64,000 nucleotides of DNA, from contig CAWANJ010000009.1 in the NCBI GenBank assembly GCA_963783385.1, forward strand, positions 1 to 64,000, given 5' to 3'. Below are positions 1 through 64,000 of the stretch, piece after piece. The notes under the pieces are model-generated. The model was not told where the DNA came from, made no database searches, and saw nothing but the letters and a program-made list of their open reading frames with translations. This stretch comes from an uncultured Gemmatimonadales bacterium. GTDB lineage: Bacteria > Gemmatimonadota > Gemmatimonadetes > Palauibacterales > Palauibacteraceae. Every line of letters starts with the position of its first letter. The stretch's first letter is position 1. The translations under genes were made by a program, and so were the position numbers.

Positions 1-170
1 CCACGTCCTGCTTGTTCGCTCGGCTGAGCACCAACGAGCGGGCGTTTCATTTCCTCGGGCCGGCTAAGTATGTCCGGCATGAAGGAGAGCAGCCGATGGC
101 GATTACGTGGAAGCTGGAGTATCGGTTGCCAGGGGATCTGTACCAGGCATTTGCGGCGGCGGTGGCGTGA
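1..170 (+). CDS. 3' end of PLD-helicase-DUF3427 protein, upstream copy (cut by window edge)
   Basis: Translates ...FLGPAKYVRHEGEQPMAITWKLEYRLPGDLYQAFAAAVA*, nearly identical to the C-terminus encoded at 8876-9045. Confidence 0.85.
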   Translation, partial: TSCLFARLSTNERAFHFLGPAKYVRHEGEQPMAITWKLEYRLPGDLYQAFAAAVA

Positions 171-313
171 AGGCGAGAGACTTGAGCGTCCACTGCTCAC
201 ACAGAGCAAGAGGAGAGCGTTGGGTTCAGGGTCGCCGGACCGGCTTACGAGACGCCAGGCGCGTCAGATGACAGGGAATAGGGTAGCCGCTGGAATGGCG
301 AACGTGCTTCTGC

Positions 314-1418
314 TCACACCCCGTTTGCGGCTGGATCCATCCCCTGCCGACCTACGCTCACTACGACCGGAGTCCTCGTTTCCGAGGGCGGACAGCCCGC
401 GTAGCAGGGTCAGCATCGCGCGCCCAATGTCGTCGCTGTACTCATCTCCACGGGGTAATAGCGGTCAGCTTCAAGATGCCGCCCTTCCCCTCGTGATCCT
501 CCGGCGCGACAATGCCGAGTGTCTCCGGGAACGCATCGACTTGATATCGGCACTCGGGGGGACAAGATGACCAACGGATGGTCTGTCCCCTTGGAGAAGT
601 CGAACTTCGCGTCAAGATCGTCGACCCTAAAGCCGTAGGACTGTCCCTGGGATCGACTCGCGTTTATGTCATTCTCGCGCAAGCACGTGAGCAGTTCGCT
701 CACGAAGCGACGACGAGCAGGATCTCTTGTTCTCTTCTTGGCCTTGGCCTGCTCCCGCCGCTCCTCTATGGCCTCCCGGACACTCGGCTGCGGTAGAACC
801 TGTTCGAGTGCCAAATAGAGTTGAGTCTCAGATCCCTGAAAGATACGAGCCCTCCAGCACTCAAGGGGAAAAAGCGGCATTGCCAGAGGCTTCCGTTAGG
901 TATTCACAAACCGCTAAGACATTAGTGTTGAAGTCCTCTCCCGAACTAGAACGAGAATCTGGCTGCCATTCAACTCTGTGTCATCCACGAGGTGATCACT
1001 AAGTCGTTGCGCTGCAATCCTCTTCCGACTCGGCGACCTCAACTAGTGCCGTTCGCCCGCCCTTGTTGCTGTGATCGAGAAAGAGCCTTGTTAGATCGTC
1101 CGCGGTGTATCGTGCGTATTCTGCTGCGTAGGTGACCGCCTGCGTTACGGCGCCGGGTTGCACAATGCCTCTCTTTAGTTCCGCAAGCACCACGTTTCCT
1201 ACGTCGTCAATGCCAACCAGATCCGATCGCTGATCGTCAGACGATCGATCCTGCCGACCGATCCAGAGGATCCTACGACCGAACAGATCTGGACCTGTTG
1301 ATGCAAGCCATTCCTCCAAGTGTTGTGGCTCGGTGTATCCAAGCTCCTCCATCCAGCGCTCCTTCATAGGGCTTGCGGTTCTTGCCTCAGAATCCAGAGT
1401 GTAGATTGCGGTGTTCAT
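314..1418 (-). CDS. NucS/EndoMS-like PD-(D/E)XK endonuclease domain protein, copy A (frameshifted)
   Basis: E..LEEWL, SDLVGID and LAELKRG motifs; ORF pieces 999-1418 and 410-880 join by indels to match copy B; lower GC than flanks. Confidence 0.75.
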
Positions 1419-1681
1419 TCATCACTCCTCGCTCGCCGGATCAGGCCGGATCGAGCTCTCGTTGGCTGAGCTCGGTTGCTGAGAGGATCTAGTGAGCTCT
1501 CCGTTCGGACACCCGCACTTCTGCGCGTTCCGCATTGCGCCTGATGTCCATGCACTCTGCTGACTCCTCCAGTAGTGACGGGACGCAACGGATCTCTTTG
1601 TAGACTAGGGCTGACTCTGGAGTGCACCGGTGGTCGCGCGACCTCTGGTGATGGGGGGACCTAGGGCCTGGCGCGCCGAAT

Positions 1682-1709
1682 TTGTAAATCTGCAACACTT
1701 GGGTAGGAT
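1682..1709 (+). promoter_or_regulatory. Putative sigma70-like promoter of the HTH-X operon
   Basis: TTGTAA-16 bp-TAGGAT directly upstream of the HTH gene, conserved in copy B. Confidence 0.3.
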
Positions 1710-1710
1710 A

Positions 1711-2097
1711 GTGAGTACCTGCGAGGACGACAAGGCCACCGGGCCCGCCACCCTGGGCTCCTTCCTGCGCGAGCGCCGCGAGGCGCTCCGGCGGGAGGAC
1801 CGCCGCTACTCGCTCCGGCAGGTGGCCGGGCGGGTGGGGATCGAGCCCAGCTACCTGAGCAAGGTGGAGCGGGACATCGGCTCGCCGCCCTCGGAGGAGA
1901 CGCTCGTCCGGCTGGCGGGGGACCTCGGCGTGGAGCCGGACGTGGTCCTCGCCCTGGCGGGGAAGATCTCCTCGGACCTGAGGGAGGCGATCCGGCGGCG
2001 GCCGCTCCTGTTCGGCGAGCTCATCCGCGAGCTCAAGGACGCGCCCGACCGGGCGGTGCTGCGCGTGGTGCGGGAGGTGAGGGACGGGGAGTGGTGA
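1711..2097 (+). CDS. XRE-family HTH transcriptional regulator, copy A
   Basis: SLRQVAGRVGIEPSYLSKVERD HTH motif; ends VREVRDGEW*; start codon uncertain. Confidence 0.85.
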   Translation: MSTCEDDKATGPATLGSFLRERREALRREDRRYSLRQVAGRVGIEPSYLSKVERDIGSPPSEETLVRLAGDLGVEPDVVLALAGKISSDLREAIRRRPLLFGELIRELKDAPDRAVLRVVREVRDGEW

Positions 2098-2117
2098 CCC
2101 GAGGTGGAGAGAGAGCC

Positions 2118-3371
2118 ATGATCGAGCTGAAGGACGACGCGCTGGAGTTCTCGTTTCCGGAGGTCCACCCGGAGGCGCGCCTCCGGGTCGAGTTCCAGAG
2201 GACGCTCCGGATCCCGGACGACGAGAAGACCCACCGCTCCCGCCGGGCCTCGGCCGCTTCCCGCTCCGCCACGTGGACGACGCGGGCGAGAGGGTGCCGC
2301 CCGCGTGGCTCCGCCGGGGCGGCGTCATGCTCCCCATGTACCAGTCCGAGGCCATGTGGCTGAACTTCACCGCGTACTCGGACTACCCGTTCGCCCTCAA
2401 GGTGGCGGCCGGGAAGGTGAACGCGGCCACGGGCGAGGACTGGGAGGACGGCCTCCACCGCGGCCCCCAGGACTACCTGCTCGTCCCGGGCCAGCCGTGG
2501 CTGGACGGCTACGCGGTCGGGAAGGGCGTGATCCGCCAGTTCGTGGCCATGCCCCTCGGCGAGGGCTACACGGCCGAGGAGCAGATCCACGGCACCGCCG
2601 AGCACGGCGGCGTGCAGCTCCTGGCGTGCCCGATGAAGCGGGAGGCGTACGAGCGGAAGGTGGCGGGCGGCGCGAGCTCATGCGCGAGGACCTCGTGAAC
2701 ATGGACATGCGTGTGCGAGGCGCCCGCCTCCATGGCCCGCCCCGACATGGGCCTCGCCCGGGCGGCCGCATGCGCCAGGAGATCTACGAGGACGAGTTCG
2801 AGCTCGAGGACTGGGACCAGCGCCACCGGAGCCGCTGCTTCGTGCACCTCACCAACTCGCTGTGTGGCGGGCCATCACCGGCGAGGCGCCGCCCACCACG
2901 CCCCGACCGCGAAGGAGTACACGGACGCGACGCGCCGACTTCGCGGTGTGCGAGGCCATGCCCTCCGCCCGCCCCGACATGGGCCTCGCCCCGGGCGGCC
3001 GCATGCACCAGGAGATCTACCGGGACGAGTTCGAGCTGGAGGACTGGGACCAGCGCCACCGGAGCCGCTGCTTCATCCACCTCACGAACTCCCTCGTGTG
3101 GCGGGCCATCACGGGCGAGGCGCCGCCCACCACGCCCCCGACCGCCCGGGAGTACACGGCCGCCGGCCTCCCGTGGTTCGACTACTACGCGGCCGACCGG
3201 AAGGCGCTGGAGGGCTCGGAGAAGCTCGCCGAGCTCGAGAGCGTGCTGGAGAAGGCCGCGCGGGAGGGCAGGGTGGGCCTGCCGGAGAACGAGGCGGTGG
3301 AGGGCGAGCGGGTGGTGCCGATTCGGGAGCGAGGGTGGGAGCAGGCTGGGGTGCGAGAAGGGCGGTGGTAG
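2118..3371 (+). CDS. Uncharacterised protein X, copy A (frameshifted, internal duplication)
   Basis: RBS GAGGTGGAGA; motifs FQRTLRIPDD, MLPMYQSEAMWLNF, PGQPWLDG, IRQFVAMPLG, GLPWFDYY; ends AGVREGRW*. Confidence 0.8.
2711..3164 (+). repeat. Internal ~220-bp tandem duplication in protein X copy A
   Basis: 2711-2928 and 2946-3164 both encode RPDMGLAPGGRM..EIY.DEFELEDWDQRHRSRCF.HLTNSL; copy B has one unit. Confidence 0.9.
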
Positions 3372-3624
3372 GCAAGAGCGTGGACTTCCTGTCTCGAGCT
3401 CCCAGGTACTTCGTTAGGAGGCACGGTAGCTAAGAGCGGGCCGTGCGCCGGTGGGGTGGGCCATAGACTCGATGCGGACGGGCGAAATATTGGTTCGAAT
3501 CAAGTCGGTCGCATTCAATCTCTTCCTGGCAGCCTTTCTCTTCGGCTGGCCTATGGCATCTTCTTTGGACTCTTCATGTGGCCGGGGGGAGTCATTGTGC
3601 TCCTACGAGCGCTAACGCTGCAGG

Positions 3625-4059
3625 TTGAGGACGACCTGCGTCCAAAGCCTCCTGAGCCGAACCCAAGGGAGAGCCGCGTGCTTGTGCCGAACACGGGCAA
3701 CGTCCCCTCCGACAATCGCGGCGCCCGATACAGATGTCACGAGCCACTACCGGGTCACCACCGGGTCCTTCAGCTCGGAAGTCGGCTTCCTAGTGCTCGA
3801 CGTTCTCCCCGAGTCCAAGACGTTGCATCTATACTAGTTGTTCATCTCACCGGAGCTGCGTGGCAGAGGCTACGGAACGTCGACTCTGCGAGCTGTCGAG
3901 GACCATGCGTGGCGGCTCGGGCGTCGGCGGGTCAGTGTGATTCCCCGGCAGCTTGACGATCCGTCGCTAACGAACTCGGAGCTCGAACAGTGGTACTTCG
4001 CGACAGGTTACCGGTTGCATGCTGAGGCCCCGCGGGTATTCGAGAAGCGGCTGTGGTGA
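3625..4059 (+). pseudogene. GNAT-family acetyltransferase interrupted by in-frame TAG (3835-3837)
   Basis: LHLY*LFISPELRGRGYGTSTL contains acetyl-CoA-binding motif A (R-G-x-G-x-G); N-terminus unclear. Confidence 0.65.
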
Positions 4060-4183
4060 GTCGCACCAAGATTTGCGTATCGCTCACATTCTCGTTATCG
4101 ACCTCCAGCCCTCCAGGGGAAGAGCACCACCACGAGCACTTTTGATCGCTGTCTTAAGAGCTCGGCTTGCTGTGCGAGGGTTC

Positions 4184-4213
4184 TATGACACATATTCACA
4201 AGTGTCATACAAT
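4184..4213 (+). promoter_or_regulatory. abiE promoter with overlapping inverted-repeat operator
   Basis: TATGACAC-10 bp-GTGTCATA (4184-4209) overlaps ATGACA-17 bp-TACAAT; AbiEi proteins autorepress via such repeats. Confidence 0.7.
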
Positions 4214-4234
4214 CCTCGCATTCGGAGTGCGCTC

Positions 4235-4855
4235 ATGACCTCCCCGTCCGTAACGGAGCAAGTCCGTAAACTGGTGAAGAAGAGGGGGATGGTACGCTAC
4301 CGAGATGTTCAGCAAGCGGGCCTTCCGGCCACCTTGCTGTACCGGCTGCGCGACCGTGGAGAGCTGATCCAGCTTGCCCCAGGGCTCTTCATGCACGCCG
4401 ACGCAGACATCAGCCAACGGCACACGTATGCGGAGGCGGCGACGCGAGTCCCACAGGGAGTCGTCTGCCTCACGTCTGCCCTTGCGTTCCACGACATTGG
4501 TGTCCAGATGCCCAGCCGGGTCTGGATGGCACTGAATCGAGATGAGGTCCGGTCGCAACCACGCGTGGCCGACGTTCCCATGAAGTTCGTTTGGTTCTCT
4601 GGCGCTGCATTCCAGGAGGGGCAAGAGCAGCATTGGGTCGAGGGAGTTCCGGTTCGTGTCTACAACCCCGGCAAGACGGTCGCCGATCTCTTCAAATTCC
4701 GCAGCAAAGTCCGCATCAGCGTCGCGATCGAAGCCTTACGAGATGGCTGGCACCATCGACTCTTCACAATCAATGAGCTCGAACACTACGCTGATGTCTG
4801 TCGCGTGAGCGGTGTCATGCGCCCTCACCTGCAGAACCTCGTTGCCTCGACATGA
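4235..4855 (+). CDS. abiEi: Type IV TA antitoxin AbiEi
   Basis: N-terminal wHTH (GELIQLAPGLF), VVCLTSALAFHD, VRVYNPGKTVADLFKFR motifs. Confidence 0.9.
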   Translation: MTSPSVTEQVRKLVKKRGMVRYRDVQQAGLPATLLYRLRDRGELIQLAPGLFMHADADISQRHTYAEAATRVPQGVVCLTSALAFHDIGVQMPSRVWMALNRDEVRSQPRVADVPMKFVWFSGAAFQEGQEQHWVEGVPVRVYNPGKTVADLFKFRSKVRISVAIEALRDGWHHRLFTINELEHYADVCRVSGVMRPHLQNLVAST

Positions 4856-5769
4856 GCCACTGGACTGCCGATAAAGCCAACGTTCCAGCCGCCGTCCATG
4901 CCAGACTCTTGCGCCTGTCCAAACAGATGGGGGTGACCCTTGACACTTTGATGGTCCGGTATGCGACTGAACGGCTATTGTACCGGCTGTCTTGTTCTGA
5001 ACATGCGAACGACTTCGTCCTCAAGGGCGCTTGGCTGTTCTACGTGTGGGATCTTCCGCGTCGAAGCACACGAGATGTCGATTTTCTCGCTCACGGCGAC
5101 AACTCGGTGATACGGATCGAAGGGGTGATCTGTAAAGTGGCACGCATGCAGGTGGATCTTCCGGATGGGCTTCGCTTTGACCCGGAGACCGTCTCGAGTA
5201 GGCAGCTCCAGGGAGATGACGAGTATTCCGGTGTAAGGGTACGAATTACAGCCTTCCTGGGAACTGCCGAGATCCGTGCGCAAGTCGACGTAGGATTTGG
5301 GGAAGCGTTGGTCGAGGAGCCGCTCCAGGTCGAGTTGCCCGCCCTGCTCGACTACCCATCCCCGCGATTGCAGAGCTACAGCGCCGAGGCAGCCGTCGCC
5401 GAGAAGCTCGAGGCCATGGTTCGCTTCGGCATGCGGAATGGCCGCATGAAGGACTATTTCGACATCTACATCTTGAGCCGTGCGCGGGCTTTTGAGGCAG
5501 CGGGGACACAAGATCAGATCGCCGCCACGTTCTCTCGCCGTAAAACAGCCCTTCCAGCCTCCGTTCCAGACGGGCTTACGGATGAATTTGCTCGTGGCAA
5601 GGAGAAAGCATGGCAAGCCTTCCTGGACGATGCGGATGCCCGGGATGCACCGGAAGCCTTCGTCAATGTTATTCGCGCTGTCCGTGACTTTGCCTACCCA
5701 CTTCTGAGTGCGGCGGCGACGTCGACACCCCTGAAAAAGCGTTGGACCCCGGACGGTGGCTGGGAATAG
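4852..5769 (+). CDS. abiEii: Type IV TA toxin, AbiEii-family nucleotidyltransferase
   Basis: FVLKGA, RSTRDVDF, AEKLEAM, RMKDYFD motifs; ATGA overlap with abiEi. Confidence 0.92.
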   Translation: MSHWTADKANVPAAVHARLLRLSKQMGVTLDTLMVRYATERLLYRLSCSEHANDFVLKGAWLFYVWDLPRRSTRDVDFLAHGDNSVIRIEGVICKVARMQVDLPDGLRFDPETVSSRQLQGDDEYSGVRVRITAFLGTAEIRAQVDVGFGEALVEEPLQVELPALLDYPSPRLQSYSAEAAVAEKLEAMVRFGMRNGRMKDYFDIYILSRARAFEAAGTQDQIAATFSRRKTALPASVPDGLTDEFARGKEKAWQAFLDDADARDAPEAFVNVIRAVRDFAYPLLSAAATSTPLKKRWTPDGGWE

Positions 5770-5936
5770 GGATGGTTGCCGCATCAGTGGCAGATGGCTT
5801 GCCATGAATGATGGATCACTGGCGTTCCGGATGACTTTGATCCGTTCGACCTTTCCAACCCTCCGTGTCATGAAGTTCGAGCTCGAAGATTGCCGCACGC
5901 GCCGACATAGGGAAGGGCCCAATAGGACAAGGCGCC

Positions 5937-8900
5937 ATGCCTGACGCCTCCCTCCCCCACGGTCTCTACGAGTCCCTGGTCACCGAAGCCCTCGCCGCCC
6001 GCCTCGAGGCTCTCCCGAGGGACCGCCTCGCACAAGCCGAATCTCTCCGGACCGCCGAGGCCGCCGACCGTATCGCCTGGCATATCGCCTCCGTAGTGGA
6101 GCGGGCGATCGAGATGCTGCCTGAGTCGAAGCGAGCCGAGGCCGGCGCTGCCCTCGCGCGCTCGCTGGTAGCTCGGGTGGTGAACGCCACCGAGGTCACC
6201 GAGCTGGCCGACGAAAGCCTACGCGAGCCGCCGGAGGTGCTCCGCGCGGTGAGCCGGCTGCGCCCCGACGGCAGCCCGGCCGACATCGACGCCCCCCTGA
6301 TCCCGCTGCTTGACTCCGCCCTGCTGACGAACTCCCCGGGCGAGCCGAACGTGGGCCGCCAGATCGCGGCGGAGATCGCGTCGGCGGACCGCATCGACCT
6401 GATCATGGCGTTCATCCGCCGTTCGGGCATTCAGCCGCTCCGCGAGGGGCTGCGGCGGCACGTGGAGCGCGGCCGGCGACTGCGGGTCCTCACCACCACG
6501 TACACGGGCTCGACGGAAGCGGCGGCGCTGGACTGGCTGGTGGAGCTGGGGGCCGACGTCCGGGTGTCGTATGACGCCACGAGCACGCGCCTGCACGCGA
6601 AGGCGTGGCTGTTTCACCGGGACTCCGGCTTCTCCACCGCCTACGTGGGCTCGTCCAACCTGACCCAATGGGCGCAGGTCACGGGGCTGGAGTGGAACGT
6701 CCGGATCTCCGGCGCCCGGAACCGCTCCATCATCGAGAAGGTGGGCGCGGTCTTCGACAGCTATTGGGAGGAGGCGGACTTCGAGCCGTATGACCGCGAC
6801 CGCTTCGCCGTCGCCGTGGACCGGACGCGGCCCGATACCGAGCGCCTGGTCCTCAGCCCCACGGAGGTCCGACCGTACCCGTTCCAGGAGCGGCTGCTGG
6901 AGCAGATCGAGCTGTCGCGCGAGCGAGGGTGGCACCGGAACCTGCTCGTGGCGGCCACGGGGACCGGGAAGACGGTCATGGCCGCGCTGGACTACCAGCG
7001 GCTGCGGTCGGCGCTGCCCCGGGCCCGGCTCCTCTTCGTCGCCCACCGCGAGGAGATTCTGCGCCAGAGCCGGAACACGTTCGCCCACGCGCTCCGGGAC
7101 GCGAGCTTCGGCGAGCTGTGGGTGGGCGGCCGGCGGCCGGAGGAGTACGAGCACGTCTTCGCGTCCATCCAGTCGCTCAACGCCAGCGGCGTGGACGCCA
7201 TCCCGCCCGATCACTTCGACGTGGTCATCGTGGACGAGTTCCACCACGCCGCGGCCGCGTCGTACAGGCGGCTCCTGGAACGGCTGGAGCCCCGCGAGCT
7301 CCTGGGCCTTACGGCCACGCCCGAGCGGAGCGACGGCCTGCCCGTCCTCCACTGGTTCGGCGACCGCATCGCCGCCGAGCTCCGGCTCTGGGACGCCATC
7401 GACCAGCACCGCCTCACCCCCTTCGCCTACTACGGCATCGCCGACGACCTCGACCTCCGGGAAATTCCGTGGCGACGCGGCCGGGGGTACGATGAGGCGC
7501 GCCCTCACGAACGTCATCACCGCCACCGACGTCTGGGCCCGCTCCGTCCTCCACCAGGTAGAGCAGCACTTCGGCAACCCGCCCGAGTTCCGCGCCCTCG
7601 GCTTCTGCGTGGGCGTGGACCACGCGCGCTACATGGCCCGCGTGTTCAATGAGCACCGCGTCCCCGCCGTCGCGGTCACCGGCCAGACGGACGACGAAGA
7701 GCGCAAGCGGGCCCTGAGGGATCTGGAGCGAGGCGACATCCGCGTCGTCTTCTCCGTGGATCTCTTCAACGAGGGCGTGGACGTCCCCACCGTGGACGCG
7801 CTGCTGATGCTCCGTCCCACCGAGAGCCCGCTCCTCTTCCTCCAGCAGCTCGGCCGCGGGCTCCGGAAAGCCGAGGGCAAGGCCCTGTGCACCGTCCTCG
7901 ACTTCGTGGGCCATCACCGGAAGGAGTTCCGCTACGACCGCCGGTTCCGCGCCCTCCTGGGCGGCACCCGCACGGACGTCATGCGGCAGGTGCGAGCAGG
8001 GCTTCCCGTTCCTTCCCGCCGGCTGCCACATGGAGCTGGACCGCGTCGCCAGCGAGCGGGTGTTGGACAGCATCCGGAACGCGCTCCCGCGCAACATCAC
8101 CGAGCGCGCCGAGGAGCTGGCCGAGCTGGCCGCGGCCGCACCCGGGGGCGAAGTCACCCTGAAGCAGTTCCTGGACGCCACCGGCCTCGACCTGGACGAC
8201 GTTTACGCCGGCACCTACGCCTGGTCCGACCTCCGGGAGCGGGCCGGCCTGGCCACCGCCCCCGCCGGCGAGCATGAGGCCACGCTACGCCGGGCGTGCG
8301 GCCGCCTGCTCCACGTGGACGACCCCGAGCGGCTAGTCGCCTGGCGTCGCTGGCTGCAGCGCGATGGGCCGCCGGACGTGGGCGTCTCCGAGCGCGACGA
8401 CCGTCTGCTCCGCATGCTCGTGGGCCAGCTCCTGGACCAGGTGGCCGACAAAGAGATGAGCCTCCGCGACGGCGCGGCCGTGCTCTGGGCCCACGCCCAG
8501 GTCCGCCGCGAGCTGGACGAGCTGCTCGAGGTGCTGGAGGAGCGGGTGAGTCACCTCACGCCCGACCTCCGGATCCTCCCCGACGTCCCACTCCATGTCC
8601 ACGCGCGCTATACCCGCATCGAGATCCTGGCCGCGTGCGGCAAGGGCGAGGGAGCGCGAGGTGATTCCGTGGCAGACCGGCGTCCTGTACGTGGAGGAGC
8701 TCCCCGCCGACCTGTTCGCGTTCACGCTGGACAAGAGCGTCGGCGGGTTCTCCCCCACCACCCGCTACCGCGACTACGCCATCAGCCGCGACCTCATCCA
8801 CTGGGAGAGCCAGTCGGTCACGCGGGCGGACAGCGAGACGGGGCGGCGGTACCAGGAGCACGCCGCGCGGGGCAGCCACGTCCTGCTTGTTCGCGCGGCT

Positions 8901-9045
8901 GAACACCAACGAGCGGGCGTTTCATTTCCTCGGGCCGGCGACGTATGTCCGGCACGAGGGAGAGCAGCCGATGGCGATTACGTGGAAGCTGGAGTATCGG
9001 TTGCCGGGGGATCTGTACCAGGCGTTTGCGGCGGCGGTGGCGTGA
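5937..9045 (+). CDS. PLD(HKD)-nuclease / SF2 helicase / DUF3427 protein (several frameshifts)
   Basis: LHAKAWLF and GSSNLT PLD motifs, ATGTGKT Walker A, DEFHH, TATPER, QQLGRGLR, C-terminal YRDYAIS..IHWESQS; frames shift near 7495, 7990, 8660 and 8890. Confidence 0.9.
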
Positions 9046-9188
9046 AGGCGAGAGACTTGAGCGTCCACTGCTCACACAGAGCAAGAGGAGAGCGTTGGGT
9101 TCAGGGTCGCCGGACCGGCTTACGAGACGCCAGGCGCGTCAGAATGACAGGGAATAGGGTAGCCGTGCAGCGGTGAACGTGCTTCTGC

Positions 9189-10287
9189 TCACACCCCGTT
9201 TGCGGCTGGATCCATCCCTGTCAACCTACGCTCACTACGACCGGAGTCCTCGTTTCCGAGGGCGGACAGCCCGCGTAGCAGGGTCAGCATCGCGCGCCCA
9301 ATGTCGTCGCTGTACTCATCTCCACGGGTAATAGCGGTCAGCTTCAAGATGCCGCCCTTCCCCTCGTGATCCTCCGGCGCGACAATGCCGAGTGTCTCCG
9401 GGAACGCATTCGACTTGATATCGGCACTCGGGGGACAAGATGACCAACGGATGGTCTGTCCCCTTGGAGAAGTCGAACTTCGCGTCAAGATCGTCGACCC
9501 TAAAGCCGTAGGACTGTCCCTGGGATCGACTCGCGTTTATGTCATTCTCGCGCAAGCACGTGAGCAGTTCGCTCACGAAGCGACGACGAGCAGGATCTCT
9601 TGTTCTCTTCTTGGCCTTGGCCTGCTCCCGCCGCTCCTCTATGGCCTCCCGGACACTCGGCTGCGGTAGAACCTGTTCGAGTGCCAAATAGAGTTGAGTC
9701 TCAGATCCCTGAAAGATACGAGCCCTCCAGCACTCAAGGGAAAAAGTGGCATTGCCAGAGGCTTCCGTTAGGTATTCACAAACCGCTAAGACATCAGCGT
9801 TGAAGTCCTCTCCAACTAGAACGAGAATCTGGCTGCCATTCAACTCTGTGTCATCCACGAGGTGATCACTAAGTCGTTGCGCTGCATCCTCTTCCGACTC
9901 GGCGACCTCTACTAGTGCCGTTCGCCCGCCCTTGTTGCTGTGATCGAGAAAGAGCCTTGTTAGATCGTCCGCGGTGTATCGTGCGTATTCTGCTGCGTAG
10001 GTGACCGCCTGCGTTACGGCGCCGGGTTGCACGATGCCTCTCTTTAGTTCCGCAAGCACCACGTTTCCTACGTCGTCAATGCCAACCAGATCCGATCGCT
10101 GATCGTCAGACGATCGATCCTGCCGACCGATCCAGAGGATCCTACGACCGAACAGATCTGGACCTGTTGATGCAAGCCATTCCTCCAAGTGTTGTGGCTC
10201 GGTGTATCCAAGCTCCTCCATCCAGCGCTCCTTCATAGGGCTTGCGGTTCTTGCCTCAGAATCCAGAGTGTAGATTGCGGTGTTCAT
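9189..10287 (-). CDS. NucS/EndoMS-like PD-(D/E)XK endonuclease domain protein, copy B
   Basis: 323-aa ORF with SDLVGID...ELKRG; one frameshift near 9430 joins the tail ending ...DPAANGV*. Confidence 0.8.
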
Positions 10288-10497
10288 TCATCACTCCTCG
10301 CTCGCCGGATCAGGCCGGATCGAGCTCTCGTTGGCTGAGCTCGGTTGCTGAGAGGATCTAGTGAGCTCTCCGTTCGGACACCCGCACTTCTGCGCGTTCC
10401 GCATTGCGCCTGATGTCCATGCACTTGCTGACTCCTCCAGTAGTGACGGGACGCAACGGATCTCTTTGTAGACTAGGGCTGACTCTGGAGTGCACCG

Positions 10498-10965
10498 GTG
10501 GTCGCGCGACCTCTGGTGATGGGGGGACCTAGGGCCTGGCGCGCCGAATTTGTAAATCTGCAACACTTGGGTAGGATAGCTGACTCCCGCGACGACAACA
10601 ATGACACCGGGCCCGCCACCCTGGGCTCCTTCCTGCGCGAGCGCCGCGAGGCGCTGCGGCGGGAGGACCGCCGCTACTCGCTCCGGCAGGTGGCCGGGCG
10701 GGTGGGGATCGAGCCCAGCTACCTGAGCAAGGTGGAGCGGGACATTGGCTCGCCGCCCTCGGAGGAGACGCTCGTCCGGCTGGCGGGGGAGCTGGCCGTC
10801 GAGCCGGACGTGGTCCTCGCCCTGGCGGGGAAGATCTCCTCGGACCTGAGGGAGGCGATCCGGCGGCGGCCGCGCCTGTTCGGCGAGCTCATCCGCGAGC
10901 TCAGGGACGCGCCCGACCGGGCGGTGCTGCGCGTGGTGCGGGAGGTGAGGGACGGGGAGTGGTGA
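10498..10965 (+). CDS. XRE-family HTH regulator, copy B
   Basis: Same HTH motif; ends VREVRDGEW*; true start probably downstream of the ORF-track start. Confidence 0.8.
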   Translation: MVARPLVMGGPRAWRAEFVNLQHLGRIADSRDDNNDTGPATLGSFLRERREALRREDRRYSLRQVAGRVGIEPSYLSKVERDIGSPPSEETLVRLAGELAVEPDVVLALAGKISSDLREAIRRRPRLFGELIRELRDAPDRAVLRVVREVRDGEW

Positions 10966-10985
10966 CCCGAGGTGGAGAGAGAGCC

Positions 10986-12012
10986 ATGATCGAGCTGAAG
11001 GACGACGCGCTGGAGTTCTCGTTTCCGGAGGTCCACCCGGACGCGCGCCTCCGGGTCGAGTTCCAGCGGACGCTCCGGATCCCGGACGACGGGAAGACCC
11101 ACGCGCTCCCGCCGGGCCTCGGCCGCTTCCCGCTCCGCCACGTGGACGACGCGGGCGAGAGGGTGCCGCCAGAGTGGCTCCGCCGGGGCGGCGTCATGCT
11201 CCCCATGTACCAGTCCGAGGCGATGTGGCTGAACTTCACCGCGCACTCCGACTACCCGTTCGCCCTCAAGGTGGCGGCCGGGAAGGTGAACGCGGCCACG
11301 GGCGAGGACTGGGAGGACGGCCTCCACCGCGGCCCCCAGGACTACCTGCTCGTCCCGGGCCAGCCGTGGCTGGACGGCTACGCGGTCGGAGAAGGGCGTG
11401 ATCCGCCAGTTCGTGGCCATGCCCCTCGGCGAGGGCTACACGGCCGAGGAGCAGATCCACGGCACCGCCGAGTTCGGGGGCGTGCAGCTCCTGGCGTGCC
11501 CGATGAAGCGGGAGGCGTACGAGCGGAAGGTGGCGAGGGCGGCGCGGCGTCGCGCGGCGACCTCGCGAACATGCGACATCTGCGGTGTGCGAGGCCATCC
11601 GCCTCCGGCCCGCCCCGACATGGGCCTCGCCCCGGGCGGCCGCATGCGCCAGGAGATCTACGAGGACGAGTTCGAGCTCGAGGACTGGGACCAGCGCCAC
11701 CGGAGCCGCTGCTTCGTGCACCTCACGAACTCCCTCGTGTGGCGGGCCATCACCGGCGAGGCGCCGCCCACCACGCCCCCGACCGCCAGGGAGTACACGG
11801 CCGCCGGCCTCCCGTGGTTCGACTACTACGCGGCCGACCGGAAGGCGCTGGAGGGCTCGGAGAAGCTGGCCGAGCTCGAGAGCGTGCTGGAGAAGGCGGC
11901 GCGGGAGGGCAGGGTGGGCCTGCCGGAGAACGAGGCGGTCGAGGGTGAGCGGGTGGTGCCGATCCGGGAGCGGGGGCGAGAGCGGGCGGGCGTGCGGGAC
12001 GGGAGGTGGTGA
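10986..12012 (+). CDS. Uncharacterised protein X, copy B (frameshift near 11390)
   Basis: MIELKDDALEFSFPEVHP...LPPGLGRFPLRHVDD...; ends RAGVRDGRW*. Confidence 0.85.
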
Positions 12013-12242
12013 GAAGCGGTGATCATATCTGGCTGAGCCGCATGATCTTCCGAAGTGCGCGGAGGGAGCCAGGGGACAGGTCGGATGCCCGATGTCTCGT
12101 CATCACGGTCGTCCCGGTCTCTAGACGCCCCCCTCCGTGCCGCGGCACCTCGCCGTGCGGTTGGCCACATCGACCCGGGCCCGTTACTTGCGCCTAACGA
12201 TAACTATAGACGTTACCACGTCTTCCGCCCGGAGGGTCGACC

Positions 12243-12392
12243 ATGCTCTGGACCATCGCCGTCATCCTGTTCATCCTGTGGTTGCTCGGGTTCTTCGCCT
12301 TCCACGTGGGCGGCGGACTCATTCACCTGGTGCTCGTCGTCGCCGTCATCCTGATCCTCTGGAATCTGATTGCGGGGCGGCGCGCCGTTTAG
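12243..12392 (+). CDS. Small membrane protein, lmo0937/DUF5670 family (49 aa)
   Basis: MLWTIAVILFILWLLGFFAFHVGGGLIHLVLVVAVILILWNLIAGRRAV*; RBS GGAGGG; below the ORF-track cutoff. Confidence 0.85.
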   Translation: MLWTIAVILFILWLLGFFAFHVGGGLIHLVLVVAVILILWNLIAGRRAV

Positions 12393-12721
12393 ACGCGACC
12401 ACAGGGGAGCCGGGACAAGAAGGTCACAGTAGAGGTCGTCGCCGGCGAGGAATCTCACCCTCTCGTCGAGCCGTGGTCTATTGGCCACGGCGTGCGGCCG
12501 CGGCCTCGGCGGAAGAGTCTCCCCACAAAGAGTCGGGGCTACCGGTCGGCCCGGCGACCCCCCCGATGATCTGGCTCGCTCTCGGGAAGGATGGGCCCGG
12601 GGCAACGTGATCGCCCGTCCCCCTGCGTTGCCGGGCTCCTCCGCCCGCGTCATACTCGCATGACCGATCGGAAGACTCGGGCCTGGGGGGAGGCATCCGA
12701 AGCAGAACGAGCATCCGGGGC

Positions 12722-13555
12722 GTGGCAGCGCTTCTCACCGCCCGCGTGGCCCGAAGCCTCCCCGCAGCTGGCCTCCTCGCCGTTGCCCTTCTCGCCGCGG
12801 CCCTCCTCGGCCTGGCCCTGCCGGCCCCGGCGTCCGCGCAGGCGGCGATCCTGAACACGGAGACCCTCCAGCCCAGCGACGTCTCGGGGTTCTTCCTGAG
12901 CCTGAGCGCGGCGGCCGACCTGCAGGGCGGGAACTCGGACGTGGCCAGGTTGAGCGGAAGCGGGGCGATCGGGTTCCAGGGCGAGCGGAACCGGGTCGTG
13001 CTCATGGGCGGGCTCTCCTACCTGTCGGCCAGCGACTCGGTCTCGACCAGCGACCGCTACGCCCAGCTCCGCTACAACCGCTTCCTCACGAAGCGGACGC
13101 GCACCTTCCACTTCGTCCAGGTGCAGGCGAGCCGCGCCCAGCTCCTGCGGCGGCGCGTGCTGGTGGGGAGCGGCCTGCGCCACGCGTTCCTGGCGGGGGA
13201 GAACACCCGGCTGGACCTGGGCGCGGGACTCATGTGGGAGCACGAGCGGCTGAACGTCTCGGGGCTCCCGCCCGGCACCGCTGCCCGCGGCACGGACTGG
13301 CGCGGGGAGCTCCTGGCCGTCGCCTCCCGGCGGCTCTCGAAGTCGAGCCGCCTCTCGGAGGTGATGTACGCGGAGCCCCGGGTGGATCGGCCCTCCGACG
13401 TGCGCGTCCTGAGCGAGCTCCGCCTGGGAGCCAACGTCACCGCGGGCGTGCAGCTCACCCTCGCCTTCCGCTGGCGCTACGACAGCCGGCCGCCGCCCTC
13501 GGTGCGGCGTCACGACGTGGAGCTGGAGGCGGGGCTGGGCGCGCTGGTGCGGTAG
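12722..13555 (+). CDS. DUF481-like outer-membrane beta-barrel protein
   Basis: Signal peptide, AILNTETL, GGNSDV, alternating beta-strand pattern, YDSRPP. Confidence 0.7.
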   Translation: MAALLTARVARSLPAAGLLAVALLAAALLGLALPAPASAQAAILNTETLQPSDVSGFFLSLSAAADLQGGNSDVARLSGSGAIGFQGERNRVVLMGGLSYLSASDSVSTSDRYAQLRYNRFLTKRTRTFHFVQVQASRAQLLRRRVLVGSGLRHAFLAGENTRLDLGAGLMWEHERLNVSGLPPGTAARGTDWRGELLAVASRRLSKSSRLSEVMYAEPRVDRPSDVRVLSELRLGANVTAGVQLTLAFRWRYDSRPPPSVRRHDVELEAGLGALVR

Positions 13556-13637
13556 GAGGCCCACCGGTGCCCGTGGGGCCAGGGGTCCCTCGAGCCGGGC
13601 GCGGCCTCCTCACGGAACGCCGCGGTGGCGGGCACGC

Positions 13638-14042
13638 TCAGTAAGCGATCACCTCCAGACCCGGCACGCGCTCGAACTCGCGCGCGTTGCGGGTGACGAG
13701 CGGTGCCCCGTCCACCAGCGCGGCCGTGGCGATGAGGAGGTCCATGGTGGAGATCGTCTCGCCCCGGCGGCGGAGCTCGGCCAGGAGCCGGCCGTACTCG
13801 GGCGGGAAGCGCTCGTCCGGGGCCGACAGGGCCAGGGGCCGCACGAGCGCCTCGACGCGCGCGCGCTCCCCGGGCGGGTCCTTCGAGAGCTCGGCGCCCG
13901 CGTGCAGCTCGCACACGACGTGGACCGAGACGCCCAGCTCTTCCTCGCCCAGGGCCTCGAGCCGCGCGGTCGCCGGTCCCTCCTCGTCGCGGGCCGCCTC
14001 GCGGAGGAGATCGATCAGGAAGGAGGTGTCGAGGTGGGTCAC
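13638..14042 (-). CDS. vapC: VapC PIN-domain toxin
   Basis: LDTSFLIDLL, VCEL, MDLLIATAAL, LVTRNAREFERVPGL. Confidence 0.92.
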   Translation of the reverse strand: MTHLDTSFLIDLLREAARDEEGPATARLEALGEEELGVSVHVVCELHAGAELSKDPPGERARVEALVRPLALSAPDERFPPEYGRLLAELRRRGETISTMDLLIATAALVDGAPLVTRNAREFERVPGLEVIAY

Positions 14043-14272
14043 AGCTCCGGCCCGGTGGCCGGCTCCTCGGAGCGCCGCGCCACGAGGTCGTCGGCCGCAT
14101 CCAGGGTCGAGGCATCGAGCAGCACCCGGGCCAGCGCCGCGCGGAGCTCCCGCCCGGTGGCGCCTCGCGTGAAGTGCTTCTTGATCACGTCGGAGAACGA
14201 CTCGCCGCGGCGCTTGCGGCGCCTCAGCGCTTCGTAGGCCTCGAGGTCGATGCTGATGGTCTTGGTGGCCAT
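14039..14272 (-). CDS. vapB: VapB antitoxin
   Basis: MATKTISIDLEAYEALRRRKRRGESFSDVI; overlaps vapC start. Confidence 0.9.
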   Translation of the reverse strand: MATKTISIDLEAYEALRRRKRRGESFSDVIKKHFTRGATGRELRAALARVLLDASTLDAADDLVARRSEEPATGPEL

Positions 14273-14332
14273 GCATCAAGCATACACAGACAGTGCACGA
14301 AACGCAACGGCACCCTCGACGGAGCGGGGGCG

Positions 14333-15529
14333 CTAGCGTGCCGGCGCGAAGTCCCTGAGGTGCGCCACGGTCGGCGCGTCGAGCGCCTTCAGGAGCGCCA
14401 CCACCAGGTCCACCGTGGCGTCGAAGTCCTTCCGGCCCATGACGCCGTTGTGGGCGTGGGTGTAGCGGACGGGGACGACGATGTTCACGGTGGGCGCGCC
14501 GCCGCCGGCCTTCTGCATCTCGGCGGAGTCGTCGCCGTATCCCTGCACGAGGTCCAGCTGCAGGGGAATGCCGTGGTCGGCGGCCACCTTCTTCACGAGG
14601 TCGACGAACGCCTGGTTGGGGATCTCGCTGAAGTCGTAGAGGAAGAGCCCCGGTCCGCCCCCCAGGCGCACCTGGCTCCGCTCCGGACGGGACCACGGCT
14701 GGTCGCCGGTGACGCCTCCCTCGAGCGCGATGCCCACGTCCGGGGCCACGACCTCCGAGGCCGTGTGCGCCCCCCGCAGGCCCACCTCTTCCTGCACGGT
14801 GGCCGCGTAGAACATGCGGTTGGGGTGTCCCTCGTCGTGCAGGCGGCGCATGACCTCCAGGAGGACGGCCAGCCCCGCGCGGTCGTCCCACGCCTTGCCC
14901 AGGTAACGCCCCGTGCCGTTCAGCTCCTCGAAGGGCGCGTCGGGCACCACCGCGTCACCGGGCCCGATGCCCAGCGCACGGACCTCATCGGCGGTGCTGG
15001 CGCCCACGTCCAGGTAGAGGCTCTCCCGCGGAAAGACCCGGCTCCGCTCGTCCGAGGGGAGGAGGTGGACGTCGCGGATCCCCGTGACGGCGCGGACCGG
15101 ACCCTTCGAGCCCATGATGATCCAGCGCTGATCCACCAGCGCCTGGTCGAGCCAGCCGCCCAGCATCTGCATGCTGAGATACCCATCGGGGCGGATCCGC
15201 CGCACCATGCCGCCCAGCTCGTCCATGTGAGCGTCGAGCATCACGCGGGGGCCGCTCCCGCCCTGGACGGCGATGACCGAGCCCAGGCCGTCGTAGCGGA
15301 GGCTGTCCGCGTACGGCTTCATGCGCCGGACCACCAGCGCCCGCACCGGCCCCTCGAGGCCGGACGGGCCCGGCGCCTCCGACAGCTCCTTCAGGAGGTT
15401 CGCGACCCGGTCGGGTGGGGTCGCCGCCCGGGCCGCCGCCTGGGCCGCCGCCGGCCGCGGCGCCGCGAAGGCCGCCAGGCACCCCAGGACACAGGCGGCG
15501 ACCGTCATGCGCGCCATCCTCCTCGTCAT
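14333..15529 (-). CDS. M42-family metallopeptidase, secreted
   Basis: DAHMDELG, GKAWDDRAG, VQEEVGLRGA, RYTHAH; signal peptide. Confidence 0.9.
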   Translation of the reverse strand: MTRRMARMTVAACVLGCLAAFAAPRPAAAQAAARAATPPDRVANLLKELSEAPGPSGLEGPVRALVVRRMKPYADSLRYDGLGSVIAVQGGSGPRVMLDAHMDELGGMVRRIRPDGYLSMQMLGGWLDQALVDQRWIIMGSKGPVRAVTGIRDVHLLPSDERSRVFPRESLYLDVGASTADEVRALGIGPGDAVVPDAPFEELNGTGRYLGKAWDDRAGLAVLLEVMRRLHDEGHPNRMFYAATVQEEVGLRGAHTASEVVAPDVGIALEGGVTGDQPWSRPERSQVRLGGGPGLFLYDFSEIPNQAFVDLVKKVAADHGIPLQLDLVQGYGDDSAEMQKAGGGAPTVNIVVPVRYTHAHNGVMGRKDFDATVDLVVALLKALDAPTVAHLRDFAPAR

Positions 15530-15861
15530 GATCCTTCCTCCTCGTGCGTCCGAAGGCTCCGTCGGCCATCGCTCCCTCCGCGACGAAAGGGCGCGCACCG
15601 CACGGCCTCCGCAAGGGGGCCGTCGCATCGAACGCCGGGACCCGCGGGCGGCGGCCGATCTCCGCTACGTGACGCTGGAGCTGGGAGGCCCCTGGAGCTT
15701 CTGATGCGGTGCGGAGGGAAGGGAGCCCCTCCGCACCGCCGGTCCGTCGGCTGCATGTTCGAGCTCGGAGACCGGGAGCCGCGCCACCGTCGCCGCTCCC
15801 TCACATACGTCGTGAACTGGCTCGCAGGGCGGGCCATCGCCGGTCGGGCCCCGCGCGGAGG

Positions 15862-16881
15862 TCACGAGCCGGGCGTGAAGCTCCACTCGACGGTCACCTG
15901 GACGGGCATGTCGTAGGTCGGGTCGCTCCAGGTGCCCAGGTTCGACGTGAACGCCAGCCTCCCGCTCAGCGGCCGTCCGGCCGCGGGGAGCGGCCCGGTG
16001 GCCGTGAGGGCGCTCTTCCAGTCCTTCCCCTTCGGCGGCTCCTTGCCCAGGAACGGGATGGCCTGGTCGTCGGGCGTGCCGTCCGGATGGCGCTCGCCCC
16101 GGCAGGGGCCCGCCGGGTGGGCGGCGCCGCAGTCGTGCGCCCCGACCAGGCCCACCCCGGCCAGGCGATCCAGGGCCAGCTCGTAGGTCTTCGCCGCGTC
16201 GTTGATGCGGAGCTCCGCGCCCAGCACCGGCGAGGCCGAGCCGACCCACGTCTGCGCGAGGTCTTCCCGCCCGCCTCCCTCGCCGCCGGAGGCGGCGCCG
16301 AAGCGGACCTCGTCCTGCTCGACGCGCACCGAGCCGGCGCCCGGAGAGGGATCGGACGGGTTCGGGGCCCAAACGCGCAGGCCCGTCGCCATGTTCACCG
16401 CCTGGGCGATCTGCTGGACGTTCGCGCTGGCCGACATGGCGGTCTGCAGGGCGACCTGGTACTTGGGATCGGCGATCTTCTCCGCCTGGAGGCGGTCCGC
16501 GCACGCCTCGTCCTCGCCGCAGGCCTCCTCCTTCTCGTCGTACTTGTCCAGGATGGCCTGGGCCTCCTCGGCCGACATGGCGCCCGGCCGCCCGGCCGCC
16601 TGGCCCATCGCCCCGGCGCCCGCCCGGTCCGGGCCGCCCGCGCCGGCGGTCACGAGCCGGGTCTCGAAGCTGGCCGTCTGGTGGGCCTTCCAGCTGATGG
16701 AATCCCACATGGACGCCTTGCCCGGGAGGCGTCCCTGGCCCGTCACGGTGACGCGGACCTTGAGCGTGCCGTGGGCCGGACCGCCGCCGGCCGACCCGGG
16801 GTCCTGGGCGGCCGCGACGACGGGGATCGACCCCGCCGCGGCCAGCGCGAGCGCGAGCACGAGCGCCGAGGGACTTCGCAT
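15862..16881 (-). CDS. Secreted hypothetical protein
   Basis: Signal peptide MRSPSALVLALALAAAGS; paired Cys residues; host-like codon use. Confidence 0.65.
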   Translation of the reverse strand: MRSPSALVLALALAAAGSIPVVAAAQDPGSAGGGPAHGTLKVRVTVTGQGRLPGKASMWDSISWKAHQTASFETRLVTAGAGGPDRAGAGAMGQAAGRPGAMSAEEAQAILDKYDEKEEACGEDEACADRLQAEKIADPKYQVALQTAMSASANVQQIAQAVNMATGLRVWAPNPSDPSPGAGSVRVEQDEVRFGAASGGEGGGREDLAQTWVGSASPVLGAELRINDAAKTYELALDRLAGVGLVGAHDCGAAHPAGPCRGERHPDGTPDDQAIPFLGKEPPKGKDWKSALTATGPLPAAGRPLSGRLAFTSNLGTWSDPTYDMPVQVTVEWSFTPGS

Positions 16882-17094
16882 GGTACGGATCCTTGGACGA
16901 GGGGTGACGATGGGGGACCCCATCTTGCCGCAGGACGGCCTCCGCCCGGACGGGCGGACCTCCACCGCCAATATAGCGCGATCGACGGAATTAGGAATGG
17001 GAAACACGGGCGGACTCGCGGACGGGGACGGCCGGTCGCAAGACAGGCCGGAGTCCCCAGACGGGTCAGACCGACCGCGAACGGGTCCCCTCCG

Positions 17095-17230
17095 TTGGAG
17101 GTCGTGCCGGCAGCCGGTCGGACGCTACGAGCTTGCGAAGCCGGACGATGGAGGTGCCCCTTCGGGCGGCCTCGTTCTGGAGCCGAGCTTCGAGGGCCTG
17201 TCGGAAGGGGGCTGCCGTTGGGTACTTCAC
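17095..17230 (-). pseudogene. Truncated AbiEii toxin N-terminus
   Basis: MKYPTAAPFRQALEARL...RLRKLVASDRL.AR, then homology is lost; overlaps the stop of the upstream abiEi. Confidence 0.65.
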
Positions 17231-17786
17231 GGCCGCTCGGCCCGGCGCACGCCGTCCTCCACGAGCTCCTGCACGCGTCCGCCGCGCCTGCGTGCGGCCG
17301 CGATCAGGTCCCGCCGGGCCGAGAGGCCTCGTTGGATGGCCTCGGCCGCCGCGCCGGATCTGCTCGGGAGCGACGCCGGCTTCGGCCGCGTCCACGATCG
17401 ATCGCGTGGGTGCCGTGACGCGCATGCCATTGCGCACCGTCACGTCGCTCGGCCCGAGCGCGCGCGTCGTGGTGTGAAGCGTCACGCCCGGTGGAGGGCC
17501 GTAACCGCGTCGAGACCGCGGAACCGCTATATGGACCGAGGAGGGGACGACGTCGGAGAGGTCCAGGAGCTCGAGGGCGCTCTCGTGGGAGACCGCCGCC
17601 GTGTCGGGACCCGCAGCCAGCCACGCCGCGATGAACGCGGATGAACTCGCCCGTGCCGGCGTGGTGGGAGAGGAGGGATCGGCTGTAACCGCACTCCCGC
17701 GCCTGAGCGGTCGTGCAGTGGCCGCCCTGCTGTGACGCTGTGGCGAAGAGTCGCTCGCGATCGGGGCCTCCACGCGTGCCATTCAC
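17227..17786 (-). pseudogene. Decayed AbiEi antitoxin (second AbiE module)
   Basis: ASQQGGHCTTAQA, AVSHESALELLDL, RVTAPTRSIVD; frameshifts and an apparent internal deletion. Confidence 0.75.
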
Positions 17787-17903
17787 ATGCCAGATGTGGC
17801 TTGACAAATGTATACAGCAAGCCCCGCGGATCCCCGGTGAGGTATCGCGCCGCTCCCTACGGGCCGTGTGGCGCGGTACAATGAGCTCTCCAAGCACACT
17901 CTC

Positions 17904-17964
17904 TGCGTGTAACCGGTTGCGAATAGCGTCCAACGCTGTAGCTATTCGTAATCGACTACACGCA
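17904..17964. promoter_or_regulatory. Inverted repeat made of two LacI-type operator-like palindromes
   Basis: 24-bp arms (20/24 complementary) with a 13-nt spacer; contain TGTAACCGGTTGCG and CGTAATCGACTACA. Confidence 0.5.
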
Positions 17965-17996
17965 CGGACGCCGCGCCTCGGGCCGGAGCCGACATT

Positions 17997-20911
17997 GTGG
18001 ACCGCACGACCTCCAGGAAAGTCACCATCGGCGTCGCCGCGGCCCTCGCCGGGGTGGTCATCGGGCTGGCCCTCGTCCCCCTCCTCTTCCGGGGAAAGAT
18101 CGAGGAGCGCGCCCGCCGGGCGGTGAACGGCGCGGTCTCGGCCCACGTGGAGTGGGGGAGCGCCGGGCTCTCGCTCCTCCGCCACTTCCCGAACCCCGAC
18201 CTCCGGATGCGGAACCTGGTGGTCACGGGGGTCGGGCCGTTCGAGGGCGACACGCTGGCCTCGGTCGGCGGCCTGGACGTGGTGCTGGACCTGGGGAGCC
18301 TGTGGGGTGCGTGGCGCCACGGCGCGCCGGTCGTGGTGCGCTCGGTCGTGGTCGACGCGCCGACGCTCCGCCTGGTCCGCACGCGGGAGGGCGCGGCGAG
18401 CTGGGACATCGGGAAGAAGCCCGCGCAGGCCGAAGGCCAGAAGCCCGCGGCCGCCGGGGCGGCGGCGTGCGCCTGGGCCTCCGGAGCCTGGAGATCCACA
18501 GCGGCGACATTACGTTCCGGGACAGCGCGAAGCGGCTCGAGGTCTCGGCCACCGGGCTCGAGGCGAGCCTGAGCGGCGACCTCTCCCGGGACTCGGTGAC
18601 GCTGCGGACCCGGACGCGGGCCGCGGCGGTCTCGGCCCGCTTCGCGGGGCTCCCGTACCTGAGCCGCACCCGCCTGGAGCTCACGGCCGACGTCGGGGCC
18701 GACCTGGCCCACAGGCGGTTCGCGCTGGAGCAGAGCCGGCTCCGGCTCGACGACCTGGCGCTCGACGTGTCCGGATCGGTGAGCGCCGCCGCCGGCGACC
18801 GCACGGTGGACCTGGCCTTCCGCGCGCCCGAGAACGACGTCCGCGGCCTCCTCTCCCTGGTGCCCGGCCTGTACACGAAGGAGTTCACGTCGGTGCAGAC
18901 GGCCGGCACCATGGCCCTGTCGGGCCGGGTGCAGGGGCGCTGGGGCGGAGGCGCGTTCCCCGGGTTCGAGCTGGAGGCGACGGTGCGGGGCGGCAGCTTC
19001 CGCTATCCCGACCTCCCCCTCCCGGCCCGCGACCTGGCGCTCGACCTGCGGGCGTCGAACCCCGGCGGCGACCTGGACCGCACCGTGGTGACGCTGGATA
19101 CCCTGCACGCCGTCATCGGCGAGGATCCGATCGACCTCGCCCTGACGCTCAGGACCCCCGTCTCGGACCCCGACGTGGATCTGCGGGTGGCCGGGACGCT
19201 GGACCTGGCCGCCCTGCGGCGGACCGTGCCCATGTAGGGCGTCCAGGAGCTGAAGGGCACCATCTCGGCCGACGCGGCGCTCCGGACGCGGCAGTCCTGG
19301 GTCCAGGGCCGCCAGTACGACCGCATCACGGCCCGCGGCGGGGCGGAGGCCCACGACGTCGCCCTCCGGGCCGACGCCCTGCCGCACGCGGTGACCGTCC
19401 AGGAGGCCCGGCTCCGGCTCTCCCCGGAGCGGGCCGAGCTCACCGGCTTCCGGGGGAGCGTCGGAGCCAGCGACCTCCGCATCTCCGGCTAGCCTCGCCA
19501 ACCTGGTGGGCTTCGTGCTCCGGGACGAGGACCTGGCCGGGCAGGCCACGCTCGAGAGCCGGCACTTCGACCTGGACGAATGGCGCTCCGGGGACACCCT
19601 GCGGGTGATCCCCGTCCCGCGCGGGGTCGACTTCACGCTGAACACGAGCATCGACACCCTCTCCTTCGGGTCGCTCGGGATGACCGCCGCGAGCGGGAAG
19701 GTGGTGGTGAAGGGCCGGCGCATGACGCTGGAGGGCTTCCGCGCGGACCTCCTGGGAGGGCGGGCGACCGCTTCGGGGTTCTACCAGACGACCGACGTGA
19801 CCCGTCCCACCTTCGACGCGGAGCTCCGCCTCGACAGCCTGGACATCCAGGCCGCCTTCCAGAAGCTGGCCACCGTGCGGGCCCTGGCGCCCGTGGCCCG
19901 GTGGGCGCGGGGCCGCTTCTGGGCCGCGCTCCATCTCTCCGGCGCCCTGGGGGCGAACATGCTGCCGCGCTTCGGGAGCCTGGCGGGCAGCGGCTCGCTC
20001 CAGACCACGCGGCTGTCGCTGGAGGGGTTCCCGGCGCTCCAGCGGGTGGCCGACGCGCTCAAGATCCCGGCGCTCGCCAGCCCCACGCTCGCCCCCGTGC
20101 GCGCCTCGTTCGACGTCGACGAGGGCCGCATGAAGCTGCGCCCGTTCACGGCGAGCGCGGGCGACTTCGCCATGACCGTGTCCGGCTCGAACGGCGTGGA
20201 CGGCTCGCTCCAGTACGGGGTCCAGCTCCAGGCGCCGCCCACGGCCCTGGGCGAGGCGGCCCGCCGGACCGTGTCGGGCCTCCTGGAGAAGGCGGGCCGG
20301 AGCGCCGCGGACCTCGGCGCCGCCGGGCCGGTGCGGATCGGGATCCAGCTGGGCGGGACGGTGACCGATCCCACCGTCGGGACCGACGTGGGCCGGTCGC
20401 TCGACGTCGGCGGGCGCGGGCGCGAAGGAGGCGGTGCAGGGGGCGGCCGAGGCCGCGGGCGCGAAGGCGCTCCAGGGCGCCGGCGCGGCGGCCGAGAGCG
20501 CCCGGGCCGGGGCGGAGCGGCGCACGGCCGCGGCCACGGAGGAGGCCCGGGCGCGGGCGCGGAGCCTCCTGCAGCGCGGCGCAGCAGCGCGCCGACTCGG
20601 TCCGCGCCGCCGCCCGCGGCCTGGCGGACAGGGTGCGGGCCGAGGCGGGCGCCCGGGCCGACTCGCTGGTGGCGAAGGCCCAGGGTCCCGTGGCCAAAGC
20701 GGCGGCCGGGGTGGCCGCGAGGCAGCTCCGCGCGCAGGCCGACACGCAGGCCGACCGGATGGTGCGCGAGGCCGACCGGCGGGCGGACGACATCATGGCC
20801 GCGGCCCGGGCCCGCGCCGACTCGCTGGCGCCGGGCGTGGGGGCGGCGCCGCCCGACTCGGCGGCGGCCAGTGACTCCACCGCTGCGGGTGGGGCTCCCT
20901 GGCGGGGATAG
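17997..20911 (+). CDS. AsmA-family protein (frameshifts and one in-frame TAG at 19235)
   Basis: N-terminal TM, LSLLRHFPN, GAASWDI, repeated beta-groove segments, GGTVTDP, Ala-rich coiled C-terminus. Confidence 0.75.
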
Positions 20912-20962
20912 GGCGACGGGGCGCCAGCCGGAGGCAGGAGGCCGCTTGAAATTCCTATCCCT

Positions 20963-21127
20963 GCCGCGACCGGCGACATCGAATCGGACGACCTGGCAGA
21001 CCCGGAGGTGGATGACGTGCTCGACGACCTGGGGGCGTTGGCCCTGAAGATGGGCGGAGAAGTCATTATCGTCCCCGCCGAACGGATGCCGACGCAGACG
21101 GGAATAGCAGCGATCTACCGGTACTGA
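20963..21127 (+). pseudogene. C-terminal fragment of bacterial aeRF1-like release-factor family protein (baeRF3-like)
   Basis: DLADPEVDDVLDDLGALALKMGGEVIIVPAERMPTQTGIAAIYRY*; no start codon; precedes HPF gene. Confidence 0.65.
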
Positions 21128-21155
21128 AACGCAGTTACGATAAGGGGACGGGCTC

Positions 21156-21473
21156 ATGCAGATTCAAATCAACACCGATCACAATATCGAGGGTAGCGAC
21201 CGGCTGGCTCAACAGGTGGAAGCGATAGTGGGGGATGCCCTTGATCGGTTCGGCTCGCAGATCACACGGGTGGAGGTCCACCTCAGCGACGAGAACAGCG
21301 ACAAGAAGTTCGGCGCCGAGGATAAACGCTGCCTGCTGGAGGCCCGTCTCGCCGGTCTTCAGCCGATCTCGGTGAGCGATCAGGCGGCGACTCTGGAGCA
21401 GGCCGTCGAGGGTGCTGTCGAGAAGTTGAAGCACTCCCTCGACAGCACCCTCGGGCGGTTGGGCAAGCACTAG
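21156..21473 (+). CDS. HPF/RaiA-family ribosome-associated protein
   Basis: MQIQINTDHNIEG...ITRVEVHLSDEN..K...DKRCLLEAR. Confidence 0.9.
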   Translation: MQIQINTDHNIEGSDRLAQQVEAIVGDALDRFGSQITRVEVHLSDENSDKKFGAEDKRCLLEARLAGLQPISVSDQAATLEQAVEGAVEKLKHSLDSTLGRLGKH

Positions 21474-21530
21474 GAAAACCTCATCTGCCGCAAGCAAGCT
21501 ACCGGCCGCCCCGGTCGAGCGGCCCGGTTC

Positions 21531-23066
21531 CTACGGCGTCGCCGCCTTCGCCGGTCCTTCGGGGGGGGCGACCGGGTCGCGACTGCTCGGCAAGAGGTTC
21601 TCGCCCTCCTGGAGCAGCTCCGACTGCTGCGCCTGCTCCTCGATCACGGCGGACTCGCTGTACAGCCCGGCCTCCGCCTTCGTGGAGACCACGTCGTGCT
21701 CCTCCGGCACCCCGGCCACGACGCTTGCACGCGGAACGGCGGCGCGCGCCTCATCCGGCTTCCCTTCGCGCATGGTGATGGGGACGCCCCGAGGGAAGAC
21801 GACCTCCCGGGCTTCGTCGGGCATCGAGATCCCCGCCTGCTGGAAGGCGCGCTTCACCAGCCGGATCACCGAGGAGCGCACCTTCAGCCAGCTGTGCGTC
21901 CGCCCGTCGAGCCAGAAGTAGATGCGCAGCTTGACGGTGGCGCTGCCCAGGCCGTCGACCAACACCGAGGGCTCCGGGTCCTTCAGGACCGCGGGGTGCT
22001 CCGCCAGGACCTTCCGCGCGGTTTCCTGGGCCGAGTCGATCGCGTCGTCGTAGCCGATTCCGACGACGAAGCTCTCCCGCCGGTTGGCGTTGGTCGTGTA
22101 GTTGGTGATGGTGCTCTTGTAGACGCTGGCGTTGGGGATCTGCGTCAGGTTGCCGTCCAGGGTCATCAGGATCGTCGTGCGGATGTTCAGGCGCTGCACG
22201 TACCCGGTCACGCCCGATATCTCGACCAGGTCCCCGGTCTCGAACGGCCGCTGCATGCTGAGGAAGATGCTGGACAGGAAGTTCTCGGTGATGTCACGGA
22301 ACGCGATGCCGATGATCAGGCCGATCAGGCCGGTGCCGCCGACCAGCGTCAGCGCGAGCTGCGTCCGGCCGGCGACCCTCAGGATGAGATAGAACCCGCA
22401 GAGAACCACGAGCGTGCCCACGCTCCGGGCGATCACGCTCCGAAGAAGCCTTGCCTGGATCCGGACTCGCACCAGCCGCAGGGTCGCTCGCGTCGCCAGC
22501 ATGGCCGCTCCGAACGACGCGGCCAGGATGAGCAGCCCGAGGAGGAAGAAGGGCAGCGCCCGGACGAAGTCGCGCCACAGCATCGACACGCTCGACCACT
22601 CTCGGCTGAAGTCCCACACCGGGGGCTCCACGACCTCCAGACGGTTGACCACGGCGACGACGTCCTGGGTGCTGCGCGCCAGATCGCCGGCCCATGTCCT
22701 GAGCTCGGCGGAATCGACTCGACCGTCGAGGAAGACGACTCCCTGCTCGACTCGGACTCGTGGGTCGGTGAACCAGTCCGTGGCCTCCAGCACGCTCTGG
22801 ATGCGCTCGCGGATCTCCTCGTCGTGGGCGACCGGGTTCACGTCGACCCTCGCCGCCGCCTGGGAGAGCTCTTGCTTCACGTTCGCGGCCGGCTTCGGCG
22901 AGACCTCCGCCTTGTGGACCGGCTCCTGCGCGAGGACCCTCGAGGTCAGCGGGCAGCACAGGGCGGCGAGCAACGCGGCCCGACGGAGCAGCGCGCGGCG
23001 GCGGTGCCGGAGTCGGGTCCGGTCGCCGCGCAGGGCGCGATCCGGCAAAGCGGCCGTGCTATCCAT
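21531..23066 (-). CDS. BON-domain MscS mechanosensitive channel
   Basis: BON (GVVFLDG..VVAVVNRL), TMs, AFRDITENFLSSI, PFETGDLVEI, IPNA. Confidence 0.9.
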   Translation of the reverse strand: MDSTAALPDRALRGDRTRLRHRRRALLRRAALLAALCCPLTSRVLAQEPVHKAEVSPKPAANVKQELSQAAARVDVNPVAHDEEIRERIQSVLEATDWFTDPRVRVEQGVVFLDGRVDSAELRTWAGDLARSTQDVVAVVNRLEVVEPPVWDFSREWSSVSMLWRDFVRALPFFLLGLLILAASFGAAMLATRATLRLVRVRIQARLLRSVIARSVGTLVVLCGFYLILRVAGRTQLALTLVGGTGLIGLIIGIAFRDITENFLSSIFLSMQRPFETGDLVEISGVTGYVQRLNIRTTILMTLDGNLTQIPNASVYKSTITNYTTNANRRESFVVGIGYDDAIDSAQETARKVLAEHPAVLKDPEPSVLVDGLGSATVKLRIYFWLDGRTHSWLKVRSSVIRLVKRAFQQAGISMPDEAREVVFPRGVPITMREGKPDEARAAVPRASVVAGVPEEHDVVSTKAEAGLYSESAVIEEQAQQSELLQEGENLLPSSRDPVAPPEGPAKAATP

Positions 23067-23308
23067 TCATCGGCGCTCCCTCACGACGCTGCTCGTCCGA
23101 CTGCCGATGACGCCGATGGCGTGCCGCATGCTCGCCATTATGGCCACGTTGCCAGCGGCGCACGGATGGGTAATCGAAAGGCCCTCTTGGGCCGAAAAGC
23201 ATCGTAGGGGGCGGGTGGAGGAGGAGCAAGCGTGGAGGGTTGAGGCGGAAGGCGGTGCAGAGTGACGAGGCGAGGAAGGGACGCGAGTGGGGGATGGCGG
23301 CAGGGGCG

Positions 23309-23380
23309 ATGCCGTGAAGTGAGACCTGTCCGATGGAAGAGCGAGCGAAGTTCGTCCTGGAAGCTGCACGTCGCGATAGG
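23309..23380 (+). mobile_element. IS481-family transposase N-terminal remnant
   Basis: MP*SETCPMEERAKFVLEA resembles the MPW.E...M.ER.KFV start of IS481-type transposases, with W mutated to TGA. Confidence 0.55.
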
Positions 23381-23401
23381 CCGGCCCCTGACCCTGGACG
23401 C

Positions 23402-24052
23402 TCACTTCCCCCATTCCGGCGCCGCCAGATCTATCCGCCAGACCGGCCCCATATAGAGCGGCCCTTCGAAGCGCACGAACTTCGGCACACCCTCCGTCAC
23501 GATCCAGACGTGGGAGTCGGGCGGCATCTTGCCGAGGAGCCTGGCAAAGAGGCTGGTGAGCGCGCCGAGCTGCGGCTCCAGTTTGTACTCGACCATCGCT
23601 TCCTTGCGCTGGCCATTGAGGACGTGCTGTTCCGCCACCGGAGACAGCTCGAGTCCGATCAGCCTCGGCTCGGGTGTGAACGCGACCAGGTGCACCGTCC
23701 GGTTTTCACCGGGCTCGAGATTCTTGAGCAGAATGATCGGCAGGCCGTTGGATACGTCCGCCGGCAGGTGGAGCGTGTCCTCCCACGTCTCCAGTTTCTC
23801 CTCGAAGTACGACGAGTCGGCAAAATGAAAGATCATGCGGCTCTCGACGCTCTTCTCATGCGGCACCTGCAGCAGATCGCCGGACGCGAGCGGAACGCCG
23901 TCAGCGGTGCTGAGCGTCAGAAAGCCGTGAAGTATGCCTTCGGCATGGCGGACTGGAACGGGACCGGAATCGCTCTGGCGCTCCGCATGGGCGGCGCAGG
24001 CCAGCGCCCCGATAGCCAGTACGGTTGAAACGCGCGCGGTTCGATGGAGCAT
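23402..24052 (-). CDS. Secreted/lipoprotein hypothetical protein
   Basis: Signal peptide; VRHAEGILHGFLTL, ASGDLLQ, FVRFEGPLY..GPVWRI; possibly internally shortened. Confidence 0.6.
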   Translation of the reverse strand: MLHRTARVSTVLAIGALACAAHAERQSDSGPVPVRHAEGILHGFLTLSTADGVPLASGDLLQVPHEKSVESRMIFHFADSSYFEEKLETWEDTLHLPADVSNGLPIILLKNLEPGENRTVHLVAFTPEPRLIGLELSPVAEQHVLNGQRKEAMVEYKLEPQLGALTSLFARLLGKMPPDSHVWIVTEGVPKFVRFEGPLYMGPVWRIDLAAPEWGK

Positions 24053-24140
24053 CCAGCACCTCCGGCCTTCGATGACAGGGGCCCGTCGCACGTGCCGCCA
24101 GGGTTCACTCCCCTCGCTCGCGCCCGGTCCCATGGCCCGC

Positions 24141-25862
24141 TCAGTCCCGCCCCGGTTCGCCGGCCATGACGGCCTGGACGATGCCCAGCGCCTCCTGGAG
24201 GATACGCTCCAGGTGCGAGGGGTCCCGAAAGCTCTCGGCGTAGATCCTGGCCATGTCCTCCGTGCCGGAGGGGCGGGCGGCGAACCAGCCGTGGTCGGCG
24301 ACGACCTTGAGTCCGCCGATCGAAGCCCCGTTTCCCGGGGCCTCCGTGAGCCGGGCCCGGATCGGTTCCCCGGCCAGATCGGAGGCTTCAACCTGCTCGG
24401 GTCCGAGCCCGGCGAGCCGGGTCTTCTCCTCCGGGCTCGCGGGTAGCTCCACGCGTCGGTCGAAGGGCTCGCCCGCGCGGGCCGTCAGCTCCCGGTAGGC
24501 CTCGCCCGGGTCCCGCCCGGTCCGCGCCGTCATCTCGGCCGCGAGGAGCGCGGCCACGATGCCGTCCTTGTCGGTGGTCCACACGCCTCCGTCGCGGCGG
24601 AGGAACGAGGCGCCCGCGCTCTCTTCGCCCGCGAAGCCCAGCGTCTCGTCGAGGAGCCCCTCGACGAACCACTTGAACCCGACCGAGACCTCGTACAGCG
24701 CCCGCCCGAGCGAGTCGGCCACCCGGTCCAGGAGGGAGCTGGTGACCACCGTCTTGCCCACGCGAAGCTCGCTCTCCCAGGCGGGGCGGTGCGTGAACAG
24801 GTACTCGGCCGCCACGGCCAGGTAGTGGTTGGGTGGCAGGAGGCCGTCGCCCCGGGTGACGATCCCGTGTCGGTCGTGGTCCGTGTCGCACGCGAAGGCG
24901 ACGTCGAAGCGGTCGGCCAGCGCGAGGAGCCGCTGCATGGCGTAGGGCGAGGACGGATCCATCCGGATCCTCCCGTCCCAGTCCACGGTCATGAAGCGGA
25001 ACGTGGGATCCACGATGTCGCTGACGATCGTCAGGTCCAGGCCGAAGCGGTCCGCGATGGCCGGCCAGTAGCGGACACCGGCGCCCCCGAGTGGATCGAC
25101 GCCCACGTGGACGCGTGCCTCGCGGATCACCTCGAGGTCGAGGACGGACGGGAGGTCCATCACGTAGGCATTCAGGTAGTCGTGGCGGTGGGTCGTCGAG
25201 GCGCGCAGGGCCCGGGCGAAGGGCATGCGGCGGACGCCGGGGAGGCCGTTCCGGAGGATCTCGTTGGCGCGTGCTTCGATCCATCCGGTGACCTTCTCTC
25301 CAGCCGGACCGCCATGTGGAGGGTTGTACTTGAACCCGCCGTCCTCCGGCGGATTGTGGGAGGGCGTGACCACGACGCCGTCGGCCAGCCCGGCGGCTCG
25401 CCCCCGGTTGTAGTCCAGGATGGCGTGCGAGACGGCCGGCGTGGGCGTGTAGGCTCCGTCCGGCGCGATCATCACCTCGACCCCGTGGGCCGCGAGGACC
25501 TCGAGGGCAGTGGTGACGGCCGGCTCGGACAGGGCGTGCGTATCGCGTCCGAGGAAGAGCGGCCCGTCGATGCCCCGCTGCCGCCGGTAGTCGCAGATGG
25601 CCTCCGAGATGGCCAGGATGTGCGCCTCGTTGAAGCTTCGCTCGAGGGAGGAGCCCCGGTGGCCGGAGGTGCCGAAGGCGACCCTCTCGGCCGGCAGCGA
25701 GGGGTCGGGCCGCTCGGCGAAGTAGGCCGTGACCAGTCGCGGGATGTCCGCCAGGAGATCGGGTGGGGCCGGTCGGCCGGCGAGCGGGCTCACGCCCGGC
25801 GCGGGCGGCAACCCGGTGTCCCGGGACTCCGCGCCCGGCGCGGACGCGCCCGGTACGGTCAC
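24141..25862 (-). CDS. pgm: Phosphoglucomutase
   Basis: FGTSGHRG, TPSHNPP, DTDHDRHG, GEESAG, RPSGTED; start uncertain. Confidence 0.95.
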   Translation of the reverse strand: MTVPGASAPGAESRDTGLPPAPGVSPLAGRPAPPDLLADIPRLVTAYFAERPDPSLPAERVAFGTSGHRGSSLERSFNEAHILAISEAICDYRRQRGIDGPLFLGRDTHALSEPAVTTALEVLAAHGVEVMIAPDGAYTPTPAVSHAILDYNRGRAAGLADGVVVTPSHNPPEDGGFKYNPPHGGPAGEKVTGWIEARANEILRNGLPGVRRMPFARALRASTTHRHDYLNAYVMDLPSVLDLEVIREARVHVGVDPLGGAGVRYWPAIADRFGLDLTIVSDIVDPTFRFMTVDWDGRIRMDPSSPYAMQRLLALADRFDVAFACDTDHDRHGIVTRGDGLLPPNHYLAVAAEYLFTHRPAWESELRVGKTVVTSSLLDRVADSLGRALYEVSVGFKWFVEGLLDETLGFAGEESAGASFLRRDGGVWTTDKDGIVAALLAAEMTARTGRDPGEAYRELTARAGEPFDRRVELPASPEEKTRLAGLGPEQVEASDLAGEPIRARLTEAPGNGASIGGLKVVADHGWFAARPSGTEDMARIYAESFRDPSHLERILQEALGIVQAVMAGEPGRD

Positions 25863-26132
25863 GGCGGTGGACGCGGGCCGTGCGGTCGCGCCTCGTCGGG
25901 TTCCTGCGTCATCGTGGACTCCTCCTCCATGCTCGGCACGTCGACGCCGCCGCGGCGTTCGGTTGCCCCGGGCCACGGTCGCTCGGCCGGCAAGCAGCCT
26001 GTCGTGGATCGTAGGCGACGAGGCGTCCTGCCGAACGTCGCCATCTCGACGCGGCCCGCTCGATCCCCCTCGCGATCCGTCCCACGGACCGATGGCAGGT
26101 GGTTCACCCGGGCGCGAGCTAGCGCTGGAGGT

Positions 26133-26762
26133 TCATCCGCCCGGCCCCTCTTCCCGCTTCCGCCCGCCCGCCCGCTCCACGGCGCCCGCCAGGACCGCGT
26201 AAGGCTGACAGCCCACCACGGCCTCCTCACCGATGAGGAACGTCGGGATGCCGGTCACGCCGGCCGCGATGGACTCGCGGCGGACGGCGTCGACCCGCCC
26301 CAGGTAACCGGGATCGTCCATGGCACCCACCGCGGCGTCGGGCTCCACGCCGGCGGCCTCGGCGACCCGGCGCACCACGGCCTCCCTCTCCAGGTCCTCG
26401 CCCCGGCGCCAGTAGGCGTTCATCGCTGCCTCGCGGAACGCGTCGAGCCGATCCTGGTCCCGGGCGCATTCGGCCGCCGCCAGCACGCGCCGGGTGTTGG
26501 GGACGTGGTCGGGCTGGCGCATGTCGTCGATGCCGAACCGCGCCGCGAACCCGCGCATGTACTCGCGCATCGATGCCACCCGCTCGACGCCCAGCAGGCG
26601 AGCGACGTCCTCGCCTCCCTCGGGCGTCTCCGGGTGGAGCTCGAAGCCCCGCCAGTTCACCTCAATGTCGTACTCCTCGTGCAGCCGATCCAGGCTGCTG
26701 TGCTCCGCGATGAAGCAGAACGGTCAGACGAAATCGGAATAGAGTCGTATGTCGACGCTCAT
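26133..26762 (-). CDS. DsbA/FrnE-family oxidoreductase, probable selenoprotein (UxxC)
   Basis: MSVDIRLYSDFV-TGA-PFCFIA...FELHPETP...GVTGIPTFLIG; TGA (26724-26726) occupies the first Cys of CxxC. Confidence 0.85.
26681..26723 (-). promoter_or_regulatory. Bacterial SECIS-like hairpin
   Basis: GCAGCC-UGGAUC-GGCUGC stem-loop; loop starts 31 nt after the UGA and has G at position 2. Confidence 0.6.
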
Positions 26763-27052
26763 GGTCCCCCCGGGTGCGGGTACGTGTGGTCCATCGGTGA
26801 GGCGCAACGCCCATGCCGTCCGCACCCTGGGAACCAGAACGGCACTCGGCCCCGGGCTATGTCCGGGTGCAAGGAGGATGGCAGCCACCCTCTCCGACGC
26901 CCGCCGGTGCTCAGGCGCCTGGGGACGGGTGTGAGCTCGCAGAGTTCGGGAGCGTACTCGGCGTGCCAGCGAATGAGGTAGTCGACCAGCTCCGACAACG
27001 GCCTTGCCCTGTCCCATTCCTCGAGCGCGGCGACATCCACGGTGGCGGGGCG

Positions 27053-28138
27053 CTACGCCTCGTCCTCGTCCAGCTCCGATACGAGCACGTTGCTCGCGAG
27101 GTCGTCGTGGAGGCGGGCGAGCAGGTCGTCCTCCGGCAGCTTCCCGATCACGGCCTGCATCTTCCTCAGGGCCCGGTCGCTGGGGAAGGCCAGGTTGCAG
27201 ACCGGATCGCCCGGCGAGACCGCCGGCAGCGTGGTGAGGCCGAGCACGACCGCATCGCGCGGAGCTGTCACCACGTTCTGACGACGGCCCACGAGGCTCG
27301 TGTTCGTCGCGATCGGCTGGTCCTTCTCGATCACATCGCCGGCGTGTACGTGGAAGGTCAGGAACCCGCCGGCGGAGGCCCGGATCCACTTCGTCTCCTC
27401 GGCCACGATCCGGTAGGCGGGCTCGACCACCTCGCCGTCGATCATCTCGAGCCCCACGAGCACGTTCCGGATCCCGCGCAGGGTGTACTCGACGACCGCG
27501 GGCTCGACCTTCCAGATCTCGCCCGCCTCGAGGATGAGCGTGGCGCACCCCGCCTTCACCGCCTCCCGCCTCAGGCTCCCCGCGGGCCCCTTTCCGTTCA
27601 GGGTCAGCTGGGCCCCGAACAGCGAGGCCAGCCGGCCGGTCGCCTCCTGGTCCATGTCGGCGCGCGCGTTCGGGAAGTTCGTCCGCCTCGCCGAGGCGGT
27701 ATGGAGGTCGATCCCGTAGTTGGAGCGGCCCACGATGTTGTCGTAGATGACCCGGGCGAGACGGCTGGTGAGGCTCCCCCTGGTCAGGCCCGGGAAGGAC
27801 CGGTTCAGGTCCCGGCGGTCGGGCGAGTACCGGCTGAGCTGCTCGAAGCCCGGGATGTTCACGACGGGCACCAGGATCAGACTCCCCGACCGGAGCTCGA
27901 ACGGCCGCTCCAGGATGAGATGCCGGATCGTGCCGGTCCCGTTGAGCTCGTCCCCGTGCACGGCGGCGGTGACGAACACCGTCGGGCCCGGCCGCTCGCC
28001 GCGCCACACGTGGACGGGGACGCGGATCCTGGCTCCGCTGTAGCTCTTGCTCACCGTGAGCGCGAGGTCGGCCTGCTCACCCGGCGCGATCTTGCGGCGT
28101 CCCCACACGCCGACAGTCTTGCGCGCTCTCCTGGCCAT
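27053..28138 (-). CDS. Succinylglutamate desuccinylase/aspartoacylase family (M14)
   Basis: AAVHGDELNG, DLNRSFPG, GIDLHTAS, EAGE. Confidence 0.9.
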   Translation of the reverse strand: MARRARKTVGVWGRRKIAPGEQADLALTVSKSYSGARIRVPVHVWRGERPGPTVFVTAAVHGDELNGTGTIRHLILERPFELRSGSLILVPVVNIPGFEQLSRYSPDRRDLNRSFPGLTRGSLTSRLARVIYDNIVGRSNYGIDLHTASARRTNFPNARADMDQEATGRLASLFGAQLTLNGKGPAGSLRREAVKAGCATLILEAGEIWKVEPAVVEYTLRGIRNVLVGLEMIDGEVVEPAYRIVAEETKWIRASAGGFLTFHVHAGDVIEKDQPIATNTSLVGRRQNVVTAPRDAVVLGLTTLPAVSPGDPVCNLAFPSDRALRKMQAVIGKLPEDDLLARLHDDLASNVLVSELDEDEA

Positions 28139-29376
28139 CAGGGGGCGAGACCCTCCAGGGGAGGCGCGGGCTCCGGGGTCGCGGCGGCCGGCGAGCCCGC
28201 CCCCGGCTGGAGCTTCTGGACCTTAGACGGCTTTCCCTTGCGCCGCGCCGGCACGAGGTCCCGCATGTGCTCCAGCTTGCCGTAGCACAGCAACCGGTCG
28301 TGGGGCTCGAGCACCCGGCTGCTCTTCGGATTCGAGATGACGTTCACCTCACGGGTCAGCGTGAGCACGACGATGTCCTTGCTCCGGAGTCCGGATTCCG
28401 CGAGTGTCTGCCCGACCAGGTTCGAGCTCTCCCCGATCGTGAGCTCCGTGACCCCGTAGCCGGCCGTGACCGTCAGCCGCTGGCGGATGTCGAGCTCGGG
28501 GAAGCTCACCTGTCCCGCCATGTAGTCGATGATGGCGCCGGCCACGTCGAGCCCGGTGGCCCCCTCGATCCCCTCGAGTCCGGGGGAGGAGTTCACCTCC
28601 ATCACCTGCGGCCCCTCTCTCCCCTCCAGCATGTCGACGCCGGCCACCTTGAGCCCCATGATCTGCGCCGAGCGGACCGCCGTGTCCGCGAAGACCGGGT
28701 CGAGCTCGACCGCCTGGGCCTGTCCCCCGCGGTGGACGTTGCTGCGGAAATCCCCGCCCTGGGCGACCCGCCGCATCGCGGCCACCACGCGATCGCCGAC
28801 CACGAAGGCGCGGATGTCCCGGCCGGCGCTTTCTCCGACGAACTTCTGGATGAGGACGTTCTGCTTCGTGCTCTGGAGCGTCTCGATGATGGCCGCCGCG
28901 ATCTTCACCGAATCGGCCAGGATCACCCCGACCCCCTGCGTGCCCTCGAGGAGCTTGATGATGACCGGCGCCCCGCCCACATGCTCGATGGCCGGCAGGA
29001 CATCCTCCTTGCGGCGTACGAAGGAGGTGGGAGGGATTCCGAGGTCGTGGCGGCTCAGGATCTGGAGCGCGCGGAGCTTGTCCCGCGAGTTGGCGATACC
29101 GTTCGCGGAGTTCGGCGTGTACACGTCGAGCTGCTCGAACTGCCGCACGAGTGCGGTCCCGTAGTAGGTGATGGACGCCCCGATCCTGGGGAGGATGGCG
29201 TCATAGTGGCTGAGGCGCTTGCCGCGAAAGTAGAGGTCCGGCGCGCGGGGCCGGAGCTCGATCGAGAACTTGAGCGTGTCCAGCACCTTCACTGTGTGCC
29301 CCCGCGCCGCGGCGGCCTCGCGCAGCCGGCGCGTGCTGTAGCACCGGGGTGCCCGTGAAAGGATGGCCAGCTTCAT
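28138..29376 (-). CDS. rimK: RimK-family ATP-grasp ligase with C-terminal TrkA-C domain
   Basis: YSTRRL, RDKLRALQIL, KLLEGTQG.GV, FRSNVHRGG, EVNSSPGLEGIE. Confidence 0.93.
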   Translation of the reverse strand: MKLAILSRAPRCYSTRRLREAAAARGHTVKVLDTLKFSIELRPRAPDLYFRGKRLSHYDAILPRIGASITYYGTALVRQFEQLDVYTPNSANGIANSRDKLRALQILSRHDLGIPPTSFVRRKEDVLPAIEHVGGAPVIIKLLEGTQGVGVILADSVKIAAAIIETLQSTKQNVLIQKFVGESAGRDIRAFVVGDRVVAAMRRVAQGGDFRSNVHRGGQAQAVELDPVFADTAVRSAQIMGLKVAGVDMLEGREGPQVMEVNSSPGLEGIEGATGLDVAGAIIDYMAGQVSFPELDIRQRLTVTAGYGVTELTIGESSNLVGQTLAESGLRSKDIVVLTLTREVNVISNPKSSRVLEPHDRLLCYGKLEHMRDLVPARRKGKPSKVQKLQPGAGSPAAATPEPAPPLEGLAP

Positions 29377-29927
29377 TTCTTTCTTCTCTTCGTGCGAGGA
29401 TCGTTGCCCCGAACCCGCTTCGCCCGTCTTCCGCCGACGTAGGACCCGCTCGGGTCCACGAGGAAACGGCCGCGGATGGCCTGACGCCCGAGCAACATCC
29501 GAAACCCCATGAGGTCCCGCCGCGTGAGCGTGAGCTCGATCGGCCAGCGCTCGCCGAGCAGCTCGATCTCCGAGGACACCACCGGCCGTTCTTCCAGGTT
29601 ACCGCCGGAATCGCGAACGCGCCTCCGTTCGACGAGCGGAAGCTCCACATCGATCTCCCAACCAGCGCTGTGCTGCTCCGGATGGATCTTGAAGCGGACG
29701 AGGGTCCTGCCGTGGCGCTCCACCTCCTCGAGGGCGAAGGCGTGGAGCGCGGACGTGCGCGCCCCCGTATCCACCTTGGCCTTGATCCATTCGATACCGA
29801 GGTCGGGAAAGCTCACCCACTCCCGCCACCCGATGACGCGTTCGGGGCCCGGGGGCTTCCCGCGTCCATCGCTTCGCTGCGCGCCCACCCCTACGACACC
29901 ACCGCTCGGTGCCGGACGGTCGTACAC
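29373..29927 (-). CDS. RimK-associated putative aspartic/Zn protease
   Basis: IGWREWV, KAKVDTGARTSALHA, MGFRMLLGR; start uncertain. Confidence 0.88.
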   Translation of the reverse strand: MYDRPAPSGGVVGVGAQRSDGRGKPPGPERVIGWREWVSFPDLGIEWIKAKVDTGARTSALHAFALEEVERHGRTLVRFKIHPEQHSAGWEIDVELPLVERRRVRDSGGNLEERPVVSSEIELLGERWPIELTLTRRDLMGFRMLLGRQAIRGRFLVDPSGSYVGGRRAKRVRGNDPRTKRRKK

Positions 29928-30077
29928 GCGGACACGATCCCTCCAACCATGGCGTCCCTCCGGGTCGGAAATCTACAGTCTAACAGGCCAGCATCGGCGC
30001 GACGAACGCGCGGGATCAGCCAGGGGGCCGGCCCATCACGATGCATGTCCCGTGCGCCCCCACGCTTGGGTCGGGCC

Positions 30078-30113
30078 CGCGCGCGGGCGGGCGTACGCGA
30101 CGGGCGGTGGTAG
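30078..30113 (+). repeat. Orphan copy of the protein X 3' end (RAGVRDGRW*)
   Basis: 29/36 identical to 11977-12012; mismatches are synonymous except one. Confidence 0.7.
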
Positions 30114-30204
30114 GGCCGTGTGGGGTTGATCTGTTGATCCTCGCTTGAGGCTGCGCCGGAGGCTAGGGGGCAAGTGAGCCACACCCGGTGGGTGGAGATG
30201 AGCG

Positions 30205-30405
30205 ATGAAGCCGGCAAGCCAACAAGGACCCCAGACCCGGGGCGCGAGCGACTCGGGACAGGACGTCGGTGCTCTGGCAGATGAGATCGTGCGCGGCTCC
30301 GCGGAGATTCAGGCGATGGAAGCCCAGTTGGCCAGACTCCGTGCGCGCTACGAGGAGCTCTCGAAGCATGGCGACACCGGTGGTGACCGGACCGGACTCC
30401 GCTGA
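30205..30405 (+). CDS. Small hypothetical coiled-coil protein
   Basis: 66-aa ORF preceded by GGAG; amphipathic helix. Confidence 0.35.
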   Translation: MKPASQQGPQTRGASDSGQDVGALADEIVRGSAEIQAMEAQLARLRARYEELSKHGDTGGDRTGLR

Positions 30406-30465
30406 CCGCGACGACGCGGATGGGGTATCTTCATACTCGACCGGGGGCACCATGGAGATAGAGGG

Positions 30466-30708
30466 ATGACATTGCCACAAAAGGATCTGGAGACCGCCGC
30501 TCTCGCGCTTCCTCGTGAGGAGCGGGCTCGTCTCGCTCGCCGGCTGATCGCGAGCCTGGAACACGAAGTAGAGGAAGCCTGGATCGCGGAGGTCAGAGAG
30601 CGCCTGTCGGCCTACGAGCGCGGTGACCTCGATGCTGTGTCCGCGGATGACGTCATTGCCGAGGGGAGACAGCAGGTCAGGGATGGTGCGTGGGGCTTCG
30701 CTTCCTGA
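30466..30708 (+). CDS. Addiction-module antitoxin component
   Basis: AALALPREERARLARRLIASL...EEAWIAEVRER..AYERG. Confidence 0.85.
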   Translation: MTLPQKDLETAALALPREERARLARRLIASLEHEVEEAWIAEVRERLSAYERGDLDAVSADDVIAEGRQQVRDGAWGFAS

Positions 30709-30961
30709 CGCCTGCGCGTCAGGAGTTCCTCGCCGCGGTCCGATACTACGAGAGGGCCCGGAGCGGTCTGGGTTCGAGTTCATCGACGAGATCGAGGACG
30801 TTCTTGCAGAACTTGCGACGAGCCCGTGGTCGGGCTCCCCATTCGGCGAGGGCGCGCGCCGAAGGCTCCTGCGTCGCTTCCCGTTCGAGGTCGTCTATAG
30901 CATTGGGGAGGAAGAGATCCTCGTGCTGGCGGTCGCGCACCAAAGCCGGCGCTTCTTCTAA
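30690..30961 (+). CDS. RelE/ParE-family toxin (one frameshift near 30770)
   Basis: ARQEFLAAVRYYE..RSGLG / EFIDEI...RRLLRRFPFEVVY...VLAVAHQSRR. Confidence 0.8.
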
Positions 30962-30999
30962 AGGCAGGATCGGCTCGACTGAGCTCCGTGGAGTCCCGC

Positions 31000-31362
31000 T
31001 CAGGCCGGTCCGATCCACCCGTACGTGTTCCGCACGGGATTCCCGTCGCCAGCGGCCTCGCTCCAGGCGGTGAGCGCCCGGAAGTGCGCCGCCAGGTCCG
31101 ACGGCGGGATCGCCGGGGAGAGGAACAGGACGCCTGGGAACTGCCGACCCCTCCGGGCCAGCTCCTCCACGAGCGGCGCGAAGTCTTGGTAGTTCCGCGT
31201 CACCACGACCCTTCCATCCTGCGCGGCGGCCAGCAGCAGATCGAGGTCGTCGGCGCCGCCGAGTCCCTCGTCCCCGGCGTGGACGACGTCCATCCCTTCC
31301 TCCCGCAGCCGGGCGCAGGCCCCGTGGTGGACGTGGACGTCGAACAGGAGAGGCGGGCTCAA
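31000..31362 (-). CDS. DUF5615 PIN-like toxin
   Basis: LLFDVHV, GMDVVH, DGRVVVTRNYQDF, FPGVL. Confidence 0.85.
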   Translation of the reverse strand: MSPPLLFDVHVHHGACARLREEGMDVVHAGDEGLGGADDLDLLLAAAQDGRVVVTRNYQDFAPLVEELARRGRQFPGVLFLSPAIPPSDLAAHFRALTAWSEAAGDGNPVRNTYGWIGPA

Positions 31363-31766
31363 GCCCGGCCGAGCCGCCCGGCCAGGTAACGGCCCGCCCG
31401 GTCGTTGTCCTCGAGGAGCGCGTCGATGCGCTCGGGAAATCGCTCGTAGTAAGCCAGGGCCTCCTCGAGCGTTTCCTCCTGAAGCCACCCGAAGTGCTCT
31501 TGCAGCGCCGCCGGGTCGGAGCGGTACTCGCGGCGGGCCGCCACGATCTCCCAGATCTCGGGCCCGCCCTCGACGGCCGCGCGGCGTCCGCCCAGGCTCT
31601 CCCGGAACTCGAGGTGGGGGAAGCGGCGCAGGGCCCACCACTCCTCGAGGACACGGCGCAGGCCCTCGGACGTGGACTCACCGCGCGCCTCGAACTCTCT
31701 TCGCAGCTCGTCCTCGAGCCACGGGCGCAGCTTCACGCTGATCGGTCGATCGGCGACGGTCGGCAT
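31359..31766 (-). CDS. DUF433-family antitoxin with RHH-like N-terminus
   Basis: FPHLEFRE..GGRRAAV..GPEIWEIV...EALAYYERFPERID. Confidence 0.8.
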   Translation of the reverse strand: MPTVADRPISVKLRPWLEDELRREFEARGESTSEGLRRVLEEWWALRRFPHLEFRESLGGRRAAVEGGPEIWEIVAARREYRSDPAALQEHFGWLQEETLEEALAYYERFPERIDALLEDNDRAGRYLAGRLGRA

Positions 31767-31793
31767 AGTCCGGCTCCCGTTGCGGGTGGCATA

Positions 31794-31808
31794 GTATACC
31801 AGGTATAC
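31794..31808. promoter_or_regulatory. Palindromic operator upstream of the DUF433 antitoxin
   Basis: GTATACC-A-GGTATAC perfect inverted repeat ~28 bp before the start codon. Confidence 0.6.
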
Positions 31809-32011
31809 CACGTCTACCGAGAAACGTGCCCCTCTCCCATCCCCGCGGTCAAGGGCAGGAGGGCTTTCGATGCGGGAAAGGTGTACCCCGGGCCTCACGT
31901 GCGCGTCATCGGGGGGCCGGCCCGCGGCCGTGGTGCCCCCGGGGGCGGTGCGCCCTAGCTTCGGGATCGGTCCTCGGCACCGTCGGAACGGGCAACCCTG
32001 CGAGGTACCGC

Positions 32012-33181
32012 ATGCGCCGCCTGAGCTCCTCGAGCCTCAAGATGTACCGCCGCTGCCCCCAGCAGTGGAAACTCAAGTACATCGACCGCCTCCCCGAGGC
32101 CCCCAAGCCCTTCTTCAACCTGGGGACCGCCGTCCACTCCGCCCTCGAGGCCTTCTACCGGGGGAGGGTGGCGGGCCCGCCTCCGCTGGACGAGGTGCTC
32201 GCGGCCTTCCGCGAGGCGTTCGACCCCGACGCCTATCCCACCGAGGAGGAGACCGAGCGCCGCCGGGCGGATGGTCTCGCCATGACCCGGGCCTTCTACG
32301 AAAAGCACGCCGCCGGCTTCCGCCCCGCGCTCGCCGTCGAGAAGCACCTGTTCTTCGAGGTCGAGGGCGTCGCCTTCACCGGGTACGTGGACCGGATCGA
32401 CAAGCTCGGCGAGGCGCGGATCGGCATCGTCGACTACAAGACGGGCGGGAGCTTCGACCTGGACCGGGTCAAGACCGAGCCCCAGCTCACCCTCTACCAG
32501 CTCGGGACCGAGCAGAAGCTCGGGATGGAGGTCGGCCGCCTGGCGCTCTACCACGTCCCCTCGCAGACGGCCTTCCAGGTGGAACGGCACGGCGAGGAGC
32601 AGGTGGAGCGGGTGCGGGGCATGGTGCGGGAGGCGGCCCGCGGGATCGAGGCCGGGGCCTTCGAGCCCAGGCCGGGCCACCACTGCCGCTGGTGCGACTT
32701 CCAGCCCTTCTGTCCGGCCTTCGCCGACGAGTACCCGGAGAACTGGCTGCAGGAGCCCACGCCCCCGGCCCCCACGCACGCCGAGGCGGGGGCGCTGGCG
32801 GACCGGTACGGGAAGCTGAAGGCGCGCGAGAAGGAGCTCTCGCGGGAGCTGGCCGAAGTGCGGGAGCGGCTGGAAGCGTTCTTCGAGGCCACGGGCGAGC
32901 GGGCGGCCTCGGGGTCGGGCTTACCGGGTGAAGGCGAGCCGCAAGGAGGAGTGGCGGATCGGGGACGACGAGGGGCTCCGGGAGCTGCTGGAGCCGCTGG
33001 GGCTGTGGGAGCGGGTGCTCACCACCCGGGTGGACTGGCGGCGGAAGGCGGCGCTGGCGGAGGACGCCGACCTGCCGGAGGAGGTCAGGGAGGCGTGCCG
33101 GGAGCTGGCGAGCCGGAAGGTGACGTGGCGGCTGACGCCGGGGGAGGTGGAAGGGGAAGGGAGGGCGACCCCGAGGAGTGA
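32012..33181 (+). CDS. RecB/AddB/Cas4-like PD-(D/E)XK nuclease with coiled-coil C-terminus (frameshifted)
   Basis: LSSSSL..Y.RCP, GTAVH, GYVDRID, IVDYKTG, QLTLY, C..C.....CP; frameshift near 32920; end uncertain. Confidence 0.85.
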   Translation: MRRLSSSSLKMYRRCPQQWKLKYIDRLPEAPKPFFNLGTAVHSALEAFYRGRVAGPPPLDEVLAAFREAFDPDAYPTEEETERRRADGLAMTRAFYEKHAAGFRPALAVEKHLFFEVEGVAFTGYVDRIDKLGEARIGIVDYKTGGSFDLDRVKTEPQLTLYQLGTEQKLGMEVGRLALYHVPSQTAFQVERHGEEQVERVRGMVREAARGIEAGAFEPRPGHHCRWCDFQPFCPAFADEYPENWLQEPTPPAPTHAEAGALADRYGKLKAREKELSRELAEVRERLEAFFEATGERAASGSGLPGEGEPQGGVADRGRRGAPGAAGAAGAVGAGAHHPGGLAAEGGAGGGRRPAGGGQGGVPGAGEPEGDVAADAGGGGRGREGDPEE

Positions 33182-33994
33182 AGCCGCCCCTGGCCTTCCG
33201 GGTTCAAGGACTTGCGATTCGCGCGGTGCCGCCTCGCTCTTCGGACGGTCGACGAGCTGGTGTCTCGAAGAGCCGACATGGCCGCCCAGACCGCGACGAG
33301 CAGCCGGAGCGCGCCGTGCGGCCCGATAGCCAGCGTCGCGACCGCGAGGACCAGGAGTCCGACGAGGATGAGCCAGCCGGCTGCGTGGTCAGGCGGGACG
33401 CGGTCGGCTCCGGAGCGGAGTCCGAGCCCGGGCGCGGGCGGGGAATCCCCATGGCGATGTCCGCTGGCGGCGGGTCGTACCGGCGGGATCCCTCGTCCGT
33501 CGCGATGATGCGGCTGCGTATCGAATTCTTCCTCGTCTTCGAGGAGGTCCACGATCGTGCCGTCCTGGAGGTTCTGGGCGAGCCCCGGCGACGCCAGATT
33601 GGTCGGCGTCCGGGTGATCGCGGCGTCCGGAAACTGCTCCAGCACCTGCCGGCGAAGGGACTCCAGGTCCTCCTCGGCGCAGGTCCAGTGGCCTTCCGTG
33701 CCCTCACAGGACGGGCACATGTGCCAGTGGTTGACGTCGTCCGGTGATGATCCCGCTGCCGTAACAGTCCGGGCACCAGGTCCGGTTCGGTCCAAGGAGC
33801 TGGTCGGCGAGGGCGCGGTGCGGGCCCATGGGCTTCAGCCCGTAGGCATACTGGTAGGCAGCCATGCTCTCGTGGCTGCTCCGGAACCAGCCGGCGAACT
33901 CGTGGAGGGTCCCGCACGTCTGGCACTCGGGCCAGCTTACCAGCTCGGCATGACCCGCGTGGTCGCAACGCGGGGTGAACATTCGGTGCGGCAT
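33085..33994 (-). CDS. Cys-rich hypothetical protein with DnaJ-like CxxCxG motifs (frameshift near 33745; 3' end uncertain)
   Basis: CQTCG, CPDCYGSG, CPSCEGT; RBS GAGGAG before MPHRMF. Confidence 0.5.
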
Positions 33995-34090
33995 CGGTGG
34001 CTCCTCTCTTCGACAGCCCGTGAGGAGCGGCAGGAAGCACAAAGAGCCCGCCCGCAGCGTGCGGACAGGCTCTCCTGCCGCGCTTTAGAA

Positions 34091-34146
34091 GGAGGTCTCG
34101 AGGGCCGGCGCGCCTTCAAGCTGCGGATGTCAAATCCGCGCCGACC
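34091..34146 (+). repeat. Intergenic direct repeat, copy 1
   Basis: GGAGGTCTCGAGGGCCGGCG[C/T]GCCTTCA, 27/28 identical to 49561-49588, with weaker similarity for another ~28 bp. Confidence 0.75.
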
Positions 34147-34222
34147 GGCCGCTAGGGGCGGCCAGACAGGATCAGTCTACCCAGTGAGATTTGAGCTCGC
34201 AAGCCTGGCGCGCCCCTCAGGC

Positions 34223-34251
34223 TTGATGTGCGTAACGTAACGCGCTACACT
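34223..34251 (+). promoter_or_regulatory. higBA promoter/operator
   Basis: TTGATG-17 bp-TACACT with GTAACG-N5-CGCTAC imperfect palindrome; TTG start 6 nt downstream suggests a leaderless mRNA. Confidence 0.6.
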
Positions 34252-34256
34252 TACCC

Positions 34257-34562
34257 TTGATCAGGACGTTCCGCGATCGCGCGACGAAGGCGATCTTTCA
34301 GGGCGGGTCGCTGAGCCCAAAGGAGGGCAAGCGAGCACGAAAGCGCCTGCCCACGCCGCTCTGGAAGCGAGCGCAGGCGAAGCTCGACCAGCTCGACGCA
34401 GCCGAGGAGCCGGGCCACCTCGCGACCCCCTCCAACCGCCTCGAAGCGCTCACGGGTGACCGGGAAGGGCAGTACTCGATCCGGATCGACCGGCAGTACC
34501 GGATCTGCTTCACCTGGCGCGATGGTGATGCCTGGGATGTCGAGATCGTGGACTACCACTGA
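34257..34562 (+). CDS. higB: HigB toxin (RelE-like)
   Basis: MIRTFRD, PSNRLEALTGDREGQYSIRIDRQYRICFTW, VEIVDYH. Confidence 0.93.
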   Translation: MIRTFRDRATKAIFQGGSLSPKEGKRARKRLPTPLWKRAQAKLDQLDAAEEPGHLATPSNRLEALTGDREGQYSIRIDRQYRICFTWRDGDAWDVEIVDYH

Positions 34563-34572
34563 GGAAGGGGAC

Positions 34573-34887
34573 ATGTCGTACGAGCGAGGCCAGCCGAAGC
34601 GGGCACCCACCCACCCGGGCTACGTGGTACGGACGGAGCTCGAGGAACTCGGCATGTCTATCACCGAGGCGGCCGGGCGCCTGGGCGTGGCCCGCCCGAC
34701 TCTGAGCCAGGTCGTCAACGAGAACCGGAGCGTGAGTCCCGAGATGGCTCTCAAGCTCGGCCGGCTGTTCGGGAACGGCACCGCCGTGTGGATGAACATG
34801 CAGACGGCCTACGATCTGTGGGCCGTGGAGCACGATGCGGCGGCGTTGCGGGACGCACGCCGCGTGGAACCCGTGCACGCCGGCTGA
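34573..34887 (+). CDS. higA: HigA antitoxin
   Basis: PTHPG, VSPEMALKLGRLFG..WMNMQ.AYDLW. Confidence 0.93.
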   Translation: MSYERGQPKRAPTHPGYVVRTELEELGMSITEAAGRLGVARPTLSQVVNENRSVSPEMALKLGRLFGNGTAVWMNMQTAYDLWAVEHDAAALRDARRVEPVHAG

Positions 34888-34924
34888 GGTTTGGGCTCGG
34901 CGGCGGCTCCAGTGCCGCGCCCCG

Positions 34925-36004
34925 TCAGGCCGCCAGCACCCTCTCCCAATCCCGACCCAGCGGCACCAGCACGTCCTTCCGCACCCACACCTGTCCACCC
35001 GACGTCGCCACCTGCTCGTAGGCCCACCGGGTGATGCGAAGCGATGCGTCCCGGTCGTGGACGAGGCCCGCCTCATCGAAACGGCGCGGGAGGTCGTAGG
35101 CCGACTCCTCGTTCCTCGCCCTCCAGCGGCGGAGGTGGGGCACGGCGGCGAGGCGGTCGCCCTTGTGGCCGTTACAGCCCCGGTGGGCCAGGACGAAGTT
35201 GTGGGCCAGGTCGAAGGGGTAGCGCCGCCACGGCACGAAGTGGTCGACGGCGCTCGCGTCCCCGCGGAGACGTCCCTCGCAGTAGAAGCAGCGGTCACGC
35301 TGGACGTCCTCCAGGATGGTCCGGTAGGCGGAGAGGTCCCTGCGGTCGGTGCCGAACAGGAACTCGCGGAGCTCGGACGTGGGGCCCAGGAGCGCGTCGT
35401 TGGTGCGGCGGACGTGCGCGGTCCACGCGCCCTGCACCATGTCGGTGATGAGGGAATAGAACTCCCGGAAGCAGTAGGCGACGCCGGGGCGGAGCGTGAT
35501 GTCGCGCGGGTTCTCGGCCGCGCGGTCCTCGTAGAGGAAGTCGAGCCTGCGGCTCCCCACGGTCTGGAGCTTCCACAGGGGCATGCGCCGGACGGTGCTC
35601 TCCACGTTCCGCAGGAGCCCCGGCCAGGCGTCCGAGCCTTCCACGCGCCCCAGCCTGGGGTCGTACTCGGCCCGCGCCTCCCGGACCGCGTTCACGACGG
35701 CGGCCTGGCGGCCGGTGTTCTGCTTCAGCGGGCGGTTCGTGCCGGCGGCGGGGAAGGGCGCGGCCTGCCTCCAGTAGAGGCGCACGAACTGGTCGGCCAG
35801 CTCGCGGGTGGTGAGGGTCAGCGCCTCGCCCGACCCGTCCCCCCTGGTCACGCACAGGTCCGCGATGGCGTGGAGGAGCGCGTACTTGTAGGTGGCGGTG
35901 AACGTCCCCTCGTCCAGGAGGCGGCGGAGGTTGCGGAGGAAGGCGAGCTGCTCCTCGGCGGTCGGAGCTCGCGTTTCTCGACCGAAACCGGGATCACGAT
36001 TCAT
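34925..36004 (-). CDS. HNH endonuclease
   Basis: ATYKYALL N-terminus; CFYC..VDHFVPW..NFVLAH..CN..K. Confidence 0.88.
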   Translation of the reverse strand: MNRDPGFGRETRAPTAEEQLAFLRNLRRLLDEGTFTATYKYALLHAIADLCVTRGDGSGEALTLTTRELADQFVRLYWRQAAPFPAAGTNRPLKQNTGRQAAVVNAVREARAEYDPRLGRVEGSDAWPGLLRNVESTVRRMPLWKLQTVGSRRLDFLYEDRAAENPRDITLRPGVAYCFREFYSLITDMVQGAWTAHVRRTNDALLGPTSELREFLFGTDRRDLSAYRTILEDVQRDRCFYCEGRLRGDASAVDHFVPWRRYPFDLAHNFVLAHRGCNGHKGDRLAAVPHLRRWRARNEESAYDLPRRFDEAGLVHDRDASLRITRWAYEQVATSGGQVWVRKDVLVPLGRDWERVLAA

Positions 36005-36083
36005 GACCGCTGACCACCGAAGGGTCCAAACAGCGCAGCGGATCGCCCTGAAGGGCCGTGCGCTGCGCCGACTCTACGATTCC

Positions 36084-38073
36084 TCAGCCGCCCGTCTTCT
36101 TCACCAGGGGCAGGTCGAGGTAGGTGTCGTTCGACGGCGTGTGGTAGATGCGCATCGTGGCCTTCCGGTAGTCGCCGGGCCTGGCCCAGAAGATGTTGTT
36201 CACGAACGTCTGGGGGTTCCGGTCGTACAGCGGGAACCAGCTCGACTGGATCTGCACCATGATCCGGTGCCCGGGCCGGAACACGTGGTTGGCCGTGGGC
36301 AGGTGGAAGGTGTAGACCAGCGGCTGGTTCGGGGTGATGGGCTCGGGCTTCGAGTAGCTCTCCCGGTAACGCCCGCGGAAGATGTCCATGGACACGGCCA
36401 GCTGGTAGCCGCCCATGTCGGGCTGCTCGGCGTCCTCGGGCGGATACACGTCGATGAGCTTCACCACCCAGTCCGCGTCGGTGCCGGTGGTCGAGGCCAC
36501 CAGGTGGACGAGCGGCCGGCCGCTGATCTGCACCGAGTCGGTGAGGGGCTGCGGACTCGTACGCCAGGACGTCCGTGCGGCCCGAGAATTCCCGCTGATC
36601 GTCGACCAGCCACTGCGACCAGGTGGAGCGGTCGCGTTGCCCTGGGAGTAGATCGGCCGATGCCGGAAGGGGACGGGCTTGGCGGGGTCGGAGATGTACC
36701 AGTCGAAGGCCGAGTCCCCGACGGCCGGCTTCCGAAAGCCCACCTTCAGGCCGCCCTCCAGGTAGAGGGGCGTGGGGGTCACCGTGCAGCCGGACGCGCA
36801 GCCCGGAGGGCCACGACTGCAGCCGCTCCCAGCGGTCGGCTCCCGTGAGGTAGGCCGTGACCGGCGCGACGCTGTCGGGGGGCGAGCCGTCCTTCAGGTA
36901 GTGGGCCAGGAAGGGGGCCAGGATGTGGCGCTGAAAGTAGAGCGACGTGTTGGTCGGGAAGCGCAGGGCGCCCAGGGAGCTCCCGCCCTGGAGGTCCGCC
37001 TCCTGGCCGTGGTGCCAGGGGCCGATGACCAGATACACGCTGTCGTTGCGGGAGTCCTTGGGCTCCAGGGCGCGGTAGACCGCCGTGGCGCCGTAGATGT
37101 CCTCCTGGTCCCACAGGCTCTGGACCAGCATGACCGGCACCTTGAGCGGCTGCCTGGCCAGGATCGAGTCCACGGCCTGGAGCTGCCACCAGCGGTCGTA
37201 GTCGGGATGCTGGACGATCTTGCGCCAGAAGCCCACCTGCTCGAGCCCGTGCTCCTTCCCGAGCTGGCCGGCCGAGACCCCGTTCATGTACAGGTCGTAG
37301 GCGTCCCGGGTGTTGGTCCACCAGTGGTACTCGCCGGTGCGCGAGGCCTCCTGCTCGAGGATGTAGGGCATGTTCATCCCCCTCTCGCGGAAGGCGCCGT
37401 GGTGGAACCAGTCGTCCCCCATCCAGCCGTCCACCATCGGGTTCATGGGGACCACGACCTTGAGGGCGGGGTGCGGGTTCACGAGCGGCGTGAGGCTCAG
37501 GAACCCGTCGTAGGAGATCCCCAGGATCCCGACCTTCCCGTTCGACTCGGGCACGTGCTTCACCAGCCAGTCGATCGTGTCCCACGTGTCGGTGGACTCG
37601 TCGACCTTCGTGGGATTGAGCGGTCCGACGAAGGGGCGGTTCATCACGTACTCGCCCTCGGACCCGTACTTGCCGCGAATGTCCTGGATCACGCGGATGT
37701 AGCCGCCCCCCAGGACGGCCTCGAGCGCGGGGTCGTGGTTCCCCAGCCGCGGCCCCATCTGCAATGTGTAGGCGCGCGAGGCCCGGGCGTCCGCGTTGTA
37801 CGGGGTGCGCGTCATGAGCATCGGCGCGTCCTTGGCGCCCCTGGGGATGAGGATCACCGTGTGGAGCTTCACCCCGTCCCGCATGGGGATCATGACGTCC
37901 CGCCGCATGAAGTCGAAGCTGGAGTCCACCGGCGTGAAGTGCGCCGGCGTCTCGTTCGGCAGGGAGTCGACCGGGATCTTCTGCTGGGCCGCGACGGACT
38001 GGAGCGCGGTCCACGGGAGGATGAGAGCGGCCACGAGAAGGATGAAGCTGCGAGGTCGGGCCAGGCTGCTCAT
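36084..38073 (-). CDS. CocE/NonD-family hydrolase (alpha-amino acid ester hydrolase-like), frameshifted
   Basis: IPMRDGVKL, RTPY, GISYDG, GPWHHG, QSSWFPLYDRNPQ. Confidence 0.9.
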
Positions 38074-38194
38074 GCGCGTGCTCTCCGGCGCCAGGGGTAC
38101 GGGCCGCCGTGGAGGGACGACGCGGATCCCCGGGCGGTCGCCGACGGCCGCACAGGATAGGGCCGGATGCCGACCCCGGGCCAGACGCGCCGCG

Positions 38195-38581
38195 TCAGCC
38201 GCGCTCCCAGTACCTCGCCCTCCCCGGGATCACGTGGCGGATCCCGCCGGTCGGGTCCGGCACGTCGCCGCTCCAGCGGGGGATCACGTGGACGTGGGCG
38301 TGGTGGACGGTCTGGCCGGCGGCCTCGCCGTCGTTGACGCCGATCGTGAAGCCGTCGGGCTCGAGCTCGCCGGCGAGACCGTTCCGCACCTCGGCCACCA
38401 GCGCCCACACGTCCGCGCGCTCCTCGTCCGAGAGGTCGAACAGGCTCCCGGCGTGGCGGACGGGGACGACCAGGGTGTGGCCCTCGGAGAGAGGGAAGGC
38501 GTCGCGGAGGGCGAGCGCGTGCTCGGTGGCGCGGAGGACGCGGCCGGGCTCCGGGGCGCAGAACGGGCAGTCGCTGGGCAT
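38195..38581 (-). CDS. HIT-family hydrolase
   Basis: CPFC, GVNDGEAAGQTVHHAHVHVIPR. Confidence 0.93.
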   Translation of the reverse strand: MPSDCPFCAPEPGRVLRATEHALALRDAFPLSEGHTLVVPVRHAGSLFDLSDEERADVWALVAEVRNGLAGELEPDGFTIGVNDGEAAGQTVHHAHVHVIPRWSGDVPDPTGGIRHVIPGRARYWERG

Positions 38582-38665
38582 GACGAAAGGTCGCCCGGGG
38601 AGCGGGGCGGGAGCAAGGGGGCGGGGGCGCGCCCCCCGGCCGCGGTCACCCCGGGGGCGCCCGGC

Positions 38666-41554
38666 CTATCCTCCCGATCCGACGGTGCACGAGTAGGTGG
38701 TCTGGCCTCCGGTGGATTCCGGGAATCCGTCCGAGACGATCCGGAAGCTCGCGGTGAGACTCGCGGAACGCGGGTTCCCGGGATCGGCCACCGACGAGAT
38801 CATCACGGTCCCGCTGATAGTCCCCGCCACGGTCTGCCCGTCGTTGTCGGAGAGGACCAGCGGCAGGTAATCGACGCTGGTGTAATTCAGATCCTGGGCC
38901 GACAGCCCGAGGTTGCCGATCACGGTGCCCTGCAGGCTGCCTGTGGTGCCGATCGGAATCCCCGGCTCACCCGCCACGGGCGGGACCGCACTGATGCCGA
39001 GCGTCTGGCCCGACTGGGTGTCGTTGAGCGTGATCGACCCCAGGTAGCCCCCGCCGTTCACCACGAACTGGCCCGTGTCGCTGGAGTCGCTGCTGATCAA
39101 CGGGGAGCCCTCCAGCTGCACGGACCAGCCGCAGTCGCATCCGCCAATGTTGACGGTCACCTGGTCCTTGATCTCGGAGTTCTGCACGCTCTGTGCGGTG
39201 ATGATCGCGGTGCCGCCCGCGGGGGCGCTCGCGGGAGCCACGTAGAGTCCCGTCTGCGGGTCGATGCTCCCCGCGCTCGCGCTCCATGTGACCGTCGGGT
39301 CCGTGAGTCCCTTGACGTCGGCGCTGAACTGCAGGGTATCCCCCGGATCCAGGCAGGCGGTGCTCGGCGAGATCCTGATCTGCCCGAAGTGGATCGTCGC
39401 GGTGGCGACGCGCGGCTCCGTGGCGTTCGTGCGCGCCCCGGTGTTCGCCGTGTCCCGCACGGTGAGGAGATCGGGCTTGGAGGGGTCGGGATTCGTCGGC
39501 GCCGTATAGGTGACGGTGAAGACGTTCTCCGAGGTGGAGATGGGCTGTCCCGCGGTTCCCTGGAGCCCCGCCGTGTCCGTCCTGATTTGCTCCGGGTAGA
39601 AGGCGTCCGTGACCTCCACCTGGAAATCCTGCTGCGTACCGGGAGCGAGGAAGACCTCCGTGGGCGACATCGTCACCTGGAGCCGCTTGACGGTCAGCTC
39701 GGACTGCCAGGTGGCCTGCTGGCCGCCGAATCTGTCGGAGTTGGTCCTCACCACCAGCGTGGCCGTCCCCACCTTCTCGGGATCGTAGTGGATGCTGTCT
39801 CTCAGGGTGAAGGCGTCCCCGACGATCTTCGCCGTGGACCACTTCTGTGGCATCACCAGCACAGGCCCGAACAGCTCCGGCTTGAGGTCCAGGGCATCGA
39901 CTCCCGCGTTCTTGAGGATCCCGTCGGCCACCGGACCGGTCAGCACATACGAGAGCGCCGAGTTCACGTCCGCCCCGGCCACCTGCTCCGCGTCCATGAA
40001 CCCGTCCAGCGTGCTGGCGACCCCTGACGATTGCAGGAGCCCGTTCAGCAGCTCTTTGCCCAGGTCGTAGCCCACGTTCGAGGCCGTCGCGTTGAACAAG
40101 TCCAGGCGATCGGGACCGGGCTCGTCCTCCTTGAACGTGGGCCTACCGACTTCCCCGCTGGTCTGCACGAAGCTCGACGGAAGCAGGGCGGCCGTCCGGC
40201 TGTTCGAGGTCTGGAGGAGCCACACGACGAACCCCGCCACCCCCGCCGGAGTGCCGAGCCCCGGGACCAGGCCGACGGCTCCGAGCACCTGGCTCATGTC
40301 GCCGTAGAGCTTGCCGGTCGCTCCTTTGACCTGGAAGGCGGCGTCCGCCGCCTCCTGCATGCAGGCGTCGAGGAGTCCCGTGTCGGGTCCGGCAGGTCCG
40401 TTGTTGATCGCGTCCGGCGTGCACAGCCCGGCACCGGGCCCGAGACTCATCCGTGCCGCCGGCGCCCCGGCGCCGGACGCGGAGACCGAGGCTGCCAGGC
40501 TGCTCCGCAGCCCCGTGCGCGCCAGCAGCGGCTCGAGCAGGTCCAGCCGGGCCGCCTCGCTCGCCGGGGAGGTTCCGTCCGCGATCGCCACCAGCGAGCT
40601 GTCGTTGTCGGGATCGTTCAGAGCGCCCTGGGTCAGTGCGATGGGGATGAGCACCTGCGGCAGGTCCGCCGCGGGGGTGGCGAGCAGCTCCTCCCGGGAG
40701 GTGCCGAGGACCGCCTCCTGGGCGTCCAGGATCCCTTGCAGCTCGTCGGCGATCGCCTTCAGCTCGCCCGGGGCCGGATCCAGGGGATCGATCTGGAAGT
40801 CGAACGACGCGCAGGCGAAGGTCCCGTCGGTGATCGAGAGCTGCACCGGGCCGCCCTGGGGCGACGTGGAGGGATGGACGGGCACGATCAGCTCCGCGTT
40901 GCCCTGATCGTTCACGTCCACGCGCCCGAAGGAGGTCACGGTGTCGCCGTCGACCTCGGCGAGCGCCGCCAGGGGCGGCTGGAAGTCGGACGGCAGCTGC
41001 CCGAGCGCGACCCGGTCCAGGGGCTGGCCGTGGGAGGCGGCGGGCGAGAGGTCCGGGCATGCCACCGTCTGGTAGGGTCCGCTCGGGGCGCCCACCACGA
41101 CGGCGGAGAAGTGGTCGATCTGCGCTTCGACGGTGCCCGCCGCCTCGTCCACCGTGCTGGCCGGCGTCTCCAGCTGGGAGCCGAAGTGGAGCATGCGGAG
41201 CCGCGAGGCCTTCGCGTCCGGCGGCAGGTCGGCGGGATCGTAGGAGATCGTCACCGTGACGGGCTTCTGGAAGGTCAGGCCCTCGGGCCCCAGGCGGTAG
41301 GCCGTGCCGCCGACCAGCTGGAAGCCGTCCGGGGCCGTGAGGCTGTCGGCCGGGATGCGCTCGATCGTGATGTCTTCGCTCTTCGTCAGGGCTCCGGCAG
41401 GCACCTTCAGCTCGAGTCCCCTGACGGTCATCGACCCGCCGTCGGGCCCCAGCCCGTTGCTCGGTCCGGTCGGAGCCGGTCCGGTGGCGCTGTTACACCC
41501 CCAAACGAGGACGATTCCCACCAGGAGCACCGAAGCCAGACGCCGAAACGCCAT
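38666..41554 (-). CDS. Large lipoprotein with ZU5-like and Ig-like domains
   Basis: Lipobox VWGC; VPAGAL, GPEGLTFQKPV, IDHFS; Ig-like PTVTWSASAGSID..GLYVAP. Confidence 0.75.
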   Translation of the reverse strand: MAFRRLASVLLVGIVLVWGCNSATGPAPTGPSNGLGPDGGSMTVRGLELKVPAGALTKSEDITIERIPADSLTAPDGFQLVGGTAYRLGPEGLTFQKPVTVTISYDPADLPPDAKASRLRMLHFGSQLETPASTVDEAAGTVEAQIDHFSAVVVGAPSGPYQTVACPDLSPAASHGQPLDRVALGQLPSDFQPPLAALAEVDGDTVTSFGRVDVNDQGNAELIVPVHPSTSPQGGPVQLSITDGTFACASFDFQIDPLDPAPGELKAIADELQGILDAQEAVLGTSREELLATPAADLPQVLIPIALTQGALNDPDNDSSLVAIADGTSPASEAARLDLLEPLLARTGLRSSLAASVSASGAGAPAARMSLGPGAGLCTPDAINNGPAGPDTGLLDACMQEAADAAFQVKGATGKLYGDMSQVLGAVGLVPGLGTPAGVAGFVVWLLQTSNSRTAALLPSSFVQTSGEVGRPTFKEDEPGPDRLDLFNATASNVGYDLGKELLNGLLQSSGVASTLDGFMDAEQVAGADVNSALSYVLTGPVADGILKNAGVDALDLKPELFGPVLVMPQKWSTAKIVGDAFTLRDSIHYDPEKVGTATLVVRTNSDRFGGQQATWQSELTVKRLQVTMSPTEVFLAPGTQQDFQVEVTDAFYPEQIRTDTAGLQGTAGQPISTSENVFTVTYTAPTNPDPSKPDLLTVRDTANTGARTNATEPRVATATIHFGQIRISPSTACLDPGDTLQFSADVKGLTDPTVTWSASAGSIDPQTGLYVAPASAPAGGTAIITAQSVQNSEIKDQVTVNIGGCDCGWSVQLEGSPLISSDSSDTGQFVVNGGGYLGSITLNDTQSGQTLGISAVPPVAGEPGIPIGTTGSLQGTVIGNLGLSAQDLNYTSVDYLPLVLSDNDGQTVAGTISGTVMISSVADPGNPRSASLTASFRIVSDGFPESTGGQTTYSCTVGSGG

Positions 41555-41763
41555 CTCTCCACCACCGGTTCCAGGAAACTGCAGACTGCCCGCGCCGGTG
41601 AGAGCGGGAAAAGAGGCCGGGACCCGCCACGGAGAGGTCTACCGTCTCGCGGCGGTCTTCCGGAACGAGACGCGCCGGTGGCGGCGGAGGGCGGGGCGGG
41701 GCACTTTTGGGAACGCCGAGCCCCCACCGGATCCCGTCGCGTCCGCCGCGAGGAGGCGCCGCC

Positions 41764-42579
41764 ATGACCCGACCCGCCTTCGACCCGTCTCTGGCCCTAC
41801 AGATCGCCCGGAACTACGAGCGCTGGTTCGTCCCCTCCATCGGCGCCCCGGTGGCCGAGGACCTGGTGCGCTCCGCGGCCCTGCGCGCGGGCGAGCGTGT
41901 GCTGGACGTCGCCTGCGGCACCGGCGTGGTGGCGCGGCTAGCGGCGGAGAGGGTCGCGCCGGGCGGAACCGTGACCGGGCTCGATCCGAACCCGGCCATG
42001 CTGTCGGTGGCCCGGGGCGCGGCGCCCCCCGGGACGGTCCTGGCATGGGTCCGGGCGCCCGCCGAGGCGATCCCGTTCCCGGACGGGAGCTTCGACGTCG
42101 CCCTGTGCGGCATGGGGCTCCAGTTCTTCGGAGACAGGGTGGCGGGCCTGCGGGAGATCCGGCGCGTCCTGGAGGACGGAGGCCGACTGGTCGCGAGCCT
42201 GCCCGGGCCCGAGCCGCTCCCGTTCGAGCTCATGGCCCGGAGCTTCGAGCGCTGGATCGGCCCCGAGGCGGTCTCCTTCGTCCACGCCGTGTTCTCGCTG
42301 CACGACGCCGGGGAGATCCGGGAGCTGGCCAGCGGGGCCGGGTTCACGGGGATCGAAGTGGAGAAGTCCGAGCTGGCGCTGGGTCCGGCGCCGCCGGCAG
42401 AGCTCCTGTGGCGGTACGTCGAGAGCACGCCGCTCGCCGCCGCCGTGGCCGGCGCGGACGAGGAGCTCCGGCAGGCCCTGGAGCGCGACTTCGTGAGCCG
42501 CTGCGAGCCCCTCACGGAGGACACCGGCGGTGCGCTGGCCGGGGCCGTGACCATGACCACGCTGATCGCGAGGGCCTAG
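41764..42579 (+). CDS. Class I SAM-dependent methyltransferase
   Basis: VLDVACGTG, GLDPNPAML, PFPDGSFD. Confidence 0.9.
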   Translation: MTRPAFDPSLALQIARNYERWFVPSIGAPVAEDLVRSAALRAGERVLDVACGTGVVARLAAERVAPGGTVTGLDPNPAMLSVARGAAPPGTVLAWVRAPAEAIPFPDGSFDVALCGMGLQFFGDRVAGLREIRRVLEDGGRLVASLPGPEPLPFELMARSFERWIGPEAVSFVHAVFSLHDAGEIRELASGAGFTGIEVEKSELALGPAPPAELLWRYVESTPLAAAVAGADEELRQALERDFVSRCEPLTEDTGGALAGAVTMTTLIARA

Positions 42580-42664
42580 CCGGGACCGGGCTCGCCGTGG
42601 TCCCCCGGCACGGCCAGCGGTAGCTTCGGGAAGCGCATCCGCCCACCTCTTCCCGGAGGCCATC

Positions 42665-45322
42665 ATGATCCGACGCTCCCTCGCGGGCCGCGGGTTCCGG
42701 CTCGGCGCTCTCCTCCTGATCGGAACCTTCGGCGTGGCGGGCCCCGGCCGTCCGGCCCGTGCCCAGGACACGGCGACCGTTCAATCCGATTCCATGGTCC
42801 TGGCTTCGGAGACCTACCTCACGCCCCCCGAGGGGATCGCGAAGCTGGTCAAGGCGCCGTGGTGGAAGAACACGACGCTGGCCTACCCGAGCCCGGACCG
42901 GACCCACTTCGTGAGGCTGGAGAGCGAGGGGATGCCGTCCCTGGCCTCCTTCGCGCGGCCACACCTCAACCTGGGCGGGCTGCAGATCGATCCGGCCGCG
43001 AACCGCGCGCGGGCGCTGACCACGCGGGCGGCTACCGGCCTCGATCTCGTCGACCTGCAGGGGCGGGTGACCCGGGTGGAGCTGCCCTCCGGGGCCACCG
43101 TGTCCGATCCGGCCTGGTCGCCCGACGGCTCGCGCATCGCCTTCCTGGCGCACGCCGACCGGGCCACGCACGTGTACGTGGCCGACGTGGCGAGCGGCCG
43201 AGCCCGGGAGGTGTCGAGCGCGCCCGTCCTGGCCACGCTCACCACCTCGCTGGAGTGGCTGCCCGACGGGAGCGGCCTGGTGACGGTGCTCGTCCCGGCC
43301 GATCGGGGCGCGCCCCCGCCCGACCCGAAGGTGGCGACCTCGCCCGAGGTGCGGCTCACCCAGGCCGGCAAGAACCGGATGTGGACCTATCCGACCCTCC
43401 TCCAGACGCCGCACGACAAGGCGCTGCTGGCCTACTACACGACCGGTCAGCTGGCCGTGCTGGGGGTCGACGGCGGGGGCGTGCGGCGAATCGGGTCCCC
43501 GGCCATGATCGAGAGCTTCGACGCGGGGATGGGCGGGAAGTACTTCCTGGTCTCGGTCATGACGCGGCCTTTCTCCTACCTGGTGCCGGTGGGGCAGTTC
43601 GGGAAGAAGCAGGAGATCTGGGACGCGCGCGGCAAGGTGCTGGCGACCCTGACCACCACGCCGCTCGACACCGGGATCGAGCCGGATTCGGCCACCCGTG
43701 CGAAGCGGGAGATGGAGCCCCGCGATCCCACCTGGAGGCCGGACGGGGCGGGGCTCAGCTTCCTGGAGCTCGCTCCCGAGAAGGCCGAGTCGGACACGGG
43801 AGGGGCGCGCTCCGGCGGTGAGGCGGTCTCGCGCGGCCGGCGCGGGGACCGCGTGATGCTGTGGGCCCCGCCCTTCGACAGCGCCAGCCTGCACGCGGTA
43901 TTCGAGGCGCACGCCCGCATGACGGACGTGAACTACACCTCCGACCCCGACCTCATGCTGGTGACCGAGGGGAGCACCCGGCAGGGGCGTCCCCGGTTCG
44001 CGCCGAACGAAGGGGAAGGGCGTGGCGGGAAGGTGTACGCCGTCTACCTGAGCCGCGCCGACACGACGTACCCGATCGCCACCTACAAGGCGGGGGACTT
44101 CTATGGGCACCCGGGCACGCTCGTCACCCGCGGGGCGCCGCCTCGCCTTGGGGGCTACTACGCCCCGCGCGGGAGCGCCCACCAGCCCATTCTGGCGCAG
44201 CTATCCTCGGACGGCGGCAGCGTGTTCCTGGAGGGGACGCTGTACTCGAAGCAGCCCCTCGAGACGGGGCCGCGTCCGTTCATCGACCGGGTGGAGATCG
44301 CGACGGGGAAGAAGACGCGCGTGTACGAGGCGCCCGCCGGCTACACGTACGAAGACGTGGTGGCCGTGCTCGACGACGACGCCACGCGGCTGGTGGTGTC
44401 CCGGGAGTCGGCCACGAAGGTCCCGGACTTCTACCTGCGGGACGTCGGAAGCGGGAAGCTCACCGCCCTCACCCACAACACGGACTACGCCCCGGAGGTC
44501 ACCCACGCGCCCACCCGGGTCCTGACCGTGAAGCGGCTGGACGGGTTCGACCTGCGCCTGAAGGTCACCTTCCCGCCCGGCTACCACGGCGGTAGCCGGC
44601 TGCCGGCGCTCCTGTGGTTCTACCCGATGGAGTACACCGGCCAGGAGTCCTACGACGAGAGCAACCGGGATTACAACAAGAACGCCTTCTCCCGCCTGGG
44701 CGTGCGCTCCATGGTCTACTTCGTCGAGCTCGGATACGCGGTGGTCGAGCCCGACGCCCCCATCATCGGCGACGCGGGGGAGATGAACGACCACTACGTG
44801 AACGACCTCCGGAACGACCTGGCGGCCGTCGTCGACGAGCTGGACCGGGACGGGTACATCGACCGGCAGCGGCTGGCCGTGGGCGGACACAGCTACGGGG
44901 CCTTCTCGACGGCCAACGCACTGGTGCACACGCCCTTCTTCAAGGCGGGCATTGCGGGGGACGGGGACTACAACCGGACGCTGACGCCCTTCCGGTTCCA
45001 GACCGAGAGGCGCAACATCTGGGAGGACTTCGACCTCTACCACGCCATGTCCCCGCTGTTCTTCGCCGACCAGCTCAACGGCGCGCTCCTCATGTACCAC
45101 GGGCTCGCCGACCAGAACCCGGGCACCTTCCCGATCCACTCCAAGCGGATGTTCGACGCGCTGAACTACCTGGGGAAGACGGCGGCCCTGTACTACTACC
45201 CGTACGAGAACCACGGGCCGGCCACCCGGTCCACGATCCTGGACCTGTGGTCGCGGTGGGCGGCGTGGCTGGACCTGCACGTGAAGCACGCCCGGGTGGA
45301 GCCGGCCCGGCGGGTGCCGTGA
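42665..45322 (+). CDS. S9 prolyl-oligopeptidase-family serine peptidase
   Basis: WSPDG propeller, [22 protein letters not shown]. Confidence 0.92.
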
Positions 45323-45371
45323 GGGCGGGGGCGGTGAGAGCCGGTCCGCACGCCATTCGAGAGGAGGCACG

Positions 45372-45695
45372 GTGCTGATCACGACGACGAACGATCTTCC
45401 CGGTTACGACATCGAGGAGGTGTACGGCGAGGTGTTCGGGCTCACGGTCCGCTCACGGAACCTGGGGTCCCAGATCGGCTCGGCCCTCAAGTCCATGGTG
45501 GGCGGGGAGCTCAAGGGGCTGACGAAGGCGCTGGCCGACAGCCGGGAGCAGGTGATCGGGAGGATGGTCGAAGAAGCGCAGGAGAAGGGGGCGAACGCGG
45601 TCGTCGCCATGCGCTTCGACACCTCGGAGCTGGGCAGTATGTGGACGGAGATCTGCGCCTACGGCACGGCAGTGCGGGTGCGCAAGAAGTTCTGA
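45372..45695 (+). CDS. YbjQ/UPF0145-family protein
   Basis: VFGLTVRSR, GGELKG, GANAVVAMRFD, AYGTAV. Confidence 0.92.
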   Translation: MLITTTNDLPGYDIEEVYGEVFGLTVRSRNLGSQIGSALKSMVGGELKGLTKALADSREQVIGRMVEEAQEKGANAVVAMRFDTSELGSMWTEICAYGTAVRVRKKF

Positions 45696-45852
45696 CATCC
45701 CCTCGGACGACCGCTCCACCGGCGCCGAAGCGCCTCGAAAGCCTCGAGGTCGCTGAAGCGGCGGACGACATCCTGGTCGGCGGGGCTCTTCCCGGCGGAG
45801 CTCCGGGTTCGCGGCACGTCCTGCCGGCGTGCCTCCGCCTTCGACCCGGCGC

Positions 45853-46377
45853 TCATGCGTCCAGCGGCACGCCGTAGTCGCGCACCAGCCCCCGCCGGTG
45901 CCAGATCTCGTGGCCGGCAATGATCCACGCACAGGCGCGCACGCTGATCGGGCTGTCGCTGGCGACTCCGGCGCGGGTCCATGCCTCCTCATCGTAGCCG
46001 CCGAGCAGAGCGATCGTGGCGCGGCGGAGCGCCGCCCACTCCTCCCGGAGCTCGCCCAGCGGCCGGCCGCCGGCGTTCGAGACTTCGGCCCACTCGTTCT
46101 GGTCCATGGACGGCATCCGGCTCCCGGCCGCGCGCGCGAACCACAGCGAGCGGAACGCGAACACGCGCTCCGTGTCGATCAGATGACCGACGACCTGGCG
46201 GACGCTCCACTTGCCGGGGGCGTAGCAGTACGTCTCGCGGTCGGGAGGCACGGACGCCAGCAGCGCCTGCGTTTCTTCCATCTGGGTTTTGAGCGTCCGC
46301 ACCACGTCTCCCTCGGGGACGAGGTCAATGTAGCGGGAGTAGTAGGCGGCGTGCTCGGACGGGTCTGGGCGCGACAT
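45853..46377 (-). CDS. DinB-family protein
   Basis: YAPGKWS...GHLIDTERVF, IAGHE.WH. Confidence 0.9.
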   Translation of the reverse strand: MSRPDPSEHAAYYSRYIDLVPEGDVVRTLKTQMEETQALLASVPPDRETYCYAPGKWSVRQVVGHLIDTERVFAFRSLWFARAAGSRMPSMDQNEWAEVSNAGGRPLGELREEWAALRRATIALLGGYDEEAWTRAGVASDSPISVRACAWIIAGHEIWHRRGLVRDYGVPLDA

Positions 46378-46478
46378 GGCCGTGGCCTCCGGTGTAGGTT
46401 GGGTGGAAGTGTAAGAGCGGGCGCACCGTCCGTGAAGGGACCCGCTCCGCGAAGCCGACATTGGAGGATTCCCGCCCG

Positions 46479-47420
46479 GTGAACAGACGCCTCCTGCTCA
46501 CGGCCGTCGCTCTCCTGGTGGCCGCCGGCCTGGCCGTCGCCGCGTGGCTGTGGAGACCCGGACCACCGCCTCCGGGACCGGAGGCGGGGGCCGGCCCGAT
46601 GCGGCCCATCGCCACGGCGCACTACCGGTGCGACGGCGGCCGGACGATCGACGCCGCGTTCTACCGGGGTTCGGACACCGCCGCGCCCGAGCCCGGAGCG
46701 CCGCCCGCGCCGGGCGGCAGCGTCCACCTCGATCTCAGCGATGGCCGGGCCCCGACCCTGCACCAGACGATCTCCGCCGACGGGGCGCGCTATTCCGACG
46801 GCGACCCCTCGGTCCGGGGGAGCGAGGCGCTGGTCTTCTGGTCGAAGGGGAACGGCGCGCTCGTGCTCGAGCACGACGTCCAGAAGCGCTACATGGGCTG
46901 CGTCCGGGTCGCGGACGATCCGGGCGGCCTGCCGCGGGTGTTCGCGAGCGGCTCCGGCGGGTTCTCGATCCGCTATCCGGCGGACTGGACCGTCGATACC
47001 ACGTATCGATATACGGCGCTCGGGCCGGGTCGGGCCATCGCGGGCGTCTCGTTCACCGTGCCCGGCTCGCTCGCCGCGGGCACCAACCTGTCGGCCGGCA
47101 GCTACCTGAGCGTGGAGGACATCCCGGGATCGGATCACTGCACGGCGGACCGGTTCCTCGGGGAGGGGGTGCGCGATTCGGTGCGGACGGTGGGCGGCGC
47201 GGAGTACTCGGTCGCCCGCCGGACGGAGGCGGCGGTGGGAAACCGCTACGGGGAGGCGGTCTACGCGATCCCCGGGACGAATCCGTGCATCGCGGTCCGC
47301 TATTTCATCCACTGGACCGTGCTCGAGAACTACCCGCCGGGCGCCGTGCGCGCGTTCGACGAGCGGGGGCTCACCGACGCCTTGGACGCGATGCGGCGCA
47401 CGCTCGTCGTCGTCAGGTGA
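46479..47420 (+). CDS. Membrane-anchored MliC-domain protein
   Basis: N-terminal TM; YRCDGG, LHQTISADGARY, FWSKGNGA. Confidence 0.75.
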   Translation: MNRRLLLTAVALLVAAGLAVAAWLWRPGPPPPGPEAGAGPMRPIATAHYRCDGGRTIDAAFYRGSDTAAPEPGAPPAPGGSVHLDLSDGRAPTLHQTISADGARYSDGDPSVRGSEALVFWSKGNGALVLEHDVQKRYMGCVRVADDPGGLPRVFASGSGGFSIRYPADWTVDTTYRYTALGPGRAIAGVSFTVPGSLAAGTNLSAGSYLSVEDIPGSDHCTADRFLGEGVRDSVRTVGGAEYSVARRTEAAVGNRYGEAVYAIPGTNPCIAVRYFIHWTVLENYPPGAVRAFDERGLTDALDAMRRTLVVVR

Positions 47421-47605
47421 CCGGGGTCGAGCTCACGTTTCTGGCGGGGCTCCATGGCGGAGAAGGACGCCGGGGCCCTGGAGGAGGCCGTCGGCGCGCT
47501 GCGGTCCCGCTGGCGATGATCGCCGCCGACGTGAGGCTCGAGCTCGAGAAGGCCGGGGCTTCGATCGGGTTGGCCGACTTCCTGATCGCGGGCGTCTGCC
47601 CGATC
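47417..47605 (+). pseudogene. Degraded VapC/PIN fragment
   Basis: AADVRLELEKAGASIGLADFLIAGVC matches a PIN C-terminal helix motif; N-terminus missing. Confidence 0.55.
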
Positions 47606-47609
47606 GCCC

Positions 47610-49456
47610 CTACCGGTACCCCTTCGCCTGGAGCTCGAACAGCTCCGCGTACCGCCCCCCCAGCTCCACCAGCTCCTCGTGGCTCCCGTCCTCGGTCACC
47701 CGCCCGCCCTCCAGCACCAGGATCCGGTCGGCCATGCGGACGGTGGAGAAGCGGTGGCTGATGAGGACGGCCATCTTGACCCGCGGGTGAGGTCGCTGAA
47801 GCGGCGGAAGACCTCGTACTCGGCGCGGGCGTCCAGGGCGGCGGTGGGCTCGTCGAGGACCAGGAGCGGGCGTCGCGCATGTACGCGCGCGCCAGGGCGA
47901 TCTTCTGCCACTCGCCCCCCGAGAGGTTGGCGCCTCCCTCGAAGCGGCGGCCCGAGCACGTGGTCGTAGCGCTGCTCGAGGCGCTCGGAAATCACGTCCG
48001 GCGGCCAGGCTCTTCTCGGCGGAGGCCTCGATGCGCGGCTGGTCGTCCCTCGCCTCGATCTTCCCGACGGCGATGTTCTCGCGGGCGGTGAGGTCGAAGC
48101 GGAAGAAGTCCTGGAAGATCACGCCCACGGCCTGGCGCAGGGCTCGATGTCGTATTCGCGGAGGTCGACGCCGTCCAGGAGGATTCGGCCCTCGGTCGGG
48201 TCGTACAGGCGGGTGAGGAGCTTGGCGAGCGTGGTCTTGCCGGCCCCGTTCTCGCCCACGAGGGCGATCCGCTCCCCGGGGAGGATGCGAAAGGAGATGT
48301 CGCGCACGGCCCACGTCTCCGAGCCCGGGATAGCGGAAGCCCACCCCCTCGAACGCGAACCCCTCGCGGATCGGGTCCGGGAGCGGACGGCTGCCCGAGC
48401 CGGCGGCATTCTCGGCTTCGTGGCCAGGAAGTCGAACAGGTCCTGGAGGTAGAGGCCGGCCTCGAAGCTCCGGGCGATCGACATGAGGATGGAGTTGATG
48501 AGGCTCCGGCTCCGCTGGAAGGAGCCCATGAGGAACGTGAGGGTGCCGATCGTGATCGCGCCGACCACGGCCTCGTACACGATGAGGCCCACGGCTCCGT
48601 AGTAGGCCAGGGTGGAGAGGGCGGTGAGCACGGCGCCCGTCGCCGCGCGGTGCGCCGTCACCCTCCGGTTCTCGCCCACGTACTCGTCCGCCAGATCCGA
48701 GTACTTGCGGATGAAGTGGTCGGCGAGGCCGAAGAGCTTGACCTCCTTGGCGGGCCTGATCTCCGAGGTCACCCACCGGTAGTAGTCGAGCTTCCGCCGC
48801 TCCTGCGTCCACTGGAACATGAACGAGTAGGCGAGGCCCGCGTAGGCGGTCTCCCCCAGGAAGGAGGGGAGGATGGCGATGAACAGGATGAGGACGAGCC
48901 ACGGGTTGAAGGCGAGGAGCGCGGCGAGCAGCGAGAGGAGCGTGATCGCCTGCTGGCCCATGCCGAGCGTGTCGGAGAGGAGCGTGACCCGGTTCTGGGT
49001 CTGGCGGCGGGCACGCTGCATCATGTCGTGGAAGTCGGGGTCCTCGAACTGCTCGAGGTCGAGCGTCGAGGCGTGGCGCATGATGCGGACGGACATCTCG
49101 TTGGCGAACAGGTCCCCGAGCACGCTCTCCAGGAGCGCCGATGCCCGCCCGAGGAGGTCCGAGATGAGGGCCACGGCGAGCTCGAGGAGGATGAGCCGCG
49201 CCAGGTAGCCCCAGTCCGGCGCGGGGGAGCGGAGGTTCGCCACCACGCCGTCGATGACGAGCTTCCCGATCCACAGCATCACGACCGGCGTGAAAGCGGC
49301 CAGGACGCGGGCCGCCACGATCCCGGCGCCGTAGGCCGGCTTCGTGTCCCACACCATCTTCAGGAAGCGCGGCACGTGCCGGAACGCCTTGAGGCGCTCG
49401 CGCACGGGCGGCAGCGGCTCGCCCCGCCGGGTCCGGGGCTGGTAGAAGAGCTTCAC
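47610..49456 (-). CDS. ABC transporter, fused permease/ATPase (frameshifted)
   Basis: TM domain; [34 protein letters not shown]. Confidence 0.9.
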
Positions 49457-49560
49457 GAGGGGAATGTACGGCGGAGGGGGGGATGGTTCGACGGGGGCGG
49501 ACGATCAGGCGGGCGACGATGCCTGTCGCCGGAGCCCGGCTGGAGTCCCTAGACTGGTGG

Positions 49561-49616
49561 GGAGGTCTCGAGGGCCGGCGTGCCTTCACGCCGCATAGGT
49601 GCGATCCGTGCCGGCC
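49561..49616 (+). repeat. Intergenic direct repeat, copy 2
   Basis: Matches 34091-34146. Confidence 0.75.
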
Positions 49617-49667
49617 CCCGGCACGGCATTCCTTCAGCGATCTCTCGACTCGGGCGGGGAGCGACGC

Positions 49668-50975
49668 ATGGATGTGACGGGGCGAGGACGGACGGCCCGC
49701 ACCGCGCGGTGGTGGGCGATCCGAAGTGGGTTTGTGGCGTTCGCGCTCGCCGGGTTCTCCCTGCTAACCTCCGGCCCCAGCCTCGCCCAGCAAGCGCCCG
49801 CCTCCCGGCGTTCCGGTACCCCTCCGTCGCCCGGGATCGGACCCGCGCGTCAGCTCGGCGTTCCCTTCCACGGGACGCCCGGCCGCAACGACGCGATCAC
49901 GGATGTCCCGGGCGTCGAGGTCGGCATGACGACGCTGATCCGGGGCGAGGGGAAGCTCGTCCGGGGGAAGGGGCCGGTGCGCACCGGGGTGACGGTCATC
50001 TTCCCCCTCGGGAAGGACGCGGTCGAGGGCGTGGCGGCGGGCCGCGCCGTGTTCAACGGGACGGGCGAGTTCACCGGCATGGAGATCGTCGACGAGACGG
50101 GGCTCCTGTTCGGGCCGGTGGCGCTCACGGGGACGGGCAACATCGCCGTGGTCCGCCAGGCGATCATCGACTGGAGCACGAGGCCGGGCTTCCTGCCCCC
50201 GCGCGAGTGGATCGCCCGGCTGCTGCCCGCGGTCGGGGAGACGCTGGACCTGGGCCTGAACGACGTGTTCGGGCACCCGATGATCCCCGAGGACGTGTTT
50301 ACGGCCCTGGACGGCGCCTCCGGCGGGCCGGTGGCCCAGGGGAACGTGGGCGGCGGGACCGGGATGGTCTCCTATGGCTTCAAGGGTGGCACGGGCACGG
50401 CCTCTCGGATCGTCCGGGTCGGGGGGAGGAGCTACGTGGTGGGCGTCCTCATCCAGGCCAACAACGGCGCGCGCCGGAGCCTCACGATCGCGGGCGTGCC
50501 GGTGGGCCGGGAGATCACCGACCTCCGGCCCCGGTTCGAGGGTCCCCGCCTGGGGGACACGACGGCCACCGGCGGGATCGTCAAGCACTCCCTCCTCGTC
50601 GTGATCGGCACGAACGCCCCGCTCGTCCCACACCAGCTCCGCCGCCTGGCCCGGCGGGCGGGCGTGGGGAGCGCGCGCCTGGGGAGCTTCGGCGGGAACC
50701 TCTCCGGGGACTTCGCGATCGCCTTCTCGACGGCGGCCCGCTTCGACGACCGCGGCACGCCTGTCACGGCGACGGTCCTGGACGACTGGAACGAGACGGC
50801 CATGAACGCGCTGTTCGAGGGAGCGGCGCAGGCCACCGAGGAGGCCGAAGTGAACGCGCTCGTGGCCGCACGCACCATGACGGGAGCCGACGGCAGCACG
50901 GTGTACGCCCTCCCGCACGACCGGCTGGTGGCGCTGCTCGAGAAGTACGGGAGGTACAGCCCGCCGGAGCGGTGA
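49668..50975 (+). CDS. DmpA/P1-family (S58) peptidase
   Basis: NDAITDVPGVEVG, RTGVT, GNVGGGTGM, FKGGTGTASR, SGDFAIAFST, ATEEA. Confidence 0.9.
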   Translation: MDVTGRGRTARTARWWAIRSGFVAFALAGFSLLTSGPSLAQQAPASRRSGTPPSPGIGPARQLGVPFHGTPGRNDAITDVPGVEVGMTTLIRGEGKLVRGKGPVRTGVTVIFPLGKDAVEGVAAGRAVFNGTGEFTGMEIVDETGLLFGPVALTGTGNIAVVRQAIIDWSTRPGFLPPREWIARLLPAVGETLDLGLNDVFGHPMIPEDVFTALDGASGGPVAQGNVGGGTGMVSYGFKGGTGTASRIVRVGGRSYVVGVLIQANNGARRSLTIAGVPVGREITDLRPRFEGPRLGDTTATGGIVKHSLLVVIGTNAPLVPHQLRRLARRAGVGSARLGSFGGNLSGDFAIAFSTAARFDDRGTPVTATVLDDWNETAMNALFEGAAQATEEAEVNALVAARTMTGADGSTVYALPHDRLVALLEKYGRYSPPER

Positions 50976-51517
50976 GCCCTCCCGCGGGACCGCGTCGGCG
51001 GGCTTCCGCGATCCTCGCAAGGTCCTTTGCATTATGCGCGTGGAAAGACCCGAGCCTCGGGGAGTTCCGCGGGGACGCTTCTGTAACAATCGTTGCCGTA
51101 ATATGCTACTGAATAAGGACTTAGACATTGCAGCGATGAGAACCGGCATCCTCGGCCCCTTACCTGCCAGACGATCAGCCCGAGCGAACGGTCGATCTAC
51201 GGATCGCCGAACCGCCGGACGGGGTGGCAGAGGGTCGAAGCTGGGGTCACCACTAATCCCAGACTCGAGGCCGACAGCACCCTCTTCCACTCCCGTCCGG
51301 GCGGTCTTCGCTCGAACTTCCGCACCGCCGATCTCGCGGCTCGCGCATCCCGCTCACCGTCTCGCTCGCACGCCGGGACCTCCGCGTCTTGCGCTCGCCG
51401 GGCCGCCCTGCCGACACTCCGGAACCAGGTGGCCGAAGAGGCCGAACCGGACGTGCTCGTGGCGGCGCACGCCGTCACGGGAGCGACTTGATGACCCCCT
51501 ACTCCGGAGAGTGCGCG

Positions 51518-52033
51518 ATGCGGCTTTTTCTCGGCTTCCTGCTCGGTTCGCTGCTCCTCGTCGCCGCGCCGCCCGCTCGAGGCGCAGGTCCCGGGCTCCA
51601 CGCGGGACTCGGTGGCGAGCGTGCTCGACGACTTCCACGATGCTGCCTCGCACGCCGACTACCGGCGCTACTTCTCGCACTTCGCCCAGGAGGCGGTGTT
51701 CATCGGCACCGACGCCACCGAGCGCTGGACGGTGCAGGAGTTCCGGGTGTACGCGAAGCGCCGCTTCGACGCGGGCGACGGCTGGACCTACGTGCCCCGC
51801 GTCCGGCACGTGTACATGTCGCCGAGCGGGAACACGGCCTGGTTCGACGAGATCCTGGACAACGAGCACTACGGCGAGACGCGGAGCACGGGGGTCCTGA
51901 TCCGCGAAGACGGCGCCTGGAAGATCGCCCAGTACCACCTGACCATCCCCATTCCGAACGACCTGGCGGACCGGGTGGTGGCGATGATCCGGGAGGATGC
52001 GAAGCGGGAGCGGCGAAGAGTGGGGGACGCTGA
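51518..52033 (+). CDS. SnoaL-like NTF2-family secreted protein (frameshifted)
   Basis: Signal peptide; VLDDFHDAAS, FIGTDATERW, AWFDE.L, WKIAQYHL. Confidence 0.75.
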   Translation: MRLFLGFLLGSLLLVAAPPARGAGPGLHAGLGGERARRLPRCCLARRLPALLLALRPGGGVHRHRRHRALDGAGVPGVREAPLRRGRRLDLRAPRPARVHVAEREHGLVRRDPGQRALRRDAEHGGPDPRRRRLEDRPVPPDHPHSERPGGPGGGDDPGGCEAGAAKSGGR

Positions 52034-52047
52034 GGCCGGATCCGGCC

Positions 52048-53077
52048 GTGAGTCCCGGAGGGAAGCCGGCGGGGCGAGAATCCCCTGGAGCGCCTGGTGC
52101 GCGACCAGGGCTTCTTCGTGCTGGACGGCGGCCTGGCCACCACGCTGGAGGCGCGGGGCCTCGACCTGGACGATCCTCTGTGGTCCGCCAGGGTCCTGCT
52201 GGAGGCCCCGGAGGCGATTCGGCAGGCGCACCTGGACTTTCTGGCGGCGGGGGCGGACTGCATCGTGACCTCGAGCTATCAGGCGACCCTCGAGGGCTTC
52301 CGGCGGCGCGGCCTGAGCGAGCCCGAGGCCGGGGAGCTGCTCCGCCGGTCCGTGCGGCTCGGGCTGGAGGCGCGCGACGCCTTCTGGAGCGAGCCCCGAA
52401 ACCGCGCAGGGCCGGCTCCGTCCGCTGGTGGCGGCCAGCGTGGGACCCTTACGGCGCTTCCTGGCGGACGGCTCCGAGTACGCGGGCGACTACGACCTGG
52501 ACGACGAGGGACTGTACGCGTTCCACCGGCCCCGGTGGCGGATCCTCGCCGAGGCCGGGGCCGACCTCCTGGCCTGCGAGACCCTGCCCTCCCGGCGTGA
52601 GGCCCGGGCGCTCCTCCGCCTGCTGGAGGAGTCTCCGGGGACGTGGGCCTGGATGAGCTTCAGCCTGCAGCGACGGCACCCGGATCAGCCGACGGCGAGC
52701 CGGTTCGAGGACGCGGTCCGCGAGTGCGACGCGGCGGCGGGCGTGGCCGCGGTCGGGGTGAACTGCACGGCCCCGTCCCACGTCGCGGGCCTCCTCCGCG
52801 CTGCGCGACGGGTCACGGATCGCCCGCTCCTCGCCTATCCGAATTCCGGGGAAAGGTGGGACGGGGTCCGGAAGGCGTGGTCGGAGGATCCGACGGCCCT
52901 CGACTGGGCCGCCGCGACCCTGGAATGGCGCGGAGGCGGGAGCCGCCGGGATCGGCGGGTGCTGCCGGGTCGCGGCCGGAGGACATCACCCGGGTGCGAG
53001 GCGCGCTCTCCCTCACAGCCCCGCCAGCCACTCGTCGTCCGAGCCCTGCACCAGGTCCTCGAACAGGTAGGTGCTGA
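52048..53077 (+). CDS. mmuM: Homocysteine S-methyltransferase (frameshifted)
   Basis: [43 protein letters not shown]. Confidence 0.85.
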
Positions 53078-53967
53078 GGTAGCGCTCCCCCGTGTCGGGC
53101 AGCATGGCGAGGATGGCGGAGCCGGGCTCCATCTCTCCGGCCAGCTCCAGCGCCGCCGCGGCGGTGGCGCCCGACGAGATGCCGCACGAAGATTCCCTCG
53201 CGCTGCGCGAGCTGGAGCGCCACGTCGCGCGCGCTCTCGTCGGTCACCGTGCGGATCTCGTCGACGATGTCCTCGTTCAGCACCTCCGGGATGAAGTCGG
53301 GCACCCAGCCCTGGATCTTGTGGGACTGGAACTCGTCCCCCTGGAGGAGCGAGGCCACGGCGGGCTCGGCCACGACGATCCTCGTCTCCGGCCGAGCGAG
53401 CTTCAGCACCTCGCCCACGCCGGTCAGGGTGCCGCCCGTGCCCCAGCCCGTGACCCAGGCGTCCAGGCGCCGGCCCGCGAAGTCCCGGAGGATCTCGGGG
53501 CCCGTCGTCTGGCGGTGGAAGGCCGGGTTGGCCGGGTTCCGGAACTGGCGGGCGTGGAACCAGCCGTGCTTCGCGGCCAGCTCCTCGGTCTTCCGCACCA
53601 TGCCCGAGCCCTTCTCGGCCGCGGGGGTGAGGATGACCCTGGCCCCGAGGGCGCGCATGATCTGGCGGCGCTCCACGGAGAAGGCGTCGGCCATGACGGC
53701 CACGAACGGGTGGCCGCGGGCGGCGCACATCATGGCGAGGCCGATCCCGGTGTTGCCGGAGGTGGCCTCGATCACGGTCTGACCCGGCTTCAGGGCGCCG
53801 GACTTCTCGGCGTCGTCGATGATCGCGAAGGCGAGGCGGTCCTTCACCGAGCCGGTCGGGTTGAACGCCTCCACTTTCACGAACACGTCCACGCCCTCGG
53901 GCGCGAGGTGGTGGAGCCGGACGACGGGAGTGTCGCCGACCGTGTCGGCGATGCTGTCGTAGATCAT
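53013..53967 (-). CDS. cysK: Cysteine synthase (PLP), frameshift near 53185
   Basis: [39 protein letters not shown]. Confidence 0.92.
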
Positions 53968-54010
53968 GGTCCTCTCCGAAGGTGGATGTGGCGACGGCTG
54001 GCCGAGGGGG

Positions 54011-56164
54011 CTAGCGCGGCTCGCTGGCGGCGCTCGCCTGCGAGGCCCGTGCCGGTGCGCGCGGTGGCGAGGTGGGGACGGGGCCACGGTCGCGGAGGAG
54101 CTCCTGGAAGGCCGGCTCCTTCCGGAGCGGGTCCCAGACGGGGTCGACCCGGAGCCTCGCGGGCGAGAGTATGCCGCCGCTGGCCATGGCCAGGAGCTTG
54201 TCCAGGAGCTCGATGGCCTGCCGTTTCTCGCCCACCTGCGCGTACAGCTGGGCCAGGTAGGTCAGATAGCCGGGTCCGCTGACCGCGTCGCGCTCGACCG
54301 GCATGAGCTCGGCGGCGCGGCGCCCCTCGCTCACGGCCTTCTCGGCGTGGCCCAGCCCCGCCTCGGCGAAGCCCAGGGCCAGGTGGAGCTCCGGCTGGTC
54401 CGGGTGGGCCCCGAGGGCGCTTCGAGCGCGGGAGGCCACGGCCGCGTAGCTCGTCCTCGCGCCCGCCGCGTCGCCCGAGGCTCCCAGGGCCCAGGCGAGA
54501 TAGAGCTCACGGGGGAGCGCGATGTTATTGGGGTCGACCCAGCTGGCTGACGTATCCGCGCGTATCCTCCGGGCCGCCGCGGCGAAGTCCCGCCTGAACC
54601 ACTCGACAAAGAACTCGGCGCGGGCGTTGACGATGTACCGGTCGGTCCCGGGGGTGAGCGCCGCGTAGGCGGAGCCCAGCTCGTCCAGGTCCTCGCCCTT
54701 CCAGAAGAAGCGGTTCCAGAGGCGCACCAGGTGGATCTCCGAGCTGTCCCGCGCCACCCGGGCCTCCCTCGCGAAGACCGAGTCGGTCTCGGCGTAGCGG
54801 CGAAGCATCTGGTAGGTGAGCGCCAGCTGTGTGAGATTGTCGGGCTGGCGCGGATCCAGGAGGACCGCCTTCCGGAAGCCGGCGATGGCGGTCTCCCACT
54901 GCCCCAGCCGGCGGGCGATGGCGGCCAGGTCGACCTGGACCTCCGCGCTGCCGGGAAGGCTCCGGCGGGCCAGCTCCAGCTCCCGGCGCGCCCCGTCGTA
55001 GTCTCTCCGCCCCCAGTACAGGTACAGGGCCCGGGCCAGGTGGCCCTCGCCGAGGTCCGGCTGCAGGGCCAGCGCCCGGTCGGCGGCCGCCTTCGCCGCC
55101 GCCAGCCTGCCATCGGTCCGGTCGGGCGCGAAGAAGAACATCTCCATGTGCGCCTCGGCCAGCGCGGCGGCGGCCAGCGCGAAGGTCGAGTCCCGCGCCA
55201 GAGCCTGCTCGTACAGCCGAATGGCCCTGGGCATCTCCTGTGCGACCAGGGAGTTGTCATCCTTGGCGCGCTGGGCGTGGGCGTCGGCCCGCAGGTAGAG
55301 GTCGTAGGCGTTCGCGTCGGTGGTCGGTGGGGCCGTCACCCGCCGGCGCTCGGACGGCGTGAGACGGGCCTTGAGGGCGTCGGCCACCTTCTGCGCCACC
55401 TCTCCCTCCACGCCGAACACGTTGTCGAGTGTGCGCGTGTAATCCTGCGCCCACAGATGCGCGTCCGTGTGGGCGTCGATGAGCTGCACGTTGATGAGGA
55501 CCTGGTTCCCGGCCCGCTGGACGCTTCCCTCTAGCATGGTCGCTACGCCCAGCTCCTGGGCGATCTGCCGGAGGTTCCCGGGGCGGCTCCCGTACTGCTC
55601 CGTGGAGGTGCGGGAGATGACCTTGATGTCCCCGACCCCCGCCAGCTTGGTGAGGATCATGTCCTGCATGCCACCGGCGAAGTAGGCGTTGGAGCTGTCG
55701 CCGCTCAGGCTCTCGAAGGGGAGCACGGCCACCGAGCGGGCCGGGATGGAGTCGGAGGCCGCCGCGCCCGGCGACCCGCCGGCCGACGCGGCCCGGTGGT
55801 GGGGCCCGAACCGGCCCCAGGCCAGGACGACGACGGCCACGACGAGGCTGGCGATGATCGCGTTGTTGAGTCCGCGGCCCACCCGGCGCTCGGCCTCGCG
55901 CGGGCGGGCGGCCGCGGAGCCCTCGGGCACCGTGCGGCGCACGCCCTCCGGGGTGATCTCGAAGGCCCATGCCAGGACGAGGGCGATCGGGAAGAGGAGC
56001 GCGACCATCGCCACGAGGACCTTGAGCACCCAGGGAGGCGCGCCGAAAGTCGGGAGAAGGAAGGCGGCGAGCTGGAGGACGACCCAGCCGGCGGCCGCGT
56101 AGGCGACCGCGACCCGCACGACGTGACGCCGCTTGAGCTCGCGCAGCAGGTTGGAGCCGCTCAT
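54011..56164 (-). CDS. Membrane-anchored TolB-like/TPR protein, paralog 1
   Basis: ELKRRHVVRVA..Y, WAFEITPEG, SVAVLPF, LEGSVQRAG, TPR repeats, DPVWDPLR. Confidence 0.85.
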   Translation of the reverse strand: MSGSNLLRELKRRHVVRVAVAYAAAGWVVLQLAAFLLPTFGAPPWVLKVLVAMVALLFPIALVLAWAFEITPEGVRRTVPEGSAAARPREAERRVGRGLNNAIIASLVVAVVVLAWGRFGPHHRAASAGGSPGAAASDSIPARSVAVLPFESLSGDSSNAYFAGGMQDMILTKLAGVGDIKVISRTSTEQYGSRPGNLRQIAQELGVATMLEGSVQRAGNQVLINVQLIDAHTDAHLWAQDYTRTLDNVFGVEGEVAQKVADALKARLTPSERRRVTAPPTTDANAYDLYLRADAHAQRAKDDNSLVAQEMPRAIRLYEQALARDSTFALAAAALAEAHMEMFFFAPDRTDGRLAAAKAAADRALALQPDLGEGHLARALYLYWGRRDYDGARRELELARRSLPGSAEVQVDLAAIARRLGQWETAIAGFRKAVLLDPRQPDNLTQLALTYQMLRRYAETDSVFAREARVARDSSEIHLVRLWNRFFWKGEDLDELGSAYAALTPGTDRYIVNARAEFFVEWFRRDFAAAARRIRADTSASWVDPNNIALPRELYLAWALGASGDAAGARTSYAAVASRARSALGAHPDQPELHLALGFAEAGLGHAEKAVSEGRRAAELMPVERDAVSGPGYLTYLAQLYAQVGEKRQAIELLDKLLAMASGGILSPARLRVDPVWDPLRKEPAFQELLRDRGPVPTSPPRAPARASQASAASEPR

Positions 56165-56521
56165 GCCACTCCGGGGTGTCGGGGAGCGATCGCGGGGGCC
56201 GAAGGCTCCGGACCACCGACGAGGAACGTAGATTCGGCCCCAGGATGGCGCAATGTGGAAGGCCCCGCATGCTCCCCGGCACGCACTTCATTATTCGACC
56301 GGAGACGCGTCGCGGCGCGCCCGCGCTACGGTCGCCGATGCCCGTGCATCGCAGGGTCTTGCGGGAAGGATTCGGCGCACCTAGCCTTCAGGGTTCCCCG
56401 AATTCCTTGTCCCGGCCCAGCCGCCGCCGGCCACGTGGCCGACCCGGCACTTGACGAGGCTCTTCCGGCGCCGCTCCTGGCGCCGAGTCGCGTTCCCCAT
56501 TTCCCTACGGGAGGTGCCTGC

Positions 56522-57289
56522 ATGAGAGTCTTCCGCAACACGCTTCTCGCCCTGGTCGCGGCCCTGGCCGTGCTGGGCTCGACCCGGGTCCAGGCCCAGG
56601 CGCACAACGTGGCCATGGTGTACCGGTTCACGCCGGCGGCGGGCAAGACCGCCGCGTTCGAGAAGGCCCTCGCCAGCCACGCCGCCTGGCGAAAGCAGGC
56701 CGGCGATCCGTGGGACTGGTCGGTCTACCAGGTGCTGACGGGCGAACACGCGGGCAGCTACATGATCCGCTCGGGCGGTCACACGTGGGCCGACCTGGAC
56801 GCGTACGACGCCGGGTTCGGACCCAAGGGAAGCGCGCGCTTCCAGGCGAACGTCGAGCCGCTGGTGGGGTCCTGGACCAGCATGGTCACGGTCGGTGACA
56901 CGGCCCACGAGCGCCTGCCCGAGTCCGCGGGTGGCTATGCGATGATCTCGCTGTCCTTCTACTCCGTCAAGCCGGGTCATGGAGACCAGTTCGACGCGGC
57001 GGTCCAAGCGGTCCAGAAGGCCGTGGTGGACCAGAAGGCCCCGTTCCACTACGCCTGGTTCAGCGTCATGGACAGTGGGCTGGGCGGAGTGCGGGGGCTG
57101 GCCATCTTCCACAAGAACTGGGCGGACTTCCAGCCGCAGCACCCGAACCTGGGCGAGATCATGAACCAGGAGTACGGGCAGGCGATGGCCGGTCAGATCT
57201 TCGACGAGTTCAGCGGGTCCTACTCGCACATGGTGTCGCAGATCATGCGCGCCAGGCCGGATCTCTCCGTCATGCACGAGGGAAGCTGA
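56522..57289 (+). CDS. Secreted hypothetical protein (two ferredoxin/NIPSNAP-like repeats)
   Basis: Signal peptide, RBS GGAGG; repeated (P/K)..G...F...W.D pattern; ends RPDLS. Confidence 0.7.
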   Translation: MRVFRNTLLALVAALAVLGSTRVQAQAHNVAMVYRFTPAAGKTAAFEKALASHAAWRKQAGDPWDWSVYQVLTGEHAGSYMIRSGGHTWADLDAYDAGFGPKGSARFQANVEPLVGSWTSMVTVGDTAHERLPESAGGYAMISLSFYSVKPGHGDQFDAAVQAVQKAVVDQKAPFHYAWFSVMDSGLGGVRGLAIFHKNWADFQPQHPNLGEIMNQEYGQAMAGQIFDEFSGSYSHMVSQIMRARPDLSVMHEGS

Positions 57290-57398
57290 GACAGCGCGGC
57301 GCCAGGCTCGGTGAGCCCGGCGCCGCCTTCCGGGCTGGCTGACCGGCCGCCCGCGCGTTATCCTCGGATTTCATTCCATCCAAGATCCGGGAGGCTCC

Positions 57399-58325
57399 AT
57401 GCGCCGGACCCATGCCAGCGCCCTGCTGCCGCTCGCCCTCCTCGCCTTCGCCTGCTCCCGCCCGGCCGACCGGGCCGCGTCGGATGCCGATGTCGCGGCC
57501 ACCGCGCGGGTCGGCGGGTCCCCGCAGGAAGTCGCGCTACCACCCGCCGGTTCGGGCGCCGTCCAGGCCCTCGACGCGTCGCCCCGCCACGGGGAGTGGG
57601 ACATGATCCAGGTGGCGGGGGGCGACAGCGTGCGGGCCTGGGTCGTGTATCCCGAGCGGAGCGACGCGGCGCCCGTCGTGATCGTGGTGCACGAGATCTT
57701 CGGGCTCACGCACTGGGTGCGCGCGGTGGCCGACCACCTGGCCTCGGAGGGCTTCATCGCCGTGGCCCCGGATCTCCTCTCAGGCCAGACGATCCCGACC
57801 GACTCGATCGGCGACCCGCGCCGCGACGAGGCCGTGGCGGCCATCCGGAAGCTGGACCCGGCGCAGGTGGACCGGCGGCTGAAGGCGGCGGCCCGCTGGG
57901 CCACGGCCCTTCCCTCGGCCACCAAGAAGTACGGGATCGTGGGCTTCTGCTGGGGCGGCTCCACCGTGTTCGCGCAGGCCACGCGCGACCCCGACCTGTC
58001 GGCGACGGTGGTCTACTACGGGACCTCGCCGGACCGCGAGGCCCTCTCCCACGTGGAGTCGCCCGTCCTCGGACTGTACGGGGGCGACGACGACCGGGTG
58101 GTCTCCACCGTGCCGCCGGCCGACACGGCCATGCGGGCCATGGGGAAGACCTACGAGCCCCACGTGTTCGAGGGGGCGGGGCACGGGTTCCTGCGGGCGC
58201 AGGAGGGCCGCGACGGGGCGAACATGAAGGCCACCGAGCAGGCGTGGCCGCTCACGGTCGGCTGGTTCAGGAAGTACCTGGAGGGCGGGGCTTCCGCCTC
58301 GGAGTCGGAGACCTCGGGGAGCTGA
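57399..58325 (+). CDS. Dienelactone hydrolase-family lipoprotein
   Basis: Lipobox AFAC; HEIFGL, GFCWGG, GAGHGF. Confidence 0.92.
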   Translation: MRRTHASALLPLALLAFACSRPADRAASDADVAATARVGGSPQEVALPPAGSGAVQALDASPRHGEWDMIQVAGGDSVRAWVVYPERSDAAPVVIVVHEIFGLTHWVRAVADHLASEGFIAVAPDLLSGQTIPTDSIGDPRRDEAVAAIRKLDPAQVDRRLKAAARWATALPSATKKYGIVGFCWGGSTVFAQATRDPDLSATVVYYGTSPDREALSHVESPVLGLYGGDDDRVVSTVPPADTAMRAMGKTYEPHVFEGAGHGFLRAQEGRDGANMKATEQAWPLTVGWFRKYLEGGASASESETSGS

Positions 58326-58383
58326 GGGGCAGCTCACGCCCGGCCCCTAAGGGCCGCCGCGCGGCGAGCCGGCTCGTCCCCGC

Positions 58384-58803
58384 TTACGAGCCCCGTCGAC
58401 CTCCCGGCGCCGACCGGGACCGCAGCCCCTCGCCGATCCGGTAGCGCGCGGCGAAGTCCTCGTCCACGCGGAACAGGTCGCCGAAGTCTTCGATGCGGTC
58501 GTCCTCGCTCAGGGACACCGCGCCGTGCTCGACGAGCTGTGACACGATGCGGCCGATGTCCTCCGAGGCGTGGATCCCCCAGCTCGCCAGCACCGTGTCG
58601 CCGAGGACTCCGAAGTACCGGGCCGCCAGCTCGAGCACGCCCTCGGCGCACTCGCGGGCGGTGAGTTGCCGGTGCTCGGGGAGGCGGGAGAGGGTGAGCG
58701 TGAGGCTTTCGCTCACCAGGGCGTAGGCCCGGGGGTCGTACCGGTGCCGCTCGACTCGGCGCCGCCGGGGCTCGTGGGATCGCTTCGCGGTCTCGTCGTC
58801 CAT
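58384..58803 (-). CDS. Minf_1886-family protein
   Basis: RYDPRAY, FGVLG.TVL..WGI...EDIG.IV..LVE, D..EDF. Confidence 0.75.
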   Translation of the reverse strand: MDDETAKRSHEPRRRRVERHRYDPRAYALVSESLTLTLSRLPEHRQLTARECAEGVLELAARYFGVLGDTVLASWGIHASEDIGRIVSQLVEHGAVSLSEDDRIEDFGDLFRVDEDFAARYRIGEGLRSRSAPGGRRGS

Positions 58804-59132
58804 GGTCGCCCCGCGGTGGGGGGAAGGGAGCCGCCCGGTGCGGGGCTCCAGCTTCGCATCCGGCGTTCCGGCAGCGCTGCGAGATGCGTGGACACGATAA
58901 GTGCATGGAGGAGCGGTCGTTGCGGGGCGGCCAGTCGCGGGGAAGGGGCAGCGGGACGATCCGGCGCTCCCCTCATTCTGCCCGAGATGTGCATTCTGCG
59001 GGAGCCCCGGTCAGCCGCCCGCGACGCGGCAGGGCAGCAGGCGGGGCGGTGGCCGCCGCGGGGCTTAGCGGTGTGGGCAACGGCGTGGCAGGCGGGCGCT
59101 ATGGCTTCGGGGTTCGCGGCGGGCACCGCCCC

Positions 59133-59940
59133 TCACGCCCCGAGCGCCTCCAGCCACAGCCGCCGGACCTCGCTGGCGCCGCGGGCGGAGGGCTCGATCA
59201 CCAGGTGCCGCCAGTACCAGCGGGCCGCCGGGTCGGGCTCGGTGAGGCCGTGGCCGAGGAAGCGGTCGTGGATGGGGACGACGCTCGCATGCGTACCGCG
59301 GGCGATCGCTTCCACGCGGCGGTTGAAGGCCGCCAGCGCGTCGAGCTCGCGCGGACGAGCCACCCCGTCCCCCAGGTCGCCTGTCCCGTCGCTCGGGTCA
59401 TAGACCGTTCCCACCAGGATGGTCGCTGCAGGGAAGCGGGCACGGAGGTCGGCGACCACGCGCTCCAGGGTGCGGGCCGCCTCCTCGACGAGCTGGCGCG
59501 CCGGGCCGGGGGCTCCGAGGGGCAGGGCCCGCCGGGCCCACGCCCAGCAGCCCCACCAGGTCGTTCCCCCCGGCGGTGAGCGTCACGAGGACCGGCGCCT
59601 GGATCTCCTCCGGGATGCGTGGGAGCTGGAAGCGGAGCACGCTGGCGGTGGTGGCCCCATCCTCGGCCAGGGCCACATGCCGGATGTCAGGGCACAGCGA
59701 GACGAGATCCCGGCCAGCGAACGCCGGCCAGCGGCGGTCGTCGTTCCGGTGGAGGAGGGCGGCGGCGCCGAGCCCGGGCGGCATCTGCGGCAGGCGCTCG
59801 CGCTCGGCGGCGTCGAGGCCCGGGTAGAGGTCGATCGAGATGCTGTCGCCAAGGGAGAGGTAGGTGCGGAAGGCGGGGAGGAATGAGGGATCCTCCTCGG
59901 TCTCCGGCTGCCGGACGAGCGGGGCTCGGTTCACTTCCAT
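59133..59940 (-). CDS. SGNH/GDSL hydrolase (frameshifted)
   Basis: LGDSISID, DGATT, TAGGND, VYDPSDG, IEP. Confidence 0.8.
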
Positions 59941-60361
59941 GGCTCCGGTCAGCGCTCGAGCCGAGGCACCTGCGCGAGAAGGCGGGCCAGCGTGCCGGCG
60001 CGGCGCGCGCGCCCCCGGAAGCGGGCGTGGGGGCCCAGCGACGTCAAGGGGAGGGCTCGTCCGGGGGATCGGCATCGAGTCGAGCCAGCCTGGCAGGCTC
60101 TCGCCCCGGGACTCCGCCGATCTGGCGGATGCGCATCGTGATCGGGCAGCCGCGTTGCCGCGTGCGACGGTCCGGCTCGAGAACGTCCTCGTCCCGTGAT
60201 TCCGCCACGTTCGGAGCCCCTGGGCGGCGTTTGTCGACCATTGACGTGACCCGATTCCAAAGATTTAGGCAGGGCTCAATTCGTGCGGTAGAGAGGAAGT
60301 ATCTACTCCACATTCGAATGAATGGCGCCCCGCGACCGGGGCGAACCTCCGGGAGGAACCG

Positions 60362-60682
60362 ATGGCTACCGACTGGACAGCCGACGTCAAGAAGTACGCG
60401 ACGAAGCCGGACGAGAAGGCGATCGCCGGCATCGTCAAGTACTGCGGACCGTCCCTCAAGAACCGGGACGCGGCGCTGGTCTCGTTCACCGACAAGGATG
60501 AGCTCAAGCGCGTGCGGGAGGGCTTCCTCAAGAAGAAGCTCGGCCTCACGAAGCCCGACGCCGAGCTCGACAAGGCGATCGAGGTCGTCGGCGGCAAGAT
60601 GAAGAAGGACCACACCAGGAACCGGGTCACCGTCTACTACCTGCTGGCGGAGCATTTCGGGAAGCTGCCGTCGCTCAACTGA
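60362..60682 (+). CDS. DUF2853-family protein
   Basis: RDAALVS.TD..EL..VR..FLKKKLGL, RVTVYYLLA. Confidence 0.85.
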   Translation: MATDWTADVKKYATKPDEKAIAGIVKYCGPSLKNRDAALVSFTDKDELKRVREGFLKKKLGLTKPDAELDKAIEVVGGKMKKDHTRNRVTVYYLLAEHFGKLPSLN

Positions 60683-60792
60683 GCGCGGACAATGACGGCC
60701 GGGGGCGCGGTATGCCCCCGGCTCCAGGGCCAGGGGAAGGTGCGCTGCTCCCCAGGCCCACATCACCGGGATCCGAGCACGGGGAGGACACC

Positions 60793-61164
60793 ATGAGCAT
60801 CTTCGAGAAGATCCTGTCCAGGGTCTTCGGACCGGCGCCCACCGCCGAGCCCGAGACCGTAACCACCGGCGTGGCCACCGCGCCTCGGCCAGAAGTGTTG
60901 CCGATCTCGAGGGCCGAGGTCGAGGCCATGATCGAGAAGCTCGCGAGCGCGAAGAACCAGAAATTCAACTGGAGGGAGTCGATCGTCGACCTCATGAAGC
61001 TGCTCGGCCTGGACAGCAGTCTGGCCGCCCGCAAGGAGCTGGCGCGGGAGCTCGGCTACACCGGCGCCCTCGACGGCTCGGCGAAGATGAACCTGTGGCT
61101 GCACGAGCAGGTCATGCAGAAGCTGGCCGAGAGCGGAGGCCAGGTCCCCGACAGCCTGAAGTGA
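60793..61164 (+). CDS. DUF3597-family protein
   Basis: NWRESIVDLMKLLGLDSSLAARKELA.ELGY, MN.WLH..VM.KLA..GG.VP. Confidence 0.88.
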   Translation: MSIFEKILSRVFGPAPTAEPETVTTGVATAPRPEVLPISRAEVEAMIEKLASAKNQKFNWRESIVDLMKLLGLDSSLAARKELARELGYTGALDGSAKMNLWLHEQVMQKLAESGGQVPDSLK

Positions 61165-61175
61165 GGGAGACGCCG

Positions 61176-61786
61176 ATGCAAGTCACGGACATCCTGGCCC
61201 GGCTGGGCGGACTGACAGTCGATGGCACGCGAGCTGGGCGTGAGCGAAGAGCAGGCGGCGAGCGGGACCGAGGCGCTCGCCCCTGCGCTCCTGGGCGGCT
61301 TCAAGAAGCAGGCGCAATCCCACCCGGCGGGCCTCGAAGGGCTCGGCGGCCTGCTAGGGCAGCTGGGCGGGGGCGACTTGCTGGAGAACGTGCTCTGGCA
61401 TCGCAGCCGACGGACGTGAGCCGCGGAAACGAGGTCCTCGGGCCAGATCTTCGGCTCCAAGGACGTGAGCCGGGCAGTGCGCGCAGCGCCGCGTCCTCGA
61501 AGACCGGGCTCGACCCGGCCCTGCTCAAGAAGATGCTGCCGATGCTGGCGATGGCGGTGGCCGGCTTCATGGCGAAGCAGCACGCGGCGTCCGCGGCGGC
61601 CCAGCCCCTACCGGCGAAGCGGCGAGCTCGGCGGCCTGGTGGACGGTTTCCTGGGCGGCAAGGGAGCCGGCGCCGCCGCGGCCGGGACAGGGGGCGCAGT
61701 GGGGGCTCGCCTCGCTGCTGGACCTGGACCGCGACGGCAACCCGCTCGACGACATCCTGTCCCTGGCCGGCAAGGCGCTGCGCTGA
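61176..61786 (+). CDS. DUF937-family protein (frameshifted)
   Basis: MARELGVSEEQA, GNEVLGQIFGSKDVSR, LKKMLPMLA, LLDLDRDGNPLDDIL. Confidence 0.8.
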
Positions 61787-61860
61787 ACGCGGGCGTCGCC
61801 GTATGAAGGACGGCCGGGTTCCGGGAGAGGCGGACGTCTCCGACGGGGAGGAGTGAGGAC

Positions 61861-62115
61861 ATGAGTTGGATCGTGACGCTGATCCTGGGCGGGATCGTCG
61901 GCTGGCTGGCCAGCATCATCATGAAGACGAACGCCCAGATGGGCATGATCGCCAACGTGCTGGTGGGTATGGGCGGCTCGGCGCTGGGCTACTGGATCGC
62001 GGGCCTCCTGGGCATGGCGCCGACGGGCGGGATCGGGCGCTTCATCGTGGCGCTGATCGGCGCGGTGATCCTGATCTTCCTTCTGCGCAAGGTCGGGATG
62101 TTTCGGAAGGCGTGA
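61861..62115 (+). CDS. GlsB/YeaQ/YmgE-family membrane protein
   Basis: GGIVGWLAS.IM, NVLVG..GS.LG, ALIGAVIL. Confidence 0.9.
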   Translation: MSWIVTLILGGIVGWLASIIMKTNAQMGMIANVLVGMGGSALGYWIAGLLGMAPTGGIGRFIVALIGAVILIFLLRKVGMFRKA

Positions 62116-62128
62116 GAGCCGCCGAGGG

Positions 62129-64000
62129 TCAGTCCTGCTCGGTCGTCGAGCTGCTCGAGGCCGGCGGTGGGGGCGAGGCCTGACGCGTCAGCGTCTGGAA
62201 GGCCGGCTCCTTCCGGAGCGCGTCCCAGGTGGGGTCGATGCGGAGCCTGGTGCGGGACATGATGCCCCCGGCCGGGAGGTCCAGGAGCTGCCCGAGGAGG
62301 CCGATCGCGGCCTCCTTGTCCCCGACCCGCGTGTCGATCCACGCCATCCACACCAGGAACTCGGGGCCCGTCACGGCGTCGCGGCTCACCGGCATGAGCT
62401 CGAGCGCGCCCCGGCCCTCGCTCAGCGCCTCGTCCTTCCGGCCCAGCCCGGCGGCGGCCAGGGCCAGGTGGAGGTCCGCGTCGTCCGGCCGCTTCGCGAG
62501 GAGCGTCCGCACCCGGGCGCGAACGGCCGCGTAGCTCTCGCGCGCGGGCCCGGTCCGACCGGCCCGCTCCTGGGCCATGCCCATGTACAGGAGGCGGGGG
62601 AGCACGACGTTGTTGCGCGAGGCCCAGTTCGTCGTGGTGTCCGAGCGCGCCGCCTCCACCGCCGCGCTGAAGTCGCGGCGGAGGTAGGCCAGCCAGTAGC
62701 GGTCCGTCAAGGTGAGGGCGTAGTCGGGGCTCCCGGACTTCACGCGGGCGAGGACGGCGGCGATGGGCCCCAGGTCTCCCGACCGGTACACGGCGTTCCA
62801 TCCCCGGAACCCCTCATCGGAGAGTGTGTCGCCGTCGATGGCCAGCGCCCGTTCCGAGGCCGAGTCCGCCGCGTCGTAGCGCCGCAGCATCTGGTAGGTG
62901 AGCGACAGCTGGCCGTAAGGGCCGGGATCGCGCGGGTCGAGCAGGGCGGCCCGCTTGAAGGCGTCCACGGCCTTCTCCATCGCCCCCTGGCGGCGAAGGA
63001 TCGCCGCCAGGCTGAGCTCGACCTGGGCGCTGTTGGGCAGCGCTTGCCGGGCCAACTCGAGCTGGGCGACGGCGGCGTCGTAGTCCCGGTGGCCCCAGTA
63101 CTCGTATTCGGCCAGCGCCTGGTGGCCCTCGCCCAGGTCGGGCTGCAGAGCCAGGGATCGGTCGGCCGCGGCCTTCGCGGCCGCCAGGCGGGCCCCGGTT
63201 CGGTCCGGGGCGAACCAGTACATGGCCAGGTGCGCCTGGGCGAGCTCCGCCCACGCCAGCGCGAAGGTCGAGTCGCGAGCCAGCGCCTGCTCGTACAGTC
63301 GGATGGCCGGGGGCATCTCCTCCGTCGTCCGGCCGTTGTTGTCGGTCCCCCGGCGGAAGTGGGCGTCGGCCTTGAGGTAGAGCTCGTAGGCGGCCGCGTT
63401 CGTGGTCGGCGGGGCGGCCACGCGCTCGCGCTCGGACGCCGTGAGGCGGGCCTGGAGCGCGTCTGCCACCTTGCCCGCCACCTCGCCCTCGACCCCGAAC
63501 ACGTTGTCGAGCGTGCGCGTGTAGTACTGCGCCCACAGGTGGCCGTTCGTGCGGGCGTTGATGAGCTGGACGTTGATGAGCACCTGGTTCCCCGAGCGTT
63601 GCACGCTCCCCTCGAGAACCGCGGCGACGCCCAGCTCCCGGCCCACGCTCCGCAGGTCCTCCGGCTGGCTGCCGTAGCGCTCCGTCGACGTGCGCGCGAT
63701 GACCTTGAGATCGCCCAGACCCGCGAGCTTGGTCAGGATCATGTCCTGCATGCCGCCGGCGAAGAAGGCGTTGGCGCTGTCGGTGCTCAGGTTCTCGAAC
63801 GGGAGGACCGCGATCGAGCGGGCCGGAATGGAATCGGCCTCCGGGGAGGACCCGGAGGCCCGGTCCGCGGCCCCGGACGCGAAGTCGACCGCGTGTCCCG
63901 GCCCGAAGCGGCTCCAGGCGAGGACCGCGACGGCCACCAGGAGGCCGGCAATGATCGCCACGTTGAGGCCCCGGCCTACACCGCGGGCGACCTCCGGGGG
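62129..64000 (-). CDS. TolB-like/TPR protein, paralog 2 (5' end outside window)
   Basis: SIAVLPFENLS, GMQDMILTKLAG, TPRs; clear paralog of 54011-56164. Confidence 0.85.
   Translation of the reverse strand, partial: PPEVARGVGRGLNVAIIAGLLVAVAVLAWSRFGPGHAVDFASGAADRASGSSPEADSIPARSIAVLPFENLSTDSANAFFAGGMQDMILTKLAGLGDLKVIARTSTERYGSQPEDLRSVGRELGVAAVLEGSVQRSGNQVLINVQLINARTNGHLWAQYYTRTLDNVFGVEGEVAGKVADALQARLTASERERVAAPPTTNAAAYELYLKADAHFRRGTDNNGRTTEEMPPAIRLYEQALARDSTFALAWAELAQAHLAMYWFAPDRTGARLAAAKAAADRSLALQPDLGEGHQALAEYEYWGHRDYDAAVAQLELARQALPNSAQVELSLAAILRRQGAMEKAVDAFKRAALLDPRDPGPYGQLSLTYQMLRRYDAADSASERALAIDGDTLSDEGFRGWNAVYRSGDLGPIAAVLARVKSGSPDYALTLTDRYWLAYLRRDFSAAVEAARSDTTTNWASRNNVVLPRLLYMGMAQERAGRTGPARESYAAVRARVRTLLAKRPDDADLHLALAAAGLGRKDEALSEGRGALELMPVSRDAVTGPEFLVWMAWIDTRVGDKEAAIGLLGQLLDLPAGGIMSRTRLRIDPTWDALRKEPAFQTLTRQASPPPPASSSSTTEQD

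Follow-up and report, generated by a model that had tools for sequence, protein, structure and literature searches.

A duplicated XRE-family repressor and its partner protein share a C-terminal motif and point to an undescribed two-gene switch

The window, a stretch of 64,000 nucleotides from contig CAWANJ010000009.1 of an uncultured Gemmatimonadales bacterium, contains a direct repeat. Copy A (positions 1–3400) begins at the contig start and carries the 3′ end of a helicase gene, a nuclease gene, an HTH gene, and the gene of a protein referred to here as X; copy B (8876–12050) lies ca. 8.87 kb from copy A. A repeat search of the window returned the repeat families D1–D13, with a spacing of 8868–8875 and identities of 91–100%. 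In copy A, an intact XRE-family HTH repressor gene (1711–2097, forward strand, counted from GTG 1711 as in the sequence-only reading; longest open reading frame from GTG 1630) precedes X (2118–3371, forward strand), which is disrupted and whose last frame ends in AGVREGRW with the stop at 3371. In copy B, the HTH gene (10498–10965, forward strand) is again intact, with its true start probably downstream of GTG 10498, and X (10986–12012, forward strand) is read in the frames 10959–11393 and 11398–12012, ending in AGVRDGRW with the stop at 12012. The gap between HTH and X in the window is 20 nt. The coordinates given in the sequence-only reading (1711–3371) take in copy A alone; copy B lies at 10498–12012, inside the 8.87-kb direct repeat.

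A nuclease, a helicase-nuclease, and AbiE had been named as the flanking genes, and all three were recovered. The NucS-like/PDC-S11-like nuclease gene of copy B (9316–10287, reverse strand) is intact and divergently transcribed; its product matched PADLOC PDC-S11 (1.1e-24) and, weakly and below the cut-off, NCBIfam NucS (1.5e-4). Its counterpart in copy A (410–1418) is split. Since a nuclease beside X is not conserved at other loci, this gene is a local neighbour outside the conserved cassette. Between the repeat copies, and likewise as local context, lie AbiEi (4019–4855, forward strand; Pfam AbiEi_4, 1.8e-10) and AbiEii (4852–5769, forward strand; Pfam AbiEii, 5.8e-36; PADLOC AbiEii, 9.7e-91). 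They are followed by a PLD + ResIII helicase gene (5937–9045, forward strand; Pfam ResIII and PLDc_2), also local context, whose product resembles type IV methyl-directed restriction enzymes (PADLOC mREase_IV, 6.8e-133). Because the helicase is read in at least three successive frames (open reading frames 5937–7652, 6790–8277, 8030–8902, and 8595–9176), its gene is frameshifted or poorly assembled.

The cassette of HTH and X is duplicated in the window, and X is frameshifted in both copies. The frameshifts had been missed when X was taken for one open frame. We compared the two X copies with an intact, 97%-identical ortholog from a same-genus genome. X of copy A lacks one base near 2234, has a scrambled linker at about 2666–2960, and contains a 233-bp internal direct duplication (2757–2861/2990–3094); it is clearly degenerate and badly broken. 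In copy B, X contains an additional base (about 11387–11390) and with it a single +1 frameshift. The latter was checked in Logan contigs from four public runs. The extra base was absent from every bridging contig of runs X1, X2, and X4 (depth without the base 7.96 of 7.96, 9.68 of 9.68, and 13.4 of 13.4, respectively), and in run X3 the bridging depth without it was 37.6 of about 66. Since the extra base is missing from these public contigs, the frameshift of copy B may be an assembly error or strain-specific.

HTH and X form a conserved, patchily distributed, self-contained, and presumably horizontally mobile two-gene cassette. A tail-bearing HTH gene was located directly upstream of X at 71 of 80 genome loci, and an HTH was present by homology clustering at 76 of the 80. 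At metagenome loci, the tail-bearing HTH was directly upstream in 60 of 80 cases; 10 of the 20 loci lacking it have less than 380 nt of upstream sequence. These counts bear out the proposal that the operon is a conserved unit. No third conserved gene was found at the 80 genome loci, where the next-best neighbour cluster occurred in nine. Among 41 related genomes, both genes were found in 13, X alone in one, HTH fragments alone in two, and neither gene in 25; the ortholog P0002 matched the HTH at 89% identity. The cassette occurs across many phyla and also on plasmids and viral contigs. Co-localisation with defence islands, another expectation, proved to be local and not general. We sampled 78 neighbour open reading frames from 44 of the 80 genome loci, and ca. 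three of the 40 with Pfam matches were defence- or toxin-antitoxin-like; on this sample, a general defence-island association is ruled out.

X is about 335–345 aa long and belongs to a very large family, which comprises 3708 clusters at 50% identity, 861 of which reach E 1e-30 or better, with relatives in bacteria of many phyla, fungi (as ubiquitin-like and RING fusions), giant viruses, and phage contigs. In some homologs X is fused to VWA, kinase, RING, or ubiquitin-like domains. Both the "integral membrane protein" labels in Actinomycetota and the fungal ubiquitin-like fusions, which the sequence-only reading had mentioned, were found. The blocks FQRTLRIPDD, YQSEAMW, QPWLDG, RQFVAMPLG, and GLPWFDYY are present and correspond to conserved columns of the family alignment, in which the polar residues T34, R36, Q146, Q161, and Q172 are invariant and D39, E83, K105, D135, and E159 are nearly invariant. 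None of the 40 members of alignment A1 had a notable Pfam match, nor a kinase family match even at E up to 1. We also found no peptidase family match in Pfam, no NCBIfam, PHROGs, or PADLOC family, and, with E up to 10 allowed, no sequence match in the PDB, in agreement with the description of X as an uncharacterised family.

The AF2 model of X is confident, beta-rich, and beta-sandwich-like. In a Foldseek search of the PDB, no match passed E 0.001; the best had E 0.046, and TM did not exceed 0.24. VIA-align of the model against 48,161 chains gave uromodulin ZP as the best match (Z 4.4, rmsd 4.1 over 132 residues), followed by MSP, p53-core, and Ig-like sandwiches. A search of BFVD yielded uncharacterised giant-virus proteins (Harvfovirus, E 2.4e-21, TMq 0.65–0.69) and a ubiquitin-like-domain protein. 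As modelled, X appears to resemble a generic beta-sandwich only, and no solved fold was matched in these searches. The earlier characterisation of X as enzyme-like was a guess that the beta-sandwich-like model, with no solved relative, does not sustain.

The repressor (ca. 117 aa) consists of a SinR/HipB-like HTH, a three-helix C-terminal extension, and a D-G-x-W end; the copy B protein matched Pfam HTH_3 (6.2e-09) and HTH_31 (1.1e-08). It is exceptionally conserved, with a mean column identity of 67% across phyla, and R124, R127, D128, G129, and W131 are invariant in a cross-phylum alignment of 42 sequences. In the HTH model, VREVR is placed in the last helix of the extension. The best solved match of this model was SinR in the SinR–SinI complex (1b0n_A, E 1.2e-3, TMt 0.53), followed by RghR. 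The NCBIfam SlrR match reached 21.6 bits against a cut-off of 250 bits, so the HTH is not a member of that family. A weak PADLOC capH match (4.8e-5) extended no further than the generic XRE HTH domain, and the fold matches included the N-terminal domain of CapH (7t5u); unlike CapH–CapP of CBASS, the cassette has no CapP-like metallopeptidase partner, the 80 loci containing no third conserved gene.

We searched the upstream regions of relatives for operator-like repeats. Inverted repeats with at least 7/8 arm matches were found in 80 of 121 upstream regions versus 78 of 605 shuffles, and perfect 8/8 repeats in 36 of 121 versus 2 of 605. In relatives, the palindrome TGTA[CG]TA..TA[CG]TACA lies downstream of a TTGACA-like −35 box and ahead of the start codon; a TTGAC-like box was present in 69 of the 80 palindrome regions, most often 14–18 nt upstream of the palindrome start. 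Judging from these sequences, the repressor probably represses its own operon via the palindrome in most relatives. In the window itself, inverted repeats near the HTH starts are unrelated to the palindrome of relatives, and a consensus scan for promoters and terminators at copy B found nothing.

The likeness between the HTH and X tails is real and not due to chance. The repressor tail takes the form VREVRDGxW, and that of X the form VR[DE]Gx[FW]. As the sequence-only reading had it, both HTH copies are intact and end in VREVRDGEW, and the last frames of X end in AGVREGRW (copy A) and AGVRDGRW (copy B). The X tail is also kept despite codon differences: the final 8 codons and the stop codon together show four synonymous changes between the copies, one E/D exchange, and a different stop codon. 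Conservation extends to the homologs of both genes. Among close X homologs, VR[DEQ]Gx[FW] forms the end in 114 of 121 and lies at most one residue from the end in 118 of 121; a Gx[WF] end was found in 45 of the best 150 X representatives at 50% identity, some of which are fragments or fusions. All of the best 120 HTH homologs end in G-x-W, and 113 of these in R[DE][VI]RDGxW.

Profile–profile comparison of HTH and X with hhalign gave one alignment only, confined to the C-terminal 9 residues of either family (E 0.02, probability 2.4%). Extended homology of the two C-terminal regions is excluded by this short span, and the families appear unrelated in sequence apart from the tail. We then scanned the genome for the strict tail motif, which ends 5 of 22,855 stop-to-stop open reading frames of at least 80 aa, namely two HTH, two X, and one short relic (ca. 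40 nt); a reversed-motif control gave none. By this count, the genome does not use the tail as a general tag. The third occurrence of the tail (30072–30113) had no counterpart in three same-genus genomes. The suggestion that the tail is a conjugation tag found no support.

At some loci on viral contigs, the tail accompanies a different DNA-binding protein. X of L205 and of L208 reaches just 33% identity to the query, and the protein encoded upstream is a 67-aa non-XRE protein that shares its last six of six residues with X (VRDGEW/VRDGEW and VRDGKW/VRDGKW, respectively). The L208 partner has only RHH-type Pfam matches below the cut-off (RHH_1, E 0.021; NikA-like, 0.055), and the L205 partner, with no Pfam match, is RHH-like from its sequence pattern. 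At L188, VRTGKW stands beside VRNGSW, and the partner matched a NikA-like family at E 0.001, also below the cut-off. The DNA-binding domain thus seems to have been swapped and the tail retained at L205, L208, and L188, with the assignment to RHH being weak. In addition, X has a [DN]GxW end at no fewer than 10 of 33 viral-contig loci without a tail-bearing partner. The persistence of the X tail without a partner and its presence on non-homologous RHH-like partners fit the idea that the repressor tail mimics that of X.

Taken together, the pair points to an undescribed two-gene switch, and the case draws on conservation, linkage, tail sharing, partner swapping, and an operator-like palindrome. 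The explanation that we favour, tentatively and with slightly more doubt than belief, is a toxin-antitoxin-like or regulator-effector switch, with exchangeable DNA-binding partners that mimic the C-terminus of X. The tail would be an ancestral functional peptide of X itself, involved in self-binding or assembly. With a copy of this peptide on the DNA-binding partner, repressor and X would be physically coupled via the same site. The outcome would be a switch of either kind with an exchangeable DNA-binding domain, for which the binding, the direction of control, and the toxicity of X are all presumed. A more specific version is possible but doubtful: X may be the founder of an undescribed fold and family whose activity is gated by its own V-R-[DE]-G-x-[FW] peptide, and the XRE-HTH and RHH partners may have copied this peptide, occupying the same site and coupling the state of the effector to transcription of the cassette. 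In the main texts of openly accessible literature, we found no publication on the X family or on a comparable C-terminal motif shared by repressor and effector, and the sole precedents to emerge were HipB and SinR.

Type II toxin-antitoxin systems are among the closest known parallels to the switch. The cassette likewise consists of two adjacent co-directional genes with the DNA-binding protein first, is spread patchily across phyla, plasmids, and viral contigs, and has a putative autoregulatory palindrome in relatives; the DNA-binding domain (HTH or RHH, the RHH matches being below the cut-off) is exchanged while the C-terminal element is kept. In contrast to these systems, X exceeds most toxins by far in size, counts eukaryotic and giant-virus proteins among its relatives, and had no match to a known toxin family in PADLOC. 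A precedent for an antitoxin end that docks on its partner comes from HipB, an Xre-HTH antitoxin whose conserved C-terminal Trp was seen in a pocket of HipA, according to the accessible part of PMC3376134; the accessible part of PMC4150777 likewise places the C-terminal G-W-Y of Shewanella HipB in a hydrophobic HipA pocket. As in HipB–HipA, an antitoxin-like Xre-family HTH gene comes first, with a putative operator in its own promoter in relatives, and a conserved C-terminal aromatic residue is preceded by Gly or an acidic residue, all of the best 120 HTH homologs ending in Trp. Unlike HipA, X has no kinase or other Pfam domain and does not qualify as a HipA-type Ser/Thr kinase. X also carries the tail itself, whereas the accessible sources do not report that HipA shares the end motif of HipB, and the HTH has a structured three-helix extension in place of the 16-residue disordered tail of HipB.

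Several observations count against the switch. In E. coli HipB, the conserved Trp had no effect on HipA affinity, as far as the accessible part of PMC3376134 describes. Non-canonical X ends (VREW.., VREM.., VREY..) occur at 33 of the 71 genome loci with an HTH tail, and most genomic contexts of X at the sampled loci are ordinary chromosomal neighbourhoods. The promoter region of the window itself has no palindrome and no consensus promoter. In the AF2 monomers, X residues 330–344 have a pLDDT of 55–61, so that the tail is not confidently placed, and the last block of the HTH has a pLDDT of about 69, with VREVR in a helix and not as a free peptide. Prediction of the complex of X (A1) and HTH (A2) gave ipSAE values of 0.00 and 0.00, run without controls, and weighs neither way.

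Fine co-variation of the two tails, which is weak once relatedness is reduced, also counts against the switch. In the initial pairing table, R at position −5 of the HTH was paired with R at −5 of X in 75 of 75 cases, and all 7 pairs with another residue there in the HTH likewise lacked R in X. Counter-examples appeared among the more diverse viral-contig pairs (L187, HTH R and X T; L192, HTH T and X R). For de-replicated pairs, the permutation p values rose from 0.043 and 0.032 with 72 clusters to 0.065 and 0.048 with 61, and to 0.17 and 0.15 with 17. Because of the counter-examples and the weak permutation test, position-by-position co-variation was dropped as support.

Among the alternatives, a live though unlikely one is that some third protein, such as a Lon-type or other C-terminus-recognising protease or an adaptor, reads the tail as a tag, so that HTH and X are turned over or localised jointly with no mutual contacts of their tails. 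HipB again supplies the model, since the accessible part of PMC3376134 describes its C-terminal 16 residues in E. coli, with a universally conserved final Trp, as a Lon degradation signal whose removal leaves HipA and DNA binding unchanged. The retention of the X tail at loci without a tail-bearing partner would suit such a tag, as would the position of the tail ends among the less confidently placed parts of both models. However, the strict motif is limited to HTH, X, and one 40-nt relic among the 22,855 open reading frames; a host-specific reader fits poorly with the same tail across many phyla and viral contigs; and two RHH-like partners match their own X at six of six residues, the variable position included.

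It is quite improbable that the tail is instead an oligomerisation surface of the repressor that X has copied, as in SinR/SinI, with a mixed complex lifting or reinforcing repression and X acting as an anti-repressor or co-repressor and not as a controlled effector. The accessible part of PMC3163267 describes the SinR–SinI heterodimer surface as formed by residues conserved between both proteins, and in SinR–SinI and SlrR–SlrA repressor and partner share a conserved C-terminal element for hetero-association. The match of the HTH model to SinR and then RghR, which is by fold only, the weak SlrR match, and the location of VREVR in the last helix of the extension agree with this. On the other hand, the likeness spans 6–9 residues (9 in the alignment) and not a helical domain, and the HTH falls far under the SlrR cut-off. 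The partner is a conserved, beta-rich X of 340 aa and not a small helical antagonist; it also occurs without the repressor or fused to VWA, kinase, RING, or ubiquitin-like domains, which exceeds the needs of an anti-repressor.

An ordinary local regulator beside an enzyme or binding protein, with each tail serving its own fold (as a helix cap or packed aromatic residue) and the likeness lacking a shared function, would agree with the mostly metabolic, transport, or peptidase genes in the neighbourhood, the many invariant polar residues of X, and the lack of statistically robust co-variation, but is likewise quite improbable given that the terminal nonamer is the sole profile–profile alignment of the families, that a different DNA-binding fold bears the same tail beside a divergent X, and that a local metabolic regulator would not usually show 67% cross-phylum conservation together with strict linkage to a patchy gene.

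The X family ranks among the larger ones that have no curated model and extends to fungi and giant viruses; being tightly paired with an ultra-conserved repressor, it offers a concrete route for study. The common tail yields a sharp prediction on the removal or swap of six residues. Should the tail prove to be a degron, it would act as a degradation signal portable across phyla. If the tail is mimicry, it would represent a new way to couple an effector with its regulator, and neighbouring genes with matching C-termini would be a signature for finding more such pairs.

The XRE-family repressor (HTH) and the downstream protein X are encoded in two cassette copies in direct repeat (copy A, HTH 1711–2097 and X 2118–3371; copy B, HTH 10498–10965 and X 10986–12012). 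HTH is intact and ends in VREVRDGEW in both copies, and X ends in AGVREGRW (copy A) or AGVRDGRW (copy B). Between the copies, the last eight codons of X show four synonymous differences and one E/D substitution; these ends, and the retention of the X tail despite codon differences, are as quoted in the sequence-only reading. The tail proved to be conserved among homologs of both genes. VR[DEQ]Gx[FW] was terminal in 114 of 121 close homologs of X, and approximately 31 members of a 40-sequence X alignment ended in G-x-[WF]. Among 150 diverse representatives, counting fragments and fusions, 45 ended in Gx[WF], and 11 more carried V[RK]E[WFY] among their final ten residues (e.g., forms with an N-terminal extension). 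For HTH, G-x-W was terminal in all 120 best homologs, 113 of which had R[DE][VI]RDGxW; the family has an unusually high mean column identity of 67% across phyla, and R124, R127, D128, G129, and W131 are invariant. The window's genome contains 22,855 ORFs (stop to stop, ≥80 aa); the strict motif ended only 5 of them (two HTH, two X, and one short relic), and the reversed-motif control ended none. A third tail occurrence in the window (30072–30113, +), encoding ...ARAGVRDGRW-stop at the end of ORF 29349–30113, matches the 3′ terminus of copy B X at 83% identity over 40 nt, with several synonymous differences. This ORF is mostly antisense to RimK-type genes (28138–29376, −, and 29373–29927, −), and the stretch was not found in three same-genus genomes; it could be what remains of an X 3′ terminus, or a small ORF encoding the tail alone.

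Profile-profile comparison of HTH with X returned a single alignment, which joined the last nine residues of each protein end to end. Because its probability was only 2.4%, HTH and X are judged to be non-homologous, and their resemblance is limited to the tail; it is regarded as selected. The tail spotted by eye thus received unbiased confirmation as the sole local similarity.

The strongest evidence comes from viral contigs (33 loci, X 29–61% identical to the query). An XRE-HTH partner ending in V[RKT]DGxW was found in 14 of the 33 loci. The upstream partner at L205 and L208 does not belong to the XRE family; it is 67 aa long and shows a ribbon-helix-helix (RHH)-like pattern (L208, Pfam RHH_1 E 0.021 and NikA-like 0.055, both below the cut-off; L205, no Pfam match). 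In both cases its last six residues are identical to those of its own X (VRDGEW and VRDGKW, respectively). The 160-aa partner at L188 gave a NikA-like match (RHH-type; E 0.001, below the cut-off) and ends in VRTGKW, its X in VRNGSW. At least 10 further loci contain X ending in [DN]GxW and no tail-bearing partner upstream. From these XRE partners, RHH-like partners, and partnerless tailed X, we infer that the tail belongs primarily to X, that the DNA-binding partner is exchangeable, and that this partner bears a copy of the X tail. At seven viral loci (L196, L200, L201, L203, L204, L206, and L207), X with an I[ST][DN]GxW-type tail is preceded by a protein of ~300 aa whose end is Cys-rich (..C-x2-C-x6-C), and which is not a tail-bearing DNA-binding protein.

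Finer matching of the two tails was less clear. In the first table of pairs, R at position −5 of HTH accompanied R at −5 of X in 75/75 cases and non-R accompanied non-R in 7/7, but the viral-contig pairs L187 and L192 are counter-examples. In a permutation test on 98 HTH-X pairs, de-replicated by X identity, p was 0.043 for the full set of six positions and 0.032 for −5/−4/−2 with 72 clusters; the corresponding values were 0.065 and 0.048 with 61 clusters, and 0.17 and 0.15 with 17. The result is suggestive of co-variation at most.

We collected 80 genome loci from Gemmatimonadota, Planctomycetota, Chloroflexota, Acidobacteriota, Pseudomonadota, Myxococcota, Kiritimatiellia, and others. A same-strand upstream ORF ending in [VA]R[ED][VI]RDGxW was present in 71 loci, and homology clustering identified HTH in 76. 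No other conserved neighbour was found in these 80 loci, the next cluster comprising 9 loci with overlapping shadow ORFs. The HTH tail was present in 60 of 80 metagenome loci collected with a more divergent X alignment, and 10 of the other 20 had <380 nt upstream. Among 41 related genomes, 13 had HTH and X, one had X alone, two had HTH fragments alone, and 25 had neither. The proposed operon is therefore a conserved pair, and its distribution indicates that HTH and X form a unit. The pair also occurs on plasmids of cultured organisms, namely Euzebya pacifica (HTH ...VREVADGDW, X ...VTDGTW) and Bosea sp. RAC05 (HTH ...IDEGEW, X ...VSEGVI). On a Miltoncostaea oceani plasmid (L097, 3959–5382), X ending in HVRDGSW is followed rather than preceded by a tail-less HTH gene unrelated to the HTH family.

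The nuclease, helicase, and AbiE that the sequence-only reading placed beside the pair were all recovered by Pfam, PADLOC, and NCBIfam profile matches in the window. However, among 78 neighbouring ORFs sampled at 44 of the 80 genome loci, 40 had a Pfam match, and these neighbours were mainly transporters, peptidases, and metabolic enzymes. Since only ~3 of the 78 were defence- or TA-like, the defence-island surroundings seen in the window are local, and the suggested co-localisation is not general.

The 64-kb window forms the start of a 996-kb contig (genome, 3.54 Mb in 9 contigs, 92% complete). Close homologs bear names that point to Gemmatimonadota/Longimicrobiales MAGs. A repeat search showed that positions 1 to ~3400 correspond to 8876 to ~12050 (spacing 8868–8875, identity 91–100%), and both copies encode a nuclease, HTH, and X. 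This 8.87-kb direct repeat begins at the very first base of the contig, and its unit runs helicase 3′ end, nuclease, HTH, X, AbiE, and then helicase. The NucS-like/PDC-S11-like nuclease, in divergent orientation, is intact only in copy B (9316–10287; PADLOC 1.1e-24; NCBIfam NucS 1.5e-4, below the cut-off). Between the copies are AbiEi/AbiEii and a type IV restriction-like helicase with PLD and ResIII domains (5937–9176; PADLOC mREase_IV 6.8e-133). The helicase occupies several successive reading frames, at least four of them overlapping (5937–7652, 6790–8277, 8030–8902, and 8595–9176); either the gene is decaying or the consensus contains many indel errors at 5937–9176. Because a same-genus genome also has two X, one intact and one frameshifted, at opposite ends of a ~17.3-kb contig, the duplication is probably real in this genus; the repeat seems to break assemblies. 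Elsewhere in the window are a 300-nt direct repeat (54775–55074 and 62857–63156; 71% identity, spacing 8082 nt), a 112-aa ORF that is RelE/ParE-like by eye (30623–30961, +), and an ORF pair resembling toxin-antitoxin genes by eye (31000–31641, −, and 31359–31898, −).

Compared with an intact, 97%-identical same-genus ortholog, the frame of X is broken in both copies, which the sequence-only reading overlooked. In copy A, one base is missing near 2234, the linker is scrambled, and 233 bp are duplicated internally; this copy, at the end of the contig, is either degenerate or badly assembled. Copy B carries a single additional base at ~11387–11390. In Logan contigs from four public runs (X1–X4), this base was absent from every contig bridging 11387–11390 in X1, X2, and X4 and in 37.6 of ~66 depth units in X3, and one 132-nt contig was otherwise identical to the window. 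The frameshift of copy B may therefore reflect a misassembly or be specific to the strain.

HMMER, run in full against 1.84 billion representatives, assigned 3708 clusters to the X family at E ≤ 1e-3 and 861 at E ≤ 1e-30. A word-index search retrieved at least 8000 proteins, the named matches all being 'hypothetical protein'. No Pfam family matched the window pieces or, meaningfully, any of 40 alignment members, and searches of NCBIfam, PHROGs, PADLOC, and PDB sequences were likewise negative for X. The labels given in the sequence-only reading were found on related Atlas clusters ('Integral membrane protein', Actinomycetota; 'Ubiquitin-like domain-containing protein', Ascomycota). The 59 longer representatives included fusions of X to ubiquitin + RING, VWA, Sel1, ZZ, or DUF932, and one form carried protein kinase and FGE-sulfatase domains. 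The AF2 model of X, from the 40-sequence alignment, was confident (pLDDT 88.6, pTM 0.87) and mostly beta at residues 6–260, with a disordered linker (194–211) and a poorly placed C-terminus (pLDDT 55–61). The Foldseek check proposed earlier found no clear match among solved structures (best E 0.046, TM ≤ 0.24), nor did VIA-align against 48,161 chains (best Z 4.4, generic Ig-, MSP-, or p53-like sandwiches); the model matched uncharacterised giant-virus proteins (Harvfovirus, E 2.4e-21). T34, R36, Q146, Q161, and Q172, among others, are invariant, and D39, E83, K105, D135, and E159 nearly so (numbering of P0001, an intact same-genus X). These conserved positions would suit an active site or a ligand-binding site, but they do not identify one. 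A tail-less 293-aa homolog is the first gene of an operon on Bradyrhizobium barranii plasmid pBb1S5b (L098, 3992–8813), before genes annotated as M12 metallopeptidase, caspase-family protein, and trypsin-like peptidase, a different, protease-rich setting. The homolog of jumbo phage Rctr197k (L096, KX853510.1, 3150–4258) is a disrupted copy annotated in two pieces ('putative membrane protein' and misc_feature).

Upstream of HTH, inverted repeats with at least 7/8 arm matches occurred in 80 of 121 loci versus 78 of 605 shuffles, and perfect ones in 36 versus 2. The palindrome has the consensus TGTA[CG]TA(0-4)TA[CG]TACA; a TTGAC-like box lies 5′ of its start in 69/80, mostly by 14–18 nt, and the HTH start codon follows almost directly 3′. 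This arrangement, with the palindrome as a putative operator, is that of an autorepressed promoter, and the transcript may be leaderless. In the window's genus the 5′ region differs, and neither this palindrome nor any consensus promoter was found there.

We propose that the C-terminal peptide would be a functional element of X, self-binding or assembly-related, and that the repressor or RHH partner would present the same peptide and engage the same site. The state of X would thereby be tied to cassette repression, as in a TA-like or regulator-effector switch, in which we infer binding, toxicity, and the direction of control. One precedent is the Xre-HTH antitoxin HipB: its conserved C-terminal Trp has been observed in a pocket of HipA (PMC3376134), and the terminal G-W-Y of Shewanella HipB lies in a hydrophobic pocket of HipA (PMC4150777). 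The HipB tail is also a Lon degron (PMC3376134). A shared tail acting as a third-party tag or degron is an unlikely alternative for HTH and X. The AF2 model of HTH (pLDDT 89) comprises an HTH domain and three helices (91–99, 101–113, and 116–127), with VREVR within the last helix and D-G-x-W as a short end. Its best solved match was SinR in the SinR-SinI complex (E 1.2e-3), others being RghR, P22 c2, ClgR, the CapH N-terminal domain, DdrO, and HigA. As a further precedent, the SinR-SinI heterodimer is built on residues conserved between both proteins (PMC3163267). That X is a SinI-like anti-repressor seems quite unlikely. It is similarly improbable that the tails serve unrelated structural roles in HTH and X.

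Neither the X family nor a shared motif of this kind was described in the literature searched, which excluded subscription journals and supplements. In architecture, HTH-X is similar to two-gene TA or regulator cassettes already known; the effector family, the X fold, and the matching C-termini are new relative to that literature. Tentatively, X may found an undescribed fold and family whose activity would be gated by its own C-terminal peptide, copied by exchangeable XRE or RHH partners.
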